Part shown: positions 1-64,000 of the stretch, piece after piece
Layout of the letters: each line of letters begins with the position of its first letter
Numbering within the stretch: the first letter of the stretch is position 1
Source: Candidatus Harrisonbacteria bacterium
GTDB taxonomy: Bacteria > Patescibacteriota > Minisyncoccia > UBA6257 > 1-14-0-10-40-38
Reading direction: 5' to 3'
Length of the DNA stretch: 64,000 nt
NCBI GenBank assembly: GCA_023245035.1
Contig: JAHFLD010000001.1
Coordinates: 196,002-260,001 of the forward strand
Position numbers and translations under genes: made by a program
The notes under the pieces: generated by a model
Seen by the model: only the letters and a program-made list of their open reading frames with translations
The model's database searches: none
What the model was told of the DNA's origin: nothing

Positions 1-940
1 CTATCTTGGCTCGCTTAAAACACGCCTCGAACTTCAAGACAAATATAAAGTCTATATTTTGATCGCCGACATCCAGGCGCTAACCGACAATTTTGATAAT
101 CCCAAAAAAGTTAGCGACAACGTCCTGGAAGTTTTGCTGGATTATTTAAGCATTGGACTGGATCCCCAAAAAACCACCTTCGTCCTGCAATCCGCCGTGC
201 CGGAAATCGCCGAGCTCACGGTTTTCTTTATGAATCTGGTTACCCTGGGCCAGCTGGAGCAGAATCCGACGGTCAAAACCGAAATTGAGCAAAAGCGTTT
301 CAAAGGGGGAATCCCGTTGGGCTTTCTGGCCTATCCGGTTAGCCAAGCCGCCGACATCGCAATCTTTAAAGCCAACCTGGTGCCGGTGGGCGAGGATCAA
401 CTGCCAATGATTGAACAAACCCGCGAAATCGTCCGGCGCTTTAATCGCTACTACGGAAATATTCTGGTGGAGCCGGAGGCGATGCTTTCAAAATTCCCGC
501 GTCTTCCCGGCACCGATGGCAAAGACAAGATGAGCAAGTCTCTCGGCAACGTCATCAACTTGTCCGACGACGCGAAAACATTGGAGAAAAAAGTCCGCGG
601 CATGTACACCGATCCGGCGCGCGTCCACGCCACGACCCCGGGCAATGTGGAGGGCAATCCCGTCTTCACTTATCTGGATGCCTTTGACCCCGACCCGAAA
701 ATCGTTGAAGAACTCAAAACCCGTTACCGCAAAGGCGCAGTAACCGACGCCGAAGTCAAAGAGCGCCTCATCAAAACCCTCAACGATTTTCTTGATCCCA
801 TCCGCTCCCGCCGCGCCGAATATATCGATAATAGAGAGGCTCTGATAGAAATTTTAAGAAGCGGCACCGAAAGGGCTCGAAAAATCACCGCCACTACAAT
901 TTCAGAAGTTAAAGCGGCTCTGAGTCTTAAAAACTTTTAA
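1..940 (+). CDS. trpS: tryptophanyl-tRNA synthetase, 5'-truncated at window edge
   Basis: Reading frame open to position 1 (track ORF starts at an internal TTG, 59). Class I aaRS KMSKS motif 'KMSKSLGN'; 'FIADLHALT'-like N-terminal region; C-terminal TrpRS-like helical region. Confidence 0.85.
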
Positions 941-1111
941 AACCGCGGAAAAATGACGGCTATTGACTATAAATATAAGATTGTTTATAATAGCCTCTAT
1001 ATAAAGCCTATATCTCGCTCATTAATTGAGATGAATATAGAAGAAATAAGGCCTCAAAAAAAAGAGCGCCTTTTATCTTGCTATTACGCGAGAAAATAAA
1101 CTTACTACAAC

Positions 1112-2185
1112 ATGGTTGTCGAAGCGGTCAAAAACATCAAAGAGATAAAAGAATTCAACGATCACCGACTCGTCCTTAGATTTGAAGACAAAAAATTGAA
1201 TTTGCGGGGTTTTGTGGCTATTCATAACGACAACCTTGGACCCGCGACCGGAGGCACGAGAATGTTTCCTTATCAAAACGAGAAAGAAGCTCTGGTAGAC
1301 GTACTGCGCCTTTCTCGGGCCATGACTTATAAATGCGCTCTTGCCGGTGTCCGCCATGGTGGCGGCAAAGCGGTAATTATCGGAAATCCTGGAAAAATAA
1401 AAAACAAAGAGCTCCTAAAAAATTACGCTAGAGTAATTAATGAATTGAATGGAAGATTTCACACCGGCGAGGATGTCGGGATATCCGAAGATGACGTTCA
1501 GGTAATGCTAACCGAATCCAAATTTTTTATAGGCCGAAAAGGAATCGCCGGGGATCCTTCGCCTTACGCGGCTTTAAGTACCTTCTATGCCATTAAAACC
1601 GGAATCGCCGAAGTCTTTGGAAGTGAGAATCTGGAAAATCGAAGTGTCGCCATCAAAGGAATCGGTAAAGTTGGCAGTGAATTAATGAGGCTTACCCTCA
1701 ATGAAGGCGCCAAGATTTGCATCGCGGATATCGAATCGGCAAGGGTAGACGCGACACAAAAAAAATTCCCAAAAATTAAAACGGTGGATACCAAAGACAT
1801 ACATCGCCAACTGGTTGATGTCTTATCTCCTTGCGCGCTTGGCAACGACATCTCCCAAGAAAACATTAAAGAAATTCACGCGCGCATTATTTGTGGCGGA
1901 GCCAACAACCAATTGACGAACAATGAAATCGGCGATGAACTTTTCCAGCGAAGAATACTCTATGTTCCGGATTATGTGGCAAACGCTGGTGGTTTAATCA
2001 ATGTAGTCGACGAGCTGGAAAAAGATGGCTACAACCGCGACCGCGTCTTAAAAAGAATAGAAAATATCAAAAAAACCCTTTCAACCATTTATCTCTTGGC
2101 CAAGCAACGCAATCAACCGCCATTCCGCATTGCCGATAAACTCGCGGAAGAAATTTTTAATGGGAATTCCCATCGCCAAAGCTAG
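1112..2185 (+). CDS. Glu/Leu/Phe/Val amino-acid dehydrogenase family (Leu/Phe dehydrogenase-like), NAD-binding
   Basis: 'GPATGGTRMFPY' and 'GGGKAVIIGNP' resemble the substrate-site and Lys-containing motifs of Leu/Phe dehydrogenases. A Rossmann 'GIGKVGSEL' lies in the C-terminal half. Confidence 0.65.
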   Translation: MVVEAVKNIKEIKEFNDHRLVLRFEDKKLNLRGFVAIHNDNLGPATGGTRMFPYQNEKEALVDVLRLSRAMTYKCALAGVRHGGGKAVIIGNPGKIKNKELLKNYARVINELNGRFHTGEDVGISEDDVQVMLTESKFFIGRKGIAGDPSPYAALSTFYAIKTGIAEVFGSENLENRSVAIKGIGKVGSELMRLTLNEGAKICIADIESARVDATQKKFPKIKTVDTKDIHRQLVDVLSPCALGNDISQENIKEIHARIICGGANNQLTNNEIGDELFQRRILYVPDYVANAGGLINVVDELEKDGYNRDRVLKRIENIKKTLSTIYLLAKQRNQPPFRIADKLAEEIFNGNSHRQS

Positions 2186-2202
2186 TCACCACTCCAAAAG
2201 GC

Positions 2203-3702
2203 ATGAATATCAAAATAAGAAGGGAAAAAAGAATTTTAAATTTGCTTCATAAAAAGAGTTGGAATTTCTGGGCGAAAGAAAGAGAAAAAAGAGCCCTAAA
2301 GATTTTCCACGAAGCGGCCATACGGGTGCCAGCCTATAAAAATTTCTTGAAAAAAAATAGAATCAACTCAGAACACATTCGGACTTTCAAGGATTTTCAA
2401 AAAGTTCCCACAACCAGTAAGCAAAATTATTTAAAACATTATCCGATTGAGTCGTTGCCCTGGGATGGAACCCTAAAAAAACCGCTCGTCTTCACCTCAA
2501 CCTCTGGTTCCACGGGAAAGCCGTTCTATTTTCCTCGCGGACATCGTTTGGATTGGGAATATTCCATTCTCGCCGAATTTTTTCTTAAAAATAGCTCATA
2601 TAAATCAGGTGGGCCGGTTTTGGTTATTATTGGGTTTGGTATGGGTGTTTGGATTGGCGGTCTGATTACCTACCAAGCTTTTGAGATAGCTGGAAATCGC
2701 GGTTATCCGATATCAATCATTACTCCTGGCATCAATAAAAAGGAAATATTCAATGCCCTCAAAAATCTCTCCCCTCATTATAAAGAAACGATTTTTATCG
2801 GATATCCTCCATTTTTGAAAGATATTTTAGATGAGGCGCCCGATGAGGGAATTAATCTTAAAAAAATAAACTTCCGCGTTCTTTCTGCGGCCGAGGCTTA
2901 TACTGAAAAATTTCGTGAGTACATAGTAAAAAAAGGAGGAATCAAAAATCTATATTTAGACACGCTCAATATCTACGGGACCGCCGACATCGGAGCGATG
3001 GCTTGGGAGACGCCAACCGCCATCTTAATTCGCCGCCTTGCCATGAAGGATCCGCATGTCTTTCAATCTATTTTTTCCAAGATTAACAAAACACCTACGC
3101 TCGCCCAGTACAATCCCTTATTCATCACCTTTGAAGAAAAAGATGGAGAAATTATATTAACTGGAAATAACACCATTCCTCTAATCCGGTACGCGGTTGG
3201 CGATCATGGCGGAATTACGACTTTTTCGGAAATAATCGAAAAACTAAAAAAGCACAAAATTGATTTTTACAAGGAAGCTAAAGCCGCGGGGATTGAAAAT
3301 CACATCACGCAATTGCCCTTCGTCTACGTCTACGAGCGTAATGATTTTTCTACAACTTTGTATGGTCTGCAAATATACTCGGAAACAATTCGCGAAGTTT
3401 TAATCGACGAACCGCTAGATAGATTCCTTACCGGAAAGTTCTCTATGGCGACAAAGTTCAACAATAAACAGGATCAATATCTGGAAATCAATCTGGAACT
3501 AAGAAAAAACCGTCTGGCCAATAAACGCTTAGAAAAACTGGTTCTATCCAAAATTATGTCCAATTTGGAACTCAAAAATTCGGAGTTCAAAGAACTGCAT
3601 CAATATCTTGGCGATCGGGCATTGCCTCGCCTCATATTCTGGCCTGCGGAACACGCCCTGCACTTCAAGCTTGGCGTTAAACAGAAATGGGTTAAAAAAT
3701 AA
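2203..3702 (+). CDS. PaaK/CapK/F390-synthetase-like adenylate-forming enzyme (ANL superfamily)
   Basis: AMP-binding P-loop 'TSTSGSTGKPFYFP' about 100 aa from the N-terminus, as in phenylacetate-CoA-ligase-like proteins. Separated by 5 bp from the next gene, so probably an operon. Confidence 0.6.
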   Translation: MNIKIRREKRILNLLHKKSWNFWAKEREKRALKIFHEAAIRVPAYKNFLKKNRINSEHIRTFKDFQKVPTTSKQNYLKHYPIESLPWDGTLKKPLVFTSTSGSTGKPFYFPRGHRLDWEYSILAEFFLKNSSYKSGGPVLVIIGFGMGVWIGGLITYQAFEIAGNRGYPISIITPGINKKEIFNALKNLSPHYKETIFIGYPPFLKDILDEAPDEGINLKKINFRVLSAAEAYTEKFREYIVKKGGIKNLYLDTLNIYGTADIGAMAWETPTAILIRRLAMKDPHVFQSIFSKINKTPTLAQYNPLFITFEEKDGEIILTGNNTIPLIRYAVGDHGGITTFSEIIEKLKKHKIDFYKEAKAAGIENHITQLPFVYVYERNDFSTTLYGLQIYSETIREVLIDEPLDRFLTGKFSMATKFNNKQDQYLEINLELRKNRLANKRLEKLVLSKIMSNLELKNSEFKELHQYLGDRALPRLIFWPAEHALHFKLGVKQKWVKK

Positions 3703-3707
3703 AATTT

Positions 3708-4850
3708 ATGGATAGTCAAAAACGAGATTGTGATTCATGGCAGCCAATCAAGATTTCTTCGGTTGAGAACGATTCGCTAATCGCCGCGCATCCGGAAATA
3801 TCAATCATCGATGAAAGTAAAAAAAATCTAGAAGAATTATTCTTATTGCGCAACCCTAAATATCGCTTTGATAAAAATTATCAAACGGAATTTGAAAAGT
3901 TCTTCAATCAGCGCAACGCCGAAAATGCGGGGAACTGGTTTTATTTTCCCTGGCTAAACAGCTCGGTTCTTTATTTACCGGAAGACCTGCACCTCGAGCT
4001 TCGTACCGGAAGAAATAAATATCTCATCTCCGAAGAAGAACAATCGAGGTTTTATAATTCCACGATTGCTTGCTTGGGAATGAGTGTCGGCAGCCACGTC
4101 GCCGTGGTGATGGCAATGACTGGTGGGCCAAAGCATTTAAAACTTGCCGACCCAGACACGCTCTCCGGCGATAATCTAAACCGAGTCCGGAGCGGTTTTC
4201 AGAATGTCGGCCTGGCAAAAGCGATAGTGGTCGCTAGGCAAATTTATGAAATAAACCCCTACGCGGTCATTGAACTATACCCGCAAGGGATTACCCAAGA
4301 CACCGCCGGAAAAATATTAGAAGGTGCCGATGTTGTTATCGAAGAAATGGACAATATGTATTGGAAACTAAAAGCCAGAGAATTGGCGCGGGAAAAGGGA
4401 ATCCCCGTGTTAATGGGAACCGATAATGGCGATGGCGCGATTGTCGATGTTGAGCGCTTTGATCTAAATAAAAAACTACCTATTTTAAACGGCTATGCCA
4501 AAGGCTTGAGCGCCGAAAAATTAAAAAGCCTTCCGCCAAAGGATATTCCAAAAGTTGCCGGAAAAATTGCTGGTGCGAATTTGGTCGTTCCGCGTATGCT
4601 GCACTCCGTCTCCGAGGTAGGGAAGTCGCTTTATTCTTGGCCCCAACTGGGAACTGCCGCCAATATGTGCGGTTCATTGCTAGCCATGCTTGCCCGTCGG
4701 ATTATCAACAAAGATAAGAACATCAAATCCGGCCGATATTCAGTTAATCCAGACGCGATTTTTGAATCCGGCTACCGCCGCCGATGGTTTTCCCGCAAAA
4801 TCGCCTTCATAAAATTCATCCGAAAAATGCTGAAGCAGGGCAAGCAATAA
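3708..4850 (+). CDS. ThiF/MoeB/E1-like adenylyltransferase-fold protein with ~100-aa N-terminal extension
   Basis: 'IACLGMSVGSHVAVVMAMTGG...LKLADPDTLSGDNLNRV' matches the E1/ThiF nucleotide-binding Gly-rich loop followed by D..(S/N)NLNRQ. The N-terminal ~100 aa has no recognised motif. Confidence 0.55.
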   Translation: MDSQKRDCDSWQPIKISSVENDSLIAAHPEISIIDESKKNLEELFLLRNPKYRFDKNYQTEFEKFFNQRNAENAGNWFYFPWLNSSVLYLPEDLHLELRTGRNKYLISEEEQSRFYNSTIACLGMSVGSHVAVVMAMTGGPKHLKLADPDTLSGDNLNRVRSGFQNVGLAKAIVVARQIYEINPYAVIELYPQGITQDTAGKILEGADVVIEEMDNMYWKLKARELAREKGIPVLMGTDNGDGAIVDVERFDLNKKLPILNGYAKGLSAEKLKSLPPKDIPKVAGKIAGANLVVPRMLHSVSEVGKSLYSWPQLGTAANMCGSLLAMLARRIINKDKNIKSGRYSVNPDAIFESGYRRRWFSRKIAFIKFIRKMLKQGKQ

Positions 4851-4916
4851 ATAGTATTAAGAAAATTAAAAACTAGTTTAGTGTTATCATAGAAGATATG
4901 ATCTCTTGCGAAGAGA

Positions 4917-5285
4917 TTGAAAAAAATAGTCGCTGCTTCCATCAACGCCCCATCAGGGAGCAACTCTCAACCCTGGAAATTCAGGGTTTTTAATAATCAA
5001 TTAGAAATTTTGGGATTTCCTGAAAAGGACCACCCGATTCTAAATTTTCGAAATCGTGGAACTTGGATAGCTCACGGAGCTTTAATTGAGAATATCAATA
5101 TCGCCGCAACGGCTTTCGGATATGAAGCCCAGATTCAGGTATTTCCAAATGGAGAGAATACCGGCATTACTGGACGAATTAACTTTAAGAAAACAGAAAA
5201 ACCAAAAGACGAACTTTTTGATTCAATACTCTTAAGAGCAACGAATCGAAAGCCCTATAAAGACAAGATATTAACTGTGAAATAA
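4917..5285 (+). pseudogene. truncated nitroreductase-fold N-terminal fragment (122 aa); duplicate of the 5' part of the 7509..8573 gene
   Basis: nt 4935..5281 are 100% identical to 7545..7891. A stop codon follows immediately where the full-length copy continues. Upstream homology to the full copy is out of frame ('MISCEEIEKNS' in another frame versus 'VISNQEIEEIVT'). Confidence 0.5.
4935..5281. repeat. 347-bp perfect direct repeat, copy 1
   Basis: Base-for-base identical to 7545..7891 on checking several 60-nt blocks. Identity ends exactly at the stop codon of the truncated copy. Confidence 0.85.
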
Positions 5286-5324
5286 AAAGAAGGCATAAAT
5301 TTGAATATGCCCTCCGGACCTGTT

Positions 5325-5537
5325 TTAGGACGAATCTCTAGTTCCATTAATTAAATCGAGGGACTTTTTATGTCCACGACTTGCCTTTAAAAGTTCTTCT
5401 TGTCTAGCTACTACTTGGATTTTTGCAATACTCATTTGTTTTACATCGCAAAGACAGAACATAGAAAGATCTTCTAATACCGCAGGAAGGATATAAATAC
5501 TCCTATCGCGCTTCTTTCCGCACATGGAACACATCAT
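5325..5537 (-). CDS. hypothetical small protein (70 aa) with N-terminal CxxC
   Basis: ORF 'MMCSMCGKKRDRS...' lies downstream of the M16 peptidase on the same strand. AAGGAA sits 8 nt before the ATG. A TTGACA with an AT-rich -10-like region lies in the 175-bp upstream gap. Confidence 0.3.
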   Translation of the reverse strand: MMCSMCGKKRDRSIYILPAVLEDLSMFCLCDVKQMSIAKIQVVARQEELLKASRGHKKSLDLINGTRDSS

Positions 5538-5712
5538 GATTAGTGATTCCTTATTTTAAAGAACAAAGCCTTCACGCCTAGACCACCAGACTCAACGGCC
5601 GAGTGTCGATCCATCTAAGGATATATATTTTTAATATAATGTCAAACACCTAGAGAATTTTGCTAATTATCCCTCTTTATTAAGAGGTAGTGTTCTCTGT
5701 CAAAATTCACTC

Positions 5713-6975
5713 TCAAAAAACATCCTTCGGGCCAAAAATCCCAATGAATCTCCTGTCTGGAGTGAGATATTTTCTGTTGGCATTTCTAATGTCATCCACT
5801 GTCAGGGCATTCATACTTTCAATTACTTCTTCAGGGGTTATGAGTCTATCGTAATCAATGAATTTATCTCCCAAAAAATTAAATTTCCCATTCGAAGTTT
5901 CAATGTTTCTTAAAAGAGTATTTTTTATCTGTATTTTTAAATCACCTAAAAGCTTCTCGTCTATCGCAGTAGGTATGTTCTCAAAAACTTCTTCTACTCC
6001 TCTTAAGACCTCGACTGGGTGAATAGTTTTCGTTTTAATCTCCAAATCTCCAGCATCAAGCTGATAAGGAAATCCTGCCCAAGCTCCATATATGAGTCCA
6101 AGCTTCACTCTTAATTTTTGGATCAATGCCGAAATAGATCCAGCGCCAAGATAGATCGCAATTAGCTCAAGGGATAAAATTTCTTTTTGACTTAGTTCAC
6201 TCAACCCAGCATTTGCGAACCCATATATTATTTGGGTTTGATCGCTCTTACGATACTCGTAATATTTTAAGTCTTTGACTATGGGTGAAAAAGGAACCTT
6301 ATCCATTATTATAGAATCTTGATTTTCCATCCATGTCGCAAAATACTTATGAGCCCAATCAACGATTTGAGAGTGACTATAACTACTAGCTACAACTAGC
6401 GCCGAACGATTTGGTACTAAAAACTTTTGACGATAAGCATCCAGGCTTTCTACGGTTGCCCGTAAAACATTCTTTGGATCATTCCATGTATGATAAGAAG
6501 CTGGATGTTGGAAAAAAACTTTATTTTTTAATTTTATACCGGAAAAAGCAAAAGCATCATTAGAATTTCCGGCATATTCTTCAAGTGTTGCTTGTTTCTC
6601 TTTTTCAAGCACTTCAGGGTCCATGAGGGGATTCAAAATTGTATCAGACATGAGATCTATCATGGCTTCGGTTTGATCTCTGCCAATAATAATTGGGAAC
6701 CACATGCGGTGATTGTCTGTATGTCCGTTTTTATATCCACCAAGGCGTTCAACCTGGCCGGCAAGTTCAATGCGACTCGGCCATCTCTTAGTTCCCTCTA
6801 ATAACATATGCTCTAGCAAATGAGAGAATCCCAAATTCTCTGATGATTCATGGCGGTATCCAGACTTAATCCATATACCCAAAGCTGCGACATCAGAATT
6901 GTCGCTTTCGGCAGAAATTATCGTCAAGCCATTTTCCATTCTTGATGATTTATATTTTGTGAGCATGCTCTTCAT
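5713..6975 (-). CDS. M16 (pitrilysin/insulinase) family zinc peptidase
   Basis: Inverted zincin motif 'HLLEHM' (HxxEH) about 50 aa from the proposed start. The start was moved to 'MKSMLTKY' because the 59-aa N-terminal extension in the track overlaps another frame and looks non-coding-like. AT-rich codon usage. Confidence 0.7.
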   Translation of the reverse strand: MKSMLTKYKSSRMENGLTIISAESDNSDVAALGIWIKSGYRHESSENLGFSHLLEHMLLEGTKRWPSRIELAGQVERLGGYKNGHTDNHRMWFPIIIGRDQTEAMIDLMSDTILNPLMDPEVLEKEKQATLEEYAGNSNDAFAFSGIKLKNKVFFQHPASYHTWNDPKNVLRATVESLDAYRQKFLVPNRSALVVASSYSHSQIVDWAHKYFATWMENQDSIIMDKVPFSPIVKDLKYYEYRKSDQTQIIYGFANAGLSELSQKEILSLELIAIYLGAGSISALIQKLRVKLGLIYGAWAGFPYQLDAGDLEIKTKTIHPVEVLRGVEEVFENIPTAIDEKLLGDLKIQIKNTLLRNIETSNGKFNFLGDKFIDYDRLITPEEVIESMNALTVDDIRNANRKYLTPDRRFIGIFGPKDVF

Positions 6976-7060
6976 TGTAAACTCATTATTTAATCTTGTA
7001 AATTTAAAAAAATCACTCGCCTTATTTTTTATAAGGCGAGTGAAAACCGAGCGAAGTTCT

Positions 7061-7282
7061 CTACTTCGTACGGTTCGGACACGTCGTTGACGTGCAGTCG
7101 GGATCATCGCTGGTGTTGCATCCGGCGTCCCCGGGACCGCTGTAACTGGCAAGCATGGTACTTACCCCTTTTCGCTCATCGCGAAAACTCGCATCCTTTG
7201 ATGGCTCCACATACAACACTTCCAAATCCTGAGTTAGGATTTGATGTGAAATGAGGTTATTAGGACAGACGCCTACTAACAT
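7061..7282 (-). CDS. candidate small Cys/Ser/Thr-rich peptide (possible RiPP precursor); start uncertain (alternatives 7375 or 7156)
   Basis: ORF ends 'GPGDAGCNTSDDPDCTSTTCPNRTK'. It sits 85 nt upstream of and co-directional with the M16 peptidase. Locally GC-rich. No clear SD. Confidence 0.25.
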   Translation of the reverse strand: MLVGVCPNNLISHQILTQDLEVLYVEPSKDASFRDERKGVSTMLASYSGPGDAGCNTSDDPDCTSTTCPNRTK

Positions 7283-7508
7283 CACCGAAGTTGTAAAAGA
7301 ACCACCCCCAAACAGACTCAAGTTGGAGAGTCCAACGCGCAGTCTATCTGTATGAGAGTCATTATACGTTCTCAATAAAATAAGTCAAGGCCCAAAAAGC
7401 AGCCATCTTTTATAAAGGCACCAAAAAGGCTATAATCAAAGACACAAATACCCATCCATGACCCCAAACTACTCCGCCTGGATCTCTGGAATCTGATATA
7501 CTTCTTAA

Positions 7509-8573
7509 GTGATCTCAAATCAAGAAATAGAGGAAATAGTTACCGCTTCCATCAACGCCCCATCAGGGAGCAACTCTCAACCCTGGAAATTCAGGGTTTT
7601 TAATAATCAATTAGAAATTTTGGGATTTCCTGAAAAGGACCACCCGATTCTAAATTTTCGAAATCGTGGAACTTGGATAGCTCACGGAGCTTTAATTGAG
7701 AATATCAATATCGCCGCAACGGCTTTCGGATATGAAGCCCAGATTCAGGTATTTCCAAATGGAGAGAATACCGGCATTACTGGACGAATTAACTTTAAGA
7801 AAACAGAAAAACCAAAAGACGAACTTTTTGATTCAATACTCTTAAGAGCAACGAATCGAAAGCCCTATAAAGACAAGATATTAACTGTGAAGCAAAAAAG
7901 AGAATTTCTTATATCCGCGCAAGAAATTAATCCAAATTGCGATATTCGTATCACTGAAGATAAATTAGCAAAAAATATTTTAGGCAGTGCAGTCAGTGTT
8001 AACGAGGTTGTAATGCTAGAAAACGAGAAACTGCACCAACTTTTTTTTGATGAAATTGTATGGACCAAAGAAGAGGAATCAAAAAAGCAGAAAGGGTTAT
8101 ATTTAAAAACAATGGAACTAGGTTTTCCGCAGCGCACTGCTCTCCGACTTTTTAAACACTGGTCAATAATGAAAATAGCAAATAAATTTGGTGTGGCAAA
8201 AAAAATCGCAAATGATAATGCAAAAACATATAGCGCCTCTTCAATTATGGGGATAATAATAGTTGATGATACAGATAAAGATTTTATAGATGCAGGCAGA
8301 ATCATTGAGCGACTTTGGCTTAAGGCAACAAATGAAAAACTAGAATTCCATCTAATTACAGGAGTTATGTTTTTTTATCAAAGAGTCATGTCTGATCCCA
8401 AAGGATTTTCCCCGGTTCATATTGAACTAATCAAAAAAACATATAATCAAATTAAAGAAGTTTTCAAAGTGGAGAAAGGGGTCATCGCCGGACTTTTTAG
8501 AATCGGAGAAGACGGAAAGCCAACTGCAAGATCAATAAAATCCCCGCCAGAATTTATAAAAAAGTATGTCTAG
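7509..8573 (+). CDS. nitroreductase-fold (FMN-dependent oxidoreductase, SagB/McbC-like dehydrogenase fold) protein, 354 aa
   Basis: Nitroreductase signature 'ASINAPSGSNSQPWKFRVF' (APS..N.QPW.F). GTG start. The C-terminal ~200 aa extend beyond a minimal nitroreductase. Confidence 0.65.
   Translation: MISNQEIEEIVTASINAPSGSNSQPWKFRVFNNQLEILGFPEKDHPILNFRNRGTWIAHGALIENINIAATAFGYEAQIQVFPNGENTGITGRINFKKTEKPKDELFDSILLRATNRKPYKDKILTVKQKREFLISAQEINPNCDIRITEDKLAKNILGSAVSVNEVVMLENEKLHQLFFDEIVWTKEEESKKQKGLYLKTMELGFPQRTALRLFKHWSIMKIANKFGVAKKIANDNAKTYSASSIMGIIIVDDTDKDFIDAGRIIERLWLKATNEKLEFHLITGVMFFYQRVMSDPKGFSPVHIELIKKTYNQIKEVFKVEKGVIAGLFRIGEDGKPTARSIKSPPEFIKKYV
7545..7891. repeat. 347-bp perfect direct repeat, copy 2
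   Basis: Identical to 4935..5281. Confidence 0.85.
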
Positions 8574-10176
8574 TTTAGGAAATTTAGATCTGTTATCTGT
8601 AGGCGTCGCCATAGCGGCGAGTGCGATTCTTGGTTTCATTGTTTTTCTCTCAAATAAAAAAAGCGTAACGAATAGAACATTGTTTTTTTTCACGATAGAA
8701 TCAATTTTCTGGAATATTTTTAACTATCTAATATTCCAATTCAGTACTCCAGAAAAAGCTTTAATAATTCTTCGGTTTCACGTTTTCTTTGTAGTTTGGT
8801 ATTGCTTCTTACTTTTTCAGCTCTTTTACGTATTCCCAGAAGAGAAAAAAGCCTTCCCCAAGTGGTATAATTTCTTCCTTCTTCCGGTGGTGACGCTAGT
8901 TTCCATCCTAACCCTAACACCATTCACATTTGCCAAGGTTTTAGAATTTTCCAATGGACACATTCAAAAAGTTCTGAATGGATGGGGTATCTTCATATTT
9001 GGGGCAACGGTAGTTTCTTTGATTGTTGCTGGCCTATTAATTCTTTTAAGAAAGACAATGAGCGCAAATGCCACAGAAAAAAATCAATTCAGACTTATAT
9101 TAATTGGAACATCAATCACATTCTCGTTACACATAGCTTTTAATTTGATCTTTCCGGCATTTCTAGATAATCCAAATTTGATTATCTATGGAGCGATTTT
9201 CACTTTTCCATTCATCATCTTTACAGCTTATGCCATCCTAAAACTCCGCTTGTTGGGAGTAAAGGTGATTGCGACTGAAATATTAACCTTTTTCATTACA
9301 GTTGTTTCGCTGGCGCAGCTTATTTTAGCGACAACGTTAACAGAAAGAATTTTCCGTTTTGGAATCTTTTTACTAGTTCTTGGTTTTGGAATTTTACTTA
9401 TCCGCAGCGTCCGCAAGGAAGTCGAACAAAGGGAGAGATTAGAGATACTAACCAAAGATTTAGAAGCGGCCAATGCCAAGTTAAAAGAACTCGATGCCCA
9501 GCGCGCCGAGTGGTTGGGGTTCGCCTCGCATCAGGTTAAGTCGCCAATGGCTGTGGTCAAAGGCTACGCCCAGCTCATAATGGACGGCACCTACAATCCC
9601 GTCTCCGAAAAAGCCAAAGAAACCGCCGGCAAGATCAAAGAAAAAGTTGACGACTTGATAACCCTCGTCAGCAACTATATAAACGTAAGCAAAATTGATG
9701 AAGGCAAACTGGAAACGCCCAAGCTAAATCCGATAGACATCGTCAAACTTCTGCGCGATCTGGTGGAGGGCGAAAAAATCGTTGCCAAAAAACGCAACCT
9801 CGTCCTAACTTTCGAAAGCCTTGGCCCTTCGCTCATCATCAAAGCCGACGAAGAAAAAATTCGGCAAGTGGCGCAAAATCTCATCGACAACGCCCTCAAA
9901 TATACCGAAAAAGGTTTTGTTAACGTTAAACTGGAAGACAAAGGCCCATCGGTGCTGATTTCCATAACCGACTCCGGCCGTGGCATGTCGCCAACTCTTA
10001 TTGGCCGCCTGTTCAACCGCTACATTCGCGACGAAAAAACGAGCAAAGAAGTGCAAGGCACCGGTCTTGGTCTTTTTATCGCTAAACAAATTGTGCTCGC
10101 CCACAATGGAGAAATTTGGGCTGAGTCCGACGGCGAAGGCAAGGGTAGTAGGTTTTATTTCCGCCTACCAAAATAG
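8566..10176 (+). CDS. membrane sensor histidine kinase (multi-TM N-terminal domain)
   Basis: About 7 predicted TM helices. H-box 'ASHQVKSPMAVVKGY'. HATPase_c G-boxes 'DSGRGM' and 'GTGLGLFIAKQIV'. Overlaps the upstream gene by 8 nt. No DNA-binding response regulator adjacent. Confidence 0.8.
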   Translation: MSSLGNLDLLSVGVAIAASAILGFIVFLSNKKSVTNRTLFFFTIESIFWNIFNYLIFQFSTPEKALIILRFHVFFVVWYCFLLFQLFYVFPEEKKAFPKWYNFFLLPVVTLVSILTLTPFTFAKVLEFSNGHIQKVLNGWGIFIFGATVVSLIVAGLLILLRKTMSANATEKNQFRLILIGTSITFSLHIAFNLIFPAFLDNPNLIIYGAIFTFPFIIFTAYAILKLRLLGVKVIATEILTFFITVVSLAQLILATTLTERIFRFGIFLLVLGFGILLIRSVRKEVEQRERLEILTKDLEAANAKLKELDAQRAEWLGFASHQVKSPMAVVKGYAQLIMDGTYNPVSEKAKETAGKIKEKVDDLITLVSNYINVSKIDEGKLETPKLNPIDIVKLLRDLVEGEKIVAKKRNLVLTFESLGPSLIIKADEEKIRQVAQNLIDNALKYTEKGFVNVKLEDKGPSVLISITDSGRGMSPTLIGRLFNRYIRDEKTSKEVQGTGLGLFIAKQIVLAHNGEIWAESDGEGKGSRFYFRLPK

Positions 10177-10181
10177 TAAAT

Positions 10182-11375
10182 ATGGATTTAGAAAACATAG
10201 ACCAAAGTCGAAAGAAAACAACCATAGCTATTCTAATTTCTATTATTTTAATAGAATCTTTTTTAATTTATCTATATTTAAATGCTATTTCTCCCAAGTT
10301 AAAACCAATTTTACGACAAGAATCATCAGACATAATTTCACCTCAAGCAGAGATATTAAAAAATCATTCTAATCAAAAACTCGAACCATTTGTAAATTTC
10401 TTTCAAAGTGAATTATTTAAATTCTCTTTTCGATATCCAGCATCTGGTAGGATATTTAGTTTGGAAGAATTTGCTGGCGCTGAGGGATCTTCAGCGCTTG
10501 GAGTGAGTATAGGTGACAACGCGTTAACGGTCTTTATTGCGCGGATAGATAGCGATCTAGAGCAATACGCAAATGCAATTGCCTCTGCAAATAAAAAAAT
10601 AGACATGTTAGTGAAAACAAAAGTTGGAGAAGCTAACGCCTATACTTTTACAATAACAGGATCTGTTTTTACAACCTGCATCAATGGAGGGCCCAATGGC
10701 CATGAAGTCTGTGGTAGTTATGGTGGTCTTAATTCAGATCCAGGAGAGAAGAAAATAGCTGTTATAGACGGTGGTATTATAAAATTAATTTTTATATATC
10801 CAAAAAATATATCACCATTCGAGGAAGTGTTTAAAACAGTAAGCGTCGCCAACTTTGAAGTTTTTTCGTTCGAAAATATAGTTTGGAAAAATTTTGATGA
10901 GAATGAATTCGGAATTAGATTTGAGTATCCAGATGTTTACAACCTCACCCTAATATCTAATCCAAAATATCCAAATAATGTTTCAAAAGAATTTTCTTTA
11001 ATCGATAGTAAATCTAAAAACTTCCTTCCGCTACCATGGGTAGTAATTGATATTTTACCGATAGCGGGATATTCCGTTGGTGGAAGTGTATTTGGTGTTT
11101 CTTGGACGTACAATAGCAATACTCAAACTTGGGATAAACATGAAACTACTTCAAGAGCTGGAGAATATCTTTTCCCAAAGGAAATAATTTCCGCTCAAGG
11201 ATATAAAGGGTATTATTTTAACATCTCATATGAGGGTGGGGCGCATAATATAATCATATTGCCGTTCAAGGATAAGCTCATACAATTAGACTTCAAGATC
11301 CCGCCAGCTTTATTTGATCAAAGCCTCGTAGAGAAATTAGAAAGTAGTGTTTTTGATCATGTACTTCTAAAATAA
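10182..11375 (+). CDS. hypothetical membrane-anchored extracytoplasmic protein
   Basis: N-terminal TM segment 'IAILISIILIESFLIYLYL'. AT-rich. No motif recognised. Confidence 0.45.
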   Translation: MDLENIDQSRKKTTIAILISIILIESFLIYLYLNAISPKLKPILRQESSDIISPQAEILKNHSNQKLEPFVNFFQSELFKFSFRYPASGRIFSLEEFAGAEGSSALGVSIGDNALTVFIARIDSDLEQYANAIASANKKIDMLVKTKVGEANAYTFTITGSVFTTCINGGPNGHEVCGSYGGLNSDPGEKKIAVIDGGIIKLIFIYPKNISPFEEVFKTVSVANFEVFSFENIVWKNFDENEFGIRFEYPDVYNLTLISNPKYPNNVSKEFSLIDSKSKNFLPLPWVVIDILPIAGYSVGGSVFGVSWTYNSNTQTWDKHETTSRAGEYLFPKEIISAQGYKGYYFNISYEGGAHNIIILPFKDKLIQLDFKIPPALFDQSLVEKLESSVFDHVLLK

Positions 11376-11423
11376 CATTAGTGTAGTCAAATCCTAGCTC
11401 AAGATTTGCTATACTAAACCCAT

Positions 11424-11987
11424 ATGAAAAAAACACTTATTTTAGTGGCGGTGGTTGTGGTGGCTTTTCTCGGTTATGCGGTAATTCAAAAATCAAGAAA
11501 TACCGCCCAATCAACCGAGATTATTAGCGATAAAACTGAATGGAAAACTCACATCCACAGCGCTGGAGATTATTCATTTGAGTATCCAACAGGATGGTTC
11601 ATTAACGACTCGCCTAAAAATGGGGATGCATACGTTCGAGTTAGTAATTACGACCCCGAGATTTTTGTGAATGACATACACGCGAAAGGAAGTTATTTTA
11701 AAATAGAAATATACACTTTGGAAAATAAAAAACAGCTTAGTATTAACGACTGGATTGCGGAAGCTAGATCACGAACAGGCGATAGCTCAAAAATAACAAA
11801 ACAGGAAGAAATTATAATAAACGGAAAAACAGCAACTGCGATTACCCAAGAAAGCCCAGAAGGTGTGTATAAATCGCTGTATCTAAGCAATGAAGACAAA
11901 ATAGTAACGATTTTATTGTTTGGTGCGATTGAAGAATTTCACAAAACAAGCGATGCGATCATACATAGCTTTGCATTTAGTAATTAA
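11424..11987 (+). CDS. hypothetical secreted/membrane-anchored protein
   Basis: Signal/anchor 'MKKTLILVAVVVVAFLGYAV'. Confidence 0.45.
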   Translation: MKKTLILVAVVVVAFLGYAVIQKSRNTAQSTEIISDKTEWKTHIHSAGDYSFEYPTGWFINDSPKNGDAYVRVSNYDPEIFVNDIHAKGSYFKIEIYTLENKKQLSINDWIAEARSRTGDSSKITKQEEIIINGKTATAITQESPEGVYKSLYLSNEDKIVTILLFGAIEEFHKTSDAIIHSFAFSN

Positions 11988-14900
11988 GCAAAACAGAAAA
12001 GCGAGATTTTTTTTAGCGAATCTCTTTGTTTTGCTTGCATGGTTGCTGGTTTTACCCGCAAGTGTTTTTGCCAGTCAATTGACTTCTCCACTGACCAATT
12101 ATCAGGTTGTAAGCTGGTTTGATCATGATTATCCAGGAAGCTTACAAAACAATAATTTCACACGATATGATGGCCAACTATGGACTGATGGATCGGCGAA
12201 TCTATCAAACGCCACAGCGACTAGTTGTACTAACGGAATTAATTGTTATGACAGACATAATGGGATAGATCTGTTTGCCGTTACTGGAACTCCCGTATTC
12301 GCAGCCGAGAATGGTGTAGTTCAGCTCAACACCACCATGGGTTGTAATGGTAAATATGTTACAGTTCTAGACTCAGAAGGAAATACCGCTTTTTACACGC
12401 ATCTTGATTATGCAACCATAGGATCTGCCGGGACACCAGTTTTAAGATTTCAGCAAATAGGAGTAAGCGGAAGCACTGGTTGCACTACTGGTCCTCATCT
12501 TCATTTTGGGATCCATAACTCCGGTGACCTTGTCATTGACCCCTACGGCTGGTCTCCATCGCCAAACGCGCCAGTTCAGATAGACCCCTGGGTTCACAAC
12601 CAAGGCTATCTTTGGACTACTAATCCGCCATCGCTGAACGTGAACCCCGCCACCTACGTCTCCGGAGTTATCTCGCAAAACACCATATGGACTGCCCAAG
12701 GCAGTCCATATGTCATTCAAAATAACCTCACTGTTTCCGCCAGCACCACACTCACCATTAATCCCGGAGTAGTGGTGAAGTTTGACTCCTCCGCCAGCCT
12801 CTATATATACGGAACTCTCCTCGCCCAAGGCGGAACTTCCAGCACCACCCGAGTCTACTTCACCTCCATCAAAGATGACTCAATCGGCGGCGACACCAAC
12901 AACGACGGCGCCACCACTACTCCAGCCGTCGGAGATTACATGGGTATCTATTTCTATCCGAGTTCAATAGGAAATCTAACCCGCAACACCCTCCGCTATG
13001 GTGGAAACGATTTCTACCCATATCACTTTGGTGTGATCAAAAACCTTGGCGGCTCGGTAACACTTGCAAATAGTGAAATTAATTCTAACTATGGCAATGG
13101 CCTCAAACAAATTTCTGGAAACATATCACTAACCAGCAACTCAATTCACAACAACGGCGGCAGTGGATTTGAGCAAACTGGCGGCATGTCTACCACGACC
13201 AATTCAACATTTTCCGGAAACCAGACTTACGGGATCTTTCTCCAAAACGGAACCTCTACCATTACAAGTAATATTTTCAGCGATCACGGCAATGCGGATA
13301 TAAATATCAACGCACAATCGTATTTTAATCAATCCGGAAACGTTAGCTCCGGAATTGGTAAACATGGCATAGAAATATATGGAAGTTTAACGCACGACCA
13401 AGTTTGGAATCCTGGCATTCCGTTTATTCCGCAAAATATGGCCGTTAATTCAGGAAAAAGCTTAACAATTCTCCCTGGATCGGTCATAAAATTCGATGGA
13501 ATCAACGGTAATGGCGCCAACAATGGGGGGTTTATTACAGTTTATGGGCACCTCATCGCTCGTGAAAATCAACTCCAACCAAACTCACCGCAAATCTACT
13601 TCACCTCCTATGTTGACGATACCATCGGCGGCGACACTAATGGCAACGGTACGACAACGGTGCCATATTCAGGAATCTATCAAGGAATTTACTTCTATCC
13701 CGGTTCCACTGGTCTTTTTCAAAAAACTGCTTTGCGTTACGGAGGAGCCAGTTACTATCCATACTATGCTGGTGTGATTAAAAATTTCGGTGGCGAGATA
13801 AATATACAAAATAGCAACCTCTCATTAAACTCTCCAAGCGGTATCTATCAAGCATCCGGCACCACAACTATCAGCGGAACTTTAATAACAGACAACGTGA
13901 ACGACGGATTTTCTCAAAATGCGGGCGTTTCCACGGTCACTAACTCAATTTTCAGCAACAATCAATTTTTTGGTCTGAATCTTACTGGTGGCACTAGTAC
14001 TATAAATCAAACCATGTTTTCCAATCACTTGGGCGGGGACATTCAAATGTGGAATAATGGGGTCTTAATTCAATCCAATTTGCAAACCTCCGGAACCGGC
14101 AAACATGGTATTCGGGTTGCTGGCGGAATGACTAACAACCAAACCTGGACACCTGGACTACCTTATGTAATGAGTAGTTTTAATATTTTTGCCAATGCTA
14201 ATTTATCAGTCGCGCCAGCGACTGTTATAAAATTTGAGCCAGGTGGATCACTCTATGTTTTTGGCACTCTACAAATTTCAACTACTAGTCCCAATGCGGC
14301 CCGGGTCTATTTAACTTCGGTTCGCGACGATACTCTCGGCGGTGATTCCGATGGAGATGGCCGAGTCATTCTGCCAGCTCCCGGTGATTACACGGGAATT
14401 TATGCCCAACCGGGATCTTTAGTGAATCTTTTTAAAGTTGAAATGCGTTATGGGGGAAGTGATTATTACCCATATCGCTTTGGTGCAATTAAAAACTTCG
14501 GTGGACTGGTAGCTGCGCGATATACTAATTTTCTCAATAACTATTATCAGGCTTTGTACCAAATGAGCGGCACCTCAACCATCGTCTCGTCTTTAATCGC
14601 AAGCAGTACCCAAAACGGTATTAACCAATTAGGCGGCGGTCTTACCGTGGCCAACACCATTTTTTCCGGAAATTCCGGTTATGGCTTAAATCTTTCAGAC
14701 GGATTTGCGACCGTAACCAGTTCCTCATTTAATAACAATCAAAACGGCGATGCCTTCATTAATGGATTAGCTAACTTTACCCACGCTAATAATACTTTTC
14801 TTGGCGGCAAACACGGTTGGTATATGGGTGGCTATACAGATCATGACTGGACGTGGTCGCCGGAACAAGCCTATATTATTAATCCGGGTTTTCTTGTAGC

Positions 14901-15483
14901 TAGTGGCACTAGCTTAACAGTGCAACCAAATACCATCATCAAAGGCATTGCCTATGGAGAAATCGCAGTCGCGGGCACGGTCAACATGAATGGCATCGCT
15001 TCTACGAGTCGCATCTTCATCACCTCGCTAAAAGACGATTCCATCGGTGGCGATACAAACGCGGATAGCAACGCAACCACTCCGCAAAGCGCCGACTATA
15101 ATGGACTAACAATTCTGCCTGGCGGGAGCGCGAACCTAAATCAGGTTTTAGTAAAATATGGCGGTGGAGGTTATTACCCCAATTATTGGGGTGCGATTAA
15201 AAATCTTGGCGGCAACCTCTTTTTGGCCAACGACATTCTCCAGCAAAACCAAGTTGGCATATATACAACAGACGGCACAACTTCGATAAGTCAAAGCTCC
15301 ATTTACAGCAACACTGTCTATGGCATTTTGAATCAAAACTCAAATGCAACGGTAACCGCACAAAGCAACTGGTGGGGCGATGCCTCTGGCCCGCATAACT
15401 GGCTTACCAATACCGGTGGCTCCGGCAACGAAGTTCTCGGCAACGTCCTTTTTACCCCCTGGCTTGTAAGCGACCCGAATTAG
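11953..15483 (+). CDS. large secreted M23 (LytM-type) metallopeptidase fused to right-handed beta-helix (PbH1-like) repeats
   Basis: Signal peptide 'FFLANLFVLLAWLLVLPASVFAS'. M23 motifs 'HNGIDL' and 'GPHLHFGIH' (HxxxD...HxH). It is followed by about 900 aa of repeats such as 'GNGL', 'SGNQTYGIFL' and 'YGGSDYYPY' recurring four times, as in parallel beta-helix/adhesin modules. The start was moved from 11920 to an internal ATG to avoid overlapping the prior gene. Confidence 0.65.
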   Translation: MRSYIALHLVIKQNRKARFFLANLFVLLAWLLVLPASVFASQLTSPLTNYQVVSWFDHDYPGSLQNNNFTRYDGQLWTDGSANLSNATATSCTNGINCYDRHNGIDLFAVTGTPVFAAENGVVQLNTTMGCNGKYVTVLDSEGNTAFYTHLDYATIGSAGTPVLRFQQIGVSGSTGCTTGPHLHFGIHNSGDLVIDPYGWSPSPNAPVQIDPWVHNQGYLWTTNPPSLNVNPATYVSGVISQNTIWTAQGSPYVIQNNLTVSASTTLTINPGVVVKFDSSASLYIYGTLLAQGGTSSTTRVYFTSIKDDSIGGDTNNDGATTTPAVGDYMGIYFYPSSIGNLTRNTLRYGGNDFYPYHFGVIKNLGGSVTLANSEINSNYGNGLKQISGNISLTSNSIHNNGGSGFEQTGGMSTTTNSTFSGNQTYGIFLQNGTSTITSNIFSDHGNADININAQSYFNQSGNVSSGIGKHGIEIYGSLTHDQVWNPGIPFIPQNMAVNSGKSLTILPGSVIKFDGINGNGANNGGFITVYGHLIARENQLQPNSPQIYFTSYVDDTIGGDTNGNGTTTVPYSGIYQGIYFYPGSTGLFQKTALRYGGASYYPYYAGVIKNFGGEINIQNSNLSLNSPSGIYQASGTTTISGTLITDNVNDGFSQNAGVSTVTNSIFSNNQFFGLNLTGGTSTINQTMFSNHLGGDIQMWNNGVLIQSNLQTSGTGKHGIRVAGGMTNNQTWTPGLPYVMSSFNIFANANLSVAPATVIKFEPGGSLYVFGTLQISTTSPNAARVYLTSVRDDTLGGDSDGDGRVILPAPGDYTGIYAQPGSLVNLFKVEMRYGGSDYYPYRFGAIKNFGGLVAARYTNFLNNYYQALYQMSGTSTIVSSLIASSTQNGINQLGGGLTVANTIFSGNSGYGLNLSDGFATVTSSSFNNNQNGDAFINGLANFTHANNTFLGGKHGWYMGGYTDHDWTWSPEQAYIINPGFLVASGTSLTVQPNTIIKGIAYGEIAVAGTVNMNGIASTSRIFITSLKDDSIGGDTNADSNATTPQSADYNGLTILPGGSANLNQVLVKYGGGGYYPNYWGAIKNLGGNLFLANDILQQNQVGIYTTDGTTSISQSSIYSNTVYGILNQNSNATVTAQSNWWGDASGPHNWLTNTGGSGNEVLGNVLFTPWLVSDPN

Positions 15484-15592
15484 GCGAAAAATTGACAAAC
15501 TCCGGCAAAAAAACTAATCTACAAGCGTCCGTGTGATTGACTTTTCGTCACTTCTGATTGATCCTTGAAATAAACCAGGAGCAATAAATAGT

Positions 15593-16933
15593 ATGACCAT
15601 CAAACCAGAACTTGGAGCGGGTTTCAAAGATTATCTGCCCCAGGACGCCATTCCGCGCCAGCAAATGTTCGCCACTATCCAAAGAGTTTTTGAACTCTTT
15701 GGATACCAACCGCTTACGACGCCGGGCATTGAACGTGAAGAGATCTTGACCGGAGGCGACCCGAATTTTGACAAGCAGATCTTCCGCATCGCCGGTCAGT
15801 CCGGCGACAAGGATCTGGCTCTTCGTTTTGATTTGACCATACCTCTCGCTCGCGTCATCGCGGCCTACCCGCAAGAAATCAAGATGCCCTTCAAACGGTA
15901 TCAAGTTGGTTCGGTTTGGCGGGCCGAAAAACCGCAAGCCGGACGCTTCCGCGAATTTACTCAGTTTGACGCCGATGTCGTTGGCGCACCCGGAATGATG
16001 GCGGACGCCGAAATCGTGGCCATTATGTATGCCGTCATGACCGAACTCGGTTTCGGTGATCGCTTCAAGATTCGCGTCAACAACCGCAAAATCTTGAACG
16101 GTCTCGCCGCCTACGTTGGCTTCGCTTCGGAATTGAGCCCGATGGTCCTGCGCGTCATTGATAAAATGGACAAGATTGGTTGGGAGGGCGTAGCTCGAGA
16201 GCTCTCTACAGCAACCGAAGAGTTCGCGGGATTTTCCCCGTCACAGATGACTGCCATTAAGAGCTTTTTGGAAATTAGAGCGGACGGCAACTCCGGCATT
16301 CTGGAAGCGGTCGCCACGCTGATGGCAAACTCCAAAGAAGCCATGCAGGGCGTGGCCGAACTTCGGGAAATTCTGGACAGCCTCAAGGCTTTGAAAGTTC
16401 CCGACTCCGCCTGGGTGATTGACTTGTCGGTCGCTCGCGGTCTTGGCTACTACACCGGTCCCGTGTTCGAAACCATCCTGACCGACATTCCCGAACTTGG
16501 CAGTGTTTTCTCCGGCGGTCGCTACGATGACTTGGTAATGCGCTTCAGCTCCAACAAGGTTCCGGCCACCGGAGCCTCGGTCGGTGTTGATCGTATCTTC
16601 GCGGCCATGGAAAAACTGGGGTTGGTAAGGCAGCAAAAGAGTGTCGCCAAAGTGGTGGTTTTGAATTTCGACCCGACCTGCTCGGCAACGGTGCAGGGGA
16701 TTGTGTCGAACTTGCGCGCCGCAGGTTTGCCAAGCAATCTCTATCTTGGGCAAGAAAAGACGCTCAAAGGCCAACTCGCCTACGCCGTGAGTCAGGATGT
16801 TCCGGTCGTGGTGATTGTTGGCGCTACCGAAAATAGCTCCGGCGTGGCGCAGGTAAAAGATCTGAAGACCAGACAGCAAGTCGAAGTTCCGCAAAGCGAA
16901 ATTGTCGCCGCGGTTCAAAAGATATTGACCTAA
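15593..16933 (+). CDS. hisS: histidyl-tRNA synthetase
   Basis: Class II HisRS motifs: 'FKDYLP', motif 2 'RYQVGSVWRAEKPQAGRFREFTQFDADVVG', motif 3 'GGRYDDLV' and a C-terminal anticodon-binding domain. SD-like AGGAG 13 nt upstream. Confidence 0.9.
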   Translation: MTIKPELGAGFKDYLPQDAIPRQQMFATIQRVFELFGYQPLTTPGIEREEILTGGDPNFDKQIFRIAGQSGDKDLALRFDLTIPLARVIAAYPQEIKMPFKRYQVGSVWRAEKPQAGRFREFTQFDADVVGAPGMMADAEIVAIMYAVMTELGFGDRFKIRVNNRKILNGLAAYVGFASELSPMVLRVIDKMDKIGWEGVARELSTATEEFAGFSPSQMTAIKSFLEIRADGNSGILEAVATLMANSKEAMQGVAELREILDSLKALKVPDSAWVIDLSVARGLGYYTGPVFETILTDIPELGSVFSGGRYDDLVMRFSSNKVPATGASVGVDRIFAAMEKLGLVRQQKSVAKVVVLNFDPTCSATVQGIVSNLRAAGLPSNLYLGQEKTLKGQLAYAVSQDVPVVVIVGATENSSGVAQVKDLKTRQQVEVPQSEIVAAVQKILT

Positions 16934-16963
16934 GGGATCGCTTCCGTTAGAATGGCTTCCGCC

Positions 16964-17036
16964 GGGTGTATAGCTCAATTGGTAGAGCGTCGGGTTGTGG
17001 TCCCGAAGGTTACGGGTTCAAAGCCCGTTACACCCC
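16964..17036 (+). tRNA. tRNA-His (anticodon GTG)
   Basis: Cloverleaf folded by hand. Acceptor GGGTGTA/TACACCC. D-arm GCTC-AATTGGT-AGAGC. Anticodon stem TCGGG/CCCGA with loop TTGTGGT. T-arm ACGGG-TTCAAAG-CCCGT. Discriminator C. No encoded CCA or G-1. Confidence 0.8.
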
Positions 17037-17037
17037 T

Positions 17038-17072
17038 CCCCCTCAACTGAAAAGTTGTGGGGGCTTTTTTTA
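17038..17072 (+). terminator. intrinsic terminator after tRNA-His
   Basis: Hairpin CCCCCTCAAC-TGAAAA-GTTGTGGGGG (one mismatch) followed by CTTTTTTTATT. Confidence 0.6.
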
Positions 17073-17096
17073 TTGATTACGAACCCGCCTTCGCTA

Positions 17097-17433
17097 AACT
17101 TGCCTGCCGGCAGGCAGGGCTACGGACGGGCAAGTTTACGACTAAAACAATGTACTCATTGTTCGTCCGGCCAAATGAGTACATTTGGCTTAGGAATTTT
17201 TTACGAATATACGAATTAAGAATCGCCTCACTCCTTGACTCCTTCGCGAAGACCTTTCTCCAGCAGGAATAAATGCAACTCAATGGCCTTGGCATATCGC
17301 AGTTGCATTTTATGCAAACTCCCTATACTATAGTGGCAAGTTTTATATGGAGAGCGCACCATTAATTCAAAGCCATTCGGTCGCGCCAGACCGGTCGCAT
17401 CGCCCGGGGCAGTAATTACTGCCCTCTTTTTTT
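17097..17433 (+). promoter_or_regulatory. structured 5' leader upstream of hutH (candidate attenuator/riboswitch-like element)
   Basis: At least three strong inverted repeats: AAACTTGCC...GGCAAGTTT enclosing palindrome CCTGCCGGCAGG, AATGTACTCATT/AATGAGTACATT, and AATGCAACT/AGTTGCATT. A terminal terminator ends 10 nt before the hutH ATG. Confidence 0.4.
17406..17433 (+). terminator. intrinsic terminator immediately upstream of hutH start codon
   Basis: Perfect palindromic stem GGGGCAGT-AATT-ACTGCCC followed by TCTTTTTTT. The hutH ATG is at 17443. Confidence 0.6.
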
Positions 17434-17442
17434 AGATAAAAT

Positions 17443-18999
17443 ATGAAACAAATCATCGAAATCGGCCCCGATCGTCGTCTCACCGCCGAGATTGTAAAAC
17501 TGGTCGCCGAAGATCCAAAAGTTGAAGTCGCGCTCACCAAGCGCGCCAAAAATAAAATCACCGCCTCCCGCAAAGTGGTGGAAAAAATCGTCAAAGAAAA
17601 AATGGTGGTCTATGGAGTTTCCACCGGCTTCGGCAAGTTCAAAGACAAGGCGATTAACGAAAAAGACACCGCCGAATTGCAGAGCAACTTAATTCGCAGT
17701 CACGCGACCGGTGTCGGCGCCCCGCTGTCCGCGGAACTTGTCCGCGCTATTATGCTGGTGCGTCTCAACTCGCTCTCCCAAGGTTATTCCGGTGTTCGTC
17801 TGGAGCTGGTGGAGACCGGACTTAAAATACTCAACTCTGGTGTCATTCCCGTAGTGCCCGCGCAAGGATCGGTTGGCGCTTCGGGAGATTTGGCGCCGCT
17901 CTCGCACCTTGGTTTGGTGCTGATGGGCGAGGGCGAAGCTTGGTTTGGCGGCGAACGCTTGCCTGGCGGGGAGGCCATGTCTCGCGCCGGAATCAAGCCG
18001 ATTATCTTCTCCTCTAAAGAAGGTCTGGCCTGGACCAACGGCACCGCTTTTATGACTGGCATCGCCTCGCTGGCGTTTGAAAAAGCCAAGCACCTGCTAG
18101 ATGTTGCCGACATCGCTTGCGCCTTAACTTTAGAGGGAGTCGCCGGAATCCCAACCGCCTTTGACGAGCGCATTCACCAGCTCCGCGAGCATCCGGGGCA
18201 AATCAAGGTTGCCGAGCACATCCGTGCCCTAACCAAAAATTCCAAATTGGTTAACAAGTTTCCGCAAAGGATTCAGGACTCCTACACGCTCCGTTGCGCT
18301 CCCCAAGTTCACGGCGCGGTGCGCGACGCCGTCTCCTATGTTGAAAAAGTTTTGGAACGCGAACTGCGCGCCGTCACCGACAATCCGTTGATTTTTAACG
18401 AACCGCCCTATGCTCTTTCCGGTGGCAATTTTCACGGCCAGCCGCTTTCAATTTCTATGGATGTCCTCAAAATTGCCATCTCGGGATTGGGTAATATCTC
18501 CGAACGCCGAACCGCCAAACTGGTAGACTCGGCGACTAACGAAGGTTTGCCGCTCTTCCTGATTCCCAAAGAAAAAGCCGGACTGCACAACGGCTTTATG
18601 ATTCCGCAATATACCGCCGCCGCCCTCGTCTCGGAAAATAAGATTCTTTCTCATCCCGCCTCGGTTGATTCCATTCCGACCTCCGCTAACCAAGAGGATC
18701 ATGTAAGCATGGGTTCCATCGCCGCCCGCAAGGCGCTCGAAGTTGTGCAAAACGCGGAGAACATTCTGGCGATTGAACTTCTAACCGCCGCCCAAGCCGT
18801 GGAATTCCGCGACCCGCAAAAACTGGGGCAGGGAACTAAAAAAGCCTACAAAATTATCCGAGCTAAAGTTGCCCCGCTGACCCACGACCGCGTCTTGCAT
18901 TATGATATAGTAGCCGTACAGCAAATAATCGCCGGCAAAAAGCTGGCCAAGATTTTGGAAAATCAAACCGCTAATGGAGCCAAAAAAAGCCGAAACTAA
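17443..18999 (+). CDS. hutH: histidine ammonia-lyase (aromatic amino acid lyase family)
   Basis: MIO-forming 'GSVGASGDLAPLSHL' signature and family-wide similarity. Confidence 0.85.
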   Translation: MKQIIEIGPDRRLTAEIVKLVAEDPKVEVALTKRAKNKITASRKVVEKIVKEKMVVYGVSTGFGKFKDKAINEKDTAELQSNLIRSHATGVGAPLSAELVRAIMLVRLNSLSQGYSGVRLELVETGLKILNSGVIPVVPAQGSVGASGDLAPLSHLGLVLMGEGEAWFGGERLPGGEAMSRAGIKPIIFSSKEGLAWTNGTAFMTGIASLAFEKAKHLLDVADIACALTLEGVAGIPTAFDERIHQLREHPGQIKVAEHIRALTKNSKLVNKFPQRIQDSYTLRCAPQVHGAVRDAVSYVEKVLERELRAVTDNPLIFNEPPYALSGGNFHGQPLSISMDVLKIAISGLGNISERRTAKLVDSATNEGLPLFLIPKEKAGLHNGFMIPQYTAAALVSENKILSHPASVDSIPTSANQEDHVSMGSIAARKALEVVQNAENILAIELLTAAQAVEFRDPQKLGQGTKKAYKIIRAKVAPLTHDRVLHYDIVAVQQIIAGKKLAKILENQTANGAKKSRN

Positions 19000-20134
19000 A
19001 ACCGAAAAAATACTTCAGCAACTCATTTCCATTCCGAGCTATGTTGATCAAAAAACCGATGAAGGAAAAATCGGCGATTTTGTCTGCGACTATCTCGCCC
19101 GCTTTTCGCATCTTCGAATAGAAAGGCAAAACCTCGGCGGACAAAGAGCTAACATCATCGTTCGCACGCCGGGCATTCCCAATCTTCTCATCGCCGCCCA
19201 CTTGGACACCGTGGAACCAAAAACCGGCTGGGCTAGTGATCAGTTTTTGCCGCAAATAAACAATGACAAGTTATACGGCCTGGGCGCGGTAGACACCAAG
19301 GGAGGCATTGCCGCCTTGCTTGTAGCGCTCGGCGAAGCCGAATCCGCCAGCGGAGTCACGGCTCTTTTTTACTGCGACGAAGAATATCACTTTGCCGGAA
19401 TGAAGCATTTTTTGGCGAACGAACCAAAATCCTCTTACACTTTAGCTATCGTAACCGAACCGACCGATCTAAAAATCTGGAACGCGCACCGCGGTCTGAT
19501 TCAAGTCCGCCTCATAGTTCGCGGAAAAACCGGTCACGCGGCCAATCCAGAGAGCGGTATCAACGCCATTAAAGGACTTGCGAATGTTCTGCGAGCGGTT
19601 GAGCACTCGCTCAAAAAATGGAAGACCAGAGAATTAAAACAATCAACCATGAATCTTGCTTTTATGCGAGGCGGTCTTGATCGTGGCGCGCGCGACGACC
19701 GGGGCGAAACCATCCTCGGTTCAATGGGCAATAACATCGCCGACTACGCCGAAGCGGTAGTCGAAGTCCGGTCAGCGAACTCAAAGCTCAACGGTCAAAA
19801 ATTGAGCGAGTTGTTGCATCAAGCCTGCGCCAAAGAAAATCTAAAAATAGAAAAAATACAAATCGAACTAGATCTCCAAGCCCTGGTGACGGAAAAAAAG
19901 AAACTGCGCCCCCTGGAATTATTGCTGAAAAATTCCGGAATAAAAGTTTCCTATCTTGATCCGGCAAAAAAGGGCTACAGCGACGGCCAGCTGATTTCCG
20001 AAAAATGGAACCTGCCCGTGGCCTATCTTGGGCCAAGTGGTGGCAATATGCACGGAGTAAATGAATGGGTCAGTCTGGATTCTTTGCGCTTGCTGGGGGA
20101 TTTCTACCGAGTCTTGCTCAAAAGACCGGAATAA
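18974..20134 (+). CDS. M20 family metallopeptidase (ArgE/DapE/dipeptidase-like)
   Basis: M20 metal-ligand regions 'LIAAHLDTVEP' and 'GAVDTKGG'. 26-nt overlap with hutH. Confidence 0.65.
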   Translation: MEPKKAETKTEKILQQLISIPSYVDQKTDEGKIGDFVCDYLARFSHLRIERQNLGGQRANIIVRTPGIPNLLIAAHLDTVEPKTGWASDQFLPQINNDKLYGLGAVDTKGGIAALLVALGEAESASGVTALFYCDEEYHFAGMKHFLANEPKSSYTLAIVTEPTDLKIWNAHRGLIQVRLIVRGKTGHAANPESGINAIKGLANVLRAVEHSLKKWKTRELKQSTMNLAFMRGGLDRGARDDRGETILGSMGNNIADYAEAVVEVRSANSKLNGQKLSELLHQACAKENLKIEKIQIELDLQALVTEKKKLRPLELLLKNSGIKVSYLDPAKKGYSDGQLISEKWNLPVAYLGPSGGNMHGVNEWVSLDSLRLLGDFYRVLLKRPE

Positions 20135-20181
20135 TCTAGAATCCCAAATGTTCGCTGTGTCCTTTAACAAAGGAGGCGGTT

Positions 20182-20844
20182 GTGTTGCAGAACTCGATTG
20201 AATTTGTCCGGTGCAACGGTTCCAAAAGTCTGGCTCCGGAGCTCATGGCGCAATTGTTTGATTGTTATCCGCCAATTTACGCCGAAGCTCCCTGGTTTGA
20301 ATGGAAGAAGTGCTCGGTGTGCAAACGGCAATGGGGGACGGTTCATCAAGAAGAACTGGCCCTAACCGACTTCATGCATTGCGGTGAGCCGCTGGTTGAA
20401 TTTTGGCCTAGAGCGACCGTTGAAAGCGACCTCAAAGAAGCGATGGATGCAAGCGGTGCTTCGTTCTGGCTCGCCCTTCAAGGGAATCGTTTGGTTGGCT
20501 TCTGCTATGGCTACGCCAAAACCCCCGAAAAACTGGAAGAGCAAATGGAGCGCCCCGGCTTGGCGCTAGCAGTCAAAGAAAAATTTGGCGCCTCGGTAAG
20601 ATACGTGGCCTATCAAGCGGACATCGCGCTCATTCCCGAATTTCGCGGTCGACATTTGGCAAGCCAGATGTTTGAACTGCGCCGCAAGGATTTTCTCGCT
20701 CAAGGGATGCAGATCGGCGTAGTCCGGGTCAAGATGGATCCGCCGAGCGTTACCTATCTCTGGTATACCACCAAGCTCGGTTACGAAGTCATTAGCGAAT
20801 ACCATGATGCCGGCAAGCGCGTTCTCCTCGCTCGAAGTCTGTAG
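20182..20844 (+). CDS. hypothetical protein, possibly GNAT-type acetyltransferase
   Basis: GTG start with strong SD AAAGGAGG 7 nt upstream. 'VAYQADIALIPEFRGRHLASQMF' resembles GNAT motif A. Confidence 0.4.
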   Translation: MLQNSIEFVRCNGSKSLAPELMAQLFDCYPPIYAEAPWFEWKKCSVCKRQWGTVHQEELALTDFMHCGEPLVEFWPRATVESDLKEAMDASGASFWLALQGNRLVGFCYGYAKTPEKLEEQMERPGLALAVKEKFGASVRYVAYQADIALIPEFRGRHLASQMFELRRKDFLAQGMQIGVVRVKMDPPSVTYLWYTTKLGYEVISEYHDAGKRVLLARSL

Positions 20845-20858
20845 TTCTCAACCACGAC

Positions 20859-20886
20859 GGCGCCCCTCGGCGCCGTTTTATATTTT
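20859..20886 (+). terminator. intrinsic terminator
   Basis: GGCGCC-CCTC-GGCGCC hairpin followed by GTTTTATATTTT. Confidence 0.6.
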
Positions 20887-20935
20887 AATCAAAGGAGTTA
20901 GTATCTAAATAGATTCCCCAGTAGTTTCATTTTCA

Positions 20936-22243
20936 ATGACTAATTCGCTAAGTATCATGGGCGGCAAGCCTCTTCGGGGCCAAGTAATCGTTCGTGGCGC
21001 CAAAAACGCGGTTGCCAAAGAAATGGTGGCCGCGCTCTTAACCGCGGAGACCTGTCTGCTCAAAAATGTTTCAAACGTGCAAGATACCGAAATTGTCGCG
21101 AGTATGATTCAAGCCATGGGCGGAGAGGTGAGCCCGAAAGGGGACGGAGTTCTGGCGATCAAGGCCGCCAAACTCCATTCCGTCCACTACCGCGAGCTCA
21201 AACACATCGCCGGCAAAAGCCGGATTCCAATTCTTTTCGCCGGCCCGCTTCTCGCGCGTTTTGGCGAGGCCATGCTTCCCGAGTTGGGCGGTTGCGGCAT
21301 CGGCGAACGGCCGATTAACTTTCATCTGGACGCTTTGCAAAAAATGGGCGCCACGATAGAAATGATCCCGAAAGGCGTGCATCTTAAGGCCAAAAAACTC
21401 ATCGGCGCCAAAATTCATCTGCAGTTTTCAAGCGTCGGCGCGACCGAGCAGGTCTTGCTCGCCGGAGTTCTGGCCGAAGGAGTAACCACGCTCACTAACG
21501 CCGCTATTGAACCCGAGATTTTAGACTTAATCGCGGTTCTGCAAAAAATGGGCGCGATTATCTCGGTTGATACCGATCGAGTCATCACAATTACCGGCGT
21601 CAAAGAACTCAAAGCCTACGAGCACTCCACGATTCCCGATCGCAACGAAACCGTCTCCTGGGCCTGCGCCGCCGCCGCTACCAACGGAAAAATTAAGATC
21701 AAAAACGCCCGCCAAACCGACATCATGACTTTTTTAAACGTCTTCCGTCTGGTGGGTGGGGAATTCGAGGTCGCGGACGATGGCATAACCTTCTTCCGCG
21801 GAGCCGAAGGGTTAAAACCCATCACGCTCGAAACCGGCGTCCACCCGGGCTTTATGACCGACTGGCAACAGCCGATGACTATCTTGCTCACTCAAGCGAA
21901 CGGCACTTCTATCATCCACGAGACGGTCTACGAAGAGCGCTTTGGCTATATTCACGCGCTCAACCAGATGGGCGCAAAAATTAAACTTCACACCGAATGT
22001 CTTGGTGGCAAACTTTGTCGCTACTCGCAAAGGGGCTACCAACATAGCGCCATCATCACCGGCCCGACACCCCTCCACTCGGCGAATATCGAAGTTCCCG
22101 ACCTCCGCGCCGGATTTTCCTACGTGGTCGCCGCGCTCGTCGCCAACGGAACTTCAACCATCGGCAATATCGGCCTCATCAACCGCGGCTACGAAAACTT
22201 TGTGGAAAAATTATTGTTGCTTGGAGCGGAAGTCACGGAGTAG
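20936..22243 (+). CDS. murA: UDP-N-acetylglucosamine 1-carboxyvinyltransferase
   Basis: EPSP-synthase fold with MurA-like 'KLIGAKIHLQFSSVGATE' and 'CGIGERPINFHLDAL' (active-site Cys region). About 435 aa. Confidence 0.85.
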   Translation: MTNSLSIMGGKPLRGQVIVRGAKNAVAKEMVAALLTAETCLLKNVSNVQDTEIVASMIQAMGGEVSPKGDGVLAIKAAKLHSVHYRELKHIAGKSRIPILFAGPLLARFGEAMLPELGGCGIGERPINFHLDALQKMGATIEMIPKGVHLKAKKLIGAKIHLQFSSVGATEQVLLAGVLAEGVTTLTNAAIEPEILDLIAVLQKMGAIISVDTDRVITITGVKELKAYEHSTIPDRNETVSWACAAAATNGKIKIKNARQTDIMTFLNVFRLVGGEFEVADDGITFFRGAEGLKPITLETGVHPGFMTDWQQPMTILLTQANGTSIIHETVYEERFGYIHALNQMGAKIKLHTECLGGKLCRYSQRGYQHSAIITGPTPLHSANIEVPDLRAGFSYVVAALVANGTSTIGNIGLINRGYENFVEKLLLLGAEVTE

Positions 22244-22327
22244 GGTAGAGCTGTCATCCCTGCGAAGGCAGGGATCTAGACCCAACCAATTTGCTTTTCT
22301 CTCGCGATTAGTATATACTGATTCCAT

Positions 22328-22981
22328 ATGAAAAAATCACTTTTAGTTGGAGCGACGGTCTTATTCACCGTTTTCGGTATTTTTTCTTTTGCCGGAGCGC
22401 AAGCGGTCAATGTACCAACCCTTGGTCAAATTTGGAGCGCGATTTTGCAATTAAGAAATGCCGTCGCCAATATTCAACTTACACCCGGGCCCCAAGGTGT
22501 CGCCGGCCCACAGGGCCCGCAAGGGATTCCAGGTCAGCAACTGCATTTATATGATGCGAACAACCAGGATTTGGGGGTGTTGGTGAATAGCGATCCGGAT
22601 TATGTAGGAAGAAAATTTACTTCATACCTCAGTCAGGAAGAAATTTTTCTTAAATTTGAACATCAGTATTCCAATTCTTTGGGGTTCTCTGTTAATCTCC
22701 CTCCCTCGGGGGGATCAGTTAAATATTCTCAACTAAATTGCCAAGGTCAGGCTTTTACAAGCTTTCCCGGGTACGTTCGTGGTGCTTTCTTCGTAAACAG
22801 CAACGGAGCTCACCATTTATTTAAATATATTTATGTATCCAATGTTTCATATGCGTCAACGCTGTCAGAGCTAGCACCATCAGGATGTGTAAATAGTGCA
22901 AACACAGATACGTCCTATCCAATTCAAGAAGTTCCCTTACCCTTCACCGAACCCCTCGTATATCCGCTTCATATCCAGTAA
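22328..22981 (+). CDS. hypothetical secreted protein with short collagen-like G-x-x tract
   Basis: Signal peptide 'LLVGATVLFTVFGIFSFAGAQA'. 'GPQGVAGPQGPQGIPGQQ'. Lies in an AT-rich segment. Confidence 0.45.
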   Translation: MKKSLLVGATVLFTVFGIFSFAGAQAVNVPTLGQIWSAILQLRNAVANIQLTPGPQGVAGPQGPQGIPGQQLHLYDANNQDLGVLVNSDPDYVGRKFTSYLSQEEIFLKFEHQYSNSLGFSVNLPPSGGSVKYSQLNCQGQAFTSFPGYVRGAFFVNSNGAHHLFKYIYVSNVSYASTLSELAPSGCVNSANTDTSYPIQEVPLPFTEPLVYPLHIQ

Positions 22982-22998
22982 CTCTAAAAACTAAAAAT

Positions 22999-23307
22999 AT
23001 GAAAGACTATTCGCTCGAAGATTTAGCAGATATTCGTAAAATCCTAAATGAAAAATATTTTAAGAACACAAATTATTTTTGCCAAGAAGTTAGCATTAAA
23101 GAAAGTATTATTCGGTCAATAAAAACTAAGCATGGAAATTATATAACAAGTTGCAAATTAATTACTGCATCTAAAGAAAATTATTTAAATGATATTTTTC
23201 ATTTTGTGAGTAAAATAAGCGTTGAATATGTTGCTCTACAACTCGCACATAAAATTTGGGCAAAAATTTATGGATCAAAGAAAAGTCAACTTTATAAAAA
23301 TCTTTAG
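22999..23307 (+). CDS. hypothetical protein
   Basis: ORF only. AT-rich. No motif. Confidence 0.25.
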   Translation: MKDYSLEDLADIRKILNEKYFKNTNYFCQEVSIKESIIRSIKTKHGNYITSCKLITASKENYLNDIFHFVSKISVEYVALQLAHKIWAKIYGSKKSQLYKNL

Positions 23308-23340
23308 GAAGAATCGTCTTCAAAAAAGACACACTAAATT

Positions 23341-23625
23341 ATGCAGATTTCATCTGGCAGTCCTGCCTCACCTGATAACGATGCCATTCGAGAACTTAGG
23401 GATGGCGTTAATAGATTGAACAAAACGATTGAGACCTCTAATAAGGTGAATGAAAAATTCACATTGATTCTTTTAACCGTTGCACTGTTTCAGCTTTTAG
23501 TACCTTTCTTTCTTGGGGGTGTAATCGATGCTTGGAAAGGAGTACTCGTTGAAGTTTTTTTATTCATTTTCCTGTATTTTGTAGTGGGCTTAAAACATAA
23601 AAATCGGAAAAGCGAAAAGTCATAA
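23341..23625 (+). CDS. hypothetical small membrane protein
   Basis: ORF with two predicted TM helices ('LILLTVALFQLLVPFFLGGVI', 'VFLFIFLYFVVGL'). Confidence 0.3.
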   Translation: MQISSGSPASPDNDAIRELRDGVNRLNKTIETSNKVNEKFTLILLTVALFQLLVPFFLGGVIDAWKGVLVEVFLFIFLYFVVGLKHKNRKSEKS

Positions 23626-23718
23626 TAAAATCATTCCATCGGTATTACATACAAGAGAACTTTTTATCATTATATTATTAGAATTTGATTAGAAATTGGT
23701 CATTGGATATTTCTCTTC

Positions 23719-24405
23719 TCATCCCCCTCCCATCCGCCTCCGTTTTTCAAACTCCGCAAGCGCCGCGGCAAACTGCTTCTCCTTAAAATCCGGCCACAAG
23801 TCACGGGTAAAATAAAACTCCGCGTCCGCCGTGTTCCACATCATAAACCCCGAACTCCAATGAGGTTCGCCTCCGGTGCGAATCACTAAATCCACCGGCG
23901 GAAGTTCTCCGGTCCACATCAATTTGCGCAAAACCTTTTCATTTACCGGTTGAGAAATTTTCCGCGCCTCGTTTATTGCGGCGAGCATTTCGCGCCGTCC
24001 GTCATAGGCCATCAGAAAAGTTAGGTGATGGCGGGAAAACTTTTTCGTTTTTTCCTGCAACTCATCAATCGTTTTTTTTAACTTGGCGGGAAAGTAGTCT
24101 CGCCACTCGCCGATAACCCGCACCCGCACCTGATTTTTAGTAATCGTTTCGCTGGTCAGCAAGTCGTTAAAATGCTCCAAAAAAAGTTTGAACAAAAAAC
24201 GCACCTCGTTAACGCTCCGCTTCAAAACATTGTCTCGCGAAGTGCCCCAGGCCGAAAGATAAGTAACACCCTGGGCAATCGCCTCGTCTAAAATAGTCCG
24301 CAAAGACCTTACCCCCTCGGTGTGGCCATCCGAATTCTTTAGCCCCTTCTCCTGTGCCCAACGGCGGTTACCGTCGGGAATAATGGCGATATGATGTGGG
24401 TGCAT
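23719..24405 (-). CDS. uppS: undecaprenyl diphosphate synthase (cis-prenyltransferase)
   Basis: 'HIAIIPDGNRRWA' N-terminal signature and 'DLVIRTGGE' region. Confidence 0.9.
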   Translation of the reverse strand: MHPHHIAIIPDGNRRWAQEKGLKNSDGHTEGVRSLRTILDEAIAQGVTYLSAWGTSRDNVLKRSVNEVRFLFKLFLEHFNDLLTSETITKNQVRVRVIGEWRDYFPAKLKKTIDELQEKTKKFSRHHLTFLMAYDGRREMLAAINEARKISQPVNEKVLRKLMWTGELPPVDLVIRTGGEPHWSSGFMMWNTADAEFYFTRDLWPDFKEKQFAAALAEFEKRRRMGGG

Positions 24406-24463
24406 AAGAAGTTAAACCGCCAGATATAAAAAAATGTTTACCCTCGACCCTCAACCCTAAACC

Positions 24464-24751
24464 TTGTACCCTAATTTTGTGCGCTACGAAAGACTAAGAA
24501 TCTACGGCCGGGTGCAAATGGTGCTTTTTCGCGATTCTACCCGGACTCGCGCCCAAAAACTTGGGCTAAAAGGCTTTGTTCGCAACCGCAAAGACGGCTC
24601 GGTGGAAATCTATGCCGCCGGAAGAGGCGAAGCCATAGAAAAACTCTTCGCCTGGGCCATGTCGGGCCCGCCCTTGGCGTCGGTCAAAAAATACGAACGG
24701 GACTCCTGTGAGCTCCCGCTCGTCTGCGATCGCTTTTACTTGGTTCTCTGA
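24464..24751 (+). CDS. acyP: acylphosphatase
   Basis: 'VQMVLFRDSTRTRAQKLGLKGFVRNRKDGSVEIYAAG' matches the acylphosphatase signatures (V.G.VQGV.FR and G.V.N..DGSV). Confidence 0.75.
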   Translation: MYPNFVRYERLRIYGRVQMVLFRDSTRTRAQKLGLKGFVRNRKDGSVEIYAAGRGEAIEKLFAWAMSGPPLASVKKYERDSCELPLVCDRFYLVL

Positions 24752-25053
24752 TTCCGCGATCCCGGAATACCGCCGGCTTTGACCACGGCGATCTTCTTGG
24801 CCTTGGCCGCTCGCCTACGTTCGGTCTTCTTTGGCGTTGCCACCACGGCAGCCGCTTTAACTCTTCGCGACTTGAACCGCTCCACCTTGCCGGCCGTATC
24901 AATCAGCTTTTCCGTTCCGGTATAGAAAGGATGGCACTGGGAGCAGATTTCCGTGCTTATCTTCTCCTTGGTAGAACCCACGACCAGCGTGGATCCGCAG
25001 GCGCAGATAACTTTGGCGTTCTCGTAATATGCTGGGTGGAGGTCTTTTTTCAT
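24736..25053 (-). CDS. rpmE: ribosomal protein L31 with ~35-aa Lys/Ala-rich C-terminal extension
   Basis: 'MKKDLHPAYYENAKVICACGSTLVVGSTKEKISTEICSQCHPFYTG' is canonical L31 with a CxxC...CxxH zinc motif. 105 aa versus the usual ~70. Confidence 0.85.
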   Translation of the reverse strand: MKKDLHPAYYENAKVICACGSTLVVGSTKEKISTEICSQCHPFYTGTEKLIDTAGKVERFKSRRVKAAAVVATPKKTERRRAAKAKKIAVVKAGGIPGSRNQRTK

Positions 25054-25207
25054 AGAGTCCTCATTATAACTATTTTTAGGTGCGGGTCAATAACCCCCGG
25101 TAATTAGGTTTCGGCTCATGGCGATTGGCGTCTGGGGTCAAATCCATCACTAAACGCTAACCGCTTATCACTAGCCACTAACCGCTCAACGCTAGACGCT
25201 TTTATGT

Positions 25208-25756
25208 ATGCTATACTGCTCTAAAATAAATCGTCGAAAATTGACTAAACTTAATCAAAATAAAAAAATGTTAAAAAAAATGTGGAGTTGCGAGTGCGGT
25301 TCAAAATGGAGTGGCGTGGGAATGATGATTTTGCGGGTCGTGGTCGGCTTGACCTTTGCCTTGCACGGCTGGCAAAAATTACAGGGAGGAGTTGAAGGTG
25401 TGGTCGGCTTTTTTAACCAGCTTGGAATTCCGGCCGCTGGTTTCTTTGGGCCATTTATCACTTGGCTGGAACTCCTGGGCGGTATCGCGCTTATCATCGG
25501 CGTCGGCGCTCATTGGGCCGCGAAATTGTTGGCCATTAATATGATTGTGGCGATTTTTACGGCGCACATCAGCAACGGATTTTTTGTGAACAAGGGGGGA
25601 GTGGAGTTGCCCTTGGTTCTGCTCGCGGCCCTTATCGCTATCATGTGCAATTCTTGGCATGGCAGTTTTTTCTGCTGTGGCAGTGCCTGCAAAAACGAGA
25701 AGCATAAGCACCAAGATCACGGTATGCCGGAAGGTGGAATGAATCACACCCACTAA
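25208..25756 (+). CDS. DoxX-family membrane protein with C-terminal Cys/His-rich tail; start uncertain (likely internal Met)
   Basis: 'MMILRVVVGLTFALHGWQKL' matches the DoxX N-terminal pattern. Tail 'CCGSACKNEKHKHQDHGMPEGGMNHTH'. Confidence 0.6.
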   Translation: MLYCSKINRRKLTKLNQNKKMLKKMWSCECGSKWSGVGMMILRVVVGLTFALHGWQKLQGGVEGVVGFFNQLGIPAAGFFGPFITWLELLGGIALIIGVGAHWAAKLLAINMIVAIFTAHISNGFFVNKGGVELPLVLLAALIAIMCNSWHGSFFCCGSACKNEKHKHQDHGMPEGGMNHTH

Positions 25757-25786
25757 CGGAATCTGGTCTTAATCTTGAATTTAAAA

Positions 25787-25813
25787 ATCCCCGCTTTTGC
25801 GGGGATTTTTATT
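25787..25813 (+). terminator. intrinsic terminator
   Basis: ATCCCCGC-TTTT-GCGGGGAT followed by TTTTATT. Confidence 0.7.
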
Positions 25814-25998
25814 AGGGGTTTTTATCCCAGGAAAACGTAGTCAGCCTCTTTTATTATTTAGAGCTAGAGCCTATTCATTTGAATGCAGTTTGAGGCGCGG
25901 GCGAGGAGCGGAATAAGCTGTACTTATTCAAGTACTGCGCCCGGCACCACAGCCCGCAACAAAAAAATGCGTCAAAGGATAGGCTCTATCGCCCCCTG

Positions 25999-26028
25999 TT
26001 GACACGCCAATACCTCTGCCCCTATAAT
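25999..26028 (+). promoter_or_regulatory. sigma70-type promoter for the 16S rRNA gene
   Basis: TTGACA, an 18-nt spacer, then TATAAT. About 185 nt upstream of the 16S 5' end. Confidence 0.6.
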
Positions 26029-26207
26029 GGTTTCTACCTGCCAGATACGGCCGGGCTGATTTCTTGGCCTTTGAAAAGTTAATCACCGATAATGAGTCAA
26101 AGATTTTATAGTTGTCCCAATGTTTAGAAGTTACTGATTTACGAATCGTGGCGAACTTGCGAATTTATTCGCATATTCGTACGCATTCGTATATTTGTAA
26201 TTTCATT

Positions 26208-27862
<1,655 letters not shown>

Positions 27863-28100
27863 AACTTACACTTTCTCACCTTGCTTCGGCAGGAGAAAAA
27901 GTGGAGTGTCGATCTATAAAAAAAGAAGGTGTTGACCGATGAACCTTAAGTCTCGGTCCGTCAGTCGCTTCGGCGACCGCGTAAGGTTTTAGATATTGAG
28001 ATGGCGCAAGCCGTCGCGATTTATAAGACTATTGGGGCAACTATAAAGTGTTTGGACTCAAATTAACGGTAAGCAACAATCAAAAATCGGTACAAGAAAA

Positions 28101-28130
28101 ACAGCCAAAACCACAGAGCTGTTTTTTTTG
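28101..28130 (+). terminator. possible terminator of rRNA transcript
   Basis: Weak hairpin ACAGC...GCTGT followed by T8. Confidence 0.4.
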
Positions 28131-28195
28131 TTATAATAATATGGTAGACATAAAAGAGCGCGGACAATCCCGTGCCAGGTAGTCTTGTATATCAA

Positions 28196-28585
28196 ATGGC
28201 CACTATTCTGTTAGTTGAAGACGATCAATTCCTTTCTTCATTGCTCAAAAATCGCCTCACCCGCGAGGGTTTCACCGTTGCTCACGCCGACAGCGGTCCG
28301 GCGGCTATAGAAATTTTAAAAACCACTCGGCCGGATTTGATGTTGTTGGATCTGATTCTTCCCGAAAAATCCGGTTTTGAAATTTTGGAAGAAATCAAAA
28401 GTGATCCTCGCCTCCAAGGTACAAAATTTCCGGTTATCATCACCTCTAATCTCGGTCAAGAAAGCGACATGGCCAAAGGCAAAGACTTGGGCGTGGTTGA
28501 TTACTTTGTCAAAGCCCGCATCTCTATCGACGAAATTGTTTCCAAGATTAAAAACGTTCTGGCCAGCACATCCGCTAGATCCTAG
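28196..28585 (+). CDS. single-domain response regulator (CheY-like receiver)
   Basis: 'ILLVEDD', then 'DLMLLDLILP', then 'PVIITSNLG...K'. No output domain. Confidence 0.8.
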   Translation: MATILLVEDDQFLSSLLKNRLTREGFTVAHADSGPAAIEILKTTRPDLMLLDLILPEKSGFEILEEIKSDPRLQGTKFPVIITSNLGQESDMAKGKDLGVVDYFVKARISIDEIVSKIKNVLASTSARS

Positions 28586-28722
28586 TTTTTACTAGCTTTT
28601 TCCTAAGTGTTACCAGGGCAGCGACCGGCCATAAATATCCAAAAAGAGGATAAGAAGCAGTTATTAACAATACCTAGTTGCAATAAGTGCTATAATCAAA
28701 CCAGCTTTTGTGAGCGCACCTT

Positions 28723-28817
28723 GGACTACGGAATGCGTTTTAGCCTATTTTTTAGGAGATTTTTATCAAGTCTTAATCAAGATTTGCCGAAAATCAAAAA
28801 ACCGCATTCCGTAGTTC
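28723..28817 (+). promoter_or_regulatory. 13-bp inverted repeat (ACTACGGAATGCG / CGCATTCCGTAGT) in pilin 5' region
   Basis: Arms at 28723..28737 and 28803..28817, about 65 nt apart. Downstream of a TATAAT at 28691..28696 and 50 nt upstream of the pilin ATG. Confidence 0.3.
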
Positions 28818-28866
28818 AAGGAAATGGTCGATGAAATAAAGATTAATGAAATAATTAATTGAAACT

Positions 28867-29508
28867 ATGCAGACACGAAAAGGATTTACCCTGATTGAAC
28901 TTCTGATTGTTATTGGCATTTTAGCGGTGCTCGCCACCACGGTGGTCTTAGTCTTAAACCCGGCGCAAATCTTGGCCGAAACTCGCGACACCCAGAGAAT
29001 TTCTGATTTGGGATCGGTAAACAGCGCTATTGGTTTGTATTTGGCGACGGTTTCGAATCCAACGTTTGGAAGTGGTACGAGTTGCGGCACTTTGGCGCTT
29101 TGGCGATCGAGTGGCGCTGGCGCTACAATCGCAGCGGTTGCGGCGACCCTTAGCCCATTTGCCGGCACCTATACAGGGGCTTCTCTTCCGGCTTCTAATT
29201 TCCGGAACGTTGACGGCACTGGTTGGGTTTCAGCGAACCTCGGAGGTATTAGCGGTGGCTCTCCATTGTCTAATCTTCCTACCGATCCTTCCGCCGCCAA
29301 TGCGGCATCGGCAGCTGCGCTTTCCGCGGCTGGACACTTCTATGCCTTCCAATGCGGTGCTGCCTCGGCGGCCCTAACCTACGAACTTGATGCCAACATG
29401 GAAAGCACTAAGTTCGGCAATACGGGAACTGCTGATGTTGAAAGTACCGATGGCGGAAATGTTGCCTCGGTTTACGAAGTCGGCAACGATCCAGGTCTTG
29501 ATTTATAA
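28867..29508 (+). CDS. type IV pilin (prepilin with class III signal)
   Basis: 'MQTRKGFTLIELLIVIGILAVLA' is a G/FTLIE prepilin cleavage-methylation motif. The N-terminal ~65 aa and the last ~12 aa are shared with the next gene. Confidence 0.75.
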   Translation: MQTRKGFTLIELLIVIGILAVLATTVVLVLNPAQILAETRDTQRISDLGSVNSAIGLYLATVSNPTFGSGTSCGTLALWRSSGAGATIAAVAATLSPFAGTYTGASLPASNFRNVDGTGWVSANLGGISGGSPLSNLPTDPSAANAASAAALSAAGHFYAFQCGAASAALTYELDANMESTKFGNTGTADVESTDGGNVASVYEVGNDPGLDL

Positions 29509-29674
29509 AGTTTTACGGTAATCGTAAAAAAACAAGAAACAACTCGTCTGTCCGGATTCTTTGTGAGGAAGAATAAGGATAAGGGGTTGTTTTTTGTTTT
29601 TACGCCAAGCCCGATATGCTATAATTAAAATAATCGCAAAAGTCATTTCAATAAATCAATAAATTTAAAAACTC

Positions 29675-30382
29675 ATGAAAAATATAAAAACAAAAGGATT
29701 TACCCTGATTGAACTTCTGATTGTTATCGGTATCTTGGCCGTTTTGGCCACAACAGTGGTGTTGGTCTTGAATCCGGCACAGATTTTAGCCGAAACCCGC
29801 GATACCCAGAGAATTTCTGACTTGGGATCGGTGAACAGCGCTATTGGTCTGTATCTGGCTACGGTTTCGAATCCAAATTTAGGTAGTATTCTAGGTGGTG
29901 TCAATGGAAGTTGTGGCGGAGGAAATTTTTACTCCTGGCGATCCAGTGGCGCCGGTAGTCCTCTGGCGGCGGTTCCAACCGCCAACAGCCCATTTGTAAC
30001 CCCAAGTGGATTCACTGCCACCAGTGGTTCGGTTTCCATGCCAGCCTCAGGGTTTAGAAATGTTGACGGCACTGGCTGGATTTCCACGGATTTAAATAAT
30101 ATCTCCGGCGGCTCTCCTTTAGCCAATCTGCCCTCTGATCCTTCAGCGGCTACCGCCTCCGCCGTAGCTCCGCTTTCTGGCGACGGCTCTCTTGGTCATT
30201 TCTATGCGTTTCAATGTGGTGGAGGCGCGGCAACCAGCACCCAATTCGAACTTGATGCCAATATGGAAAGCGTAAAATTTAGCGGAGGTACGACCCCGGG
30301 CTCAGCCGATGTAGAAGGGAATGACGGTGGCAATCAAGCTACGGTTTACGAAGTGGGTAATGCCCCGGGACTCGCGCTGTAA
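29675..30382 (+). CDS. type IV pilin paralog
   Basis: 'MKNIKTKGFTLIELLIVIGILAVLA'. About 85% nt identity to the upstream pilin over the first ~200 nt, with a divergent middle. It has its own TATAAT at ~29612. Confidence 0.75.
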   Translation: MKNIKTKGFTLIELLIVIGILAVLATTVVLVLNPAQILAETRDTQRISDLGSVNSAIGLYLATVSNPNLGSILGGVNGSCGGGNFYSWRSSGAGSPLAAVPTANSPFVTPSGFTATSGSVSMPASGFRNVDGTGWISTDLNNISGGSPLANLPSDPSAATASAVAPLSGDGSLGHFYAFQCGGGAATSTQFELDANMESVKFSGGTTPGSADVEGNDGGNQATVYEVGNAPGLAL

Positions 30383-30385
30383 TAA

Positions 30386-30994
30386 ATGGCAATGAGTGTC
30401 AGAAATTTTTTGGTGGCCAATATTTTCGACCTCCCGTTTTATTTTGGGTTGTCAATTTTAGCTCTAACCTTGGGCGTGCAAATTCTAAAACCACTACTTC
30501 TCAAAAAGTGGTCGCCTAAGGTTTTTGTCGTCGTGCTTGGGTTGTTCGGCTTATATCTCTTCCAAGTCTCCCTCTTGCAATATCACGCCTTTCTAAGCGG
30601 GTTGTTGTCGCCGTTGATTGCTTCTGGGCAAAGTCTAGATTGGTTTTTTGGCTATGTTCGTCTCCACTTCTGGGATCAATACCTTTTCAGTCTCATCGCC
30701 GCGCTATTGTTTTACCTCGCCGCCAAATATTTTAACGACAAAAAAGGGGAGCGTTTTTTTGAACGCGAAGAAGTCTGGCTGGGAATGCTCGGCATCTTTC
30801 TGGTTGGTTATCCAGGGTTGTTTTTCTACATCGCCTTGATGCTCTTATTGCCGGCGTTGCTTTCCGTGGCGTTTCTTCAGAAAAACGAACGTCTCCCGCT
30901 CTACTACTTCTGGTTGCCAACCGCCGTGTTTGTTATACTTATAGTGCATTTTGTTTTGGTTAATCAGGCCTGGTGGGTCAAGTTTATCTTCTAG
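30386..30994 (+). CDS. polytopic membrane protein of unknown function (position suggests a pilus accessory role; no A24 prepilin-peptidase motifs seen)
   Basis: Five or six predicted TM helices. No GxGD/K motif. Confidence 0.35.
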   Translation: MAMSVRNFLVANIFDLPFYFGLSILALTLGVQILKPLLLKKWSPKVFVVVLGLFGLYLFQVSLLQYHAFLSGLLSPLIASGQSLDWFFGYVRLHFWDQYLFSLIAALLFYLAAKYFNDKKGERFFEREEVWLGMLGIFLVGYPGLFFYIALMLLLPALLSVAFLQKNERLPLYYFWLPTAVFVILIVHFVLVNQAWWVKFIF

Positions 30995-31096
30995 CCAATA
31001 AGCGTTCAGCTTTTAGCGTAAAGCGTTTAGTAAGTTGCGCTTCTTGAGTTATGCCCACCTAAACCCTGACCGCTCAACGCTAGGCGCTTTTTCTGT

Positions 31097-32812
31097 ATGC
31101 TAAAAGTTCCTCCAAATAAATTAAAAGAAATTCTGGTTGTTGACGGATTAATCACTCCGGAAGATTTTGATCGCGCCGCTTTGGAATCCAGTCGCATCGG
31201 ACAAGACATCGCCGACACGCTTATTGGCCGCAACGTCATAACCAAAGAATATTACAACGGAGTCATTACTCGTTTTTATAAGATAGAAAAAGCAGATCTT
31301 GGAGCAAATATTGATGAGGCTGTCCTGGAACTTATTACCCAAGACATCGCTCGCGCCAAACGCGTCTTGCCTTTCAAACAAGAGCCAGATGGAACGATTG
31401 ATCTGGCGATGGCCGACCCCACCGATTTAGTAACCATTGATTATTTAAGAAAATATCTCAAGCGCGAAGTTCGCCCATTTTTAGCCTCGGAAGACGATTT
31501 AAACAAGGGGTTGGCGCTCTATAGCAAAAAGTCAGCCGAGAATTTTCGGGAGCTAATCACCGCCAACATCGAAGAATCGCTCAAGGTCATCGGCAAAGAA
31601 GCTCGCGACGCGGCGGTAGATCTCCCTGTGGTGGCTATTATGGACAACATGTTGGCCTATGCCATTGCCGTCGGCGCCTCCGATATTCACCTTGAAGTCT
31701 TGGAGTCGGAAATAGTCGTTCGCTTTCGGATTGACGGGATTCTGCACGAAATTGTTCGCATGCGAAAAGAGATTCATCCGGCTCTCACGGCTCGCATAAA
31801 ACTATTAGCCGGATTAAAACTGGACGAGCACTATAATCCGCAAGACGGCCGATTTCGCTTTGCCACCGGTCCCAATGGTACCGAATTTGTGGATGTCCGA
31901 GTTTCGGTCATGCCCACCTTCTACGGCGAAAAGGCGGAAATGCGCCTGCTAACCGCCTCCAAACAGCACTTGTCTTTTGAGGAGCTGGGTCTCTTGCCCG
32001 ACATGATGAAGTCTTTAAGAGAAAACATCGTGAAGAGTTACGGCATGATCTTGGTAACTGGCCCGACCGGTTCCGGCAAAACAACTCTCATGTATTCCAT
32101 TATGGGAGTTCTCAATCGTCCCGAGGTCAACATCGTAACCATTGAAGACCCGATTGAATACGACATGAAGTATGTCAACCAAACCCAGGTCAATGCTTTG
32201 GCCGGCATTACCTTTGCCAACGGCTTGCGAGCTCTTCTGCGTCAGGATCCCAACATCGTCATGATCGGCGAGATTCGCGACAATGAAACCGTAGACATAG
32301 CGGTCAACGCCGCCTTGACCGGACACTTGGTAATCTCCAGCTTGCATACCAACGATGCCATCGCCGCCATTCCTCGCCTGTTCGATATGAAAGTTCAGCC
32401 GTTTTTGATTGCGGCGGTCTTAAACGCCATCACCGCCCAGCGCCTGGTTCGTCGCATTTGCCTCCATTGCATCGTCTCCTACACCCCGACCGCCGAAGAG
32501 TCGGCCAACTTCGAACGGCAAATCAAACGCATGAATCCAAGTTTTGAATTCTTGGTTCCCAAGACCATGTTCAAAGGACAGGGCTGTGCCGCCTGCGGCC
32601 ACACCGGCTATCGAGGTCGGATCGGCATCTACGAAATCTTGAATATCAGCGAAGATATTCGCAAGGCCATTACCGAACCCAACTTCAATACCAGCCGGAT
32701 AACCGAAATCGCTCGCAAGGAAGGTTTTATATCTATGTCCGAAGACGGTCTGCGCAAAGTTCAACGAGGCATGACGACCCTGGAAGAAGTTCTTCGCGTA
32801 ATCAACGAATAA
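31097..32812 (+). CDS. pilB: type IV pilus assembly ATPase (GspE/PilB family)
   Basis: GspE_N-like N-terminal region. Walker A 'LVTGPTGSGKTTL', Asp box, His box and a tetracysteine 'CLHC...CAAC'. Confidence 0.9.
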   Translation: MLKVPPNKLKEILVVDGLITPEDFDRAALESSRIGQDIADTLIGRNVITKEYYNGVITRFYKIEKADLGANIDEAVLELITQDIARAKRVLPFKQEPDGTIDLAMADPTDLVTIDYLRKYLKREVRPFLASEDDLNKGLALYSKKSAENFRELITANIEESLKVIGKEARDAAVDLPVVAIMDNMLAYAIAVGASDIHLEVLESEIVVRFRIDGILHEIVRMRKEIHPALTARIKLLAGLKLDEHYNPQDGRFRFATGPNGTEFVDVRVSVMPTFYGEKAEMRLLTASKQHLSFEELGLLPDMMKSLRENIVKSYGMILVTGPTGSGKTTLMYSIMGVLNRPEVNIVTIEDPIEYDMKYVNQTQVNALAGITFANGLRALLRQDPNIVMIGEIRDNETVDIAVNAALTGHLVISSLHTNDAIAAIPRLFDMKVQPFLIAAVLNAITAQRLVRRICLHCIVSYTPTAEESANFERQIKRMNPSFEFLVPKTMFKGQGCAACGHTGYRGRIGIYEILNISEDIRKAITEPNFNTSRITEIARKEGFISMSEDGLRKVQRGMTTLEEVLRVINE

Positions 32813-32832
32813 ATCTTCAAAATAATCCATTT

Positions 32833-34044
32833 ATGAAATTTCACTACATCGCTTACGATAAAGACGGCCAAAAATTTGAAGATGACTTCATTGCCGAGGC
32901 GACCTCGGAAGTAATTCACTACTTGACCAACAAGGGTCTTAAGCCGGTCTCCATCGAAGCGCAAAAGTCCACGGCGGCAAGCCCCTCGCGGCAAGTTTTC
33001 GGCCAAAAAATAACCATTAACGACAAGATCTTCCTCACTAAATATTTGGCGCTAATGCTCAAAGTCGGCACCGATATTTTTAAAGCCATCGATATTTTGA
33101 TTCACGATTTTAACAAGCCGGTTCTCAAAGCTCTGCTTCTCGAGGTCAGAACCAATCTGGAAAAGGGTCAGCCGCTCTACACTACTTTTGGCCACTACCC
33201 GCATTATTTTTCTCCGGTTTTCATCAATCTTATTAAAGCCGGAGAATCTTCCGGCAATCTGGAGCAGGCCTTCGCGGATCTGAACCTTTCCTTAGAAAAG
33301 GAAAAAGATTTAAAAGGCAAGATTAAAGCCGCGCTGATTTACCCGCTCCTCCTCTTGGGTTTGTCTTTTGTGATTTTGATTTTTCTCATCACCTTTGCCC
33401 TGCCGAAGATTGCCGCCGTATTTGAAGGCGGCGGTATCAAACCGCCGGCTTTTTCCCGAGTCGTTTTTGCCATCGGCCTCTATTTAGGCAATCACATTGT
33501 TGTTATTATCCCGGCCATTGTCGCAACCCTGACGGCGGTCGCCATTTTTTTCCTCAAAATGCCTCTTGGCAAGAAGGCTCTGGCTTATCTCGGAGCCCGT
33601 CTGCCGATTTTTAAGGGCGTCATCGAAAGAGTGGCTCTCCAGCGTTTTGCCACCACCTTGAGCTCGCTCATGAAGTCCGGTTTGCCGATTTTAAATTCGC
33701 TCGAAATCACCGCCGGAGCCGTCAGCCATGCCGGTATTCGCCAAGCGCTGGAGCGCATCGCCCGCGAACACATTCCCAAAGGCGTCACCCTCGGCGAATC
33801 TTTCCGGCGCGAACCGGCCTTTCCCTCGGTCGTTTCCAACCTCATCGCCATCTCGGAACGAACCGGTCACCTAGACGAGATTCTCCAGACTTTAAGCGGT
33901 TTTTACGAGGCCGAAGTTGACGCTTCGCTAAAAACCCTCGTCGCCTTCATCGAGCCGATGCTCCTGCTCGTCATCGCCGTCGTTGTCGGCACCATAGCGC
34001 TTTCCATTATCGTGCCCATTTATCAACTCGTTGGTCAATTCTAA
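32833..34044 (+). CDS. pilC: type IV pilus inner-membrane platform protein (GspF/PilC family)
   Basis: Two GspF-type repeats with TM segments. 403 aa. Confidence 0.85.
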   Translation: MKFHYIAYDKDGQKFEDDFIAEATSEVIHYLTNKGLKPVSIEAQKSTAASPSRQVFGQKITINDKIFLTKYLALMLKVGTDIFKAIDILIHDFNKPVLKALLLEVRTNLEKGQPLYTTFGHYPHYFSPVFINLIKAGESSGNLEQAFADLNLSLEKEKDLKGKIKAALIYPLLLLGLSFVILIFLITFALPKIAAVFEGGGIKPPAFSRVVFAIGLYLGNHIVVIIPAIVATLTAVAIFFLKMPLGKKALAYLGARLPIFKGVIERVALQRFATTLSSLMKSGLPILNSLEITAGAVSHAGIRQALERIAREHIPKGVTLGESFRREPAFPSVVSNLIAISERTGHLDEILQTLSGFYEAEVDASLKTLVAFIEPMLLLVIAVVVGTIALSIIVPIYQLVGQF

Positions 34045-34049
34045 AAAAC

Positions 34050-34547
34050 ATGGGCTCTCGTCGCGGATTTACTCTTATCGAAATTTTGCTCGTTGCCGGC
34101 ATTATGGCTATTTTAGGCACCGGAATTTTTCTGGCTCTTGATCGCTATCAGTTTGGCAGAAATCTGGAGCTTGACGCCAAGACTCTGCTCTATGCGATTC
34201 GCGATGCTCAACAGCGATCCATCACTCAAGAAGTCAGCTCCGGCGACACACCGGCGCAATGGGGCGTGGTGATTACGCGCACTGCCGTGGCCCCATCATA
34301 TTTTGAGCTGGTGGCTCAAGCAGTCGGTCGTACCAGCACGGTAACCAGCCCCATAACCCGCTTTCAATTGCGCAACGGCGTAGAGTTTGCCTCCGCTGTC
34401 GCGAGCACTAGTATTATTTTTTCCCGCGTGAGCGGTACGCCGCTTGTGGGCGGCACCACAACCGTCAGCTTGTACCTAATTAGCAATTCAGCCGAACGCA
34501 AAACCATCACCATCGATGCCCAGAATGGCCAAGCCAAACTCTTCTAA
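34050..34547 (+). CDS. minor pilin / pseudopilin
   Basis: 'RRGFTLIEILLVAGIMAILG' prepilin motif. Confidence 0.6.
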   Translation: MGSRRGFTLIEILLVAGIMAILGTGIFLALDRYQFGRNLELDAKTLLYAIRDAQQRSITQEVSSGDTPAQWGVVITRTAVAPSYFELVAQAVGRTSTVTSPITRFQLRNGVEFASAVASTSIIFSRVSGTPLVGGTTTVSLYLISNSAERKTITIDAQNGQAKLF

Positions 34548-35634
34548 TCAAAAGGGACAGTCGCTGATCGAAATGCTCCTCGGCTTAACGGTTGGGGCTA
34601 TTATGATTATTGTCGCGGTTGGCGCCTTGTCGGTCAGCTTGCGCACCAATTATCGGGATAACTTTGCTCAAGACGCGAGTTTTATGAACGAGGCTCTTCT
34701 GCAGAATGTTATCAATGTCGCCGAGGGTTTTTGGGGCCAAGTAGCTGCCTTTGCCAATGGCTGTTCAACTATCTTTTGCGGCATTCAGTATCACTTTCCC
34801 GAAATCAGCAAATATGGCCAGCCGGAGTTCAATTTTAGTCAGGTGATTTTTACCATTGTTGATTGCGATAGCGCCAACTACTCGGTCAAAATTAACGACA
34901 ATGACTATTATCCCTGCTTCCGTATTCGCCGAATGTCTCGCGACCAAAACGGGCTTATCGAGGCCGTTTATAACGTCGCCCACGACGACCCGTCAACGCT
35001 CGAGGCCAGCATCAAGACGCGTTGGGTTAACGGCGGCATTTCACAAGAAACTCCGACCTTGATTCGTACCGTTACCCGCAAGCAGGATGAGGTCTTTGTC
35101 CAGACTCGTTGGGAGGGCGGTCCCACGACTCCGGTTGATTCGTCTTATATCTTGCCTCCCACCACTTTTTATTCATCAAGCGCCATCAGCTATGGAACCG
35201 CGGGCGAAATCAAACTGCAATCGCCGGGATCGGGCGAAACCGGAATACTTTTCTCCAATGCTATTTTCGCGCAAAGACTGGTACTGTTGAACTCGGTTAT
35301 GTGGCGGGGAATCTTGCCATCGGGAGCCAGTGTTCAGTTTCAAATCGCCTCCAGTAATTGCGTAAACGGCGCCACCGATGCCCAATGCCTTGTCGGCGCC
35401 TGGGGTACCAGCAACTGCTTCACGACCGGTGGTATAAATAGCTGTTATGTCGGACCCCTTGGTACGAGCGATGGCGCCGATGTCTACACCGCGACTGGCC
35501 CCAATATTCAAATGGCGGTCAATGGCGCGCACCACGGCGACAAATTATATTTCAGATATAAAATCATGCTGAAGCGCGGTAATGGCAACAGTACTCCGAA
35601 TGTGACCGACGTTATTCTAAACTGGTCTCTTTAA
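34516..35634 (+). CDS. large minor-pilin-like protein
   Basis: 'KGQSLIEMLLGLTVGAIMIIVAVG' prepilin-like N-terminus. 372 aa. Confidence 0.5.
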   Translation: MPRMAKPNSSNQKGQSLIEMLLGLTVGAIMIIVAVGALSVSLRTNYRDNFAQDASFMNEALLQNVINVAEGFWGQVAAFANGCSTIFCGIQYHFPEISKYGQPEFNFSQVIFTIVDCDSANYSVKINDNDYYPCFRIRRMSRDQNGLIEAVYNVAHDDPSTLEASIKTRWVNGGISQETPTLIRTVTRKQDEVFVQTRWEGGPTTPVDSSYILPPTTFYSSSAISYGTAGEIKLQSPGSGETGILFSNAIFAQRLVLLNSVMWRGILPSGASVQFQIASSNCVNGATDAQCLVGAWGTSNCFTTGGINSCYVGPLGTSDGADVYTATGPNIQMAVNGAHHGDKLYFRYKIMLKRGNGNSTPNVTDVILNWSL

Positions 35635-35645
35635 GCTAAAAAAAT

Positions 35646-36086
35646 ATGCGCCAAAATAGATCAACATCCGGAGTCGCTTCCTTGCTTGTTACTCTCTTAC
35701 TCGGCGGAATCATCGTCGAGATGAGTCTTATTGGCATGTTGCTTATCACCAAAACGCAAAATGCCAACAGCGGCATTCGCCAGAGTCAGGATACTTTATC
35801 CGCGGCGCAGTCGGGTCTTGATGACGGCATTCTGACCGTTATCCGAAATAAAAACGGCCCGTATGGTGATAAAAATTTCACCGTCGGCGTAGCGACGGTG
35901 GAAGTTGGTTTTTGCAAAAACGCCTACAGTAAAAATTCGGATTGCGACACGCCAGCCGTTGGAATCTACGAGGTGAGCGCCGTCGCGAGTACCGGCTTAA
36001 AACGGCGCAAAATGGCGGCTCAACTGCGAGTTGACGCCATTACCGGCCTGGTTGTAGTAGAATCAATCAAGGAGGTCGTCTTCTGA
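35646..36086 (+). CDS. PilX-like minor pilin (non-canonical N-terminus)
   Basis: Hydrophobic N-terminus 'VASLLVTLLLGGIIVEMSLIGMLL'. Sits in a pilus operon. Confidence 0.4.
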   Translation: MRQNRSTSGVASLLVTLLLGGIIVEMSLIGMLLITKTQNANSGIRQSQDTLSAAQSGLDDGILTVIRNKNGPYGDKNFTVGVATVEVGFCKNAYSKNSDCDTPAVGIYEVSAVASTGLKRRKMAAQLRVDAITGLVVVESIKEVVF

Positions 36087-36093
36087 TTAAGAG

Positions 36094-37614
36094 TTGCTCG
36101 ATATGAACATTCTGGGAAAAATCAAACAAGCGCTCAATCTTATTAATCCGATACCGTCAGTCGGTGGGCTCGAAATTAACGACACCGATATCAAGTTTTT
36201 TTCGGTCAAGGGTTTGAGTTTTAAAAAAGTTGGCCTTCGCCTGCCGCCGGGTATTGTGGAAAACGGCAAGGTTAAAGATCTCCACAACCTAACTCGAGCT
36301 CTGGCATCGCTTCACGCCAAGATCACCAGCCCCAAAGATATACTTCCGGTAGTCTTCCTGATGCCGGCGGAAAACTTATATGTTCAAACTTTTTCCGTGC
36401 CCCAGGTTGATGATGCGCGCCTCGAGGAAACAGCCCGTCTAAATCTGGAAATCATATCCCCGCTTGAATTTTCTAAAGTCTATGCCAGTTGGCAAAAAAT
36501 CGAAACTGCCGGAGAAGCGAGTAACGGCCTCGAACTGCTCGGGGCTTTTGTAGAAAAAAATATCGCCGATGAATTTTCTACCGCCGCCGCCGAAGCTGGA
36601 TTTGCTTTTGTTGCCGTGGGTTTTGCCGCTCTCGCCCTCACTCGAGTCATTAGTCAGGAGGGGATTGGCATCGATAAAAATAAATCTTATTTGGTGTTAT
36701 TTTTTGGCCCCAATGGCGTCGAAATTATCATTATCAAAAACAGCCATTTGCACTTCCACCACTTTACCTCCTGGCGCTCCTTGCAGTCGGAGACTAGAAG
36801 GGGTGAGATCGGTTTGCCGGAGGTGGAAAAATTTCTTATCGGAGAGCTTCAGCGAGTTATTAATTTCTACGCCAGCAAATGGGGCGGAGTGCTGGACTCG
36901 GCTATTTTACTAACTCCCGGCTTTACTCCGGAGGTTGCCGCGATTGTGCGTGACAAATTCGGACTCAAGATTCAAAACCTGACCTTGGGGCACTTTCCCG
37001 ATCTTGGCGAAGGTTGGCTGCCAACTTTAGGCGCTGCTTTGCGCGGACTCATCCCGCGTTCTTCGGATAAGATAATCAGTCTGGCCAGCACCTCGGCGCA
37101 AATGCACTACATCCAAGCTCGTATCATAAAATTTGCCGGATTTTGGCGCCAGGTGCTTATCTCTGTTTTTAGCTTTTTCCTGATCGCCGAACTGGTGGTT
37201 TGTGTGATTGTCGCTCGGGAAGCCGCGAGCATAAATTCTTTGGCGGTGCCAAGTTTAAATTCTGAAAAAGTCGCGACCCTAAGCGATCTTCAGGAAAAAT
37301 CCCGTGCGTTAAACGCCTTAACAAGCAAGGTCGTCGGTATCAAAAAAACCAGCGTGGATTGGATCAAGGTTCTTAAAAAAATACGGGAAACTGGCGCTGG
37401 CTTGGTTCGCCTTAGAACTATAGCTATGAACGGCGGCGGGGTTATTATTGGTGGAACCGCGATCAACCAAGAAGCTGCTATTGAATTCCGCGACGCTCTC
37501 GGTCGCGATCCAGAATTGCTGGAAGTCCGTCTGCCGCTGGCGAATTTAAAAATCGCGGAAGATGAAAGCGCCGAATTTATCGTCAATCTCAAAATTAATC
37601 AAGAGCAGAATTAA
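36094..37614 (+). CDS. pilM: PilM (actin-like) fused to PilN/PilO-like transmembrane and periplasmic region
   Basis: N-terminal PilM-like ~330 aa. A TM helix 'VLISVFSFFLIAELVVCVIV' is followed by a C-terminal ~140 aa. Confidence 0.65.
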   Translation: MLDMNILGKIKQALNLINPIPSVGGLEINDTDIKFFSVKGLSFKKVGLRLPPGIVENGKVKDLHNLTRALASLHAKITSPKDILPVVFLMPAENLYVQTFSVPQVDDARLEETARLNLEIISPLEFSKVYASWQKIETAGEASNGLELLGAFVEKNIADEFSTAAAEAGFAFVAVGFAALALTRVISQEGIGIDKNKSYLVLFFGPNGVEIIIIKNSHLHFHHFTSWRSLQSETRRGEIGLPEVEKFLIGELQRVINFYASKWGGVLDSAILLTPGFTPEVAAIVRDKFGLKIQNLTLGHFPDLGEGWLPTLGAALRGLIPRSSDKIISLASTSAQMHYIQARIIKFAGFWRQVLISVFSFFLIAELVVCVIVAREAASINSLAVPSLNSEKVATLSDLQEKSRALNALTSKVVGIKKTSVDWIKVLKKIRETGAGLVRLRTIAMNGGGVIIGGTAINQEAAIEFRDALGRDPELLEVRLPLANLKIAEDESAEFIVNLKINQEQN

Positions 37615-38120
37615 CCGATATATTGTTCGTGAGCCGTGAGGTTGTTAATTATCTCATCGGCTAACTTTTTGAAAACCGTTTCAAAAATAGCCAGCTCTTC
37701 GGAGGGGATTGGCAGGAGCACGAATTCCAAAGCCTGCCTTTTCTCGGTGCCTGAACGGATTCCAATCCGCGCCCGCCAGAAGGCATTGCTATGAGCGCCG
37801 TCAAAAACACTTTGGACGCCGTTATGCCCCGCCGCCCCGCGATCATGATTTAGCTTATAACTTCCTAAAGTCAGATCGCTATCATCATGAGCCAAGAGAG
37901 TAGTCTCCGGCTTCGCTCCCAGTCTCGTCATCGCGGGCAGAATCCAGGAACCGCTCTCATTCATGAAGCCCGACGTAGGCAGCAAGGCAATCTTCTCTGC
38001 CAAAGAAGCAAACGGAGGGTATTTTTGCAGAAAATTAACAAAACGTGCCCCGATATTATGGTAGGTTCCGGTGTAGCGACCCTCGGAGTTGCCCAGCCCG
38101 GCAATTAATTTTAGTTGCAT
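37611..38120 (-). CDS. pth: peptidyl-tRNA hydrolase
   Basis: 'LIAGLGNSEGRYTGTYHNIG', 'HDDSDL' and 'GHNGVQS' match the Pth active-site regions. Confidence 0.8.
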   Translation of the reverse strand: MQLKLIAGLGNSEGRYTGTYHNIGARFVNFLQKYPPFASLAEKIALLPTSGFMNESGSWILPAMTRLGAKPETTLLAHDDSDLTLGSYKLNHDRGAAGHNGVQSVFDGAHSNAFWRARIGIRSGTEKRQALEFVLLPIPSEELAIFETVFKKLADEIINNLTAHEQYIG

Positions 38121-38193
38121 TGTTGTTCTTTAAAAATAAGTATAGTAGAATGGCTCACAATAGACCACCTCACCGGGATTCAAGACCTAAACC

Positions 38194-38781
38194 ATGTCCG
38201 CTAAGATAAAAAAGTTCTTATTGTCAGTCTGGGAAGTGATGGAAGTGGTATTTGTGGCAACGGCGACCGTCTTTTTGATTCGTAGTTTTCTTATTCAGCC
38301 TTTTCTAGTCAGCGGCGCCAGCATGGAGCCCAATTTTTCTGATGGCAATTATCTTATCATCGACGAAATCACTTATCGTTTTCGCAGTCCCGAACGCGGC
38401 GAGGTGGTAGTTTTCCGTTTTCCCAAAGATCCCTCGGTATTTTTCATCAAACGCATCATTGGCCTTCCAGGGGAGCGCGTGGTTAGCAACGGCAACGGCC
38501 TCGTTGTCTACCAAGGCGTCAAAGACACCACAGGAACGCCTCTGGCCGAGAGCTATTTGCCGCACGGAAGCATTAAAGACCGGTTTGATATTTGGCTAAA
38601 CAATGACGAGTATTTCGTTCTCGGTGATAATCGCAACTTTAGCTTTGACTCGCGGAGCTGGGGGCCGATCAAGCGCGACGCCATCATTGGCGTTGTGCGA
38701 GTTCGCGTCTTTCCGCTCCAGCAGTTTGATAGCTTCACCGCCCCGCGTTACACAACACCGGAAACCGCTCCAGTTCTCTAA
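38194..38781 (+). CDS. lepB: signal peptidase I
   Basis: 'VSGASMEPNF' (catalytic Ser), 'VVFRFP' and 'FIKRIIGLPGE' (Lys box), then 'GDNRNFSFDSR'. Confidence 0.85.
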   Translation: MSAKIKKFLLSVWEVMEVVFVATATVFLIRSFLIQPFLVSGASMEPNFSDGNYLIIDEITYRFRSPERGEVVVFRFPKDPSVFFIKRIIGLPGERVVSNGNGLVVYQGVKDTTGTPLAESYLPHGSIKDRFDIWLNNDEYFVLGDNRNFSFDSRSWGPIKRDAIIGVVRVRVFPLQQFDSFTAPRYTTPETAPVL

Positions 38782-38789
38782 CTACGCCC

Positions 38790-40070
38790 ATGGGATCCGC
38801 GAAAAAAAAGGCCAATATCATCAAAGCTCCCGAAGGGATGTACGACATTCTTCCGTCGGAGTACATGATGTGGGATCGAATGCGCAAAGTTGTTCGGGAT
38901 TTCGCTGACTTCTACAATTTTTTTCGCATCGAAACATCGCTGATCGAGCGGGAAGAGCTCATGACACGATCTTTTGCGGTTGATGACGAGATGCGGGATC
39001 GGTCTTTTGTAATTCAAAAAGGCGGTGAACGCTTCGTTGTCCGCCGGGATCCGGCGCTTTCGGTTATTCGGGCCTATGTGGAGCACGGATTAAATTCCGC
39101 CAACCAGGCATTCAAAGTGTTTTACGAGGGCCAGATCTTCGATAAAAACGGTTTTAGCGATGCTCCTGAATTTCGGGAGGCTCATTGCGCCGGCTTTGAA
39201 GTTATTGACGGCGAATCCGATCCGGTTTACGACGCCCAAATTATTCTGACTCTCTGTCGGATACTGGAGGAACTGAAGGTAACGGGGATTACTATTGGAT
39301 TAAATACCTTATGCTGTCGCCACTGCCGCATGGGCTATCGCAAGCAAATCAACGAATACATCAAAGGCAAAAAAAACGATCTCTGCGCGCAGTGCGAGAA
39401 GCACTTGACCGGAAAAATAGAAAAGATTCTCATCTGTGAAAACGAAAAAGACAAGTTGGTGCGTGATAGTTATCCGGCCTCCGTGGATTACCTCTGCACC
39501 TATTGTCGGAGCGGTTTCAAAATAGTGTTTGAATATCTGGAAGAGCTTGGGCTGCAATACGCGCTTTCTCCGCGTCTCTCAAGCGATTGCGGATATACCA
39601 CCGGAACCTTGTTCGAAATCTACGGAGCCGACTTGCCGTATCCGCTCGCGAGCGGCGGTCGGCATGATTATCTGGTGGAATCCGTTGGCGGCAAGAATAC
39701 TCCGGCGGTTGGCGGCCTGATCTATCTCGATCGAGTCGCTCGCTGGCTTAAGGCTAAAGGGGTGACCATCGCTCCTCACCGAGCCAAACCAAAAACATTT
39801 TTGATTCACATTGGAGCTCTGGCTCGCAAAAAAGCCCTCGGACTCATTGAGCAATTACGCGAGTCCAATATTAGCGTCTGGGAATCTTTGGGTCGGGACG
39901 CGCTCGATGTTCAGCTTAAACTGGCGGCCAAAATGGAATCGCCGCTGGCTCTGATTTTCGGACAAAAAGAAGCTTTTGAAGACAGTATTATTGTGCGGGA
40001 TATGAAAAGCGGCATGCAGGAAACTGTTCCGCTAAAAAAAATAATTGAGGCCATCAAGAAAAGGCTGTGA
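38790..40070 (+). CDS. second HisRS-like class II synthetase paralog with ~70-aa Cys-rich (zinc-ribbon-like) insertion and divergent motif 2
   Basis: 'APEGMYDILP', 'RAYVEHGL', motif 3 'GGRHDYLV' and a C-terminal anticodon-binding-like domain. The insertion 'CCRHCRMGY...CAQCEKH...CTYCRSG' carries three CxxC pairs. Motif 2 'FDKNGFSDAPEFREAHC' lacks the canonical Arg pattern. Confidence 0.55.
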   Translation: MGSAKKKANIIKAPEGMYDILPSEYMMWDRMRKVVRDFADFYNFFRIETSLIEREELMTRSFAVDDEMRDRSFVIQKGGERFVVRRDPALSVIRAYVEHGLNSANQAFKVFYEGQIFDKNGFSDAPEFREAHCAGFEVIDGESDPVYDAQIILTLCRILEELKVTGITIGLNTLCCRHCRMGYRKQINEYIKGKKNDLCAQCEKHLTGKIEKILICENEKDKLVRDSYPASVDYLCTYCRSGFKIVFEYLEELGLQYALSPRLSSDCGYTTGTLFEIYGADLPYPLASGGRHDYLVESVGGKNTPAVGGLIYLDRVARWLKAKGVTIAPHRAKPKTFLIHIGALARKKALGLIEQLRESNISVWESLGRDALDVQLKLAAKMESPLALIFGQKEAFEDSIIVRDMKSGMQETVPLKKIIEAIKKRL

Positions 40071-40217
40071 TTAAAATCGCCGAATCCCGTATTTTTTCTG
40101 GGATTGCTAAAAAACGAACTTCCAGCCCCGCCTCGCTCTAAATTGGGTGATCTAAAAAAATGGATCCTTGCCTCTAGACAAACAATAAGGAAAAAAGTTA
40201 GAATAAACGACCAATCT

Positions 40218-40433
40218 ATGGGTATAGAAATACGCAAAAAAGAAGGGGAGTCGGTCAACGCGCTCATCTACCGCTTTACCAAAAAAACCCAACAAAGCGG
40301 TATTTTACGCGAATCAAAGAAGCGCTTTTATCATAAGCGAGAGGTAAGTCGCGTCAAACGAAAGGCTTCAGCCTTGCACCGAGCCAAGAAACGCGAAGAG
40401 TTTACTCGCGCCAGGAAGAACGGACTTGTATGA
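40218..40433 (+). CDS. rpsU: ribosomal protein S21
   Basis: 'MGIEIRKKEGESVNALIYRFTKKTQQSGILRESKKRFYHK...' matches S21. Start moved to an internal ATG. Confidence 0.8.
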   Translation: MGIEIRKKEGESVNALIYRFTKKTQQSGILRESKKRFYHKREVSRVKRKASALHRAKKREEFTRARKNGLV

Positions 40434-40882
40434 ACACTCTCCAAGCCTTAACCGCCGATCTAAAAGAGGCCATGAAGGCTAAACGCGAAGGTGATTTGCA
40501 AACCGCGCGTCTTCTGATTTCCGCCATTAGAAATCGCGAAATTCAGAAAAGAACCGATGGCGGAACCTCGGAGCTTACCGAGGAAGAAGTCGTCCAAGTC
40601 ATTCGCGCCGAAGCAAAAAAGCGCAAAGATTCCAGCGCTGTTTTTTCCGCGAATAATCGCGAAGACCTCGCCATGAAAGAGCTGACCGAATTAGCTTATA
40701 TCGAAAAATACCTGCCTCAATTGCTAAGTCGCGAAGCGACCGAAGAACGCGTTAAAAGCATCATCCAACAGACTAAGCCGGCCGATGTCGGTTCAGCCAT
40801 GAAAGAGGTAATGAAAGAGCTCAAAGGGAAAATAGACAACTCTCTTGCCGCCGAAATTATTAAGCGATTACTGCAAAAATAA
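40430..40882 (+). CDS. GatB/YqeY-domain protein
   Basis: YqeY-like helical protein. Conserved position next to rpsU. Confidence 0.65.
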   Translation: MNTLQALTADLKEAMKAKREGDLQTARLLISAIRNREIQKRTDGGTSELTEEEVVQVIRAEAKKRKDSSAVFSANNREDLAMKELTELAYIEKYLPQLLSREATEERVKSIIQQTKPADVGSAMKEVMKELKGKIDNSLAAEIIKRLLQK

Positions 40883-40906
40883 TTCTGTCGCCGCCAGAAA
40901 AGATTT

Positions 40907-41371
40907 TTGTGTCCAGAGATTATGGGAACTTTCCAAAAACGATCCAGATCGGTAAGTAATCGCGCTGTCGTAATCGCGCTCCAGAAAAAAATGTCGGCGC
41001 GTTTTCTTTCTGCTCTAAAAAAAGCCGCGGAGTTTGTCGCCAAAACCCAGGGCGCGAGCGGTGTTGAATTTGAAGTCTATCTGGTGGATAACGCGATTCT
41101 GCCCAAAAATGTCTTGGCCTATCCATGGCCCGCCGGTTTTCCGCGCCCAGAAACCGCCAATCAATTCATTGGAGAGATTTTTATCAACCCGCAATATATC
41201 CGCGCGGAGGGGCAAAGTGTTCTCTTTATGCTGGTCCACGGGTTTTTACATCTGCGGGGATATGACCACAAGAAAAAAAATGATACAATTGCCATGGAGA
41301 AGGAGGAACAGCGACTCCTTGAAGTAGTTAGTCGTCAAGCGCCCGCGAGCATCATCAAAACGCTCGCGTGA
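40907..41371 (+). CDS. ybeY: rRNA maturation endoribonuclease YbeY
   Basis: 'HGFLHLRGYDH' metal-binding signature. Confidence 0.85.
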   Translation: MCPEIMGTFQKRSRSVSNRAVVIALQKKMSARFLSALKKAAEFVAKTQGASGVEFEVYLVDNAILPKNVLAYPWPAGFPRPETANQFIGEIFINPQYIRAEGQSVLFMLVHGFLHLRGYDHKKKNDTIAMEKEEQRLLEVVSRQAPASIIKTLA

Positions 41372-42621
41372 TCGGCGCACCCGCCGCAATGCCATCTCAT
41401 CACATTCTTGGATTAGATATCGGTACTCATACCATCAAAGCCGCCGTCGCCGAAGTTAAAAAAGGCGGCGAGTTAAATCTTGTCTATCTCGCGAAATCAC
41501 CCTCGGCCGGCCTACGGCGCGGCGCGGTTCATGATATCACCGAAGCTACGCAAAAAATCGGCATCATCCTTTCGGAAATAAAAAAGAATTATAAAGACGC
41601 GCTGGATAACATTGTGCTTTCTGTCGGCACCGCGGATGTCAAAATCCAGCCATCAATCGGCGTGGTTGCGGTTTCTCGAGCCGACTACGAAATTTTTCAA
41701 GATGATATTCAGCGAGCCGTTCAAAGCTCTCAGGCCATCAACTTGCCGCCGAACCGCGTAGTCTTGCATCACCTAATCAGCGAATATATTGTTGACGGTG
41801 TTCGCGACATTCGTGACCCGCTTGGTATGATCGGCAACCGGCTTGAAGTCGGCAGCTTGATTATTGACGCCTTCGCGCCGATGGTAAAAAACCTTACCCG
41901 TTGCGTCGAAGTACTCGGAGGCAACCTAAATGGAATTATTTTGGGAACCATCGCCGCCGCGGAAGCCGTCGTTAGCCGCCGCCAAAAAGAGCTCGGAGTG
42001 GTAGTCGTGGATATCGGCTTCGGAACCACTGGTATGGTAGTTTACGAAGAGGGCAAGCTTCTTCATACCGCTATCTTGCCCTTTGGTTCTGGACACATCA
42101 CTAACGACTTGGCAATCGGCCTTAAGGCCCCGATTGAAGCCGCCGAAGCCATCAAGCTTTCCTTTGGTTCGGCCATCGCGAAAGAAGGCGGCAGTCGCGA
42201 TAGTATCGATGTGGCGAGAATTGATCCGCGCCTCAAAGGCCTTGTCTCCAAAAAGCTGGTTACCGAGATTATCGAGATGCGACTTGCGGAGATCTTCGAG
42301 TTTGTGAATAATGAGCTCAAAAGCATCGGTCGTGCCGGAAAGCTTCCCGCTGGCGTAGTGCTGGTTGGCGGCGGCGCCAAAATGCCTGGTATTGTGGAGC
42401 TGGCCAAGCAAGAACTGCGGCTTCCGGCCCAGGTTGGCATACCGGATGTTAGTAAGTTGAGTGTTTTGAACGGCGAGTTGGGGTTGCAGGTTGAAGACCC
42501 GGAATACGCCTCGGCAGTCGGCCTTCTCCTCTATAGCCGAGAAGCCAGTCCCTTGAGTCATCAGTTTAAGAGCGGTCTCGCGACTTTCTTCCGAAAAATA
42601 TTTAGATACCTTATCCCTTAA
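41368..42621 (+). CDS. ftsA: cell division protein FtsA
   Basis: Actin-fold 'ILGLDIGTHTIKAAV' and 'VVDIGFGTT'. Immediately upstream of ftsZ. Confidence 0.8.
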   Translation: MIGAPAAMPSHHILGLDIGTHTIKAAVAEVKKGGELNLVYLAKSPSAGLRRGAVHDITEATQKIGIILSEIKKNYKDALDNIVLSVGTADVKIQPSIGVVAVSRADYEIFQDDIQRAVQSSQAINLPPNRVVLHHLISEYIVDGVRDIRDPLGMIGNRLEVGSLIIDAFAPMVKNLTRCVEVLGGNLNGIILGTIAAAEAVVSRRQKELGVVVVDIGFGTTGMVVYEEGKLLHTAILPFGSGHITNDLAIGLKAPIEAAEAIKLSFGSAIAKEGGSRDSIDVARIDPRLKGLVSKKLVTEIIEMRLAEIFEFVNNELKSIGRAGKLPAGVVLVGGGAKMPGIVELAKQELRLPAQVGIPDVSKLSVLNGELGLQVEDPEYASAVGLLLYSREASPLSHQFKSGLATFFRKIFRYLIP

Positions 42622-42633
42622 GCTTTTCCCGAC

Positions 42634-43884
42634 ATGATTAAAAAAAATATGACTACCATAGCGGCGAAAAGATCCGCGCCATCAAGTTACAATGCCAGAA
42701 TTAAAGTCGTCGGCATCGGCGGCGGGGGCGGACACGCCGTTTCCCGAATGTACGACAATCTAGGCGTTCGCGGCGTAGAGTTTATCGCTATCAATACCGA
42801 TATCCAGGATTTGGAATATTGCCAGGCTAAGAGAAAAATCCAAATCGGAAAGAATCTCACCCGCGGCTTGGGAGCCGGCATGAATCCCGAAATTGGACGG
42901 CAAGCCGCGGAAGAAAATCGTGCCGAGATCGCCGAAACTCTAAAAGGCGCCGATCTGGTTTTTTTGACCGCCGGTTTGGGCGGCGGCTCCGGCTCGGGCG
43001 GAATTTTAACCGTTGCCGACACCGCCAGAGAGAATGGCATTTTAACCGTTGCCGTTGTTACCAAGCCGTTTGCTTTTGAGGGAGCTCAGCGGGCCAAGAT
43101 TGCCCAAGAGGCTCTGGCCAAACTTAAAGATAAGGTGGACACCTTGATTGTGGTGCCAAACGACAAAATTTTTGACATCATAAAAAAAGACACTCCGCTA
43201 CTCAAAGCCTTTGAGCATATTGATGATGTTTTACGGAGCGCCGTTCAGGGTATCGCCGAACTCATTGCCATGCCCGGTATTGTTAACGTGGATTTCGCCG
43301 ACATTAAGGCCATTATGCAAAACTCCGGCCCGGCCCTGGTCGGCATTGGCATCGCAAGCGGCCAGGAGCGGGCCACGGCGGCCGCCAATCAGGCCATTCA
43401 CTCGCCCCTTCTCGAAATATCCGTCGACGGCGCCAAAGGCGTGCTCTTTGGCATCTCCGGCGGCCGCGATATGCGAATGACCGAGATTAACGAAATCGCC
43501 AAAAGCATCTCCCAAACCATTGACCCATCGGCCAAAATAATTTTTGGCGCCTATCATGACCGCAAACTTAAACCCGGGCAAATTAAAGTAGTTTTGATTG
43601 CCACCGGATTCGGAGCCCACTTTGGTCGGGATAACGAATCGGTCGCGCCGTCGCTCTTCAATCCGGAATCCAATTTTGGTCTAAGTAAAGCCGAATATTC
43701 TAACCCAATTAACGCGCCGCTCAAAGAGATGCCGGCCTCGTCTAAAGAGACTAAAGAAAAAAGCGAAAAGCCACTCAAGGAAGCCAAGGATGATAACAAA
43801 AAGACCGGAGCTCAAATCCCGCCTAAAAAAGACGACGACCTTTGGGACATACCGGCGTTTTTAAGAAAACGCCGTCGGGAATAA
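42634..43884 (+). CDS. ftsZ: cell division GTPase FtsZ
   Basis: Tubulin signature 'GLGGGSGSGG', then 'NTD' and 'VVPNDKI'. The C-terminal tail ends 'DIPAFLRKRRRE'. Confidence 0.9.
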   Translation: MIKKNMTTIAAKRSAPSSYNARIKVVGIGGGGGHAVSRMYDNLGVRGVEFIAINTDIQDLEYCQAKRKIQIGKNLTRGLGAGMNPEIGRQAAEENRAEIAETLKGADLVFLTAGLGGGSGSGGILTVADTARENGILTVAVVTKPFAFEGAQRAKIAQEALAKLKDKVDTLIVVPNDKIFDIIKKDTPLLKAFEHIDDVLRSAVQGIAELIAMPGIVNVDFADIKAIMQNSGPALVGIGIASGQERATAAANQAIHSPLLEISVDGAKGVLFGISGGRDMRMTEINEIAKSISQTIDPSAKIIFGAYHDRKLKPGQIKVVLIATGFGAHFGRDNESVAPSLFNPESNFGLSKAEYSNPINAPLKEMPASSKETKEKSEKPLKEAKDDNKKTGAQIPPKKDDDLWDIPAFLRKRRRE

Positions 43885-43919
43885 ACAGACCCGCCGAACT
43901 TGCGCTAAAAAATCGGCCA

Positions 43920-44969
43920 CTAAGAATTGGCCTGAACCTGGCGTTGCTGATGCAGGCGATAAGTCTCCAAAAGCACCAGGAAGATTGCCGCGATCAGCGG
44001 TCCGTAGATAACTCCCAAAATTCCAAAGATTTTCAAGCCGCCGAGAATGGCAATAAAAATAAAAAGAGGATGGGCGTCTATTTTGTTGGCGATAATTTTT
44101 GGCCGGATGATGTTATCAATCGTGGAGACGATTAAAAAATTATAAAAGAAAAATCCCAAAGCGAGCGCCGGCGACTTGATGGTCAGCAAATAAATTGTTG
44201 CCGGAATATAGATGATATAAGGACCCAATAGCGGGATCAGGGAAAGAAAGGCCATAACGGCGCCCCATAGCACCGGAGTATCAAGACCAAAAATATAAAA
44301 ACCCAAACCGGCCAGTATTCCCTGTGCGAGTGCCGTCAGAAAGATGCCATAAAGAATCGCCTTGCCGGTTTCGCGAAACGTCCGAAACAAGTGAGCCCCC
44401 TCATTGTTTTTAAAAAGCTGTAGGTTGCTAAAAAACTTTCCGAATAAATCGCCGTCTCGAAGCAAATAGAAGATTGTAAACAGCATGATGAAAAAAGAAA
44501 CTAACAAGCTGAAAACTCCGGAAAGCAATGTGCCGGTCTTCTGATAAATCGAGAGGCTGAAGCTCTTAAGCCAAGGAGCCACTTGCTCCTGGATAAAATT
44601 CTCAACATTGACGTTAAGATTTAGTTTTTGTGAAGCAATCTCCAACTTGTTGGCCAGATTTTGATCCAGAGTTATGTCGTCCTTAGTACTTAAAAAAAGG
44701 TTAAACGCCTCGCTGCCCAAAAGCGTCGTTGTGCCGATAAATGGCAAAATAATGCCAACGACAATCACAAAAATCGTAACCAAAGCCGCCAGGTTTTTCT
44801 GGTCGCGGAAAAAAATGCGAAGCCGATTATAGAGCGGAAAGGTTAGCGTTGCGAGTAGTGCCCCCAAAATAACCGGAGCATGAAATCCGCTTATCAAAAG
44901 CAGAGTAAGTCCTAAGAAAACAATCAGCAACACAACTAGAATCCGTTCCGAGCCTTGAGGAGTCATCAA
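43920..44969 (-). CDS. AI-2E (PerM/YdiK) family membrane transporter
   Basis: Eight predicted TM helices with the characteristic long loop. 349 aa. Confidence 0.6.
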   Translation of the reverse strand: MMTPQGSERILVVLLIVFLGLTLLLISGFHAPVILGALLATLTFPLYNRLRIFFRDQKNLAALVTIFVIVVGIILPFIGTTTLLGSEAFNLFLSTKDDITLDQNLANKLEIASQKLNLNVNVENFIQEQVAPWLKSFSLSIYQKTGTLLSGVFSLLVSFFIMLFTIFYLLRDGDLFGKFFSNLQLFKNNEGAHLFRTFRETGKAILYGIFLTALAQGILAGLGFYIFGLDTPVLWGAVMAFLSLIPLLGPYIIYIPATIYLLTIKSPALALGFFFYNFLIVSTIDNIIRPKIIANKIDAHPLFIFIAILGGLKIFGILGVIYGPLIAAIFLVLLETYRLHQQRQVQANS

Positions 44970-45111
44970 GCTAAAGTATAAAACATATCCAACTCACCGG
45001 CAACGCGAAACCCGGCGTCAAGGCAATTATTCAAAAACCTATCGCCAATAAACGCGCCACCAATCATAGCTACAACGAAGCAGAAGGCATTTTTGTTAGC
45101 TAAACCTCTGT

Positions 45112-45591
45112 CTAGTGCTGGATTTTGAGCAATTCAACGGTAAAGATGAGCGTCGCCGAAGGGGGAATTGGTCCTTGTCCGGAGGCTCCATATCCTAGAT
45201 CAGGCGGAATGGTCAGGGTTCGCTTGCCGCCAACTTTCATACCGATAAAACCCTGGTCCCAGCCCTTGATTACCTGACCGGCCCCAACGGTGAACTCAAA
45301 CGGCGTTCCCCGAGGAATTGAACTGTCAAAAACACTTCCATCAACCAGCTTGCCGGTATAGTGAACGGTCAGCTTGTCGCCGTTAACCACCGAATCGCCA
45401 GTCCCGACAACTTCATCCGTAATACCTAGTTTAGTTGGCATTGAGGAGTTTATATTAGCTTCTTGTGTTGAGTCTTTAGTTTCGACCTCGCTTACAGTCG
45501 CCGGAGTTTCGTTCTGGCCGCTTCTAAGAAAGGCCGTAACCAATAAAACCGCAACCACCGCCAAAATTGAATAAAAAATTTTTGAGCCCAT
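45112..45591 (-). CDS. FKBP-type peptidyl-prolyl cis-trans isomerase (secreted/anchored)
   Basis: '[16 protein letters not shown]', '[17 protein letters not shown]' and '[14 protein letters not shown]'. Confidence 0.8.
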
Positions 45592-45635
45592 AGATAAACT
45601 TGATTATATCAAACAGTGGCGAACGCGCAAGTTGA

Positions 45636-46586
45636 TCAGTAAAAAATCGTCCTGGTTCTGTGATGCGGCATCGCCAAAGAAGTTTTTTGACTGGCCTGCC
45701 ACAAGAGCCAATCAATCTGATAGCTCATCAAAGCAACACCTCGTCTCCGAAGCTCGCGGCGCATATATTCCACCGCCCAAACAGTATTGGCGCGAATCTC
45801 AAGTTCAGATTTTGCCCCGGAGGGGATTAAGGTCTTGTTCGCCAATGACTGGCGAAGTCGCGGCGAATAAACCAAAATGCCCAGCGCTTCCAAAATCTGC
45901 GGAACCCGATAATCGGCGAACGCGGTAAGATAACTTAAATCTTGAAATTCTCCTATGCCGCGATAGCCAAAAGCGCCGGCAATATCGCCGGCCAGAATTT
46001 GGGCCCGCTTCCAAAAATAAATCTTTTTCCCCCGGTCGGTAATTTCATCGGCAAATGAGGGTAATCGCGCGATTTTGGGAACCAATCGAGCCAGCTTGCC
46101 TTGAGCCGAACTTATAAAACTCAAAATTCCACCTTGATCTATAATCGCTCGAGCAACGCTTCGCGCCGCTAGGTAGCGCTCCGACATCATTTGCAGTCGC
46201 CGTCCGCCCTGAAAAATCTTCCTAAAATCAGTCAACCGCATTTCGGCAAAAGTGCTTAAAGTAGCCCCGGGGTTTTTCTTAAAAAAAGCCTTAAGAGCCA
46301 GCGCCAAGGCGTAGTAGCCGGTATGCGATTTACCGCGATCCAAAAACTCCCAACGCCCTCCCGAACGCGCCCAAAAGCAAAAATTAAGCGTGTCGAGCAT
46401 CACCAAATAACTCAAACTTCGTTCCGGATTTTTTTTGTCAAAAAAATGCTTGGCAGTCTCCCATCTTGGTAGTCTTTTGCGCTGCCTAGCAAATCTATCC
46501 ACCCAATCCCGCAGAGCCGCTCGATCAATCTTCACCGAGCGGGATTTAAGCATGATTTTTTTGGTAGTCGTGAGAACCGGATTCAT
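45636..46586 (-). CDS. DUF2419/Qng1-like queuosine-salvage family protein (tentative)
   Basis: 'LDTLNFCFW' region and adjacency to tgt. Family assignment is from memory only. Confidence 0.4.
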   Translation of the reverse strand: MNPVLTTTKKIMLKSRSVKIDRAALRDWVDRFARQRKRLPRWETAKHFFDKKNPERSLSYLVMLDTLNFCFWARSGGRWEFLDRGKSHTGYYALALALKAFFKKNPGATLSTFAEMRLTDFRKIFQGGRRLQMMSERYLAARSVARAIIDQGGILSFISSAQGKLARLVPKIARLPSFADEITDRGKKIYFWKRAQILAGDIAGAFGYRGIGEFQDLSYLTAFADYRVPQILEALGILVYSPRLRQSLANKTLIPSGAKSELEIRANTVWAVEYMRRELRRRGVALMSYQIDWLLWQASQKTSLAMPHHRTRTIFY

Positions 46587-47734
46587 AAAGTTCCTCGCTT
46601 AATTCGCTCTCGCATGGTCGCCACAAAATGATTGAAATAAAAGAGATTATGCTGGGTTAAAAGTACCAGACCCGTAATTTCCTTGGCTCTAATCAGGTGG
46701 GCGATGTAGGTTCTGCGATATCCCAAACAGGTTGGGCATTGGCATCGCGAATCGAGCGGCTCCTGGTCTTTTAAAAAAAGAGACGAGCCCAGATTTAATC
46801 GCCCGGCGCTGGTAAAGGCAATGCCGCGGCGGGCATAGTGCGTCGGAATGGTGCAATCAAAGGTATCAACTCCGGAGGCAATAATTCGCGGAATATCATC
46901 CAGCGCCCCGATGCCCAAAAGATGCCTCGGCTTGGTCTCGGGAAGCAGTGGCAAGGTCCAATTTAAAATTTTTTGCATTGTCGCCTTGCTGCTGCCAAGA
47001 TCTCCGCCGATGCCGAAGCCGTCAAAACCAAGCCCGCCAATAAAACGGGCGCTCGCCTCCCGCAACGGCTTAAACCTAGAGCCCTGCACAATGCCGAACA
47101 GGGCTTGATTGCCTTGGCGCGCGCGGAGGGAAATTTTTGCCCAACGATGCGTGCGTGCCAAAGAAGTTTCAATGTAAGCCCGGGTGGCGGTCGGCGGCGT
47201 GCACTCATCAAAGGCGAACATAATATCCGCGCCAAGTTTTTCCTGGATGGCGATTGATTCTTGCGGTCCCATAAAAATTGTTCGGCCATCAAGCGGCGAT
47301 TTAAAGAAAACGCCGGCCTCCAGAATTCGCAAAGAGTTCGGTTGGCGGCCTTCGTTAACCGCCAATTTTCCCGCTCCGCGTCCGTCAAAATATTTTAATA
47401 TCTTGCCAAGGTTAAGATCTCGGCCAAAGCCCAAGCTAAAAATTTGAAAACCGCCCGAGTCGGTCATAAGCGGCCGCTTCCAGTTCATGAACTTGTGAAG
47501 TCCTTGGCTTTTGTTTACTACCGCCTCCCCCGGTTTTAGATGCAGATGAAAGGTATTGGCGATAGCAATTTGAGTACCGGTTTCAGCCAGCATTTCGCTG
47601 GTTAAGGTTTTCGCCACCGCTTGGGTCGCGACCGGTACCAAACTCGGAGTTTCCACCTCGCCATTTGGCGTGGTTATGATGCCAAGCCGCGCCCGACTCG
47701 CGCGTGAACGGCGAAGTATCTTGAAAGAAATCAT
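46583..47734 (-). CDS. tgt: queuine tRNA-ribosyltransferase
   Basis: 'LGIITTPNGEVETPSLVPVAT', catalytic 'MTDSGGFQ' and zinc site 'CQCPTCLGYRRTYIAHL'. Start moved to 'MISFKIL'. Confidence 0.85.
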   Translation of the reverse strand: MISFKILRRSRASRARLGIITTPNGEVETPSLVPVATQAVAKTLTSEMLAETGTQIAIANTFHLHLKPGEAVVNKSQGLHKFMNWKRPLMTDSGGFQIFSLGFGRDLNLGKILKYFDGRGAGKLAVNEGRQPNSLRILEAGVFFKSPLDGRTIFMGPQESIAIQEKLGADIMFAFDECTPPTATRAYIETSLARTHRWAKISLRARQGNQALFGIVQGSRFKPLREASARFIGGLGFDGFGIGGDLGSSKATMQKILNWTLPLLPETKPRHLLGIGALDDIPRIIASGVDTFDCTIPTHYARRGIAFTSAGRLNLGSSLFLKDQEPLDSRCQCPTCLGYRRTYIAHLIRAKEITGLVLLTQHNLFYFNHFVATMRERIKRGTL

Positions 47735-47853
47735 AGTGTTGATATAAGAGTCACAATCTGTGAGCGGGGAAGGGGATAAAAAAAGCCCACTTTGGATATA
47801 ACCCAAGTGGACTTTTTTCGCAAATAAAATCCTATAACGACTCAAATCCGATC

Positions 47854-48099
47854 CTACAAAGTTTTAAGAGCGTCATCCACCTCTTTCAAATCAGCTTCTA
47901 TGTCTGGCAATCCCTGTTCGGCATCCTTGGAAAGCTTCTCCGGAGCATCATCCGGAGTTACTGCCGCCGGTTGTTCGTTGTTTACCGGAGTAGAAGCCGA
48001 TGGCTCCTGATTTTGTCCGGCATAAAAGAAGATCAAGCCCAAGGCCACCACCACAACCAACGCCCCGATAATAATTCCTTTCTGAGATTTTTGTTCCAT
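47854..48099 (-). CDS. hypothetical small membrane-anchored protein
   Basis: TM 'IIIGALVVVVALGLIFFYAG'. Confidence 0.35.
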   Translation of the reverse strand: MEQKSQKGIIIGALVVVVALGLIFFYAGQNQEPSASTPVNNEQPAAVTPDDAPEKLSKDAEQGLPDIEADLKEVDDALKTL

Positions 48100-48113
48100 G
48101 GTTGGTAGTTGAA

Positions 48114-48857
48114 TTAGTTAATGGGAGCCGGTTGCTCGGAGGTCTCGGCGGGAGTCGCCTCAACGATTGCTTTAATCAGCGTTCGTACAGCCTCTCTAGC
48201 GGAAGCAACAGACTGATGAACCGCTACCAAATCCTTACGCAGGCCGGCAATAGCCGCCCCAAGCTGTTTCTTCGCGGTTGATTCGGTAAAAGTGGCGTCA
48301 TAAACCTTGGCAGATTGAGCTTCAATGGCCGTGTTGGCCGCCTCCACCGCTTGTACCGCCTTCTCACGAAGAGTCTTTAAAGAAGCGACGCTCGTGCCGC
48401 TGGCTTCTACTTTGGCGATTCTTGAATCGGCTCGTTCCAGAACCTTTTGCAGATTTAGGGTTGCCTCTTCAAATCGCTTGAGCAGATTTTGATTGATCTT
48501 GTTAAGATTATCGGCAATCTTCAAGCTCTTATCCGCCTTCATCTTGTCTTTAAAAGCCTCCACTCGGCCACGATTCATCTCCATCTTCTTATCAATTAGT
48601 TCTTGGGTTTTGAGCATCTTCTCTTCACGCGCTCGGCGCATGGCCGAAATCTTGTTGTCGTCCATCTTATTCTCCATCGCGTTTTCCTTCTTCTCCATCA
48701 CATCAGAGACGCTATCAGCTTTTCTCTCCCCCAAAACAGCCCGCTTCAAAATCGGGGTATTAATCTTCTTGCCCTCTTCGGCGTGGGCAAAGCCGGTCAT
48801 CGCTACCACAGAAAACACCGCCATTGCGGTCAAAAAAGCATTTTTCTTAGTCATCAT
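48114..48857 (-). CDS. hypothetical secreted coiled-coil protein
   Basis: Signal peptide 'AFLTAMAVFSVVAMTGFAHA'. Charged helical repeats. Confidence 0.4.
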   Translation of the reverse strand: MMTKKNAFLTAMAVFSVVAMTGFAHAEEGKKINTPILKRAVLGERKADSVSDVMEKKENAMENKMDDNKISAMRRAREEKMLKTQELIDKKMEMNRGRVEAFKDKMKADKSLKIADNLNKINQNLLKRFEEATLNLQKVLERADSRIAKVEASGTSVASLKTLREKAVQAVEAANTAIEAQSAKVYDATFTESTAKKQLGAAIAGLRKDLVAVHQSVASAREAVRTLIKAIVEATPAETSEQPAPIN

Positions 48858-48946
48858 ATGTTAATAATTAAACTTTTAAATCAACGACCCGACGCGTGCA
48901 TTATGGCACGCCACGGCAAAAAACACCAGACACAAGGTAAACGAAG

Positions 48947-49153
48947 CTAGGCTAGATGCCGTTTCTTGCGATATTCAAGCCACATCGGCCAAACGAAGAT
49001 ATATAGTATCTCCAAAACGCCAAGTGTATTGAGTAACAACAAGGCCACAAACCACGGCTTGCTTCCCAAACGAGCCGCCTTCCACAGAGCGACTCCTTTC
49101 CAGGGAAGCGTCCATAAAATCGCCAAAACAAAGCTGATTTCTTGGTTGGTCAA
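48947..49153 (-). CDS. hypothetical small membrane protein (2 TM)
   Basis: 'FVLAILWTLPWKGVALW...FVALLLLNTLGVLEILYIFVW'. Confidence 0.35.
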   Translation of the reverse strand: MTNQEISFVLAILWTLPWKGVALWKAARLGSKPWFVALLLLNTLGVLEILYIFVWPMWLEYRKKRHLA

Positions 49154-49193
49154 TGAAGTGTTTTTGGGCCGAAATAGGCGACTATTGATTTGG

Positions 49194-49823
49194 CTAAAGA
49201 GCCACGAAAGATGACATTACTGGCAGTCCTTGAGCGTCCGTAAGCGGGGGATTTTTCTTGGTGTCAAAAACATGATCTTCACCGGCGACGTGGATCATAG
49301 CCGTATAGCGTCCTCCGGCTACCGTTCCGCGAAGCAATTCGACTACGCCCGAATAAGCGCCAACATCAAAAAGTTGCACTCCCAAAATTCTGCCGACCGT
49401 CGCGTCGGCATTCATCTCATGAACCACAACCCAGGCGGGGGCGGCCAGAGTTCCCGAAACCTGAACCTTTAGTCCAGCCGGTTGATCCTTGACCGCGACC
49501 GTTGACTGCCCGGGTTTTGCCATTGCCTGACCGGCTTCTTTTTTTACCAAAACCGAAGATTCCACATTCGCCTGACTGGCTATCGGCTTCTGCTCCATGT
49601 TTTTATCCGAATTGGCGGCCGTGGCATCCTTATCAACTCCCGTAACATCGCTGTCTTGAGTTGTGGTATCAACTTCATTTTGCGTTATGAGGCCATCACT
49701 CTGCACTCCAAGTCCCTTGCCCAAAAAGAAGCCGATTAATCCGGCTAGCAACGCTATAACTAATGTCGACCACATCGAACGACCCTCCGACTGTCCCGCA
49801 CCCTGCTGATTGTTTGTATCCAT
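49194..49823 (-). CDS. hypothetical membrane-anchored extracytoplasmic protein
   Basis: TM 'MWSTLVIALLAGLIGFFLGKGLG'. Confidence 0.4.
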   Translation of the reverse strand: MDTNNQQGAGQSEGRSMWSTLVIALLAGLIGFFLGKGLGVQSDGLITQNEVDTTTQDSDVTGVDKDATAANSDKNMEQKPIASQANVESSVLVKKEAGQAMAKPGQSTVAVKDQPAGLKVQVSGTLAAPAWVVVHEMNADATVGRILGVQLFDVGAYSGVVELLRGTVAGGRYTAMIHVAGEDHVFDTKKNPPLTDAQGLPVMSSFVAL

Positions 49824-49944
49824 GCGACTTATAAATTAAAAATTAGTTGATAAAAGTGGCAGTGCTAGTGCCAAGAACTGCCCCAATTATAAAGTTCCAA
49901 AAATAAAAAAGCAATCGCCAAATCACCAAGGCTTCGCATGGCGA

Positions 49945-50307
49945 TTATTTCTGGTGTCGCGATAAAATAAACAAAGATCCGGCGGCCAAAGCCAAAGCTA
50001 AATCGCGAAAAACTATATCCAGCAAGACCAGGTTTGGCGCCACGATTCCAACTAGGGTCAACGCCGCCGCTAAAGCCGCTAAGCGCGATGTCCTCTGGTA
50101 GAGCAGTGCCCCGCCAAGCATTAACTCATAGATGGAAAAAATAGCGAGCAAGATATTTTGCGGAACCAATGCCTTCATGAATTGCGGAAAATAACCAATC
50201 CACGAATCCGGATCAATAAAAGAAGCAATTGCGGCATAGAAAAAAACGCCGGCCAAAGCAACGCGCAACAACCAGATCGCCAAAGCCAAGCGTTTTTCTT
50301 CGGGCAT
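49945..50307 (-). CDS. DoxX-like membrane protein
   Basis: 'LALAIWLLRVALAGVFFYAAIASF'. Confidence 0.45.
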   Translation of the reverse strand: MPEEKRLALAIWLLRVALAGVFFYAAIASFIDPDSWIGYFPQFMKALVPQNILLAIFSIYELMLGGALLYQRTSRLAALAAALTLVGIVAPNLVLLDIVFRDLALALAAGSLFILSRHQK

Positions 50308-50316
50308 ACTTAAGAA

Positions 50317-50802
50317 CTATCGCACGACAACGACCCCGCCTCGGCTTGGTCGGAGATGGTCATGATACTTCCAAGTTCCGGGAGTCGTAAAAGTAAAGGC
50401 ATAACTTTCGCCAGAACCAAAACCTCTATCCGCGTCAAATTCCTTTAAAGTCGTATGCGCCGGATGCGGATTGGAAGCCACCCACATCTTATCCGAAGTC
50501 TGATTGGTAAAGGTAACAGTTGTGCCCGGCGAAACGGTAACGGTATTCGGCAAAAAACCATCTTGAGTGTAATTTACGTTTACTGTGGTCGGCTTAACTT
50601 GATTCGGCGCCGGATTTTCGGCAACAACTTTTTCTTCTGTCGCTGGTTGTTGTGTCGCGGGCTGGGGTGTTGATGCTTCTGTCTCCGTGGTAGGAGCACT
50701 ATTAACTTGCGCTCGGCGACGGACAAAACTACCGCCAAAAAACGAGGCCGCCGTCGACACTGCTACTATCAGTACCACAAAAACCGTAAAGAATTTTTTC
50801 AT
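50317..50802 (-). CDS. hypothetical secreted protein, cupredoxin-like single domain (tentative)
   Basis: Signal anchor. 'TVSPGTTVTFTN...WKYHDHL' loosely resembles cupredoxin-fold proteins, but no Cys ligand is present. Confidence 0.3.
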   Translation of the reverse strand: MKKFFTVFVVLIVAVSTAASFFGGSFVRRRAQVNSAPTTETEASTPQPATQQPATEEKVVAENPAPNQVKPTTVNVNYTQDGFLPNTVTVSPGTTVTFTNQTSDKMWVASNPHPAHTTLKEFDADRGFGSGESYAFTFTTPGTWKYHDHLRPSRGGVVVVR

Positions 50803-50880
50803 GTTAAAAGATTATTTATCAGTACTCTTTATTTATCCTACGCTTGAAGCAAAAATAGTCAATCAAACAAAGGAGGTGTT

Positions 50881-52641
50881 CTATCCGCGGCCGCGATAAC
50901 TGGCGTCTTCATCCTCAATTGCGAGCGCGGCCCGTTTTTTCTTTAACAGCGCGTGGGAGCGAAAAGCAAAAAAAGAACCAATGCCCAGCGCCACCAAGGT
51001 CAGGCTTCCATAATAAGGCAATCCGCGCCGCAAGCGATCCCAGACCAAGGATTTGACGATGGTCACCCGAATCGGCGCTTGTAATTTTTCCCAGGTGCCC
51101 TTGTTTCGGTAGTAGGCGATTAAGTAGTAGTTTCCCGGGGCAAAGCCATCAAGTTGTATTTTTTGGCTTCCTTTGGGAACGATAATCTGTTTGGTTAGGC
51201 GAAAATTCTCGTCAAAGACATCAATTCGGTACTCCTCGGCCGATTTTGGAATTATCAGATCGTTAAAGGAGATAACAATACTGCCGGTGCCGTTGAATCC
51301 GGTCGCGGTAAACGCGACACTAATCGGTCCATCGATTGGCGCGCCTGGTTGGTCAGGAGTAGTCCCGGTATTATTCGGCGGTGGCGTAGCGCCCGGGGGC
51401 GGTGGAGGAGTCACGGTCCCCGAAGGCGGAATCTGCGGTGGCGGCGGTGTTGAGGAAGAAGATGAGGCCGTGAGCGTTGTAAAGATCAACGTTGAGGAAG
51501 CGGCGTTGCCCGCCGGATCGGCGGTTAACAAGGTTGCCGTATAAGTAGTTGCCGGAGCCAGGCCAGAGACACTAACCGAGTGCTCCAACTCATAAGTCGG
51601 ATCAAAGGCATTCCCGCTGAAAGTGCCGGCTCGCGAAACCGTAACCCAGGAATTGGCCGCTTCATTGGTTGTCCAAACGAAATTAACGTTCGTGGCGCCA
51701 AGATTGCTAATCGTCGCGGAAATAATTTGGGGTGGGGTAATATCTCCCGAAGGCGGCGGTGGTGGTGGAGGCAAACCGCCAGTTGGCGGCGGAGGTGCTA
51801 TGGCGGAAAAATCTTGTGGTGTTACAAACGATCCAGTCGTTGAAGCTTGATTTCCCCACGAATCATAAGCCGTCAGCGTAAAGTTATAATTTGCGCCGGG
51901 CAAAGTGTCGAGCGTTAAGCTACAGTTCGCGATTCCCGACGGACAGGTTGCGTATGAGCCGTAAGGTCCGGCAACTTGCGGTGCTTGTCCTGGTCGCGCG
52001 TAATTCACGTCAAAGTCAACCGGCTCGTTAGCGTTAAAAAACAAAGTGGTGGCGTAGGGAGAAGATGGCGAAGTGGTGGCGTTCGAAATTAAAGGCGGCG
52101 ATGTCTCGGTGGTCTCATAAAGCGCGAACTTAAAACTAAAAGGTTGCTCCGACGCGCCCAAGTAAGCGGTTCCCAAAAGATATTCGGGATAAGCTTGAGA
52201 ATTGTGCGGCAAAATTTGAAAGCGATTTACGTAGTGCAACCACAACTCCGGCGGAAAACTCAAAAGTTTCAAAGTATAAGTCGCTCCGGTGTTGACTGGA
52301 ATTAACGAGGAGAAATCAAAATGAAAGCGAGTGCCGCCCCAAACCGGCGGAGCGACGGGAATCGTTACTGTTACTGCCGCAAGTTGCCCGCCGCTCGCGC
52401 CATAAAGTCCAAAAGTAGCCGCGCCCGACCCGCCCTCGTTGTCTATCCAAATATCCAGACCGCGCAAAAAATCGTTGTAAACCGGAAACTCCTGCGAGAC
52501 GGTATCATACGCCGCCACCTTAAGTCTTTCATCGTAATTCTCCGGCGCGAATTCAAAAAAACGTGTTCCGTGCGCCAAGCTTTGAGCCGGCCAGAAGGCC
52601 AAACCAACTAAAACAAAAAGAAAAAAAGGTCGCAGTCTCAT
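50881..52641 (-). CDS. large Pro/Thr-rich surface protein with C-terminal membrane anchor
   Basis: Signal peptide. Linkers 'PPPTGGLPPPPPPPSGDITPP' and 'TPPPPPGATPPPNNTG'. C-terminal TM 'LTLVALGIGSFFAF' followed by 'KKKR'. Confidence 0.5.
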   Translation of the reverse strand: MRLRPFFLFVLVGLAFWPAQSLAHGTRFFEFAPENYDERLKVAAYDTVSQEFPVYNDFLRGLDIWIDNEGGSGAATFGLYGASGGQLAAVTVTIPVAPPVWGGTRFHFDFSSLIPVNTGATYTLKLLSFPPELWLHYVNRFQILPHNSQAYPEYLLGTAYLGASEQPFSFKFALYETTETSPPLISNATTSPSSPYATTLFFNANEPVDFDVNYARPGQAPQVAGPYGSYATCPSGIANCSLTLDTLPGANYNFTLTAYDSWGNQASTTGSFVTPQDFSAIAPPPPTGGLPPPPPPPSGDITPPQIISATISNLGATNVNFVWTTNEAANSWVTVSRAGTFSGNAFDPTYELEHSVSVSGLAPATTYTATLLTADPAGNAASSTLIFTTLTASSSSSTPPPPQIPPSGTVTPPPPPGATPPPNNTGTTPDQPGAPIDGPISVAFTATGFNGTGSIVISFNDLIIPKSAEEYRIDVFDENFRLTKQIIVPKGSQKIQLDGFAPGNYYLIAYYRNKGTWEKLQAPIRVTIVKSLVWDRLRRGLPYYGSLTLVALGIGSFFAFRSHALLKKKRAALAIEDEDASYRGRG

Positions 52642-52686
52642 GCGCCATTAAGTATATCATCCGCAAGGCCGAACTCCGTGCACAGC

Positions 52687-52920
52687 CTATTTAGATTTCA
52701 GACCAAAAATTTCTACCAACTTTCGGCGCGACGTCCGTCCGGAAATAATCTGAACCTGATTCGGCGCGATTTTGAAATAATCGGCCAGCGCCCGAATAAT
52801 TCCCATGTTGGCTTGCCCCTTGACCGGCGGCTCGGTAACCCAAACGCCAAAAGTATTTGGCGCTATCTCCGCAACCTTAACTTCTCGTGCCGCCGGGTGC
52901 GCCTGAACCAGAATTTTCAT
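52687..52920 (-). CDS. DUF167/YggU family protein
   Basis: 'ILVQAHPAAREVKV...VWVTEPPVKGQAN..II..LA..F'. Confidence 0.65.
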   Translation of the reverse strand: MKILVQAHPAAREVKVAEIAPNTFGVWVTEPPVKGQANMGIIRALADYFKIAPNQVQIISGRTSRRKLVEIFGLKSK

Positions 52921-52923
52921 AGA

Positions 52924-54144
52924 TTATTGCAAAGATTTTGCCGCCCTTAACTTACGGTGATAGCTGATGGCAAAGCGGTGCGCCTCATCGCGAACTCGGA
53001 TCAGCGCCGAGGCTAATTCCTCCGGAGGTTTCATTCCTATAAACTCATTCTTGTCCCGCCACGGCCCTTTGGCAATGCCGACTACGGGAATACTTATCCC
53101 AAAATCGTTTAACACGCCCTTCGCTGCGTTGACTTGAGGAGTTCCGCCATCGATCAGTATCAAGTCTGGCAAGGTCCACTTATTTTCAAAACGCCGGGTA
53201 AGAACCTCGCGCAACATGCCGGTGTCGTCCGGCGTGGTCAGACTTTGAATTCTAAACTTTCGGTACTCATTTTTGTCCGGCTGACCGCTCCTAAAAACCA
53301 CCATTGATCCCGTCGCCGAAGTTCCGGAAATATTGGAAATGTCGTACCCTTCAATGCGCTGGGGTATCGTGGAAGTTGCCGGCGGTATTAATGGATCATC
53401 GGAGAGCACCGCTACGTCGCGAATATGTTGTAGGGCAAAAATCCGGCGTTTTATGACCTCCGCTTTTTCATAGTCAAGTTTTCGGCTGGCCGCAAGCATC
53501 TCTCTCTCGCTCTGCTTGATTAAAAAAGCCTTCTTGCCTTCAAAAAAACGGCAGATATTTTTAATGGTCAACAAGTACTCGGCACGGCTTACTGAACCGA
53601 CGCACGTTCCCGGGCATAAGCCAATTTCGTAATTAAAACAAGGCCGCCCCTTCTCCGCTGTTTGGTGTCGGGTCAACTCTTCGGATGTGTGAGTGGAATA
53701 GGGGAAGATCCGCCGGACTATTTTCAGCGCCTCGCGAAGGCTGGTAGCCGAGGTAAAAGGTCCGAAGCGCCGCCTCGCCGTCCCACCGGTGCCTCGCGCC
53801 AAAATTACTCGCGGCCAATTATCTTTGGTAATTTCCACGTATAAAAAACTCTTGTCGTCTTTTTCCCGAATGTTGAACGGCGGACGATAAAGCTTAATCA
53901 GCGCCGCCTCGCGAATCAGAGCCTCAATCGCGGTCTCGGTTAGTTCATAGTCTATCTTTACGATTTCCCGGACCAGCTTTTCAATTCTGGCTTCATGGGC
54001 CCGCGCAAAATAACTGGCGACTCGTCGCCGCAGATTCACCGCCTTGCCGACATAAAGCACCGCGCCCCGCGCTCCGCGCATAATATAAACCCCGGGCGTC
54101 TCGGGAAAAGACTGAGTCTGTTTAAAGTTATTTTCTTTATTCAT
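52924..54144 (-). CDS. uvrC: excinuclease ABC subunit C (short form)
   Basis: GIY-YIG 'GVYIMRGARGAVLYVGKAVNLRRRVASYF'. Start moved to 'MNKENN', just downstream of the uvrA stop. Confidence 0.8.
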   Translation of the reverse strand: MNKENNFKQTQSFPETPGVYIMRGARGAVLYVGKAVNLRRRVASYFARAHEARIEKLVREIVKIDYELTETAIEALIREAALIKLYRPPFNIREKDDKSFLYVEITKDNWPRVILARGTGGTARRRFGPFTSATSLREALKIVRRIFPYSTHTSEELTRHQTAEKGRPCFNYEIGLCPGTCVGSVSRAEYLLTIKNICRFFEGKKAFLIKQSEREMLAASRKLDYEKAEVIKRRIFALQHIRDVAVLSDDPLIPPATSTIPQRIEGYDISNISGTSATGSMVVFRSGQPDKNEYRKFRIQSLTTPDDTGMLREVLTRRFENKWTLPDLILIDGGTPQVNAAKGVLNDFGISIPVVGIAKGPWRDKNEFIGMKPPEELASALIRVRDEAHRFAISYHRKLRAAKSLQ

Positions 54145-54157
54145 ATCACTGCCCAAA

Positions 54158-56686
54158 TCAGTCCAACACTTTCCGCAAATACTCTCCGGTAAAGCTTCCT
54201 TTTTTGCGGGCGATTTCCTCCGGCGTGCCAACGGCCACAATCGTCCCGCCCTTATTGCCGCCCTCGGGTCCCAAATCAATCACCCAATCGGCGGTTTTAA
54301 TCACATCCAGGTTGTGCTCAATGACCACAATCGTATTCCCTCGATCCACCAAACGTTGGAGCACGATCAACAAGTTCTCAATATCGGCAAAATGAAGCCC
54401 CGTCGTCGGTTCGTCTAGTAGATAAAGCGTCTTCCGCGTGTCCCGCTTGCCAAGCTCCGCCGAAAGTTTAATGCGCTGGGCCTCGCCGCCCGAAAGTGTC
54501 GTTGCCGATTGTCCCAGCTCCAGATAACCCAAACCAACCTCGTTGAGGATTTTAAGCCGATCCGCGAGCCACGGAATATCGGCAAAAAAGGGCAAGGCCT
54601 CTTCCACCGTCATCCGCAAAACGTCGTAAATATTTTTTCCCTTATACTCCACCGCCAAAGTTTCTCGATCAAAACGCTTGCCCTTGCACACGTCGCAAAC
54701 CACGTAAACCGTCGGCAAAAAGTGCATCTCGATGGCGATTGTACCGTGTCCCTCGCAGTGTTCGCATCGCCCGCCCGGCACGTTAAAACTAAACCGGCCA
54801 ACCTTGTAGCCCCGCACTCGCGCGTCCTCGGTGGAGCTAAAAAGCTCGCGGATAAAAGTCCAGGCGCCGACATAAGTCGCCGGATTGGATCGCGGTGTCC
54901 GCCCGATAGGCGATTGATCGATGTTGATTACGCGATTGATATATTCCAAACCCGTAATTGATTTCACCGCCCCTGGTTTATAATCCGAAAAATTAAACTT
55001 GTTGGAAACGGTCTTGTAGAGCACATCATAGACCAAGGTGCTCTTGCCCGAGCCGGAAACTCCGGTTACCGCCGTAAATCGCCTCAAGGGAATGTCTACA
55101 TTTAATCCTTTCAGATTGTTTTCGGTCGCTCCACGGATTTTTATATGCTCGTGGTCTTTTTTAATTTGTCGCCGTTTCTCCGGCACCGCGACTTTTTTGG
55201 CGCCGTTCAAAAAATCTATCGTCAATGATCGAGACGCGTTCTTTTGGCTGGTTTTGGCCAGAATCTGCGGAATCGGTCCCGCCGCTACGATCTGTCCGCC
55301 ATGAATACCCGCGCCCGGACCCACATCAACCAAATAATCCGAGGCGCGAATCGTCTCTTCGTCGTGCTCAACTACCAGCACCGTGTTTCCCAAATCGCGA
55401 AGCTCATGCAGGGTTTTGATGAGTTTGGCGTTATCTCGTTGGTGCAGGCCAATCGTCGGCTCGTCTAAAATATAAAGCGTGCCGACCAGTCGCGAACCTA
55501 TCTGCGAAGCCAGCCTGATTCGCTGTGATTCACCGCCAGAAAGCGTTCCCGAAGCGCGCCCCAAGGTCAAATACTCCAAGCCGACATTCATCAAAAAAGC
55601 CAGCCGATTTTTTATTTCTTTAAGCGGCGCCTCAAGCACTCCGCCGAGATTTTTGTTCTCCATCGTCAATCCGCCAAAAAACTTCACCGCCTCCTCAATG
55701 GAAAAAGCGGTCACCGTGGCGATGTTTTTATTTTTGATTAAAATACTCAAACTCTCTCTCTTAAGCCGCGCCCCGTTGCAGGCTGGACAGATCTTTTCCG
55801 ACCAAGCCTCCTCGGTGCCGAGGCCGTGGCATTGTTCGCAGGCGCCAAACGGACTGTTAAAAGAAAACAGCCGCGGCTCAATTTCCGGAAAAGAAAATCC
55901 ATCGCGCGGACAGGTGAATTTTGCCGACAGCGAAACTTCGCGGCCATCGTGAACAATGGTCACCACATCGTTTCCATATTTAAGCGCGGTCTCAATGGCT
56001 TCGGCCAAGCGTAGCCGGTTTTCCGCCTCCTTAAAATTCAACAGCGACGGAATTCTATCCACTACCAGATCAATGGTGTGAGTTTTATAACGCGACAACT
56101 CCACCCGGCTTCGCAGTGAACACATGATGCCGTCAATGCGCGCCTCGCTGAAACCGGCATTCAAAAAATCGTAGAGCATCTGGTAGTATTCGCCCTTGCG
56201 TCCGCGCACTACCGGCGCCAGCACTAATAAATTTTTATCCGAGGCGTCCTGCGCCAACAACTGCAAAACCGTATCCACAATCTCCTCCTTGGTCAGTTTA
56301 CGAATTTCCTGTCCGCAGTCCGGACAAAACGGAGTTCCCAGTCTGGCAAACAAAACCCGCAGATAGTCATAGATTTCGGTAATGGTCGCCACGGTTGAAC
56401 GGGGATTGCCCGAGCGGCTTTTCTGGTCAATGGAAATGGCGGGAGAGAGTCCTTCAATCTCATCCACGTCCGGCTTGTCTAGTTTGTCCAAAAATTGGCG
56501 GGCGTAGGCGGAAAGCGACTCCATATATCTCCGCTGGCCCTCGGCAAAAATAGTGTCAAAAGCCAGCGAGGATTTACCGGAACCAGAAAGTCCGGTAAAA
56601 ACCACCATCTTGTCGCGGGGAATTTCCAAGCTGATGTTTTTGAGGTTATGCTCCCGCGCGCCTTTGATTTTTATCTTGTCGTGCAT
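54158..56686 (-). CDS. uvrA: excinuclease ABC subunit A
   Basis: Two ABC ATPase modules with Walker A '[10 protein letters not shown]' and '[10 protein letters not shown]', signature 'LSGGE' and zinc-finger Cys clusters. 842 aa. Confidence 0.9.
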
Positions 56687-56698
56687 ATAGGATGGTTT

Positions 56699-58717
56699 TT
56701 AGCTTGTAAGTTTGACCTGCTTCTGAAGCTCCTTAATCTCATCCCGCAACAGAGTCGCCAGCTCAAAGTCCAACTCATCGGCCGCTCGCCGCATTTCGGC
56801 TTGTTTCTCGCGGATTAGCGATTGTCGGGCGGTTCTTGATTTGGGAATCGGCATCAGTTCCAATTTTAAAATCTTGTCCGCCGGCAAAATATCCCTGATT
56901 TCCTTGATAATTGTTGTCGGCGTGATGTCGTGCTCGATATTATACGCCAATTGCAAAACTCGTCGGCGATTGGTCTCTTTAACCGCGCGATCAATTGAGC
57001 CGGTAATCTGATCGGCGTAAAGCAAAACCTCGCCGCGCACGTTGCGCGCCGCCCGTCCGATGGTTTGAATCAGCGAAGTCTCGCTCCGCAAAAAACCCTC
57101 CTTGTCCGCGTCCAGAATCGCTACCAATGAAACCTCCGGCAAATCCAATCCTTCGCGCAAAAGGTTAACCCCGATCAAGACGTCAAAAGTTCCCTTGCGC
57201 AGATTGGTCAAAATCTTAATCCGTTCCAGAGTTTTTACGTCGCTGTGAAGATAATTGACCTTCATTCCCAAGCTCTCAAGGTGAGCGCTCAAATCCTCGG
57301 CCATGCGCTTGGTGAGCGTGGTGACCAGTACTCGCTCTTTTTTACTCACTCGCTCCTGAAGTCGGGGAATCAAATCATGCACCTGTCCGGTAGCCGGTAA
57401 AATTGTGATGACCGGATCAACCAATCCAGTTGGACGGATTATCTGCTCCACGATTGCAGAGCTTATCTTGCGCTCGTGGGCGCTTGGAGTCGCCGAGACA
57501 TATACCACCTGGCCGACTCCGGAGTTGAATTCGTCGGCGGTCAGGGGTCGATTATCGGCGGCCGAGGGCAGGCGGAAGCCATACTCAATCAAAGTCTTTT
57601 TTCTGGCGGCATCTCCCGCGTACATCCCGCCGATTTGTGGAATCGTCACGTGCGACTCATCAATCACCGTCAAAAAATCGGCCTGCCCTGAGCTTGTCGA
57701 GTGGGGAAAATAATCCAGTAGTGTCTCGGGCGGGGCTCCAGCCTCGCGTCCCGAAAGATGGCGGGAATAATTTTCAATGCCGTGGCAGTAGCCGATTTCT
57801 TCCATCATCGCCAAATCAAACTTGGTTCGGCGTTCCAAACGTTCCGCTTCCAGCAATTTGCCAGCTTTTTCAAAATAATTGAGCTGTTCCTTAAGTTCGG
57901 CGCGAATGCCGGCTATGGCCCGCTCTCGAGCCTGAGGAGTGGTAATAAAGTGCTTGGCCGGAGCAATAAAGATTTCTGACACCATCGGAGTCTTACCGGG
58001 AATAAAACCGGATACCGGATCAACTTCATAAAGGGCCGTGATTTTTTTTGACTCCGGATCATCCGGAATACTCGCGAGCTCAAAGCGATAGATTATCTCG
58101 CGATCCGGCGGCATAATCTCCCAATTATCTCCCCGCACCCTGAATGTTCCGCGTTTCACGTCGGCGTTGGTTCTCGTAAAGTGCAATGTAACCAATTTCC
58201 GCATTAAGTCCGCGCGTCTAATAATTGTTCCCGCTCGAAAGTGAAAGATATTTTGTCGATACTCATCCGGCGCCCCCAAGCCATAAATACAAGAAACCGA
58301 CGCGACCACAATCACATCGCGCCGCGTCAGCAAGGCCGCGGTCGCCGCGTGGCGCAGTTTATCAATTTCTTCGTTGATTAGAGCCTCCTTATCTATATAG
58401 GTATCGCTTGCCGGCATATACGCCTCCGGTTGGTAGTAATCGTAATAAGACACGAAATAATGCACGGCGTTGTGGGGAAATAACTCGCGAAACTCATTGC
58501 ACAATTGAGCGGCGAGCGTCTTATTGTGGGCAATAACCAAGGTTGGTTTCCCGATTTTTTCTATCACATTGGCGATGGTAAAAGTCTTGCCCGAACCGGT
58601 CACGCCAAGCAAAGTTTGCCGACTCATTCCGGATTCAAGTCCACGAGTCAAATCCGCGATGGCTTGCGGCTGATCACCGGCGGGCTTATTTTTTGATTCC
58701 AACTGAAAGACGGACAT
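56699..58717 (-). CDS. uvrB: excinuclease ABC subunit B
   Basis: Helicase motifs 'GVTGSGKTFT', DESH and 'QTIGRAAR', with a C-terminal UVR domain. Confidence 0.9.
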   Translation of the reverse strand: MSVFQLESKNKPAGDQPQAIADLTRGLESGMSRQTLLGVTGSGKTFTIANVIEKIGKPTLVIAHNKTLAAQLCNEFRELFPHNAVHYFVSYYDYYQPEAYMPASDTYIDKEALINEEIDKLRHAATAALLTRRDVIVVASVSCIYGLGAPDEYRQNIFHFRAGTIIRRADLMRKLVTLHFTRTNADVKRGTFRVRGDNWEIMPPDREIIYRFELASIPDDPESKKITALYEVDPVSGFIPGKTPMVSEIFIAPAKHFITTPQARERAIAGIRAELKEQLNYFEKAGKLLEAERLERRTKFDLAMMEEIGYCHGIENYSRHLSGREAGAPPETLLDYFPHSTSSGQADFLTVIDESHVTIPQIGGMYAGDAARKKTLIEYGFRLPSAADNRPLTADEFNSGVGQVVYVSATPSAHERKISSAIVEQIIRPTGLVDPVITILPATGQVHDLIPRLQERVSKKERVLVTTLTKRMAEDLSAHLESLGMKVNYLHSDVKTLERIKILTNLRKGTFDVLIGVNLLREGLDLPEVSLVAILDADKEGFLRSETSLIQTIGRAARNVRGEVLLYADQITGSIDRAVKETNRRRVLQLAYNIEHDITPTTIIKEIRDILPADKILKLELMPIPKSRTARQSLIREKQAEMRRAADELDFELATLLRDEIKELQKQVKLTS

Positions 58718-58850
58718 ATTGTGAATTGTGAATAAGGAAAATTCCCCTCGGGTTCTCTTGCGAGGGGGTCTGGCTTCAAGTATAGGGCCTAAAAACCAGA
58801 GATGTCAATTCCGTCTACTAATCCGCCAAATCAAAAAAAGTTTTCCACCG

Positions 58851-58878
58851 TTGACACGCCTTGCGTGAGGCGTAATGT
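58851..58878 (+). promoter_or_regulatory. candidate sigma70 promoter with embedded inverted repeat
   Basis: TTGACA, a 16-nt spacer (CGCCTTGCGTGAGGCG, itself an inverted repeat), then TAATGT. About 95 nt upstream of the 58976 ORF. Confidence 0.35.
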
Positions 58879-58975
58879 TGAATGAAGCGCATAATTCAGC
58901 AGCTTGTAAGACTCGCGACGGACAGAAGTGCGCCAAAGGCAAGAATCCCGCGCTCTTTGAAAAAAAGGAGGTGAC

Positions 58976-59524
58976 TTGATGACGATTATCGATACGCTCA
59001 AATCGGCGATCAGCGCCGAGCGGAAAAAAAAGGAGAAGTTGCGTGAAGTTTTGACTGGTGTCGCGACGTTGGAAGACGCGGAAATGTGCACCGGCTTTGT
59101 GGTTCTGCACAATCACGTCACGCGCGCCGTTCGTCACGAGATGCTGAGGTTTTTTCTGAAGGATACCCTCCGCGACAATCCCGCGCGTTGGCAGGAATCG
59201 CTGGGCTTTTATATGGAGCGACTCTGGCACGATGGTCACATCAAGCTTGCCCAGCGTTGCGCTAAAGCCCTGATCGAAGAAGACGCAGGGTGCGGCAGAT
59301 GTGACGGCACCAAAAAAGTGGTTTCCTTGTTCGCGATTTTTGGGCGCTGGAACGACCAGCCGGAAGATTTCGGCATCGTTAAATCCGACCTCCGAAAAGC
59401 TCCTTGGGTTAAAGCCTCGGTCTATCGAACTGCCGCCGCCTTGGTTCTAAAGGCGCCTTTCAAGTCAAAAAAAGATTACATCGCCTGGTGTCTCAAAAAA
59501 CGCCATCAAGCGAACGACTCTTAA
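58976..59524 (+). CDS. hypothetical protein (182 aa)
   Basis: Strong SD AAGGAGG 6 nt upstream. GC-rich third positions. 'CGRCDG'. No family recognised. Confidence 0.45.
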   Translation: MMTIIDTLKSAISAERKKKEKLREVLTGVATLEDAEMCTGFVVLHNHVTRAVRHEMLRFFLKDTLRDNPARWQESLGFYMERLWHDGHIKLAQRCAKALIEEDAGCGRCDGTKKVVSLFAIFGRWNDQPEDFGIVKSDLRKAPWVKASVYRTAAALVLKAPFKSKKDYIAWCLKKRHQANDS

Positions 59525-59548
59525 ACCTCCCCGCGGAGGTTTTTTTAT
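59525..59548 (+). terminator. intrinsic terminator
   Basis: CCTCC-CCGCG-GGAGG followed by TTTTTTTATAT. Confidence 0.7.
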
Positions 59549-59668
59549 ATGCGCAACATAAGAAAACCCCGGCCGTTTTAGGCCGGGGATGAAGCGCATA
59601 TAACCCCGAGCGTAGTCGAGGGGTATTCCAAAGAGGCCACGGCCGTAAGGCCGTGAAGGTTCACTCAG

Positions 59669-60145
59669 CTATTTTGCCAAGCCCGCAAGATCTCGCAAAA
59701 CCTCGGCGGCATGTTCTATCGGCTTCACGTTATTATAAATCTTGGCAATTTTTCCTTTTGGATTAATTAAAAAAGAAGTGCGAACCGTTCCCATATATTC
59801 CCGTCCCATCATTTTTTTCTTTTGCCAAACATTGTAAAGTGCCACAACTTTTTTGTCGGTATCGGCAAGCAGGGGAAAGGGAAGCTGGTATTTTTCGGCA
59901 AACGAAGCATGGCTTTTAACCGAATCAACGCTAACACCCAAAACCGTGGCCTTGATTTTCTTGAAGCCGTGAAAATCATCGCGAATCGCGCAGGCCTCCG
60001 TCGTGCACCCCGGCGTGTTGTCTTTGGGGTAAAAATAAAGCAAAACCCAACTTCCTAAAAAATCCTTCAGCGATCTATTGACGCCATTCTGGTCCGGCAG
60101 AGAAAAATCTGGAGCAACTTCGCTAACTTCTATTTTTGTTCTCAT
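59669..60145 (-). CDS. bcp: thiol peroxidase / peroxiredoxin (Bcp, AhpC-TSA family)
   Basis: 'FYPKDNTPGCTTEACAIRD' peroxidatic Cys motif. Confidence 0.85.
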   Translation of the reverse strand: MRTKIEVSEVAPDFSLPDQNGVNRSLKDFLGSWVLLYFYPKDNTPGCTTEACAIRDDFHGFKKIKATVLGVSVDSVKSHASFAEKYQLPFPLLADTDKKVVALYNVWQKKKMMGREYMGTVRTSFLINPKGKIAKIYNNVKPIEHAAEVLRDLAGLAK

Positions 60146-60211
60146 GACCAGATTTTAGCATATTATCAAGTTTTCATCCGTCGCTTCTAGCCAGGCCACA
60201 AAGTCAGCTTA

Positions 60212-60241
60212 TTGACAAATTAGAAGAATCTGTGCTATACT
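60212..60241 (+). promoter_or_regulatory. sigma70-type promoter
   Basis: TTGACA, an 18-nt spacer, then TATACT. Confidence 0.5.
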
Positions 60242-60296
60242 GCCCGCAGTTCCTTACGGCGTGCGCTAGTTTTCAGACTTCTATAGGAGAAGCATC

Positions 60297-60596
60297 TTGA
60301 AGCCAATGCTCCCTTATCCCGTGTTGGCCACGAAAGTGGCCGACCGGATGCGCGGTTCTCGGGGCCTGCTCTTTAAACCGGCAGTCTTCGCGGTGTTGAA
60401 AGACGAGAACATCGAACCCGACCGCCAGCATCTGTCCGAGATCGGCAAGCTTCTGGGTCGTCGGCGCAAAACCCAGCGTCCCAGAATCAGGCAAGTTCGG
60501 CAGGAAGTGCTCAAGCCCATGGCCTTCAGTCGCTTCATTCGCGACGCCGAACGTGTCTGCCGTCTCCGCCGCGACCACCTTCTGCGCGATCCCTAG
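60297..60596 (+). CDS. hypothetical small basic (Arg-rich) protein, 99 aa
   Basis: TTG or ATG start with GGAGA upstream. Strong GC third-position bias in this frame. Bounded by a promoter and a terminator. Confidence 0.35.
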   Translation: MKPMLPYPVLATKVADRMRGSRGLLFKPAVFAVLKDENIEPDRQHLSEIGKLLGRRRKTQRPRIRQVRQEVLKPMAFSRFIRDAERVCRLRRDHLLRDP

Positions 60597-60604
60597 CGCG
60601 GAAC

Positions 60605-60636
60605 ATCCCCCAGCACCATGTTGGGGGATTTTTTTT
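60605..60636 (+). terminator. intrinsic terminator
   Basis: ATCCCCCAGCACCATGTTGGGGGAT followed by T8. Confidence 0.75.
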
Positions 60637-60645
60637 CGAACCGCA

Positions 60646-61494
60646 TTACTTGAAACAAGATTTCAAAATATCCACATTCTTCTTATCCGGCCCCAGATCG
60701 TCAAATCCCGGCACCTCTAAAATCCAATCGGCTTTTTGCAGCTCCTTGGTCTTCGCCAAGGCGCGGAAGGCCTCCAAGCCGATAAATCCCTCGCCCAAAT
60801 TTTCGTGCGCGTCATGCCGCGAGTCAAACTTTGTCTTGGAATCGTTAACATGCAAAGCAACCAGGCGATCCAAACCAATTGCCTCATCCAATCGCGCGAT
60901 TAATTTTTCAATACCGGCACGGTCATAATGCTCAACCAGCCCCGCCTCAAAAGCGTGCGCGGTATCAAAACAAGTCGCCACTCTCGGCGAACGCAAGGCG
61001 CTAATAATCTCGCCGATATCTTCCGGTTTAGAGCCGATTTTCTCTCCGCCTCCGGCGGCATTTTCAATAATCAACTTTGAGCTCCCAGGTATCGTTTCCA
61101 AAATAGTAGCCAGCGACTTTATGGTTTGTTGCAGGGCTTGGCCGCTATTGCCCTTAGCCGAACCGGCGTGAAAAATTAAACCGCGAGCGCCAAGTTGTTC
61201 GGCGATTACAAGGTGGGCGCTCAAGTTAGCAATGGATTTAGTCAGCAGTTCCGGATCCGGCGTCCCTAAATTAACCAGGTAACTGGCATGAAGATAGGCT
61301 GATTTTACATCGCTCGGCGCCATTGCTCCTTTAAACAAGGCGACATCTTCCCTGGTGGGAACTCGGGCGCTCCAAGCTCGCGGTGAAGCGCCAAAAAACT
61401 GAATTGTCTCGGCGCCGATTCGCGTCGCGTTTTCTATTGCCTTATGCAGGCCGCCCGCGGTAGATACATGTGCTCCTAGATTCGGTCTAATCAT
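60646..61494 (-). CDS. nfo: endonuclease IV (deoxyribonuclease IV)
   Basis: 'LGAHVSTAGGLHKAIENATRIGAETIQFF' and the AP-endonuclease family 2 His/Glu/Asp pattern. Confidence 0.8.
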   Translation of the reverse strand: MIRPNLGAHVSTAGGLHKAIENATRIGAETIQFFGASPRAWSARVPTREDVALFKGAMAPSDVKSAYLHASYLVNLGTPDPELLTKSIANLSAHLVIAEQLGARGLIFHAGSAKGNSGQALQQTIKSLATILETIPGSSKLIIENAAGGGEKIGSKPEDIGEIISALRSPRVATCFDTAHAFEAGLVEHYDRAGIEKLIARLDEAIGLDRLVALHVNDSKTKFDSRHDAHENLGEGFIGLEAFRALAKTKELQKADWILEVPGFDDLGPDKKNVDILKSCFK

Positions 61495-62471
61495 ATCGAA
61501 ATGTTTAATGCTTCAACAATAACACGCCGCAACTCTTCAAGTGTAGAGGCGCCAAGTAGCCGCATTCGCAATTCTTTAGCTCCAATACTTCCCGCCACAT
61601 AGGCCGCCGCGTGTTTGCGCATGTTTAAAAAATTCTTTTTCCCGCGAAATAATCGATCAAATAATTCAGCGTGAAAAAGCAAAGCTTCTAACTTTTCTTT
61701 AAGCGCCGGCGCCTGGCTTTGTTCCGAAAAAAACCAGGGATTTCCCAGTGCCGCTCGGCCGATCATCGCGCCATCCAATCCATAGGTTTCCGATTTTTGT
61801 TTGGCATCAGAGAGCGTTGCCACGTCTCCGTTGCCTATAACCGCGATTGTCGGATCATTTTTTTTAATCAATTCCCGCGCTCGGGCGATCTCCTCCCAAC
61901 GCGCCGGAACCTTAGACATCTCCTCGCGGGTCCGCCCGTGAATCGTCACCGCCGCCGGCCTTGCTTCCAATATTTTTGGCAACCATTTTTCAAAATCCAC
62001 GTTTTTGTAGCCCAACCGAGTTTTAATAGAGATTGGCAATTCCGGCGCTCCCTCGCGCGCCGCTAAAATCAAATCCCGCGCGAGTAGAGGATTTTTCATC
62101 AGCGCCGCGCCGGCGCCTTGTTTTTCCACCGCCCGATCCGGACAGCCCATGTTGATATCCACTCCGTCAAAACCAAGCTGAGCGACCAGTTTTGCCGCCT
62201 GGCGCATAGTCTCTAAATTAGCGCCAAAAATTTGGGCCACTATCGGCCGCTCACTTTCAGAAAAATAAAAATCCGGCAGGAGTTTGTCTTTGCCCGCCGA
62301 ACAAAGTCCGTCCGCCGACACAAACTCGGTAAAAAACAAGCTTGGCTTTCCGTAGCGGATAACCGTCTGCCGAAAGGCGGAGTCGGTCACGTTCGCCATC
62401 GGCGCCAAAATCAAAATCGGCCGGGGCAGTGCTTTCCAGATATTCTTCATTGGCACTGAATCTATCCTCAA
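61491..62471 (-). CDS. dus: tRNA-dihydrouridine synthase
   Basis: 'LILAPMANVTDSAFRQ', 'VDINMGCP' (catalytic Cys) and 'ITIHGRTR'. Confidence 0.85.
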   Translation of the reverse strand: MRIDSVPMKNIWKALPRPILILAPMANVTDSAFRQTVIRYGKPSLFFTEFVSADGLCSAGKDKLLPDFYFSESERPIVAQIFGANLETMRQAAKLVAQLGFDGVDINMGCPDRAVEKQGAGAALMKNPLLARDLILAAREGAPELPISIKTRLGYKNVDFEKWLPKILEARPAAVTIHGRTREEMSKVPARWEEIARARELIKKNDPTIAVIGNGDVATLSDAKQKSETYGLDGAMIGRAALGNPWFFSEQSQAPALKEKLEALLFHAELFDRLFRGKKNFLNMRKHAAAYVAGSIGAKELRMRLLGASTLEELRRVIVEALNISI

Positions 62472-62507
62472 AAACAGTCCGCGTCAAAGTAAGTAGTCGG
62501 GCAAAAT

Positions 62508-62765
62508 TCAGCTTCGTCCGAGCAATCTTAAAACCTCTTCTCGCGTCATAAGTCCCCGCCGCTTTACCTCCTGCTCCACCAGCTCCCGAACTTGGTCCTC
62601 CAAAATCTTCTTGCTGTCTTTGGCCTGTTCCATTAACACCTTTAATTGATCGGGGGACATGCCCTTCATCATCTCGGAGGCCGCCTTAAATTGATCAAAC
62701 ATTCCCATAAGGATAAGTTGCGCGATGAGTAAAAAACCAAAAATCTTTCTAATATATTCTACCAA
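62508..62765 (-). CDS. hypothetical small protein
   Basis: One TM followed by a charged helix. ORF only. Confidence 0.3.
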   Translation of the reverse strand: MVEYIRKIFGFLLIAQLILMGMFDQFKAASEMMKGMSPDQLKVLMEQAKDSKKILEDQVRELVEQEVKRRGLMTREEVLRLLGRS

Positions 62766-64000
62766 GCCGTGTCCGCGTGGTGCACCTCGCCGTCGGGAAA
62801 GCTTACCACAATACCGCCGGTAGCCGGAGCGGACAAAGTTACGGTATCCTCCAGATGAACATCAGTGTCTAAATTATGCGTACTCCCGCGGAATTTCATC
62901 CTGGAAAGATGGCCATAGCGCGAAGCCTTGGTCGTCGGCGCGTGAACCACGCTAGTCCCGCCATGCACATCCGTGCTCTTAAAATGCTGGTTAGTGGTTG
63001 AAAGATGGTCGGTTGTATCTCTTCCGTGGGTATCAGTATTCACCAAATGATCATCAGTTTCATAAGTATGAGAATCAGTGTTCGGCTGATGTTCGTCGCT
63101 GTCCAGGAGATGAGTCACCGTGCTTGGTTGGTGGACGGTGGTTATTTCGGAATGACTGTTAGTATTCCCATAGTGGGAATCAGTGCTTAAAGTGTGTTCC
63201 TCGGTAGTTCCCAAATGACTTCCGGTGTCCGGAGCATGGGTATTGGTATTGAACAAGTGTTCATCGGTATTTTGCGCGTGCTCATCGCTGTCATCAGAAT
63301 GCGCGTTGGTTGAAGATTGATGGCTGTCGGTATTTGCCAAATGATCGCTTGTATCGCTGTAATGCAAGTTGCTGTCTCCCGTGTGCTCAATGCTGTCGGA
63401 AAAATGACTGTCAGTATCCGTGGCATGAGTGCTAGTGTTGACCAAGTGACTATTCGTATTAGCTTCGTGTTCGTCGGTATTTATCCAATGCTGAGCGCTA
63501 TCTGAATAATGATCATCTGTGTTTAAAAAATGCTCGCTAGTAGTTAGTAAATGAGTTCCGGTATCAGCCCCATGCGTATCGGTATTGGCCAAATGTTCGC
63601 CAGTGTCATTCAAATGAACATCGGTTTCACTAGAGTGGCTGTTAGTGTTCGCCTCATGTGAATCGGTATTCGGGGTATGACTATCGGTGCTCGAATTATG
63701 AATATCCGTAAGCAGAGTGTGTTCTAACGTTGTCGCAATGTGGCTTCCGGTATCAACTGCGTGGGTGCCGGTATCGGGTGAGTGCTGATCAGTATTTTGA
63801 TAATGGTCAACCGTACTTACTAAATGATCGCTCGTTGATTGATAATGCGCATCTGTATCTTGTGTGTGGCCACTAGTATCTTGCCAATGATTATCCGTGT
63901 TCTGTGCGTGAGATGTCGTGTCCTGCCAATGATCATCTGTGTTCTGCATATGAGAACTTGTCCCTGGATAATGCTCATCCGTTAGGAACGAATGAACATT
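62759..64000 (-). CDS. His/Thr/Asp-rich heptad-repeat protein, N-terminus beyond window end
   Basis: About 47 consecutive 7-residue repeats fitting H-x-x-[DNS]-T-[DST]-x (for example HWQDTTS, HAQNTDN, HLANTDS). The reading frame is open to position 64000. The C-terminus 'GGIVVSFPDGEVHHADTAW' is non-repetitive. Confidence 0.6.
   Translation of the reverse strand, partial: NVHSFLTDEHYPGTSSHMQNTDDHWQDTTSHAQNTDNHWQDTSGHTQDTDAHYQSTSDHLVSTVDHYQNTDQHSPDTGTHAVDTGSHIATTLEHTLLTDIHNSSTDSHTPNTDSHEANTNSHSSETDVHLNDTGEHLANTDTHGADTGTHLLTTSEHFLNTDDHYSDSAQHWINTDEHEANTNSHLVNTSTHATDTDSHFSDSIEHTGDSNLHYSDTSDHLANTDSHQSSTNAHSDDSDEHAQNTDEHLFNTNTHAPDTGSHLGTTEEHTLSTDSHYGNTNSHSEITTVHQPSTVTHLLDSDEHQPNTDSHTYETDDHLVNTDTHGRDTTDHLSTTNQHFKSTDVHGGTSVVHAPTTKASRYGHLSRMKFRGSTHNLDTDVHLEDTVTLSAPATGGIVVSFPDGEVHHADTAW

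Follow-up and report, generated by a model that had tools for sequence, protein, structure and literature searches.

A flavin-oxidase gene in the 64-kb stretch of DNA analysed here (the window), which belongs to an uncultured CPR bacterium of Paceibacteria type, occurs both as a truncated fragment and as a full-length copy, which share a 347-bp direct repeat (R) and bracket a 2.26-kb cassette of orphan genes (Table 1). The repeat is genuine; the likeliest reading is that an ordinary recombination-mediated insertion left it as a scar, with no new kind of mobile element involved. We consider that the locus probably arose by a lineage-specific insertion, in a single event, into the 5′ part of a single-copy oxidase gene.

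Table 1 Features of the interrupted oxidase locus, in window coordinates
Feature	Position	Strand	Basis or remark
ThiF-like adenylating/cyclase gene, 380 aa	3708..4850	+	Pfam ThiF; NCBIfam NF005901
A, native oxidase 5′ end	4898..4934	+	Read from sequence
Repeat copy 1 (R)	4935..5281	+	Within truncated 122-codon oxidase fragment
Inserted cassette (2,263 bp; foreign-type gene start A′, 36 nt, at its right end)	5282..7544		Absent from relatives
Intrinsic terminator of M16–orf70 unit	5288..5315	-	10-bp stem, 8-nt loop, then TTTTATTT (terminator scan)
orf70, small CxxC-containing putative ORF	5325..5537	-	Open reading frame only
M16 (insulinase-type) metallopeptidase, 420 aa	5713..6975	-	Pfam Peptidase_M16 and M16_C
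Strong intrinsic terminator	7013..7043	-	13-bp stem, 5-nt loop, T7 tract
GC-rich (50%) segment, ~310 nt, candidate structured RNA	7046..7355	-	Folding z-scores
Sigma-70-type promoter-like site, TTGACT-16-TATAAT, 11/12	7361..7388	-	Consensus match only
Promoter-like site, TTTATA-16-TATAAT, 10/12	7409..7436	+	Consensus match only; upstream of full-length oxidase gene
Full-length tandem-nitroreductase-fold flavin oxidase, 354 aa	7509..8573	+	NCBIfam NF005901, Acg family
A′, alternative intact oxidase 5′ end	7509..7544	+	GTG 7509, VISNQEIEEIVT; 36 nt at right end of cassette
Repeat copy 2 (R)	7545..7891	+	Codons 13–128 of full-length oxidase gene

An exact repeat behind two different gene starts

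An earlier, sequence-only reading of this DNA had claimed an identical 347-bp direct repeat, and direct string comparison and a repeat search both bore this out: the copies are 100% identical at an offset of 2,610 bp, and the exact run cannot be extended by one base at either edge. Chance is not an issue for an exact match of this length, and the repeat search returned no second pair of similar length in the 64-kb window. The right flanks of the two copies are unrelated. Their left flanks are homologous and diverged (~67% nucleotide identity), with a +1 frameshift on the copy 1 side, correctly described in the earlier reading; owing to an A7 run (4920–4926), the frame opened by ATG 4898 is one base off that of the repeat. 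TTG 4917 provides an alternative start in frame with copy 1, and the fragment read from it runs for 122 codons to a TAA (5283–5285). This stop arises at the R/cassette junction, 2 nt past the end of identity, so the fragment does end where identity ends, as had been noted.

The two gene starts preceding R, termed A and A′, each encode a bona fide family N-terminus, yet differ at about one-third of their nucleotides (five synonymous and five non-synonymous codon differences). A encodes MISCEEIEK(I)VAA, codon-for-codon homologous to the start on copy 2 (GTG 7509, VISNQEIEEIVTA); once frame-corrected, its peptide (MISCEEIEKIVAAS) fits the family N-terminus MISxEEIxKILxAS, and its sequence is identical in two independent contigs (L001 and L007). 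Because A and A′ are diverged while the next 347 nt are identical, the switch is abrupt, as is usual at crossover points. The left edge of copy 2 coincides with the upstream edge of the most nucleotide-conserved block of the family (APSGSNSQPW). In the conservation profile, identity is 0.71–0.74 at 7554–7598 versus 0.4–0.5 elsewhere; exact matches to relatives reach at most 17 nt, at 7560.

The clear homology of A and A′ and the resemblance of cassette codon usage to that of resident genes would also fit an exchange (gene conversion or unequal recombination) between two oxidase paralogues resident in the genome, one following the ThiF gene and the other the M16 unit; the earlier reading had listed a paralogue scenario of this kind. 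However, a second paralogue appears in no assembly of the organism and not in the protein database searched, the next match after a 99–100% self cluster is only 57% identical, and relatives carry a single oxidase copy per locus. Moreover, identity reaches the last base before the truncation, whereas a conversion tract needs flanking homology on both sides, which is absent there. We regard this explanation as very improbable.

Related loci lack the cassette

The oxidase has 419 homologues, mostly in Paceibacteria and at most 57% identical. In 26 of 32 related CPR genomes the ThiF gene is followed directly by the oxidase gene (gap of ~0–110 bp), usually with a kinase gene next, and the conserved operon order in Paceibacteria is ELFV dehydrogenase, PaaK-like ligase, ThiF, oxidase and 7TM histidine kinase. 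In the window, the 7TM histidine kinase gene (8566–10176) begins within the 3′ end of the oxidase gene.

None of the 32 related loci carries the M16 gene, orf70, orf104 or the GC-rich segment, and the cassette interior resembles nothing in these loci or in the rest of the window. Searches of plasmids, phages, IMG/VR and JGI metagenomes likewise returned nothing that matched the cassette. Since the cassette is absent from related ThiF–oxidase genomes, the insertion is specific to this lineage; the ancestral order, ThiF followed by an intact nitroreductase gene, supports the earlier suggestion of capture into one ancestral gene. Searches found no recombinase, transposase or terminal inverted repeats (recombinase genes were sought ~12 kb to each side). 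With no transposase or integrase in that range and no short target duplication, the view that this is not a classical IS stands.

Contents of the cassette

The M16 gene starts at ATG 6975, which gene callers extend to TTG 7152, and its zinc motif (HxxEH, read directly in the sequence as HLLEH) lies at 6808–6822. Its closest non-self homologue is only 25% identical. orf70 matched only itself among 5.8 billion proteins, had no Pfam, PHROG or PADLOC match, and gave a pLDDT of 51 in single-sequence AlphaFold2 prediction. The T-tract of the terminator behind orf70 abuts the repeat/cassette junction, and that of the strong terminator ends ~30 nt upstream of the M16 start codon. Judged by its consensus match, the minus-strand promoter-like site would direct transcription of the structured segment and, through read-through, of the M16 operon; the cassette appears to be a complete transcription module with its own terminator right at the junction. 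The plus-strand promoter-like site presumably came in with the cassette.

GC3 is 0.32 in the M16 gene, 0.48 in the ThiF gene, 0.30 in the nitroreductase gene and 0.25 in the next gene downstream. The AT-rich codon usage said to be unlike the flanks is therefore a contrast with the left flank only and fails on the right; a compositionally foreign cassette is not supported, as in codon usage it is similar to the genes beside it in the recipient.

A 104-aa Cys-rich ORF (7061–7375, minus strand) overlaps the GC-rich segment. Its GC content is flat across codon positions (GC1/2/3 of 0.48/0.49/0.51, that is, no periodicity), it has no real homologue (the sole match is weak and repeat-inflated), and AlphaFold2 predicted no fold (pLDDT 37). 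The ORF coincides with a strongly structured segment between promoter and terminator: the folding z-score was −3.7 (−5.3 with a second shuffle set; −6.9 with the terminator included) against a window background of mean −0.58 and sd 1.39, and the plus strand scored −1.2. The Cys-rich small ORF named earlier was thus not borne out as a protein gene, and a structured RNA or leader is more likely. Searches with the segment returned no Rfam family and no homologue for comparative support; from its predicted folding, it is a candidate stand-alone sRNA or attenuator-type 5′ leader of the M16 operon.

Junctions and repeat pairing in independent assemblies

Independent assemblies from at least four other samples reproduce each of the four repeat junctions to the base. 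A MEGAHIT contig (k = 141; L001/L002) corresponds to window positions 1–5075 and stops exactly 141 nt into R; the cassette contig L003 spans 5141–7685 (141 + 2,263 + 141 nt), and a Logan contig (k = 31; L004) spans 5252–7574 (30 + 2,263 + 30 nt). L005 (5152–7422) misses the branch point by ten k-mers at one end and A′ by 122 nt at the other. These three cassette contigs (L003, L004 and L005) have 0–1 mismatches. On the far side, L006 begins at 7862 and a 58-kb contig of another sample at 7751. In at least four samples, the contigs thus break as an assembly graph does at a genuine two-copy repeat.

Strain mixing is common in metagenome-assembled CPR genomes, and SNP-level variants are present in these samples, so a chimeric or duplicated misassembly joining two strains or species that share 347 bp was weighed. 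However, the R/cassette (5281/5282) and A′/R (7544/7545) junctions are each found at 100% identity in several samples and with two assemblers, and the sequences joined at the R/cassette junction have no common k-mer able to cause a spurious join. We give little credence to such a chimera; the recurrence of the junctions in other samples' assemblies argues against the simple chimeric join that had been raised earlier.

How the junctions pair across R is a separate matter. The linear order A–R–cassette–A′–R–rest comes from the source assembly only, one NCBI contig of 261,739 bp. Each independent short-read assembly breaks at R or crosses it in an alternative pairing, and no independent contig was found that spans the whole of R as A–R–cassette or A′–R–rest. 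The only two that span R are L007 (A–R–rest, a cassette-less path) and L088 (A′–R–cassette start, a circle or tandem junction). A graph built with k = 141 loses linkage over a 347-bp repeat, so L007 and L088 are uninformative on linkage; their pairings may stem from genuine deletion, tandem or circular forms or from nothing more than ambiguity in the k-mer graph. Relative to the window, L007 has two SNPs and L005 and L088 one each, so strain variants coexist in the samples. Cassette-less L007 has the frameshift in A as well; this fits a deletion derivative and would be surprising in an ancestral cassette-less form.

One alternative is that all cells carry the insertion as in the window and that the alternative pairings are low-coverage de Bruijn traversal artefacts, with no polymorphism. 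With k shorter than the repeat, pairing is arbitrary in any contig crossing R, and L005, L007 and L088 all end in what read as coverage gaps. Yet the contigs show each of the 'wrong' pairings and neither of the 'right' ones, the SNPs in these contigs show coexisting strain variants, and recombination is expected between 347-bp direct repeats. We consider uniform carriage unlikely, though it deserves weight.

Alternatively, the cassette and one R could form a separate 2,610-bp circle, whether a small plasmid-like element or an excision product present in abundance. The chromosome would then be ThiF–A–R–rest, and the source assembler would have threaded the loop R–cassette–R once into the chromosome. 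The graph, with one R node, two in-edges and two out-edges, is satisfied equally well by this arrangement, L007 and L088 show exactly its two pairings, and L088 suggests that cassette paths outweighed chromosomal ones in that sample. However, L005, L007 and L088 are short (1.2–2.8 kb), which we take as low coverage, such that either pairing could arise from the chance loss of junction k-mers. The 2.6 kb contain no replication gene and no plasmid or phage similarity, and 347 bp identical to the host beside 36 nt of a diverged homologue would still need a prior integrated state. A separate circle would also put the intact start on the truncated fragment and the frameshifted start on the sole full-length gene. 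In the window, the intact start A′ sits on the full-length gene and the frameshifted A on the truncated fragment, a coherent pairing that we count in favour of the insertion model. A separate circle seems to us distinctly improbable.

A proposed single-event insertion model

Under the favoured insertion model, the insert would be a contiguous 2.26-kb piece of foreign chromosome, a foreign origin being suggested only by the divergence of A′ and the absence of the cassette from relatives. It would have brought a minus-strand unit, running from a promoter through the ~310-nt structured RNA or leader and a terminator to the M16 peptidase gene, orf70 and a second terminator, together with a divergent plus-strand promoter and the first 12 codons of a diverged oxidase homologue (A′). 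The search for a donor lineage yielded none: M16 homologues were at most 25% identical, orf70 had none, and A′ had no match in JGI metagenomes.

Both junctions were probably made in one event. The right end would have formed by short homeologous pairing and crossover in the APSGSNSQPW-coding block, at the left edge of copy 2, and the left end by an illegitimate join, without homology, at 5281/5282 on a second copy of the locus (sister chromatid or repair template), leaving native 4935–5281 present twice and identical. Copy 1 (A and R) would then remain after ThiF as a pseudogene, truncated and frameshifted. Function would lie with the hybrid gene A′–R–rest, uncoupled from ThiF and with a promoter supplied by the cassette. 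The 347-bp direct repeats would make the locus unstable, with RecA-type exchange giving cassette-less, tandem or circular derivatives; if true, this may explain the contigs of other samples with exactly those alternative pairings. The repeat, its junctions, the cassette-less gene order of relatives, the hybrid 5′ end and the boundary at the conserved block are all observed; the foreign origin, the single step, the direction of the event and the changes in expression are inferences.

Relation to known systems

The proposed event would resemble homology-facilitated illegitimate recombination (HFIR) combined with interchromatid integration of transforming DNA, for which duplication has a precedent in transformation-induced merodiploidy (Johnston et al. 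2013, PMC3784515). As in HFIR of naturally transformable bacteria, one end of the insert would be joined in homology and the other without; neither process involves a recombinase or transposase, and the recipient duplication is explicable, as in interchromatid integration, by two ends engaging different sister copies. In contrast to HFIR, the anchor here would be a very short homeologous block (longest exact match to a known relative, 17 nt), and the duplication is 347 bp as opposed to ~100–900 kb in merodiploidy. Unlike in both, the event, the donor and the competence of the host are hypothetical here.

Campbell-type (single-crossover) integration of a circle bearing part of a host gene likewise leaves an insert between direct repeats with one truncated and one full-length gene copy, and exchange between the repeats can undo it; L088 is a contig with a circle-type junction. 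However, a circle with an A′-started fragment needs a host-identical R, presupposing an earlier integrated state, and the cassette has no visible replication or maintenance function. An IS or transposon with target-site duplication would also leave a gene in two pieces and an insert flanked by a direct target duplication, but of 2–14 bp rather than 347 bp; the insert here has no transposase or terminal inverted repeats, and one of its ends carries a homologous gene start.

A further kinship concerns the interrupted gene pair, not the repeat. The ThiF gene matches the NCBIfam model NF005901 ('Rv1355c family') at profile positions 31–340 of 722 (E = 1.7e-81) and the oxidase at positions 373–714 (E = 2.8e-48), with a match to the Acg family too. 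By these profile matches, the ThiF gene, the upstream partner of the nitroreductase-like oxidase, corresponds to the N-terminal half of Rv1355c/TrzS-type proteins and the oxidase to the C-terminal half; the pair is homologous to the TrzS/Rv1355c oxazolone synthetase, split over two genes. TrzS (Rv1355c), OxzB and TyzB+TyzC are oxazolone synthetases (PMC12856293; de Rond et al., bioRxiv 10.1101/2020.06.11.147165). The two genes match the two halves of the model and are normally adjacent, like TyzB/TyzC; unlike TrzS, they are split rather than fused. The neighbouring acyl-activating gene encodes a PaaK-like ligase, in contrast to the TrzA/TyzA N-acyltransferase, and the operon differs from TrzS-type systems, to which its likeness is one of sequence, in also having an ELFV dehydrogenase and a 7TM histidine kinase. 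In support of the insertion model, unrelated inserts occur at the same ThiF/oxidase boundary in other CPR genomes, namely GmrSD (L026) and an LCAT-like lipase (L010).

The repeat has one abrupt and one diverged edge

The two copies of the repeat (R) proved base-for-base identical on direct comparison, as the sequence-only reading had described. They run for 347 bp at an offset of 2,610 bp, allow no one-base extension either way and form the sole long repeat in the 64-kb window. Copy 1 sits inside a 122-codon ORF (TTG at 4917 to TAA at 5283–5285); the fragment said to stop where identity ends does so, with the stop codon arising 2 nt past the end of identity. At this left joint, identity ends abruptly at the truncation point without homology beyond it: the right flanks of the copies (beyond 5281 and 7891) are unrelated and share only an AAAAA run 2 nt past the joint.

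The region upstream of copy 1 is also homologous, diverged and frameshifted, as had been noted. Codon for codon, the gene start before copy 1 (A) and that before copy 2 (A') are homologous, with a nucleotide identity of only ~67%; their peptides read MISCEEIEK(I)VAA and VISNQEIEEIVTA, respectively. The ATG at 4898 is out of frame with the repeat owing to an A7 run at 4920–4926, and the in-frame TTG at 4917 could still provide a protein start ~6 residues shorter. The same A7 homopolymer was seen in every independent assembly, including a cassette-less contig. Identity switches from ~67% to 100% at 7545. This position is at the upstream edge of the APSGSNSQPW-coding region, the block in which the family is best conserved at the nucleotide level (mean identity with relatives 0.71–0.74, versus 0.4–0.5 in other parts); no relative shares an exact match of more than 17 nt, and the match of that length lies at 7560.

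Features of the window discussed in the text
Feature	Position	Strand	Remarks
Five-gene cluster	1112–10176		
ThiF gene	3708–4850		380 aa
Native oxidase gene start (A)	4898–4934		
R, copy 1	4935–5281		
Cassette	5282–7544		2,263 bp
Terminator at cassette left end	5288–5315	minus	
M16 peptidase gene	5713–6975	minus	
Terminator, 13-bp stem, T7 tract	7043 to 7013	minus	ends ~30 nt before M16 start codon
Structured RNA candidate	7046–7355	minus	~310 nt, GC-rich; between promoter and terminator, directly upstream of M16
Promoter, near-consensus, TTGACT-16-TATAAT	7388 to 7361	minus	consensus match
Diverged homologous start (A')	7509–7544		
Oxidase ("nitroreductase") gene	7509–8573		354 aa
R, copy 2	7545–7891		
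M23/beta-helix protein gene	11920–15483		1,187 aa
tRNA-His	16964–17036		only tRNA found
Low folding z-scores, both strands	17051–17360		just downstream of tRNA-His
16S rRNA gene	26205–27866		1,662 nt
Diverged direct repeats	28878–29073 / 29692–29887		196 nt, 85% identity
Diverged direct repeats	29178–29231 / 30031–30084		54 nt, 70% identity

The cassette interrupts a conserved CPR gene pair

The genes on either side of the cassette match the two halves of one NCBIfam model, Rv1355c (NF005901, 722 positions). ThiF covers the N-terminal half (positions 31–340, E = 1.7e-81) and the oxidase the C-terminal half (positions 373–714, E = 2.8e-48), each scoring alone below the 476-bit cutoff set for the full-length model. 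TrzS (Rv1355c) converts N-acyl-tryptophan to N-acyl tryptazolone by ATP-dependent cyclisation, plus an O2-dependent desaturation, of the N-acyl amino acid, and TyzB/TyzC are its unfused counterpart (PMC12856293). Judged by sequence, ThiF and the oxidase together are a split homologue of this mycobacterial oxazolone synthetase: both domains, a ThiF-like cyclase and a nitroreductase-fold flavin oxidase, are present and match the family model. However, they are unfused, as separate genes here and in 32 of 32 related loci, an arrangement more like that of TyzB/TyzC.

The oxidase has more than 400 homologues, nearly all in Paceibacteria/Parcubacteria-type CPR bacteria and at most 57% identical. A scan of genome contigs with the single protein gave no match; an alignment-based scan of GTDB representative genomes supplied 32 full-length homologous loci, which we searched for counterparts of the proteins encoded in the window. 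The oxidase gene comes immediately after ThiF in 26 of the 32, so the intact, cassette-less nitroreductase gene that the sequence-only reading had proposed to look for exists in relatives. Most loci share the window's full order of ELFV dehydrogenase, PaaK-like ligase, ThiF, oxidase and 7TM histidine kinase, and counterparts of this five-gene cluster were found in Paceibacteria-type genomes (L008–L039). The ELFV dehydrogenase has the tryptophan dehydrogenase ScyB as its best NCBIfam match, below cutoff, and a TrpRS gene adjoins the cluster in the window.

The gene adjoining the pair here encodes an adenylate-forming ligase of the PaaK-like type (weak matches to TIGR02155 and NF041878), and no amino-acid N-acyltransferase (TrzA/TyzA/OxzA) was seen among the neighbour genes. 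Unlike TrzS, ThiF and the oxidase are paired with a ligase rather than an N-acyltransferase, and usually adjoin a sensor kinase gene. We found nothing in the searchable literature on a Patescibacteria operon linking oxazolone-synthetase-like genes to a sensor kinase. This conserved operon, homologous to tryptazolone/tyrazolone synthetases, is among the more promising leads from the window.

No homologues of the cassette ORFs (M16, orf70 and orf104) occur in the 32 related loci, and neither tblastx nor blastn of the cassette against these loci and the rest of the window produced a significant hit, which means that the stretch upstream of A' is no leftover of ThiF. Given the ThiF–oxidase adjacency and the lack of cassette genes in relatives, the cassette is, on this comparison, an insertion specific to this lineage, made in what was ancestrally one gene. 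Copy 1, which lies 48 nt past the ThiF stop, is the original oxidase 5' end.

Other genes occupy the same boundary elsewhere. In L026 (4084–5979) a GmrSD restriction endonuclease gene is inserted between ThiF and the oxidase, and in L010 (545–5900) an LCAT-like lipase gene and several membrane protein genes; both sets are unrelated to the cassette. Duplications like R were looked for at these two insertions and none was found. The pattern suggests that the ThiF/oxidase boundary is a recurrent insertion site in CPR genomes.

Both joints recur in independent assemblies

Contigs of the same organism in other assemblies were retrieved by exact-protein look-ups. A MEGAHIT contig (k = 141) equals window positions 1–5075 and stops exactly 141 nt into copy 1, and that sample's cassette contig measures 2,545 bp, or 141 + 2,263 + 141 nt (window 5141–7685). 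The Logan cassette contig (k = 31) has 2,323 bp, or 30 + 2,263 + 30 nt, and the downstream contigs take in the last 141 or 30 nt of copy 2. Such ends are what an assembly graph gives for a true repeat that can be entered in two ways (from A and from A') and left in two (into the cassette and into the rest of the oxidase gene), and the joints at 5281/5282 and 7544/7545 exist in the reads of several samples. This recurrence excludes an assembly artefact in the form of a one-off chimeric join, which had been left as an option.

Graphs and contigs built at k = 141 carry no linkage across the 347 bp of R, and pairing across it is not readable from them. Two short contigs, each probably from a low-coverage sample, show other pairings. 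L007 follows a cassette-less path, A–R–rest, with two SNPs downstream; the reading of L007 as an empty-site allele was dropped, since contigs built at k = 141 do not link across the repeat. L088 (ERZ27280116 k141_1992195) reads window 7374–7891 then 5282–5936, with one SNP; this A'–R–cassette start is a circle or tandem-array type junction absent from the window's linear order, and at k = 141 it is no proof of linkage over 347 bp. Missing k-mers may have given rise to both pairings by chance. At the same time, recombination between the copies of R is expected to yield exactly these products, as deletion plus circle, or as deletion plus tandem by unequal sister exchange.

The window's own order occurs in only one NCBI contig (261,739 bp), whose assembler must have drawn on pairing or long reads, or have traversed a loop. 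Its gene starts favour this order: the intact, family-type A' stands on the full-length gene and the frameshifted A on the truncated stub. Starts distributed in this way are what one would expect of a functional gene beside a decaying remnant, and we prefer the window's pairing. A cassette that exists purely as an extrachromosomal 2.6-kb circle, beside a cassette-less chromosome, is less likely. Such a pairing would put the defective start A on the only complete oxidase gene, and the circle would have no replication gene and resembles no plasmid or phage. Moreover, it would still need a prior integrated state, with 347 bp identical to the host beside 36 nt of a diverged homologue. For annotation, the two "nitroreductase" calls are one gene and a scar; short-read assemblies of Candidatus Harrisonbacteria bacterium will always break or mis-pair at R.

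The repeat is probably an insertion scar

The repeat is best read as a scar, left when recombination inserted DNA into a gene of a conserved CPR operon, and the mechanism is of a known kind. Gene conversion between nitroreductase paralogues, proposed in the sequence-only reading, leaves the combination of 100% identity to the truncation point and a diverged A' unexplained: a conversion tract would have to run on into further homology, and there is none past that point. The abrupt end is accounted for if one event both inserted the cassette and duplicated R. Campbell integration of a diverged circle matches the identical direct repeats of a shared segment that flank the insert, but fails on the same combination. 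No rep, par or mob genes were found on the cassette, which matched nothing among 72,556 plasmids, 50,697 phages and IMG/VR.

Neither does the locus resemble a transposon or an integrase-borne element. The duplication measures 347 bp, not the 2–14 bp of IS elements and transposons; no terminal inverted repeats pair the cassette ends at 5282 and 7544, the inverted repeats seen being internal palindromes or scattered weak pairs. Searches of M16, orf70 and orf104 against Pfam, NCBIfam, PHROGs and PADLOC revealed no transposase or recombinase domain, and genes within ~12 kb on either side of the cassette have no integrase or recombinase Pfam domains. These domain and repeat searches agree with the initial view that the locus, lacking transposase, integrase and short target duplication, is not a classical IS insertion. 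In contrast to integron cassettes, genomic islands and prophages, it has no tRNA/tmRNA or short att core, and its flanking repeat is a 347-bp protein-coding piece.

The simplest model, and probably the correct one as far as sequence can tell, combines homology-facilitated illegitimate recombination (HFIR) with an interchromatid origin. The donor would have been a piece of a foreign chromosome that included a terminator, orf70, M16, the RNA, divergent promoters and the start of its own oxidase gene. Its right end would have recombined inside the conserved APSGSNSQPW-coding block, and its left end would have been attached by illegitimate joining behind position 5281 of a further copy of the locus, in an HFIR-like event combined with interchromatid integration. 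Interchromatid integration creates duplications during pneumococcal transformation (PMC3784515). Compared with HFIR, one junction here lies in homology between insert and recipient (A' versus A, with the switch at the edge of the conserved block), and the other is without homology, with at most microhomology in the AAAAA run. The cassette boundaries are consistent with the capture of one unbroken piece of donor DNA, with the terminator of a minus-strand unit at the left end and the divergent promoter region plus A' at the right.

As to a foreign source, the cassette is absent from the 32 relatives and A' is ~33% diverged; no donor was found, and composition resembles that of resident neighbours. 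The best non-self match of M16 is only 25% identical and points to no donor. Two exact scans of JGI metagenomes gave no match to A' or to the 3' end of R, hence neither a donor nor an independent cassette-less contig there. GC3 is 0.32 in the cassette, 0.30 in the oxidase gene, 0.25 in the next gene and 0.48 in ThiF. The AT-rich codon usage reported as unlike the flanks thus holds against ThiF, but not against the oxidase or the next gene. Because codon usage is like that of resident genes, the term "foreign" has to draw on how far A' has diverged and on the lack of the cassette in relatives.

A more far-reaching reading would make the cassette a recombinase-free 2.6-kb mobile unit of CPR bacteria. 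Its portable homology anchor would be the conserved 5' part of an operon gene that is widely shared, letting it enter that gene in new hosts by host recombination alone; it would occur integrated, in tandem and as an excised circle, and bring a hitherto undescribed ~310-nt structured RNA controlling an orphan M16 operon. The three forms would match the three pairings seen in different samples, and we nonetheless regard this reading as very improbable.

The insertion is a clean, datable case of gene-content change in uncultivated, genome-reduced CPR bacteria without dedicated mobile-element machinery. Its anchor is a conserved coding block, and what it leaves behind is a functional hybrid gene, the stub of a pseudogene and long direct repeats, which destabilise the locus. 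Since its mechanism is of a known kind, the finding itself is modestly interesting; more promise lies in the oxazolone-synthetase-like operon and the candidate RNA.

Cassette proteins and a candidate structured RNA

With both domains, PF00675 (E = 7.6e-25) and PF05193 (E = 1.6e-18), and the HxxEH motif, the M16 peptidase is by its predicted features a member of the M16 family. The zinc motif reads HLLEH (residues 52–56), and the downstream ERLGG glutamate is present. The 70-aa CxxC ORF, orf70, is an orphan without a homologue in the protein search (AlphaFold2 pLDDT 51). The Cys-rich 104-aa ORF, orf104, had been listed as a small ORF and is probably not a gene. The TTG start lies upstream of the –10 box of the one good promoter and overlaps it, GC content hardly differs between codon positions (0.48/0.49/0.51), and the AlphaFold2 pLDDT is 37. 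It has no Pfam, PHROG or PADLOC match; a single weak, repeat-inflated protein match (HMMER, 1.84 billion representatives) was rejected as homology.

The ~310 nt that coincide with orf104 look more like a transcribed, structured RNA. This GC-rich stretch upstream of M16 gave folding z-scores of –3.7 to –5.3 against shuffles, and –6.9 with the terminator, compared with –0.58 ± 1.39 for the window background and –1.2 for the opposite strand. No Rfam family was matched, the gathering threshold and E values up to 10 giving only terminator-like noise, and no homologues for covariation were found. The stretch is a candidate stand-alone sRNA or attenuator-type leader of the M16–orf70 operon. As a candidate structured RNA without a known family, it is among the more promising leads.

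Other features of the window

Sliding-window folding controls also gave unusually low z-scores on both strands (–4.6 and –3.4) just downstream of tRNA-His. The 16S rRNA gene exceeds the 1,533-nt model, implying an insertion of ~130 nt, a feature for which there are frequent reports from CPR bacteria. For 23S rRNA, the 64-kb window gave no match above threshold. The two pairs of diverged direct repeats downstream of the 16S rRNA gene each lie ~0.8 kb apart and are probably repeated domains of one gene. A further protein combines an M23 peptidase domain with three internally repeated beta-helix modules, whose DNA repeats at 12854, 13595 and 15014 are ~70% identical.

Follow-up and report, generated by a model that had tools for sequence, protein, structure and literature searches.

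We propose, with about even confidence, that the histidine ammonia-lyase gene hutH is preceded by a short transcription attenuator made up of a promoter, a leader of ~100 nt and a terminator. In the window (the whole 64-kb stretch of DNA that was analysed) the order is hisS, tRNA-His(GUG), a terminator, a 406-nt non-coding spacer, an intrinsic terminator and hutH (Table 1), as a preliminary description of this DNA had placed it. That description treated 370 nt upstream of hutH as one structured leader. Judged by alignment, this 370-nt leader is a composite and the real hutH leader is only ~100 nt, because a 228-nt hairpin-rich segment is absent from a relative and lies upstream of the promoter-like block of hutH.

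Table 1. Features of the hisS to hutH locus, with positions in the window
Feature	Position	Strand	Basis
hisS (histidyl-tRNA synthetase)	15593..16933	+	TIGR00442 equivalog, 365 bits (cutoff 287); Pfam tRNA-synt_His and HGTP_anticodon
tRNA-His promoter-like site, TTGACC-17-TAGAAT	16925..16953	+	Consensus scan, 10/12 matches
tRNA-His (GUG)	16964..17036	+	ARAGORN; Rfam tRNA, 69.4 bits
tRNA-His unit terminator, CCCCCTCAAC/GTTGTGGGGG, then T8	17038..17071	+	RNAfold
Hairpin-dense non-coding segment, 228 nt	17072..17299	n/a	Alignment to L002
Hairpin 1	17095..17138	n/a	Outer stem 17095-17104/17129-17138
Hairpin 2	17146..17190	n/a	Stem 17149-17160/17174-17185
Hairpin 3	17271..17310	n/a	10-bp stem 17271-17280/17301-17310, AAATGCAACT/AGTTGCATTT
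hutH promoter-like block	17303..17329	+	Conservation in L002; -10 enrichment
Fast-evolving unstructured leader body	17347..17405	+	Alignment to L002; folding
Short leader ORF, 22 aa, MESAPLIQSHSVAPDRSHRPGQ (hypothetical translation)	17347..17415	+	ORF listing
Intrinsic terminator, 8-bp stem, AAUU loop, T7	17406..17433	+	Terminator call; RNAfold energy
hutH (histidine ammonia-lyase)	17443..18999	+	TIGR01225, 662.5 bits (cutoff 539); motifs
M20 ArgE/DapE-like deacylase	18974..20134	+	Pfam M20 and M20_dimer
220-aa weak GNAT-like protein, last gene of putative hutH operon	20182..20844	+	Weak Acetyltransf_1 match
Intrinsic terminator closing the hutH-M20-GNAT unit	20856..20885	+	Terminator scan

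Genes of the locus

The locus belongs to an ultra-small CPR/Parcubacteria bacterium. The tRNA-His gene is a separate unit with its own terminator and its own promoter-like site, which overlaps the hisS stop codon. The sister genome L002 has an equivalent promoter-like layout (TTGACT-17-TAAGAT), a tRNA-His identical at 73/73 nt and a tRNA-His terminator identical at 33/35 positions, and in both genomes the stem of this terminator contains one internal mismatch. Base -1 of the tRNA (16963) is C, so that no G-1 is encoded, and the discriminator base is also C.

The hutH product scores above the equivalog cutoff for histidine ammonia-lyase and its translation carries the GSVGASGD (Ala-Ser-Gly) motif (GSVGASGDLAPLSH was found), which we take to be the MIO precursor, as well as the LIRSHA (Ser-His) motif. 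Because the gene is intact, encodes a protein 93% identical to the sister copy and exceeds the equivalog cutoff, hutH is presumably expressed. The M20 gene overlaps the 3' end of hutH by 26 nt. Its product had been suggested to be an Xaa-His dipeptidase, which is not what we found: the top 25 NCBIfam matches, all below their cutoffs and led by TIGR01910, are ArgE/DapE-type deacylases, among solved structures acetylornithine deacetylases and DapE come closest, and in relatives the same slot is occupied by M15 or AstE/AspA hydrolases. The protein is 48% identical to the M20 protein adjoining hutH in L084. The GNAT-like protein has no solved relative by sequence and shares 39-40% identity with proteins encoded next to hutH in L088 and L089. 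The terminator that closes the unit has a 9-bp stem with seven G-C pairs and a T-rich tail; other gene ends in the same genome also use intrinsic terminators. Among window ORFs of 150 aa or more, neither hutU nor hutI was present, in line with the preliminary description, and the ORFs of the spacer lack believable homologues. The histidine theme of the locus extends to its relatives, with hisS lying within a few kb of hutH in 6/8 distinct Parcubacteria lineages (the lineage of the window and L002, and five of seven distant loci).

A conserved promoter-like block and terminator upstream of hutH

As previously described, an intrinsic terminator directly precedes hutH. It consists of GGGGCAGT-AATT-ACTGCCCT at 17406-17425 followed by T7 at 17427-17433, with five G-C pairs in the stem, a 4-nt loop and a T-run that ends 9 nt before the hutH ATG. 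It thus presents a G+C-rich stem-loop directly before a U-tract on the transcribed strand; on the minus strand no T-run follows the hairpin. The terminator was called in both the window and L002, with hairpin energies of -12.8 and -12.3 kcal/mol, respectively. Together with its T-run it is identical at 27/29 positions, and all seven core pairs are unchanged. Because the adjacent leader is identical at only 34/59 positions, this comparison indicates that the terminator is under purifying selection.

Further upstream lies a block predicted to be the sigma-70-type promoter of hutH. It contains a -35-like TTGCAT (17303-17308), a poor match to the consensus at 3/6 positions, and a -10 hexamer TATACT (17324-17329), with TACTAT as an alternative -10 at a spacing of 17 nt. 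Both hexamers and the flanking ACTCCCTATACTATRGTGGCAAGTT are kept in L002, the spacer between the hexamers has diverged, and the block as a whole is identical at 38/48 positions. On its distribution, TATACT is the -10 consensus of this genome: 10/20 occurrences fall in intergenic DNA, which makes up 17.6% of the sequence (p = 9e-4), and the usual position is 8-9 nt ahead of start codons. Shine-Dalgarno sequences are almost absent from the genes here. The 18 nt that separate the terminator stem from the hutH ATG leave no room for a credible promoter.

The hairpin-rich segment is strain specific

The three strong hairpins that had been noted in the spacer were all found, with perfect stems of 10-12 bp. 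Hairpin 1 has a 10-bp outer stem (TAAACTTGCC/GGCAAGTTTA) enclosing an inner palindrome (CCTGCCGGCAGG) and folds at -26.4 kcal/mol (z = -5.2). Hairpin 2, with a 12-bp stem (AATGTACTCATT/AATGAGTACATT; RNAfold z = -4.6), is overlapped by two smaller, mutually exclusive hairpins at 17146-17163 and 17169-17190. Perfect hairpins (stem of at least 10 bp, loop of at most 30 nt) number eight in the whole window, as against 0-5 in ten shuffles (mean ~1.8), and three of the eight are clustered in a 216-nt stretch of the spacer. Folding of the spacer gave z = -5.0 for the plus strand and -6.2 for the minus strand. With folding on the minus strand no weaker than on the plus strand, the structure signal is DNA-level palindromy and does not single out either strand.

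Hairpins 1 and 2 and the 5' arm of hairpin 3 are contained in the 228-nt segment, whereas the 3' arm of hairpin 3 coincides with the conserved -35 block of the predicted hutH promoter. The segment is wholly missing from L002, which is the closest relative at hand, and is present in Logan contig L001, which is 100% identical to the window over 4841 nt. It has no protein homologue and no detectable role in hutH control. The clustering of strong intergenic palindromes and the variable presence of the segment between close relatives recall REP/MITE-like elements, but the segment is single-copy in the window, shows no visible terminal inverted repeats or target duplication, and borrows one arm of hairpin 3 from the conserved flank outside the insert. 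Such an identity is not supported, as multiple copies were found neither in the window nor, with the hairpin 2 pattern, in the viral contigs searched. The possibility raised beforehand that the hairpins are genome-wide REP-like elements therefore gains no support.

The remaining leader is short and unstructured

Between the promoter-like block and the terminator, the leader body is only 58% identical to that of L002 and contains frame-shifting indels, in contrast to ~85% identity in the flanking genes. It folds no better than shuffled sequences (z = -0.39 for the window, -0.59 for L002). No Rfam family, the T-box included, matched the leader at E values up to 10 in searches of window 16800-17700 and L002 5700-6100, and no T-box reached the gathering threshold in the whole window. 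No antiterminator pairing was found within 4 kcal/mol of the optimum, pairing of the 5' arm of the terminator with upstream sequence was absent from 4816 (window) and 1194 (L002) suboptimal folds, and no segment is complementary to a terminator arm. The window leader has no AG run with the 6-8-nt period of a HutP-type XAG site; the L002 leader has one GAG-N4-CAG-N4-CAG triplet run and no second site. No window ORF of at least 130 aa matched the Pfam HutP family, and the sole ORF between the promoter-like block and the terminator is that of 22 aa.

These results bear unevenly on the preliminary description. Its observation that hutP and a T-box are lacking is borne out. Its proposal of termination/antitermination control is supported in so far as a conserved promoter-like block is followed by a conserved terminator, which makes termination/read-through control of hutH a reasonable prediction. 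Mutually exclusive pairing is not supported, for no antiterminator structure was found within 4 kcal/mol of the optimum. Nor is the RNA sensing histidine or tRNA-His that it envisaged: in the remaining ~100 nt of leader, structure is neither conserved nor above chance, and the checks it had proposed returned neither an Rfam family nor mutually exclusive terminator and antiterminator folds. It had also named a lack of leader conservation in relatives as grounds for abandoning the idea, and conservation is absent for ~85% of the proposed leader.

The leader ORF begins ~9 nt from the predicted 5' end of the transcript and its stop codon (17413-17415) lies inside the terminator loop. In L002 an ATG at the aligned position starts an ORF of 28 aa, which crosses the terminator and stops at the end of the T-run. 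Despite the indels, the open frame thus reaches into the terminator (window) or past it (L002), although an open 20-codon frame has a chance expectation of roughly 50% per genome. The peptide is not conserved, and third codon positions are the most conserved (7/10, by eye in the alignment of window and L002), which argues that there is no peptide constraint. Each ORF (22 codons in the window, 28 in L002) contains two non-adjacent His codons at positions that do not align, with a joint chance of ~3% at best. In the window, 6 nt separate the second His codon from the hairpin that follows it, and a ribosome that stalled at this codon would prevent termination, the reverse of the logic of the ribosome model proposed below.

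A model for hutH control

Transcription is predicted to start near 17337-17340. RNA polymerase would then transcribe ~65 nt of leader that is neither constrained nor structured, and would encounter the terminator just ahead of the hutH start. Because no credible promoter fits after the stem, the hutH-M20-GNAT unit would be expressed solely by read-through of this terminator, and it is the need for read-through that makes the short attenuator the best reading. An on/off attenuator is plausible. Because the leader has no alternative fold, the terminator would probably be overridden by a factor that occupies the nascent leader, and we tentatively favour ribosomes translating the short leader ORF as that factor. 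Translation that keeps pace with RNA polymerase would prevent the hairpin from forming and allow hutH to be transcribed; translation that lags, for example during a shortage of amino acids or His-tRNA, would lead to termination.

Comparison with known systems

The B. subtilis hut operon is controlled by HutP-dependent antitermination at a terminator located between the promoter and hutH, and its two XAG-rich HutP sites, in each of which 4-nt spacers separate three XAG triplets, lie on either side of a 12-17-nt linker of the terminator RNA (PMC2425495). The locus described here is alike in that an intrinsic terminator lies directly before hutH and after a promoter, the latter predicted from sequence and conservation, and in the expected logic, in which hutH would be transcribed only with histidine available. 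It differs in having a non-conserved 22-28-codon ORF in the place of hutP, in having no paired XAG-rich sites flanking the terminator stem, and in its parcubacterial host, with no hutU or hutI nearby. The position of the terminator fits a HutP-dependent attenuator, but this identity was rejected because hutP, which encodes a protein of ~150 aa, was missing between promoter and terminator and among the window ORFs of at least 130 aa, and because neither leader has the pair of XAG-rich sites.

In E. coli pyrBI, the leader ORF runs through the attenuator hairpin, the hairpin is blocked when a ribosome follows RNA polymerase closely, and the signal is UTP-sensitive pausing. The hutH leader ORF, if translated, similarly extends into (window) or through (L002) the hairpin, and an alternative antiterminator structure is neither needed nor present; there is no sequence homology to pyrBI. 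This geometry is found in both genomes, with such open frames expected by chance about half the time.

The his and trp leader-peptide attenuators and tnaC share with this locus a short ORF upstream of an amino-acid gene and ahead of a terminator. As in the tryptophanase operon led by tnaC, the controlled gene is catabolic, so that the amino acid should induce it; tnaC acts through Rho and not through an intrinsic terminator. Unlike the his and trp attenuators, the hutH leader has no run of regulatory codons, only two scattered, non-aligned His codons, and no 1:2, 2:3 and 3:4 alternative helices. A his/trp-type attenuator was rejected on the lack of clustered His codons and of 2:3 antiterminator pairing. 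In Firmicutes, hisS and amino-acid genes are commonly under the control of T-box riboswitches (RF00230), and the locus has comparable amino-acid-themed genes, a terminator-containing leader and an adjoining cognate tRNA gene. An unstructured leader of ~100 nt is, however, far too short for stem I and an antiterminator, and a T-box was rejected because its covariance model matched neither the window nor the L002 regions. A generic riboswitch was likewise discarded, given the indels and low identity of the leader body, its z-scores and the lack of mutually exclusive helices.

Alternative explanations

It is very improbable that the whole 370-nt spacer is one riboregulator, responsive to histidine or tRNA-His, in which the hairpins alternate with the terminator. 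The spacer is structured far above chance, mutually exclusive hairpins are real at 17146-17190 and the locus is histidine-themed. However, the 228 nt that bear the hairpins lie upstream of the conserved promoter-like block and are missing from a relative that keeps this block, the terminator and hutH, an absence that largely refutes the idea. The minus strand folds equally well or better, as DNA palindromy would, no Rfam or T-box match appeared at E values up to 10, and nothing is complementary to the terminator arms. Even more remote is the reading of the 18-bp palindrome GGGCAGTAATTACTGCCC, which is perfect in the window and conserved, as a DNA operator bound by a dimeric repressor instead of a terminator acting in RNA. 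A conserved and terminator-typical T7 run follows it, it sits ~80 nt downstream of the -10 and not over the promoter, its sole substitution in L002 falls at the palindrome centre, which corresponds to the RNA loop, and no transcription-factor gene is adjacent.

Three further explanations are compatible with a short leader, each of them unlikely. A trans-acting RNA-binding antiterminator, with HutP-like logic, or another factor might bind the leader in the presence of histidine and block the hairpin; as in the B. subtilis hut operon (PMC2425495), the layout would be promoter, short leader, terminator and hutH. Single-strand binders would find a suitable target in an unstructured leader without an alternative fold, and L002 has its one GAG-N4-CAG-N4-CAG run, but no hutP lies between promoter and terminator or among window ORFs of at least 130 aa, the window leader has no 7-nt-periodic XAG run, a second site occurs in neither genome, and at 58% identity the leader body is not conserved enough to contain a sequence-specific site. 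Few regulators, moreover, are encoded in CPR genomes. No more and no less probable is an unregulated terminator that senses nothing, being either a constitutive damper of hutH or a back-up insulator against read-through from tRNA-His, a gene with a strong promoter; the terminator before hutH, though strong, might simply be leaky. The tRNA-His terminator is mismatched internally in both genomes, and the leader has no sensor-like feature. On the other hand, a conserved promoter-like block between two terminators would be odd for a pure insulator, a weaker promoter would be a simpler damper than a consensus -10 combined with a perfect terminator, and the conservation is far above the local background. 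A shade more doubtful still is an independent short gene bracketed by promoter and terminator, encoding an sRNA of ~95 nt or a micro-protein of 22-28 aa, with hutH expressed by incidental read-through. The conserved promoter-like block and conserved terminator, ~95 nt apart, would form a complete transcription unit, and an ORF is present in both genomes; yet the body of such a gene would be its least conserved part (58%, with frame-shifting indels), its structure is not above chance, it has no Rfam match, and hutH would still need a promoter, none of which fits after the terminator.

Distribution and biological meaning

The combination of promoter, leader and terminator that we interpret as a short attenuator is known from two genomes only, those of the window lineage and L002, and one metagenome scan with the block of promoter and 5' leader recovered only the L002 contig. 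The upstream terminator is absent at all seven more distant Parcubacteria hutH loci, two or three of which look leaderless, so that the device is not a general feature of hutH genes. If the proposed attenuator is correct, it would suit an auxotroph that degrades histidine only when it is plentiful.

Conservation of the hisS–hutH locus in a sister genome

Searching 5.8 billion proteins for relatives of the window HutH returned a single close one, P0001 (93% identical), encoded on a Hainich groundwater contig (L002). All further matches had identities of 64% or below, with none between 93% and 64%, and the homologues, which come from metagenomes, place the window in the CPR/Parcubacteria. The Logan contig L001 shows 100% identity with the window across 4841 nt. 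A HutH-profile search of genome contigs gave, among the matches listed, almost only non-CPR HutH loci at identities of 58% or less, and in a metagenome scan the conserved block of promoter and 5' leader matched the L002 contig alone.

We aligned window positions 16880-17480 to L002 and measured identity for each segment. The gene order and RNA elements reported in the preliminary description (hisS, tRNA-His, terminator, spacer, hutH) were all found where it had placed them, including the terminator directly upstream of hutH. The translated HutH contains the Ala-Ser-Gly and Ser-His motifs. Flanking genes of the two genomes share about 85% DNA identity, and conservation within the spacer is uneven.

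Elements of the hisS–hutH locus in the window and their conservation in L002
Feature	Window position	Description	Window versus L002
hisS	15593-16933	TIGR00442, 365 bits (cutoff 287)	
tRNA-His promoter-like site		TTGACC-17-TAGAAT, overlapping the hisS stop codon	
tRNA-His(GUG)	16964-17036		73/73 identical
tRNA-His terminator	17038-17071	mismatched hairpin and T8	33/35 identical
228-nt segment	17072-17299		missing from L002
Hairpin 1	17095-17104/17129-17138	10 bp, perfect	
Hairpin 2	17149-17160/17174-17185	12 bp, perfect	
Hairpin 3	17271-17280/17301-17310	10 bp, perfect	
Promoter block	17301-17346		38/48 identical
Leader body	17347-17405		34/59 identical, indels shift frame
Terminator before hutH	17406-17425 (hairpin), 17427-17433 (T7 run)	T7 run ends 9 nt 5' of the ATG	27/29 identical (with T-run)
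hutH	17443-18999	TIGR01225, 662 bits (cutoff 539)	
M20 gene		ArgE/DapE deacylase type, overlaps hutH	
GNAT-like gene		3' of the M20 gene	
Terminator	20856	3' of the GNAT-like gene	

Two further features of this region were observed. In both genomes the tRNA-His base at position -1 is C, as is the discriminator (sequence and Rfam alignment; window 16963-17036). The G-1 that is typical of bacterial tRNA-His is thus not genome-encoded. The hisS coding region contains a perfect 13-bp hairpin (4-nt loop; 15676-15705), about 85 nt past the start. It is mostly kept in L002, and conservation of the QRVFELFG peptide may be all that it reflects.

The spacer hairpins are largely strain-specific

The three strong, perfect hairpins described earlier in the spacer are present and far above chance level: shuffled sequence gives about 1.8 comparable hairpins and the whole 64-kb window eight, of which three fall within 216 nt of the spacer. 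Since L002 lacks the 228-nt segment, hairpins 1 and 2 and the 5' arm of hairpin 3 are strain-specific, and the 3' arm of hairpin 3, AGTTGCATTT, is the conserved -35 region. Folding is as strong for one strand of the spacer as for the other (z = -5.0 and -6.2), which indicates DNA palindromy and provides no evidence for an RNA made from one strand. Of the 370-nt structured leader originally proposed, what survives is an unstructured, terminator-based leader of about 100 nt.

The 228-nt segment occurs once within the window, which gives no support to the idea that its hairpins are genome-wide repeats. It lacks terminal repeats and a target duplication, and neither of its strands carries a canonical terminator. 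Viral contigs, scanned with the hairpin 2 pattern and with the terminator, yielded no match. We rejected a protein-coding reading because neither ORF has believable coding potential: the 72-aa minus-strand ORF has no Pfam match, and the 71-aa plus-strand ORF, in an exhaustive HMMER search, matched just low-complexity or tandem-repeat proteins at E 1e-5 or weaker. We set aside as unproven the idea that the segment copies the promoter region in inverted orientation, the 9-10-nt matches scoring within the shuffled range.

Predicted promoter and start of the hutH transcript

The TATACT at 17324-17329 matches the -10 consensus of the genome, and 10 of its 20 occurrences lie in intergenic DNA, which makes up 17.6% of the window (p = 9e-4). 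As a rule it lies 8-9 nt 5' of start codons (for example at 22314, 44980 (-), 52656 (-), 58784 (-) and 60236), with TTGACA 18 nt upstream in two cases. Almost no gene of the window has a Shine-Dalgarno sequence, so leaderless or Shine-Dalgarno-free initiation is apparently usual. From these sequence patterns, the position of TATACT and the scarcity of Shine-Dalgarno sequences suggest that such initiation is widespread, and against this background the hutH leader of about 105 nt is unusual. We infer that the hutH transcript starts near 17337-17340. A second promoter between terminator and ATG was rejected on inspection by eye, since the -10-like TAAAAT directly adjoins the ATG and neither genome offers an acceptable -35. 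Literature searches on hutH in CPR and on leaderless or Shine-Dalgarno usage in CPR found nothing specific.

An attenuator-like leader with no recognizable sensor

The leader body folds no better than shuffled sequence (z = -0.39 in the window, -0.59 in L002). Among the suboptimal folds up to 4 kcal/mol above the optimum, none in either genome pairs the 5' arm of the terminator with upstream sequence, so the mutually exclusive antiterminator and terminator pairing that had been envisaged is not borne out. Rfam searches (spacer and L002 at E ≤10, whole window at gathering scores) matched only tRNA and 16S rRNA, with no T-box, as previously noted, and no other leader family. The leader is neither a T-box nor a riboswitch, contrary to the suggestion of a new structured riboregulator. 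By the criteria for HutP, the antiterminator protein of the Bacillus hut operon (PMC2425495), the locus also differs: no hutP gene was found in the window, in line with the preliminary description, and the window has no periodic XAG sites.

The terminator before hutH is predicted at -12.8 kcal/mol with a U7 tract, and the sole substitution within its hairpin between the two genomes sits in the loop. Because hutH is intact and conserved and all of its transcripts must cross this terminator, the arrangement is that of an attenuator, at the least a leaky one and more probably conditional. We put the attenuator reading of the promoter, leader and terminator as a whole at even chances.

Within the attenuator reading, one possibility is translation-coupled attenuation, in which a ribosome on a leader ORF would gate the terminator. 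At matching positions of the alignment, window and L002 each carry an ATG, which lies about 9-11 nt downstream of the predicted 5' end. The window ORF runs for 22 codons to a stop within the terminator loop, and the L002 ORF for 28 codons through the hairpin and T-run to a stop 6 nt 5' of the hutH ATG, a geometry that matches pyrBI attenuation. Such a mechanism needs no additional factor and would suit a reduced genome. However, open frames of this length could arise by chance, the leader peptide is not conserved between the genomes, the two His codons in each ORF are not aligned, and one window His codon would act with the wrong sign. Ribosome gating thus holds a plurality only, on weak evidence, and three other explanations are live: a trans-acting factor could act on the leader, the terminator could be an unregulated damper on hutH, or the promoter and terminator could delimit an independent short gene.

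Gene neighbourhood across Parcubacteria

The terminator device is known from two genomes, those of the window and L002. None of seven more distant Parcubacteria loci (60-63% identity) has a terminator within 150 nt 5' of hutH; one of them, L084, has a single weak terminator-like match, upstream of the promoter-like site of the gene. At two or three of these loci hutH appears to be leaderless (in L084, TTGACT-18-TAGAAT-6-ATG). As judged from sequence, the device is confined to the window/L002 lineage.

The gene neighbourhood extends further. hutH recurs across Parcubacteria (about 60% HutH identity) with a GNAT-like protein, a Zn-hydrolase and hisS (window 17443-20885, L002, L083, L084, L088, L089 and L090), so the histidine theme is conserved; linkage of tRNA-His to hutH is not. 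At none of these loci is hutU or hutI present, which extends the earlier observation for the window. The Zn-hydrolase belongs to one of three unrelated families: M20 ArgE/DapE-like, AstE/AspA, or M15/VanY with a CntK_N racemase-like gene. The M20 neighbour in the window, once read as a possible Xaa-His dipeptidase, is of the deacylase rather than the PepD type. The hutH–GNAT–hydrolase–hisS set is perhaps an uncharacterised module for histidine or N-acyl-histidine.

The interval from hutH to murA differs in gene content: the window (18974-20844) carries the M20 gene and a plus-strand GNAT-like gene, and L002 (7520-9654) an M15/VanY gene, a minus-strand GNAT gene and CntK_N. With flanks about 85% identical, this difference in content marks a local gene-replacement hotspot.

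Other features of the window

A second, divergent HisRS-like gene (38790-40070 (+); tRNA-synt_His and anticodon-binding domains) scores 228 bits against TIGR00442, below the 287 cutoff, and shares 22% identity with the hisS linked to hutH. Positions 4924-5223 and 7534-7833 form a direct repeat of 300 nt (99% identity) that carries a terminator-like CCCTGGAAATTCAGGG with T5. Its second copy overlaps the start of the ORF at 7509, and either a duplication or an assembly artefact could account for the repeat. A 33-nt motif, CTAACCGCTCAACGCTAGRCGCTTTT (85% identical; 25171-25203 and 31059-31091), lies immediately 5' of two genes starting with ATGCTA, a DoxX-family gene and a T2SS/T4P ATPase gene, and may be a common regulatory site. 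The 16S rRNA gene (26205-27866 (+)) is 1662 nt long, compared with the 1533 positions of the model, and so probably harbours an insertion, a common feature in CPR. A 23S rRNA gene was not detected in the rest of the window, leaving the rRNA genes apparently unlinked. A type IV pilus-like cluster (28867-35634) encodes several pilins with N-methyl motifs, including a paralogous pair (28867 and 29675), a T2SSE ATPase and a T2SSF platform protein.

Implications

To our knowledge, almost nothing is known of gene regulation in CPR/Patescibacteria, whose tiny genomes have few regulator genes. The analysis is mainly corrective, in that the candidate shrinks from 370 nt to about 100 nt and the conspicuous hairpins drop out of the model. 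If real, a conserved promoter, leader and terminator before a catabolic gene would be among the few concrete cis-regulatory candidates in CPR, and would show that attenuation can operate in this group in the absence of a dedicated sensor. In its fullest form, which we regard as improbable, the leader would be a new histidine-responsive attenuator lacking an aptamer, an antiterminator helix or a dedicated RNA-binding protein. Ribosome traffic on an unconserved ORF, or an unknown factor, would gate the terminator and so restrict histidine degradation in an auxotrophic CPR bacterium to times of surplus. It would control the conserved module of hutH, GNAT, interchangeable Zn-hydrolase and hisS, possibly a new histidine or N-acyl-histidine salvage route. 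The hutH–GNAT–hydrolase–hisS neighbourhood is maybe the better lead on why CPR keep hutH without hutU or hutI.

Follow-up and report, generated by a model that had tools for sequence, protein, structure and literature searches.

A histidine-heptad gene at the end of the window

At the end of the stretch of DNA analysed here (64,000 nucleotides from a Candidatus Harrisonbacteria bacterium, in the following the window), the minus strand from 64000 to 62759 reads as a single open frame closed by a stop codon at 62759-62761; the other five frames of the same segment contain 14-39 stops each. These 1242 nt (413 codons and the stop) are the 3' part of a gene for a protein of tandem seven-residue units that begin with His, here called the His-heptad gene. 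Fifty-one consecutive heptads of the form H-x-x-[DN]-[TS]-[DN]-x, units 8-58 of 58, occupy positions 62924-63994 of the minus strand, followed at 62762-62923 by a non-repeat C-terminal tail of 54 residues (SRYGHLSRMKFRGS...GGIVVSFPDGEVHHADTAW). An earlier note on this DNA had placed the N-terminus beyond position 64000 and proposed extending the contig to recover it together with any signal peptide. An independent Logan assembly (L081), identical to the window across 4398 nt, provided both: it contributes 86 further residues including a signal peptide, and yields a complete gene of 1500 nt (L081:1390-2889) that starts 258 nt past the window end and encodes a protein of 499 residues, laid out as signal peptide, 58 heptads of the above form and the 54-residue tail. 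The same 499-residue gene is called in a third assembly (ENA), and a near-identical strain (L168) shows 2 nt differences in 840. The source environment is represented by SRR14366769 and ERZ27296333. Since the L081 and ENA assemblies and the L168 strain bear out the window sequence, we exclude the two artefacts that the earlier note had considered, an interruption of the frame upstream and a collapsed repeat.

Directly downstream of the His-heptad gene, the minus strand carries a called ORF of 54 residues (62508-62672), helical and forming a cluster of one member, which probably shares a transcription unit with it. This ORF is not among the families common to related loci and, being unconserved there, is left out of the system described below. 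A scan for intrinsic terminators was negative, and promoter matches did not exceed the background.

The heptad pattern is far beyond chance. His occupies position 1 of 51 consecutive units beginning at residue 3 of the window ORF, and the longest run of His at every seventh residue is 53; with the same residues shuffled 2000 times, this run averages 2.5 and reaches 7 at most. The strict period and the invariant His of the earlier note thus stand, its count of about 47 perfect heptads becomes 51 consecutive units in the window, and the Thr it took to be invariant at position 5 is in fact Thr or Ser (45 and 6 of the 51). Across the 58 units of the full gene, position 1 is always His (58/58), position 4 is D, N, S or T in 51 (D or N in 36), position 5 is Thr in 47 and Ser in 11, and position 6 is D, N, S or G in 44. 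The spacing of seven is kept throughout the array, with one HH (HHPDSMV), no HxH and, in the repeat protein as a whole, no Gly pairs; no super-period of 14, 21 or 28 residues was significant (best z 1.6).

At the DNA level, the degenerate 21-bp periodicity described in the earlier note was borne out: TRF detected only a 66-bp piece of the repeat DNA, and the 21-nt units share a mean pairwise identity of 46%. This low identity, together with the use of both His codons (36 CAT and 22 CAC in the heptads) and of all four Thr codons, points to selection at the protein level, and the repeat is old and maintained as a protein sequence.

These observations also bear on whether the ORF might be an artefact or a non-functional stretch of low complexity, produced by a collapsed assembly repeat or by a frame that is open by chance. 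Such a reading could draw on the low-complexity look of the protein, on the lack of an exact match to it in a large protein collection and on the empty results of word-index searches. It is contradicted by the concurrence of three assemblies, by the near-identical strain with its 2 differences in 840 nt, by units that have diverged in DNA yet are invariant at His and Thr/Ser, and by relatives with conserved synteny in other phyla. Given the diverged units, the synteny in an unrelated organism and the agreement with the L168 strain, we regard an artefact or chance ORF as refuted, with next to no probability left to it.

A partner gene linked to His-repeat genes across phyla

Just past the window end, out of view of the earlier note, lies a gene of 423 residues, here called the partner, with the His-heptad gene 21 nt downstream of it and a second His-heptad paralogue on its opposite side. 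The protein has a positively charged N-terminus and a TM helix at residues 22-45, giving an N-in/C-out membrane anchor. Its AlphaFold2 (AF2) model, calculated from a 63-sequence alignment, reaches a pLDDT of 91 and has no relative of the same fold in the PDB; the family is unannotated, and judging from this model its fold looks new. At least 535 homologues were found, every one annotated as hypothetical, some of them from Bdellovibrionales. Conserved motifs include YPTEGFYY, DESG and NNYFDGPGDQVP, in this order, and the extracytoplasmic domain holds many invariant Asp, Glu, Asn, Tyr and Arg residues, located in loops (E120, D220-E221-S222-G223, N290, D294-G-P-G-D298, R276, R337 and Tyr residues), with no invariant His, Cys or Ser. 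In some partners the C-terminal tail consists of two to three copies of the repeat of the neighbouring gene.

In an unrelated organism, the gene directly upstream of a His-heptad protein shares 45% identity with the partner (E 3e-111). In 11 close-clade partner loci (L081/L168, L082, L083, L084, L085, L086, L088, L091, L165, L166 and L167), drawn from Patescibacteria, Phycisphaerales and metagenome contigs, a His-heptad gene is adjacent to the partner or one gene away. More broadly, 27 of 84 loci have, within 4 kb of the partner, an ORF in which 8 or more His are regularly spaced, and so do 20 of the 33 loci where both flanks extend for at least 1.5 kb; the other 13 well-flanked loci have no detectable His repeat nearby. 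As a control we used 80 Patescibacteria loci (1.2 Mb) gathered via a neighbouring Dus gene, none of which contained an ORF with regularly spaced His or, specifically, a His-heptad ORF. The partner and the His-repeat protein are the only families common to the compared loci, and a search for a third conserved gene found none that is shared.

Several other genes were seen near individual loci. A gene for a HEAT-repeat protein separates the partner gene from the heptad gene in L083 and L167, both planctomycete-like loci; a gene of the PF00144 beta-lactamase family is found near two loci (L165, L166), and the AP_endonuc_2 genes seen close to the window locus and in L083 form no joint cluster.

In the partner phylogeny, clades match the type of repeat encoded next to them. 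The pair was found in three phyla or more (Patescibacteria, Planctomycetota and Alphaproteobacteria), and across phyla the two genes travel together.

The repeat protein itself proved difficult to place. The earlier note had not recognised it as a described repeat family, and searches agree: no member of either family matched Pfam (E<=0.01), NCBIfam, PHROGs or PADLOC, and the repeat profile (A3) matched no PDB sequence even at E<=10. Word-indexed homology searches came back empty for the protein itself as well as for a repeat profile of 41 segments, and the exact 499-residue protein is not present in the large protein collection searched in this way. Relatives were reached only through an exhaustive profile search of a library of 1.84 billion representatives, which gave 96 matches, about 12 of them genuine relatives and the remainder eukaryotic low-complexity repeats.

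Next to more distant partners, including that of the cultured Polymorphum gilvum, His repeats are found with periods of 6 to 15 residues. In P. gilvum SL003B-26A1 the two genes lie at CP002568.1 ~3.664-3.682 Mb (L164:5738-7990 and 8001-9116). Ser or Thr stands at His+4 in 98% of the units of the window protein and in 89-100% of heptad-type units, and at His+5 in 82-100% of the units in 13 non-heptad arrays (periods 6, 8, 10, 11, 12, 14 and 15). The proteobacterial relatives are strongly basic, with units rich in Arg, Lys and Gln, and many units of relatives contain no hydrophobic residue at all, e.g., SHNQKG. Only His and Ser/Thr are common to all repeats. As the unit length varies from 6 to 15 and the offset from His to Ser/Thr is fixed, these arrays suggest a short linear motif rather than a single rung geometry.

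Predicted structure and comparison with known repeat families

Signal peptides and membrane anchors were read from the sequences by eye with the help of a hydropathy profile, and in this reading the window protein and its relatives each carry one or the other at the N-terminus. In relatives the repeat is often internal, between the anchor and a C-terminal globular domain, and this layout, together with the signal peptide, fits the extracellular or surface role that the earlier note had envisaged. The mature protein has 464 residues (36-499 of the precursor), a pI of 4.9, 78 Asp+Glu against 7 Lys+Arg (net charge about -71), 64 His and no Cys; with a GRAVY of -1.15 it would, by our own arithmetic, count as unfolded with respect to the charge-hydropathy boundary. 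AF2, run on the single monomer sequence and thus blind to any oligomeric or metal-dependent fold, gave a pLDDT of 39.8, left the repeat without secondary structure and placed two short strands in the C-terminal tail at low confidence. The beta-solenoid proposed in the earlier note is therefore not predicted, there being no strands in the repeat, and the binding of metal, ice or minerals suggested alongside it is, for the repeat, conjecture.

Beta-solenoids such as the insect and bacterial antifreeze proteins (TxT/TxN) and RTX rolls (GGxGxDxUx), as well as the HxH sites of phage fibres, resemble the window protein in being extracellular and composed of short units in tandem, in which Thr/Asx or His are aligned. 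Beta-solenoid rungs have 9-19 residues (a nonapeptide in RTX, 12-19 residues in the TxT/TxN type) and Gly, Cys or hydrophobic cores, or in phage fibres HxH pairs. With a period of 7 and no Cys, Gly pairs, significant super-period or AF2 strands, the window protein does not belong to the RTX or antifreeze solenoids, and having no HxH and no PHROG match it does not carry metal sites of the phage-fibre type.

A fibre reading, which takes up the model of the earlier note, would have the heptads fold, probably as an oligomer (e.g., a triple-stranded beta-helix), with an internal or aligned ladder of His that coordinates metal ions, and the partner serve as membrane anchor and as assembly chaperone or nucleator. 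Trimeric beta-helices such as that of T4 gp5 place one strand per chain in each rung, which periods of 6-8 residues would match, and phage fibres need an adjacent chaperone. The stalk-like position of the heptads between N-terminal anchor and C-terminal globular domains in relatives, the hydrophobic or aromatic residues at position 2 in 26 of the 58 units and the C-terminal repeat copies on some partners, which could template assembly, are all in its favor. We nevertheless hold such a fibre to be improbable: AF2 shows no strands, there is no significant super-period of 14 or 21 residues, many relatives have units devoid of hydrophobic residues, and units of 6 to 15 residues with constant His-Ser spacing are hard to fit to a single rung geometry.

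The earlier note had also set the repeat apart from a classical coiled-coil heptad, a view that is supported. The AF2 model shows no helix, and ten of the 58 units have Pro at position 3, as do 19 of 227 in relatives. The source organism belongs to the candidate phyla radiation (CPR), in which, to our knowledge, autotransporters are not expected. Trimeric autotransporter adhesins (TAAs) offer a comparison: the '---NT--' heptad, with Asn as its fourth and Thr as its fifth residue, is shared with their stalks and with designed polar-core coiled coils, and so are polar core positions. Our searches of the literature on motif strings and on His ladders or zippers surfaced only His-zipper and polar-core coiled-coil papers. 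TAA stalks are long and surface-located and include natural runs of His at d, with 39 such heptads, and T@e follows N@d in about half of cases (PMC13580157). The window protein has the corresponding residues at d and e (D/N 36/58; T/S 58/58), and its consensus H-x-x-N-T-D-x agrees with the pattern; a coiled coil of alpha-helices, probably a trimer, whose core is fully polar (His a, Asn/Asp d, Thr e) and possibly ion-stabilised, would extend that motif, and heptad His 'zippers' do occur in helical hairpins (PMC8616854). TAAs, however, have a hydrophobic residue at a where the window protein has His, Pro is frequent at position 3 of the latter, and no TAA head, neck, YadA-type anchor or other TAA domain was detected (Pfam E<=0.01), so that membership of the TAA stalks, with their Pro-free sequence, is rejected. 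A polar coiled coil is likewise disfavored by a composition of T, S, D, N, G and H, by the His+5 offset of non-heptad relatives, which is not a helical same-face spacing, and by the designed non-hydrophobic TDENTKR coiled coil, which is unfolded by itself (PMC13580157); we think this solution very improbable.

His-zipper coiled coils (the Serendipita DELD protein 5LOS, CASP14 T1083/T1084/T1087 and the Nitrosomonas SmbP type) have heptad-spaced His and are secreted or periplasmic, as here, and metal scavenging is only a guessed function for them (PMC8616854). They are short alpha-helical hairpins rich in Ala, Glu and Lys and well predicted by AF2, whereas the window protein is rich in T, S, D, N, P and G, has 58 units with no predicted helix and is accompanied by a dedicated partner gene; with the A3 profile also finding no PDB match at E<=10, it is not a member of the DELD/SmbP type. 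The His-rich proteins Hpn, HRP-II, histidine-rich glycoprotein and the histatins share a high His content and a proposed multivalent metal binding. Unlike the window system, they lack a strict long-range periodicity, a fixed Ser/Thr residue and a conserved neighbouring gene, and proteins of this type have clustered His (HH, HxH, GHHPH).

A candidate two-gene extracytoplasmic system

The features that define the class we propose, namely one His per unit with Ser/Thr at a fixed offset, an N-terminal signal or anchor and an adjacent gene of the partner family, are all present at the window locus. We suggest, with a probability of roughly 0.4, that the repeat is an extracytoplasmic array of His-x3/4-[ST] motifs with the partner as its receptor, and that the acidic form found in CPR bacteria binds metal in a pH-dependent manner. 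The functional unit would be a short linear motif and not a rung of a fold. It reads His-x3-[ST] in the window protein and His-x4-[ST] in distant relatives, and many copies of it would line an extended chain that is polar, for the most part unstructured and located outside the membrane. The partner ectodomain (residues 46-423) would act as a dedicated receptor for this motif, through which the array docks on the cell surface and is perhaps processed as well; once docked, the array could present a polyvalent surface of imidazole, carboxylate and hydroxyl groups, and in relatives the same module may form a stalk bearing a globular domain. For the acidic CPR version, the likeliest chemistry would be reversible, pH-dependent binding of divalent metal by His and the neighbouring Asp/Asn, with one site of His plus carboxylate per heptad and hence up to about 58 sites. 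As the proteobacterial relatives are basic and only His and Ser/Thr are universal, carboxylate-assisted metal binding is not proposed as the function of the whole family. Ser/Thr is a poor metal ligand, and the strict conservation of this residue fits recognition or modification better than chelation. The 13 well-flanked partner loci with no detectable His repeat nearby also speak against the proposed reading.

The invariant acidic and Tyr residues of the partner would also suit an enzyme, and the repeat could then be a multi-site substrate in which the Ser/Thr (or His) of each His-x3/4-[ST] is modified or cross-linked by an extracytoplasmic partner, for instance through glycosylation, the addition of a phospho-ester or a cross-link derived from His and Ser/Thr; the functional product would be the polymer so modified. 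Precedents are the staphylococcal Ser-Asp repeat stalks and the serine-rich-repeat adhesins with their dedicated adjacent modifying enzymes. A His-to-Ser/Thr offset that is strictly fixed regardless of unit length and net charge, the many invariant polar loop residues of the partner, the tight gene coupling with co-divergence of the two families, and the motif copies on some partners, which could be auto-substrates, are all in line with this reading, which we consider unlikely but credible. The Gram-positive systems share with ours a low-complexity, polar, extracellular stalk and an adjacent accessory gene; their accessory enzymes, however, are cytoplasmic glycosyltransferases of the GT-A/GT-B type, whereas the partner described here is extracytoplasmic, has a fold without a PDB relative and accompanies a motif centred on His. 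Processing might alternatively mean that the repeat is a polyprotein precursor cut by the partner, as a peptidase, into short His peptides (e.g., copper- or nickel-binding X-X-His). Tandem short units behind a secretion signal would suit a precursor, and the D-T-H-K units of relatives recall the N-terminal Cu/Ni site of albumin. There is little chance of this in our view, given that the units are highly variable with no conserved flanking cleavage signal, that the partner has no catalytic residues of the Ser, Cys, His or zinc type, and that the repeat is an internal linker from anchor to globular domain in many relatives.

We put it at only just short of an even chance that the two genes form a widespread and undescribed extracytoplasmic system, in which a membrane-anchored partner of new fold recognises or chemically transforms every motif of a His-x3/4-Ser/Thr polymer, with units of 6 to 15 residues and a net charge from strongly acidic to strongly basic. 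Such a system could amount to a new way of modifying or cross-linking proteins, or else to a surface polymer that is loaded with metal and switched by pH.

If this holds, a new class of repeat and a new fold family would be acting together outside the cell. The invariant spacing from His to Ser/Thr across unit lengths provides a testable sequence rule that implies a specific recognition chemistry, and since Polymorphum gilvum, which has the pair, is in culture, the system is open to experiment. For protein science, the repeats offer natural chains of 400 residues without hydrophobic core positions for studies of folding, metal binding and assembly. In CPR bacteria, whose envelope and host-attachment proteins are almost wholly uncharacterised, the pair is a candidate surface component and could take part in attachment to host cells.

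The His-heptad gene and its product

The 3' part of the gene occupies window 62759-64000 on the minus strand as a single open frame with its stop at 62759-61, while the remaining five frames of this interval carry 14-39 stops each. From the third residue of the in-window translation, 51 consecutive His-first heptads (62924-63994, minus strand) were counted where the earlier note had estimated about 47, and the strict seven-residue period is real: 53 His lie in register, against never more than 7 in shuffled sequences. An independent Logan assembly (L081) matches the window without a difference over 4398 nt and runs on past its end, supplying the N-terminus expected past position 64000. The start lies 258 nt past the window end, and the full gene of 1500 nt encodes 499 residues in three parts: a signal peptide of typical form (MNFFLK-TSFAILFFVIFLSILASG-...IFA/QS), 58 heptads (five units, a two-residue insertion, 53 units) and a 54-residue tail. 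The same 499-aa product is called in a third assembly. With the frame open, three assemblies in agreement and a near-identical strain differing by 2 nt in 840, the His-heptad observation is confirmed, and the chance of a collapsed repeat or other artefact is negligible.

Position 1 is His in all 58 units and position 5 is Thr (47) or Ser (11); Asp/Asn fill position 4 in 36 units and position 6 in 32, position 2 is frequently Leu, Tyr, Trp or Phe, and Pro occupies position 3 in 10 (17%). The underlying 21-bp DNA periodicity is as degenerate as had been claimed: units share only 46% pairwise identity, His is encoded by both of its codons and Thr by all four, and TRF detected only a 66-bp fragment. 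The periodicity is therefore maintained by protein-level selection, and not by recent DNA expansion or assembly collapse. No significant super-period of 14 or 21 residues was seen in the array.

The mature chain (464 residues, pI 4.9, GRAVY -1.15) contains 78 acidic and 7 basic residues, 64 His and no Cys; the gene thus encodes a real, highly polar repeat protein, secreted as predicted from its signal peptide. None of the Pfam, PHROGs, NCBIfam or PADLOC models and no PDB sequence matches it, and word-indexed homology searches returned no relatives. When a profile was searched exhaustively against 1.84 billion representative proteins, 96 matches came back; about a dozen are true relatives from bacteria, their units diverse around the consensus H-x-x-N-[TS]-D-[TS]. 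Given the signal peptide and the missing family match, the earlier description of an undescribed, extracellular His-ladder repeat stands in outline; the accompanying solenoid, metal-binding and ice-binding ideas are unproven.

Some relatives share the short architecture of the window protein, with 11-50 heptads after a signal or anchor; in others the heptads separate an N-terminal anchor from C-terminal globular domains that lack annotation, and here the module appears to behave as a stalk. Such stalk-like architectures favor a fibre built as an oligomeric beta-helix and bearing a His ladder, for which the neighboring partner protein would be chaperone or anchor. We consider this unlikely, as single-sequence AlphaFold2 prediction gave a pLDDT of 39.8 with no secondary structure in the repeat, many relatives lack hydrophobic positions, and unit length is variable. 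A polar-core coiled coil, with His at a, Asn at d and Thr at e, would fit the '---NT--' motif of trimeric autotransporter adhesins (PMC13580157), but the Pro at position 3, the residue composition and the same AlphaFold2 result make it highly improbable. A peptide polyprotein is equally improbable.

The partner family and the His-to-Ser/Thr spacing

The decisive context lies beyond the window, in a conserved partner gene and a spacing rule. The partner gene, 21 nt upstream of the His-heptad gene and just outside the window, encodes a 423-aa protein (P0001) whose positively charged N-terminus is joined by a single TM helix to a large, predicted extracytoplasmic domain. P0001 shares 45% identity (E 3e-111) with the product of the gene directly upstream of a 1038-aa His-heptad protein in an unrelated organism. 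Invariant Pro, Glu, Tyr, Asn, Arg, Asp and Gly residues fall in the motifs YPTEGFYY, GNxR, DESG and NNYFDGPGDQVP; the family alignment contains no invariant His, Cys or Ser. Two secreted members (P0132 and P0135, 707-728 aa) consist of two partner domains in tandem, which suggests that the domain can function unanchored and in duplicate.

All close-clade partner loci with usable flanks (L081/L168, L082, L083, L084, L085, L086, L088, L091, L165, L166, L167) have a His-heptad gene adjacent or one gene away, with the exception of L087. The partner there neighbors a 616-aa Cys-rich protein (L087:2544-4391) with only a degenerate, short and irregular His cluster (HESDTHMGDTRIIKHTGDSHEGSDSH) and no regular heptad array, possibly a degenerate client or an alternative one. 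The L091 partner matches a protein labelled Phycisphaerales by NCBI, and L165 has two tandem His-heptad paralogs. In the present genome, as seen in the near-identical strain (L168), His-heptad genes flank the partner on both sides: the second, just past the window end and upstream of the partner gene (L168:1609-2499), encodes 296 residues with a signal peptide and about 30 HxxNTDx units in a visible higher-order repeat of about seven heptads. All-against-all clustering left the partner and the His-heptad protein as the only two families common to the loci. At 27 of 84 partner loci, an ORF in which 8 or more His recur at regular spacing lies within 4 kb; the count is 20 of 33 where both flanks reach at least 1.5 kb, compared with 0 of 80 control loci (1.2 Mb). 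A secreted 346-aa HEAT-repeat protein, between a long-architecture His-heptad gene and the partner (L083:8110-9150 and L167:4672-5712), may be a third, lineage-specific component; in two loci, a gene of the PF00144 (beta-lactamase/serine-hydrolase) family (L165:5069-6787 and L166:10963-12774) is no more than two genes away from the partner.

More distant members of the partner family are linked to His repeats whose period is not seven: 6 (SHNQKG-type unit; L105, L144, L159), 8 (L116, L147), 10 and 11 (L147, L151), 12 (WPPNHxxxxSxx; L092, L094, L112, L134), 14 (L148) and 15 (L164). The last is a 750-aa protein of cultured Polymorphum gilvum, encoded directly upstream of its 'lipoprotein' partner. 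In the partner tree the heptad-linked, 12-mer-linked and proteobacterial groups stand apart, and in some of the 12-mer-linked partners the C-terminus consists of two or three copies of the repeat found in the neighboring protein. The partner is thus conserved, co-diverging with the repeat, extracytoplasmic, and of a fold with no relative in the PDB. While the net charge of the arrays ranges from strongly acidic to strongly basic, the His-hydroxyl spacing is fixed across the arrays compared: Ser/Thr stands exactly at His+5 in 82-100% of units in 13 of 13 non-heptad arrays, and at His+4 in 89-100% of units in heptad arrays (n=5). Since this offset persists across unit lengths, the conserved element would be a short His-x3/4-[ST] motif and not a fixed-length rung.

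Host and genomic surroundings

The gene neighborhood is cellular, with UvrABC, Dus, peroxiredoxin, TGT and 16S rRNA. Of the best 80 Dus relatives from GTDB genomes (47-56% identity), nearly all belong to MAGs labelled Patescibacteria/CPR, the remainder having no lineage name except one 'PVC group' MAG, and by this relationship the host is a CPR bacterium. Its 16S rRNA gene (26205-27866, plus strand) is 1662 nt long, where the model has 1533 positions, and no 23S gene adjoins it. This points to an insertion and to an rRNA operon that is not linked; both have been reported for CPR bacteria.

GC content falls to 36-40% at about 2000-12000, against about 50% elsewhere. This stretch, possibly an island for peptide modification of the RiPP type, encodes two ORFs that match no family (2203-3702, 10182-11375) together with a ThiF-family protein (3708-4850), a minus-strand M16 peptidase (5713-7152), a nitroreductase-like protein (7509-8573) and a 7TM histidine kinase (8566-10176). 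An 1187-aa protein (11920-15483, plus) with an M23 peptidase domain and a right-handed beta-helix region could serve an epibiotic CPR cell as a surface enzyme that degrades cell walls. The window has a single tRNA, tRNA-His (16964-17036, plus), which is followed by an aromatic/histidine ammonia-lyase gene (17443-18999, plus; E 2e-196), and their occurrence in the same 64 kb as a 64-His protein is probably coincidence. Ten kb from the His-rich gene, a three-gene minus-strand cluster (49945-52641) encodes a DoxX membrane protein (49945-50307), a cupredoxin-like protein (50317-50802) and a 586-aa protein, part of which weakly resembles fibronectin III; its predicted functions would be copper- or redox-related.

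A putative client of the partner

We suggest as the likeliest reading, at a probability of about 0.4, that the array is the partner's client. The partner would dock it at the membrane's outer face and might also process it; the docked array would present a polyvalent imidazole surface, which in the acidic CPR version could bind divalent metals reversibly and in a pH-dependent manner. The strict conservation of Ser/Thr could instead reflect an enzyme that modifies or cross-links each His-x3/4-[ST] motif, a less probable alternative given that the partner has no known catalytic fold and that donors are absent outside the membrane.

The nearest described systems are alpha-helical histidine zippers (PMC8616854), the N@d/T@e layers of trimeric autotransporter adhesins (PMC13580157) and polar-ladder solenoids; repeat stalks with dedicated modifying enzymes and generic His-rich metal binders are similar by analogy only. 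For each of histidine zippers, adhesin N@d stalks, RTX/antifreeze solenoids and phage HxH sites, a tested defining feature was absent from the His-heptad protein, which is therefore not placed in any of these families. Together with its partner, the repeat appears to form a new class. Its interest is high because strong comparative evidence joins two uncharacterized families, and because a cultured organism possesses the pair.
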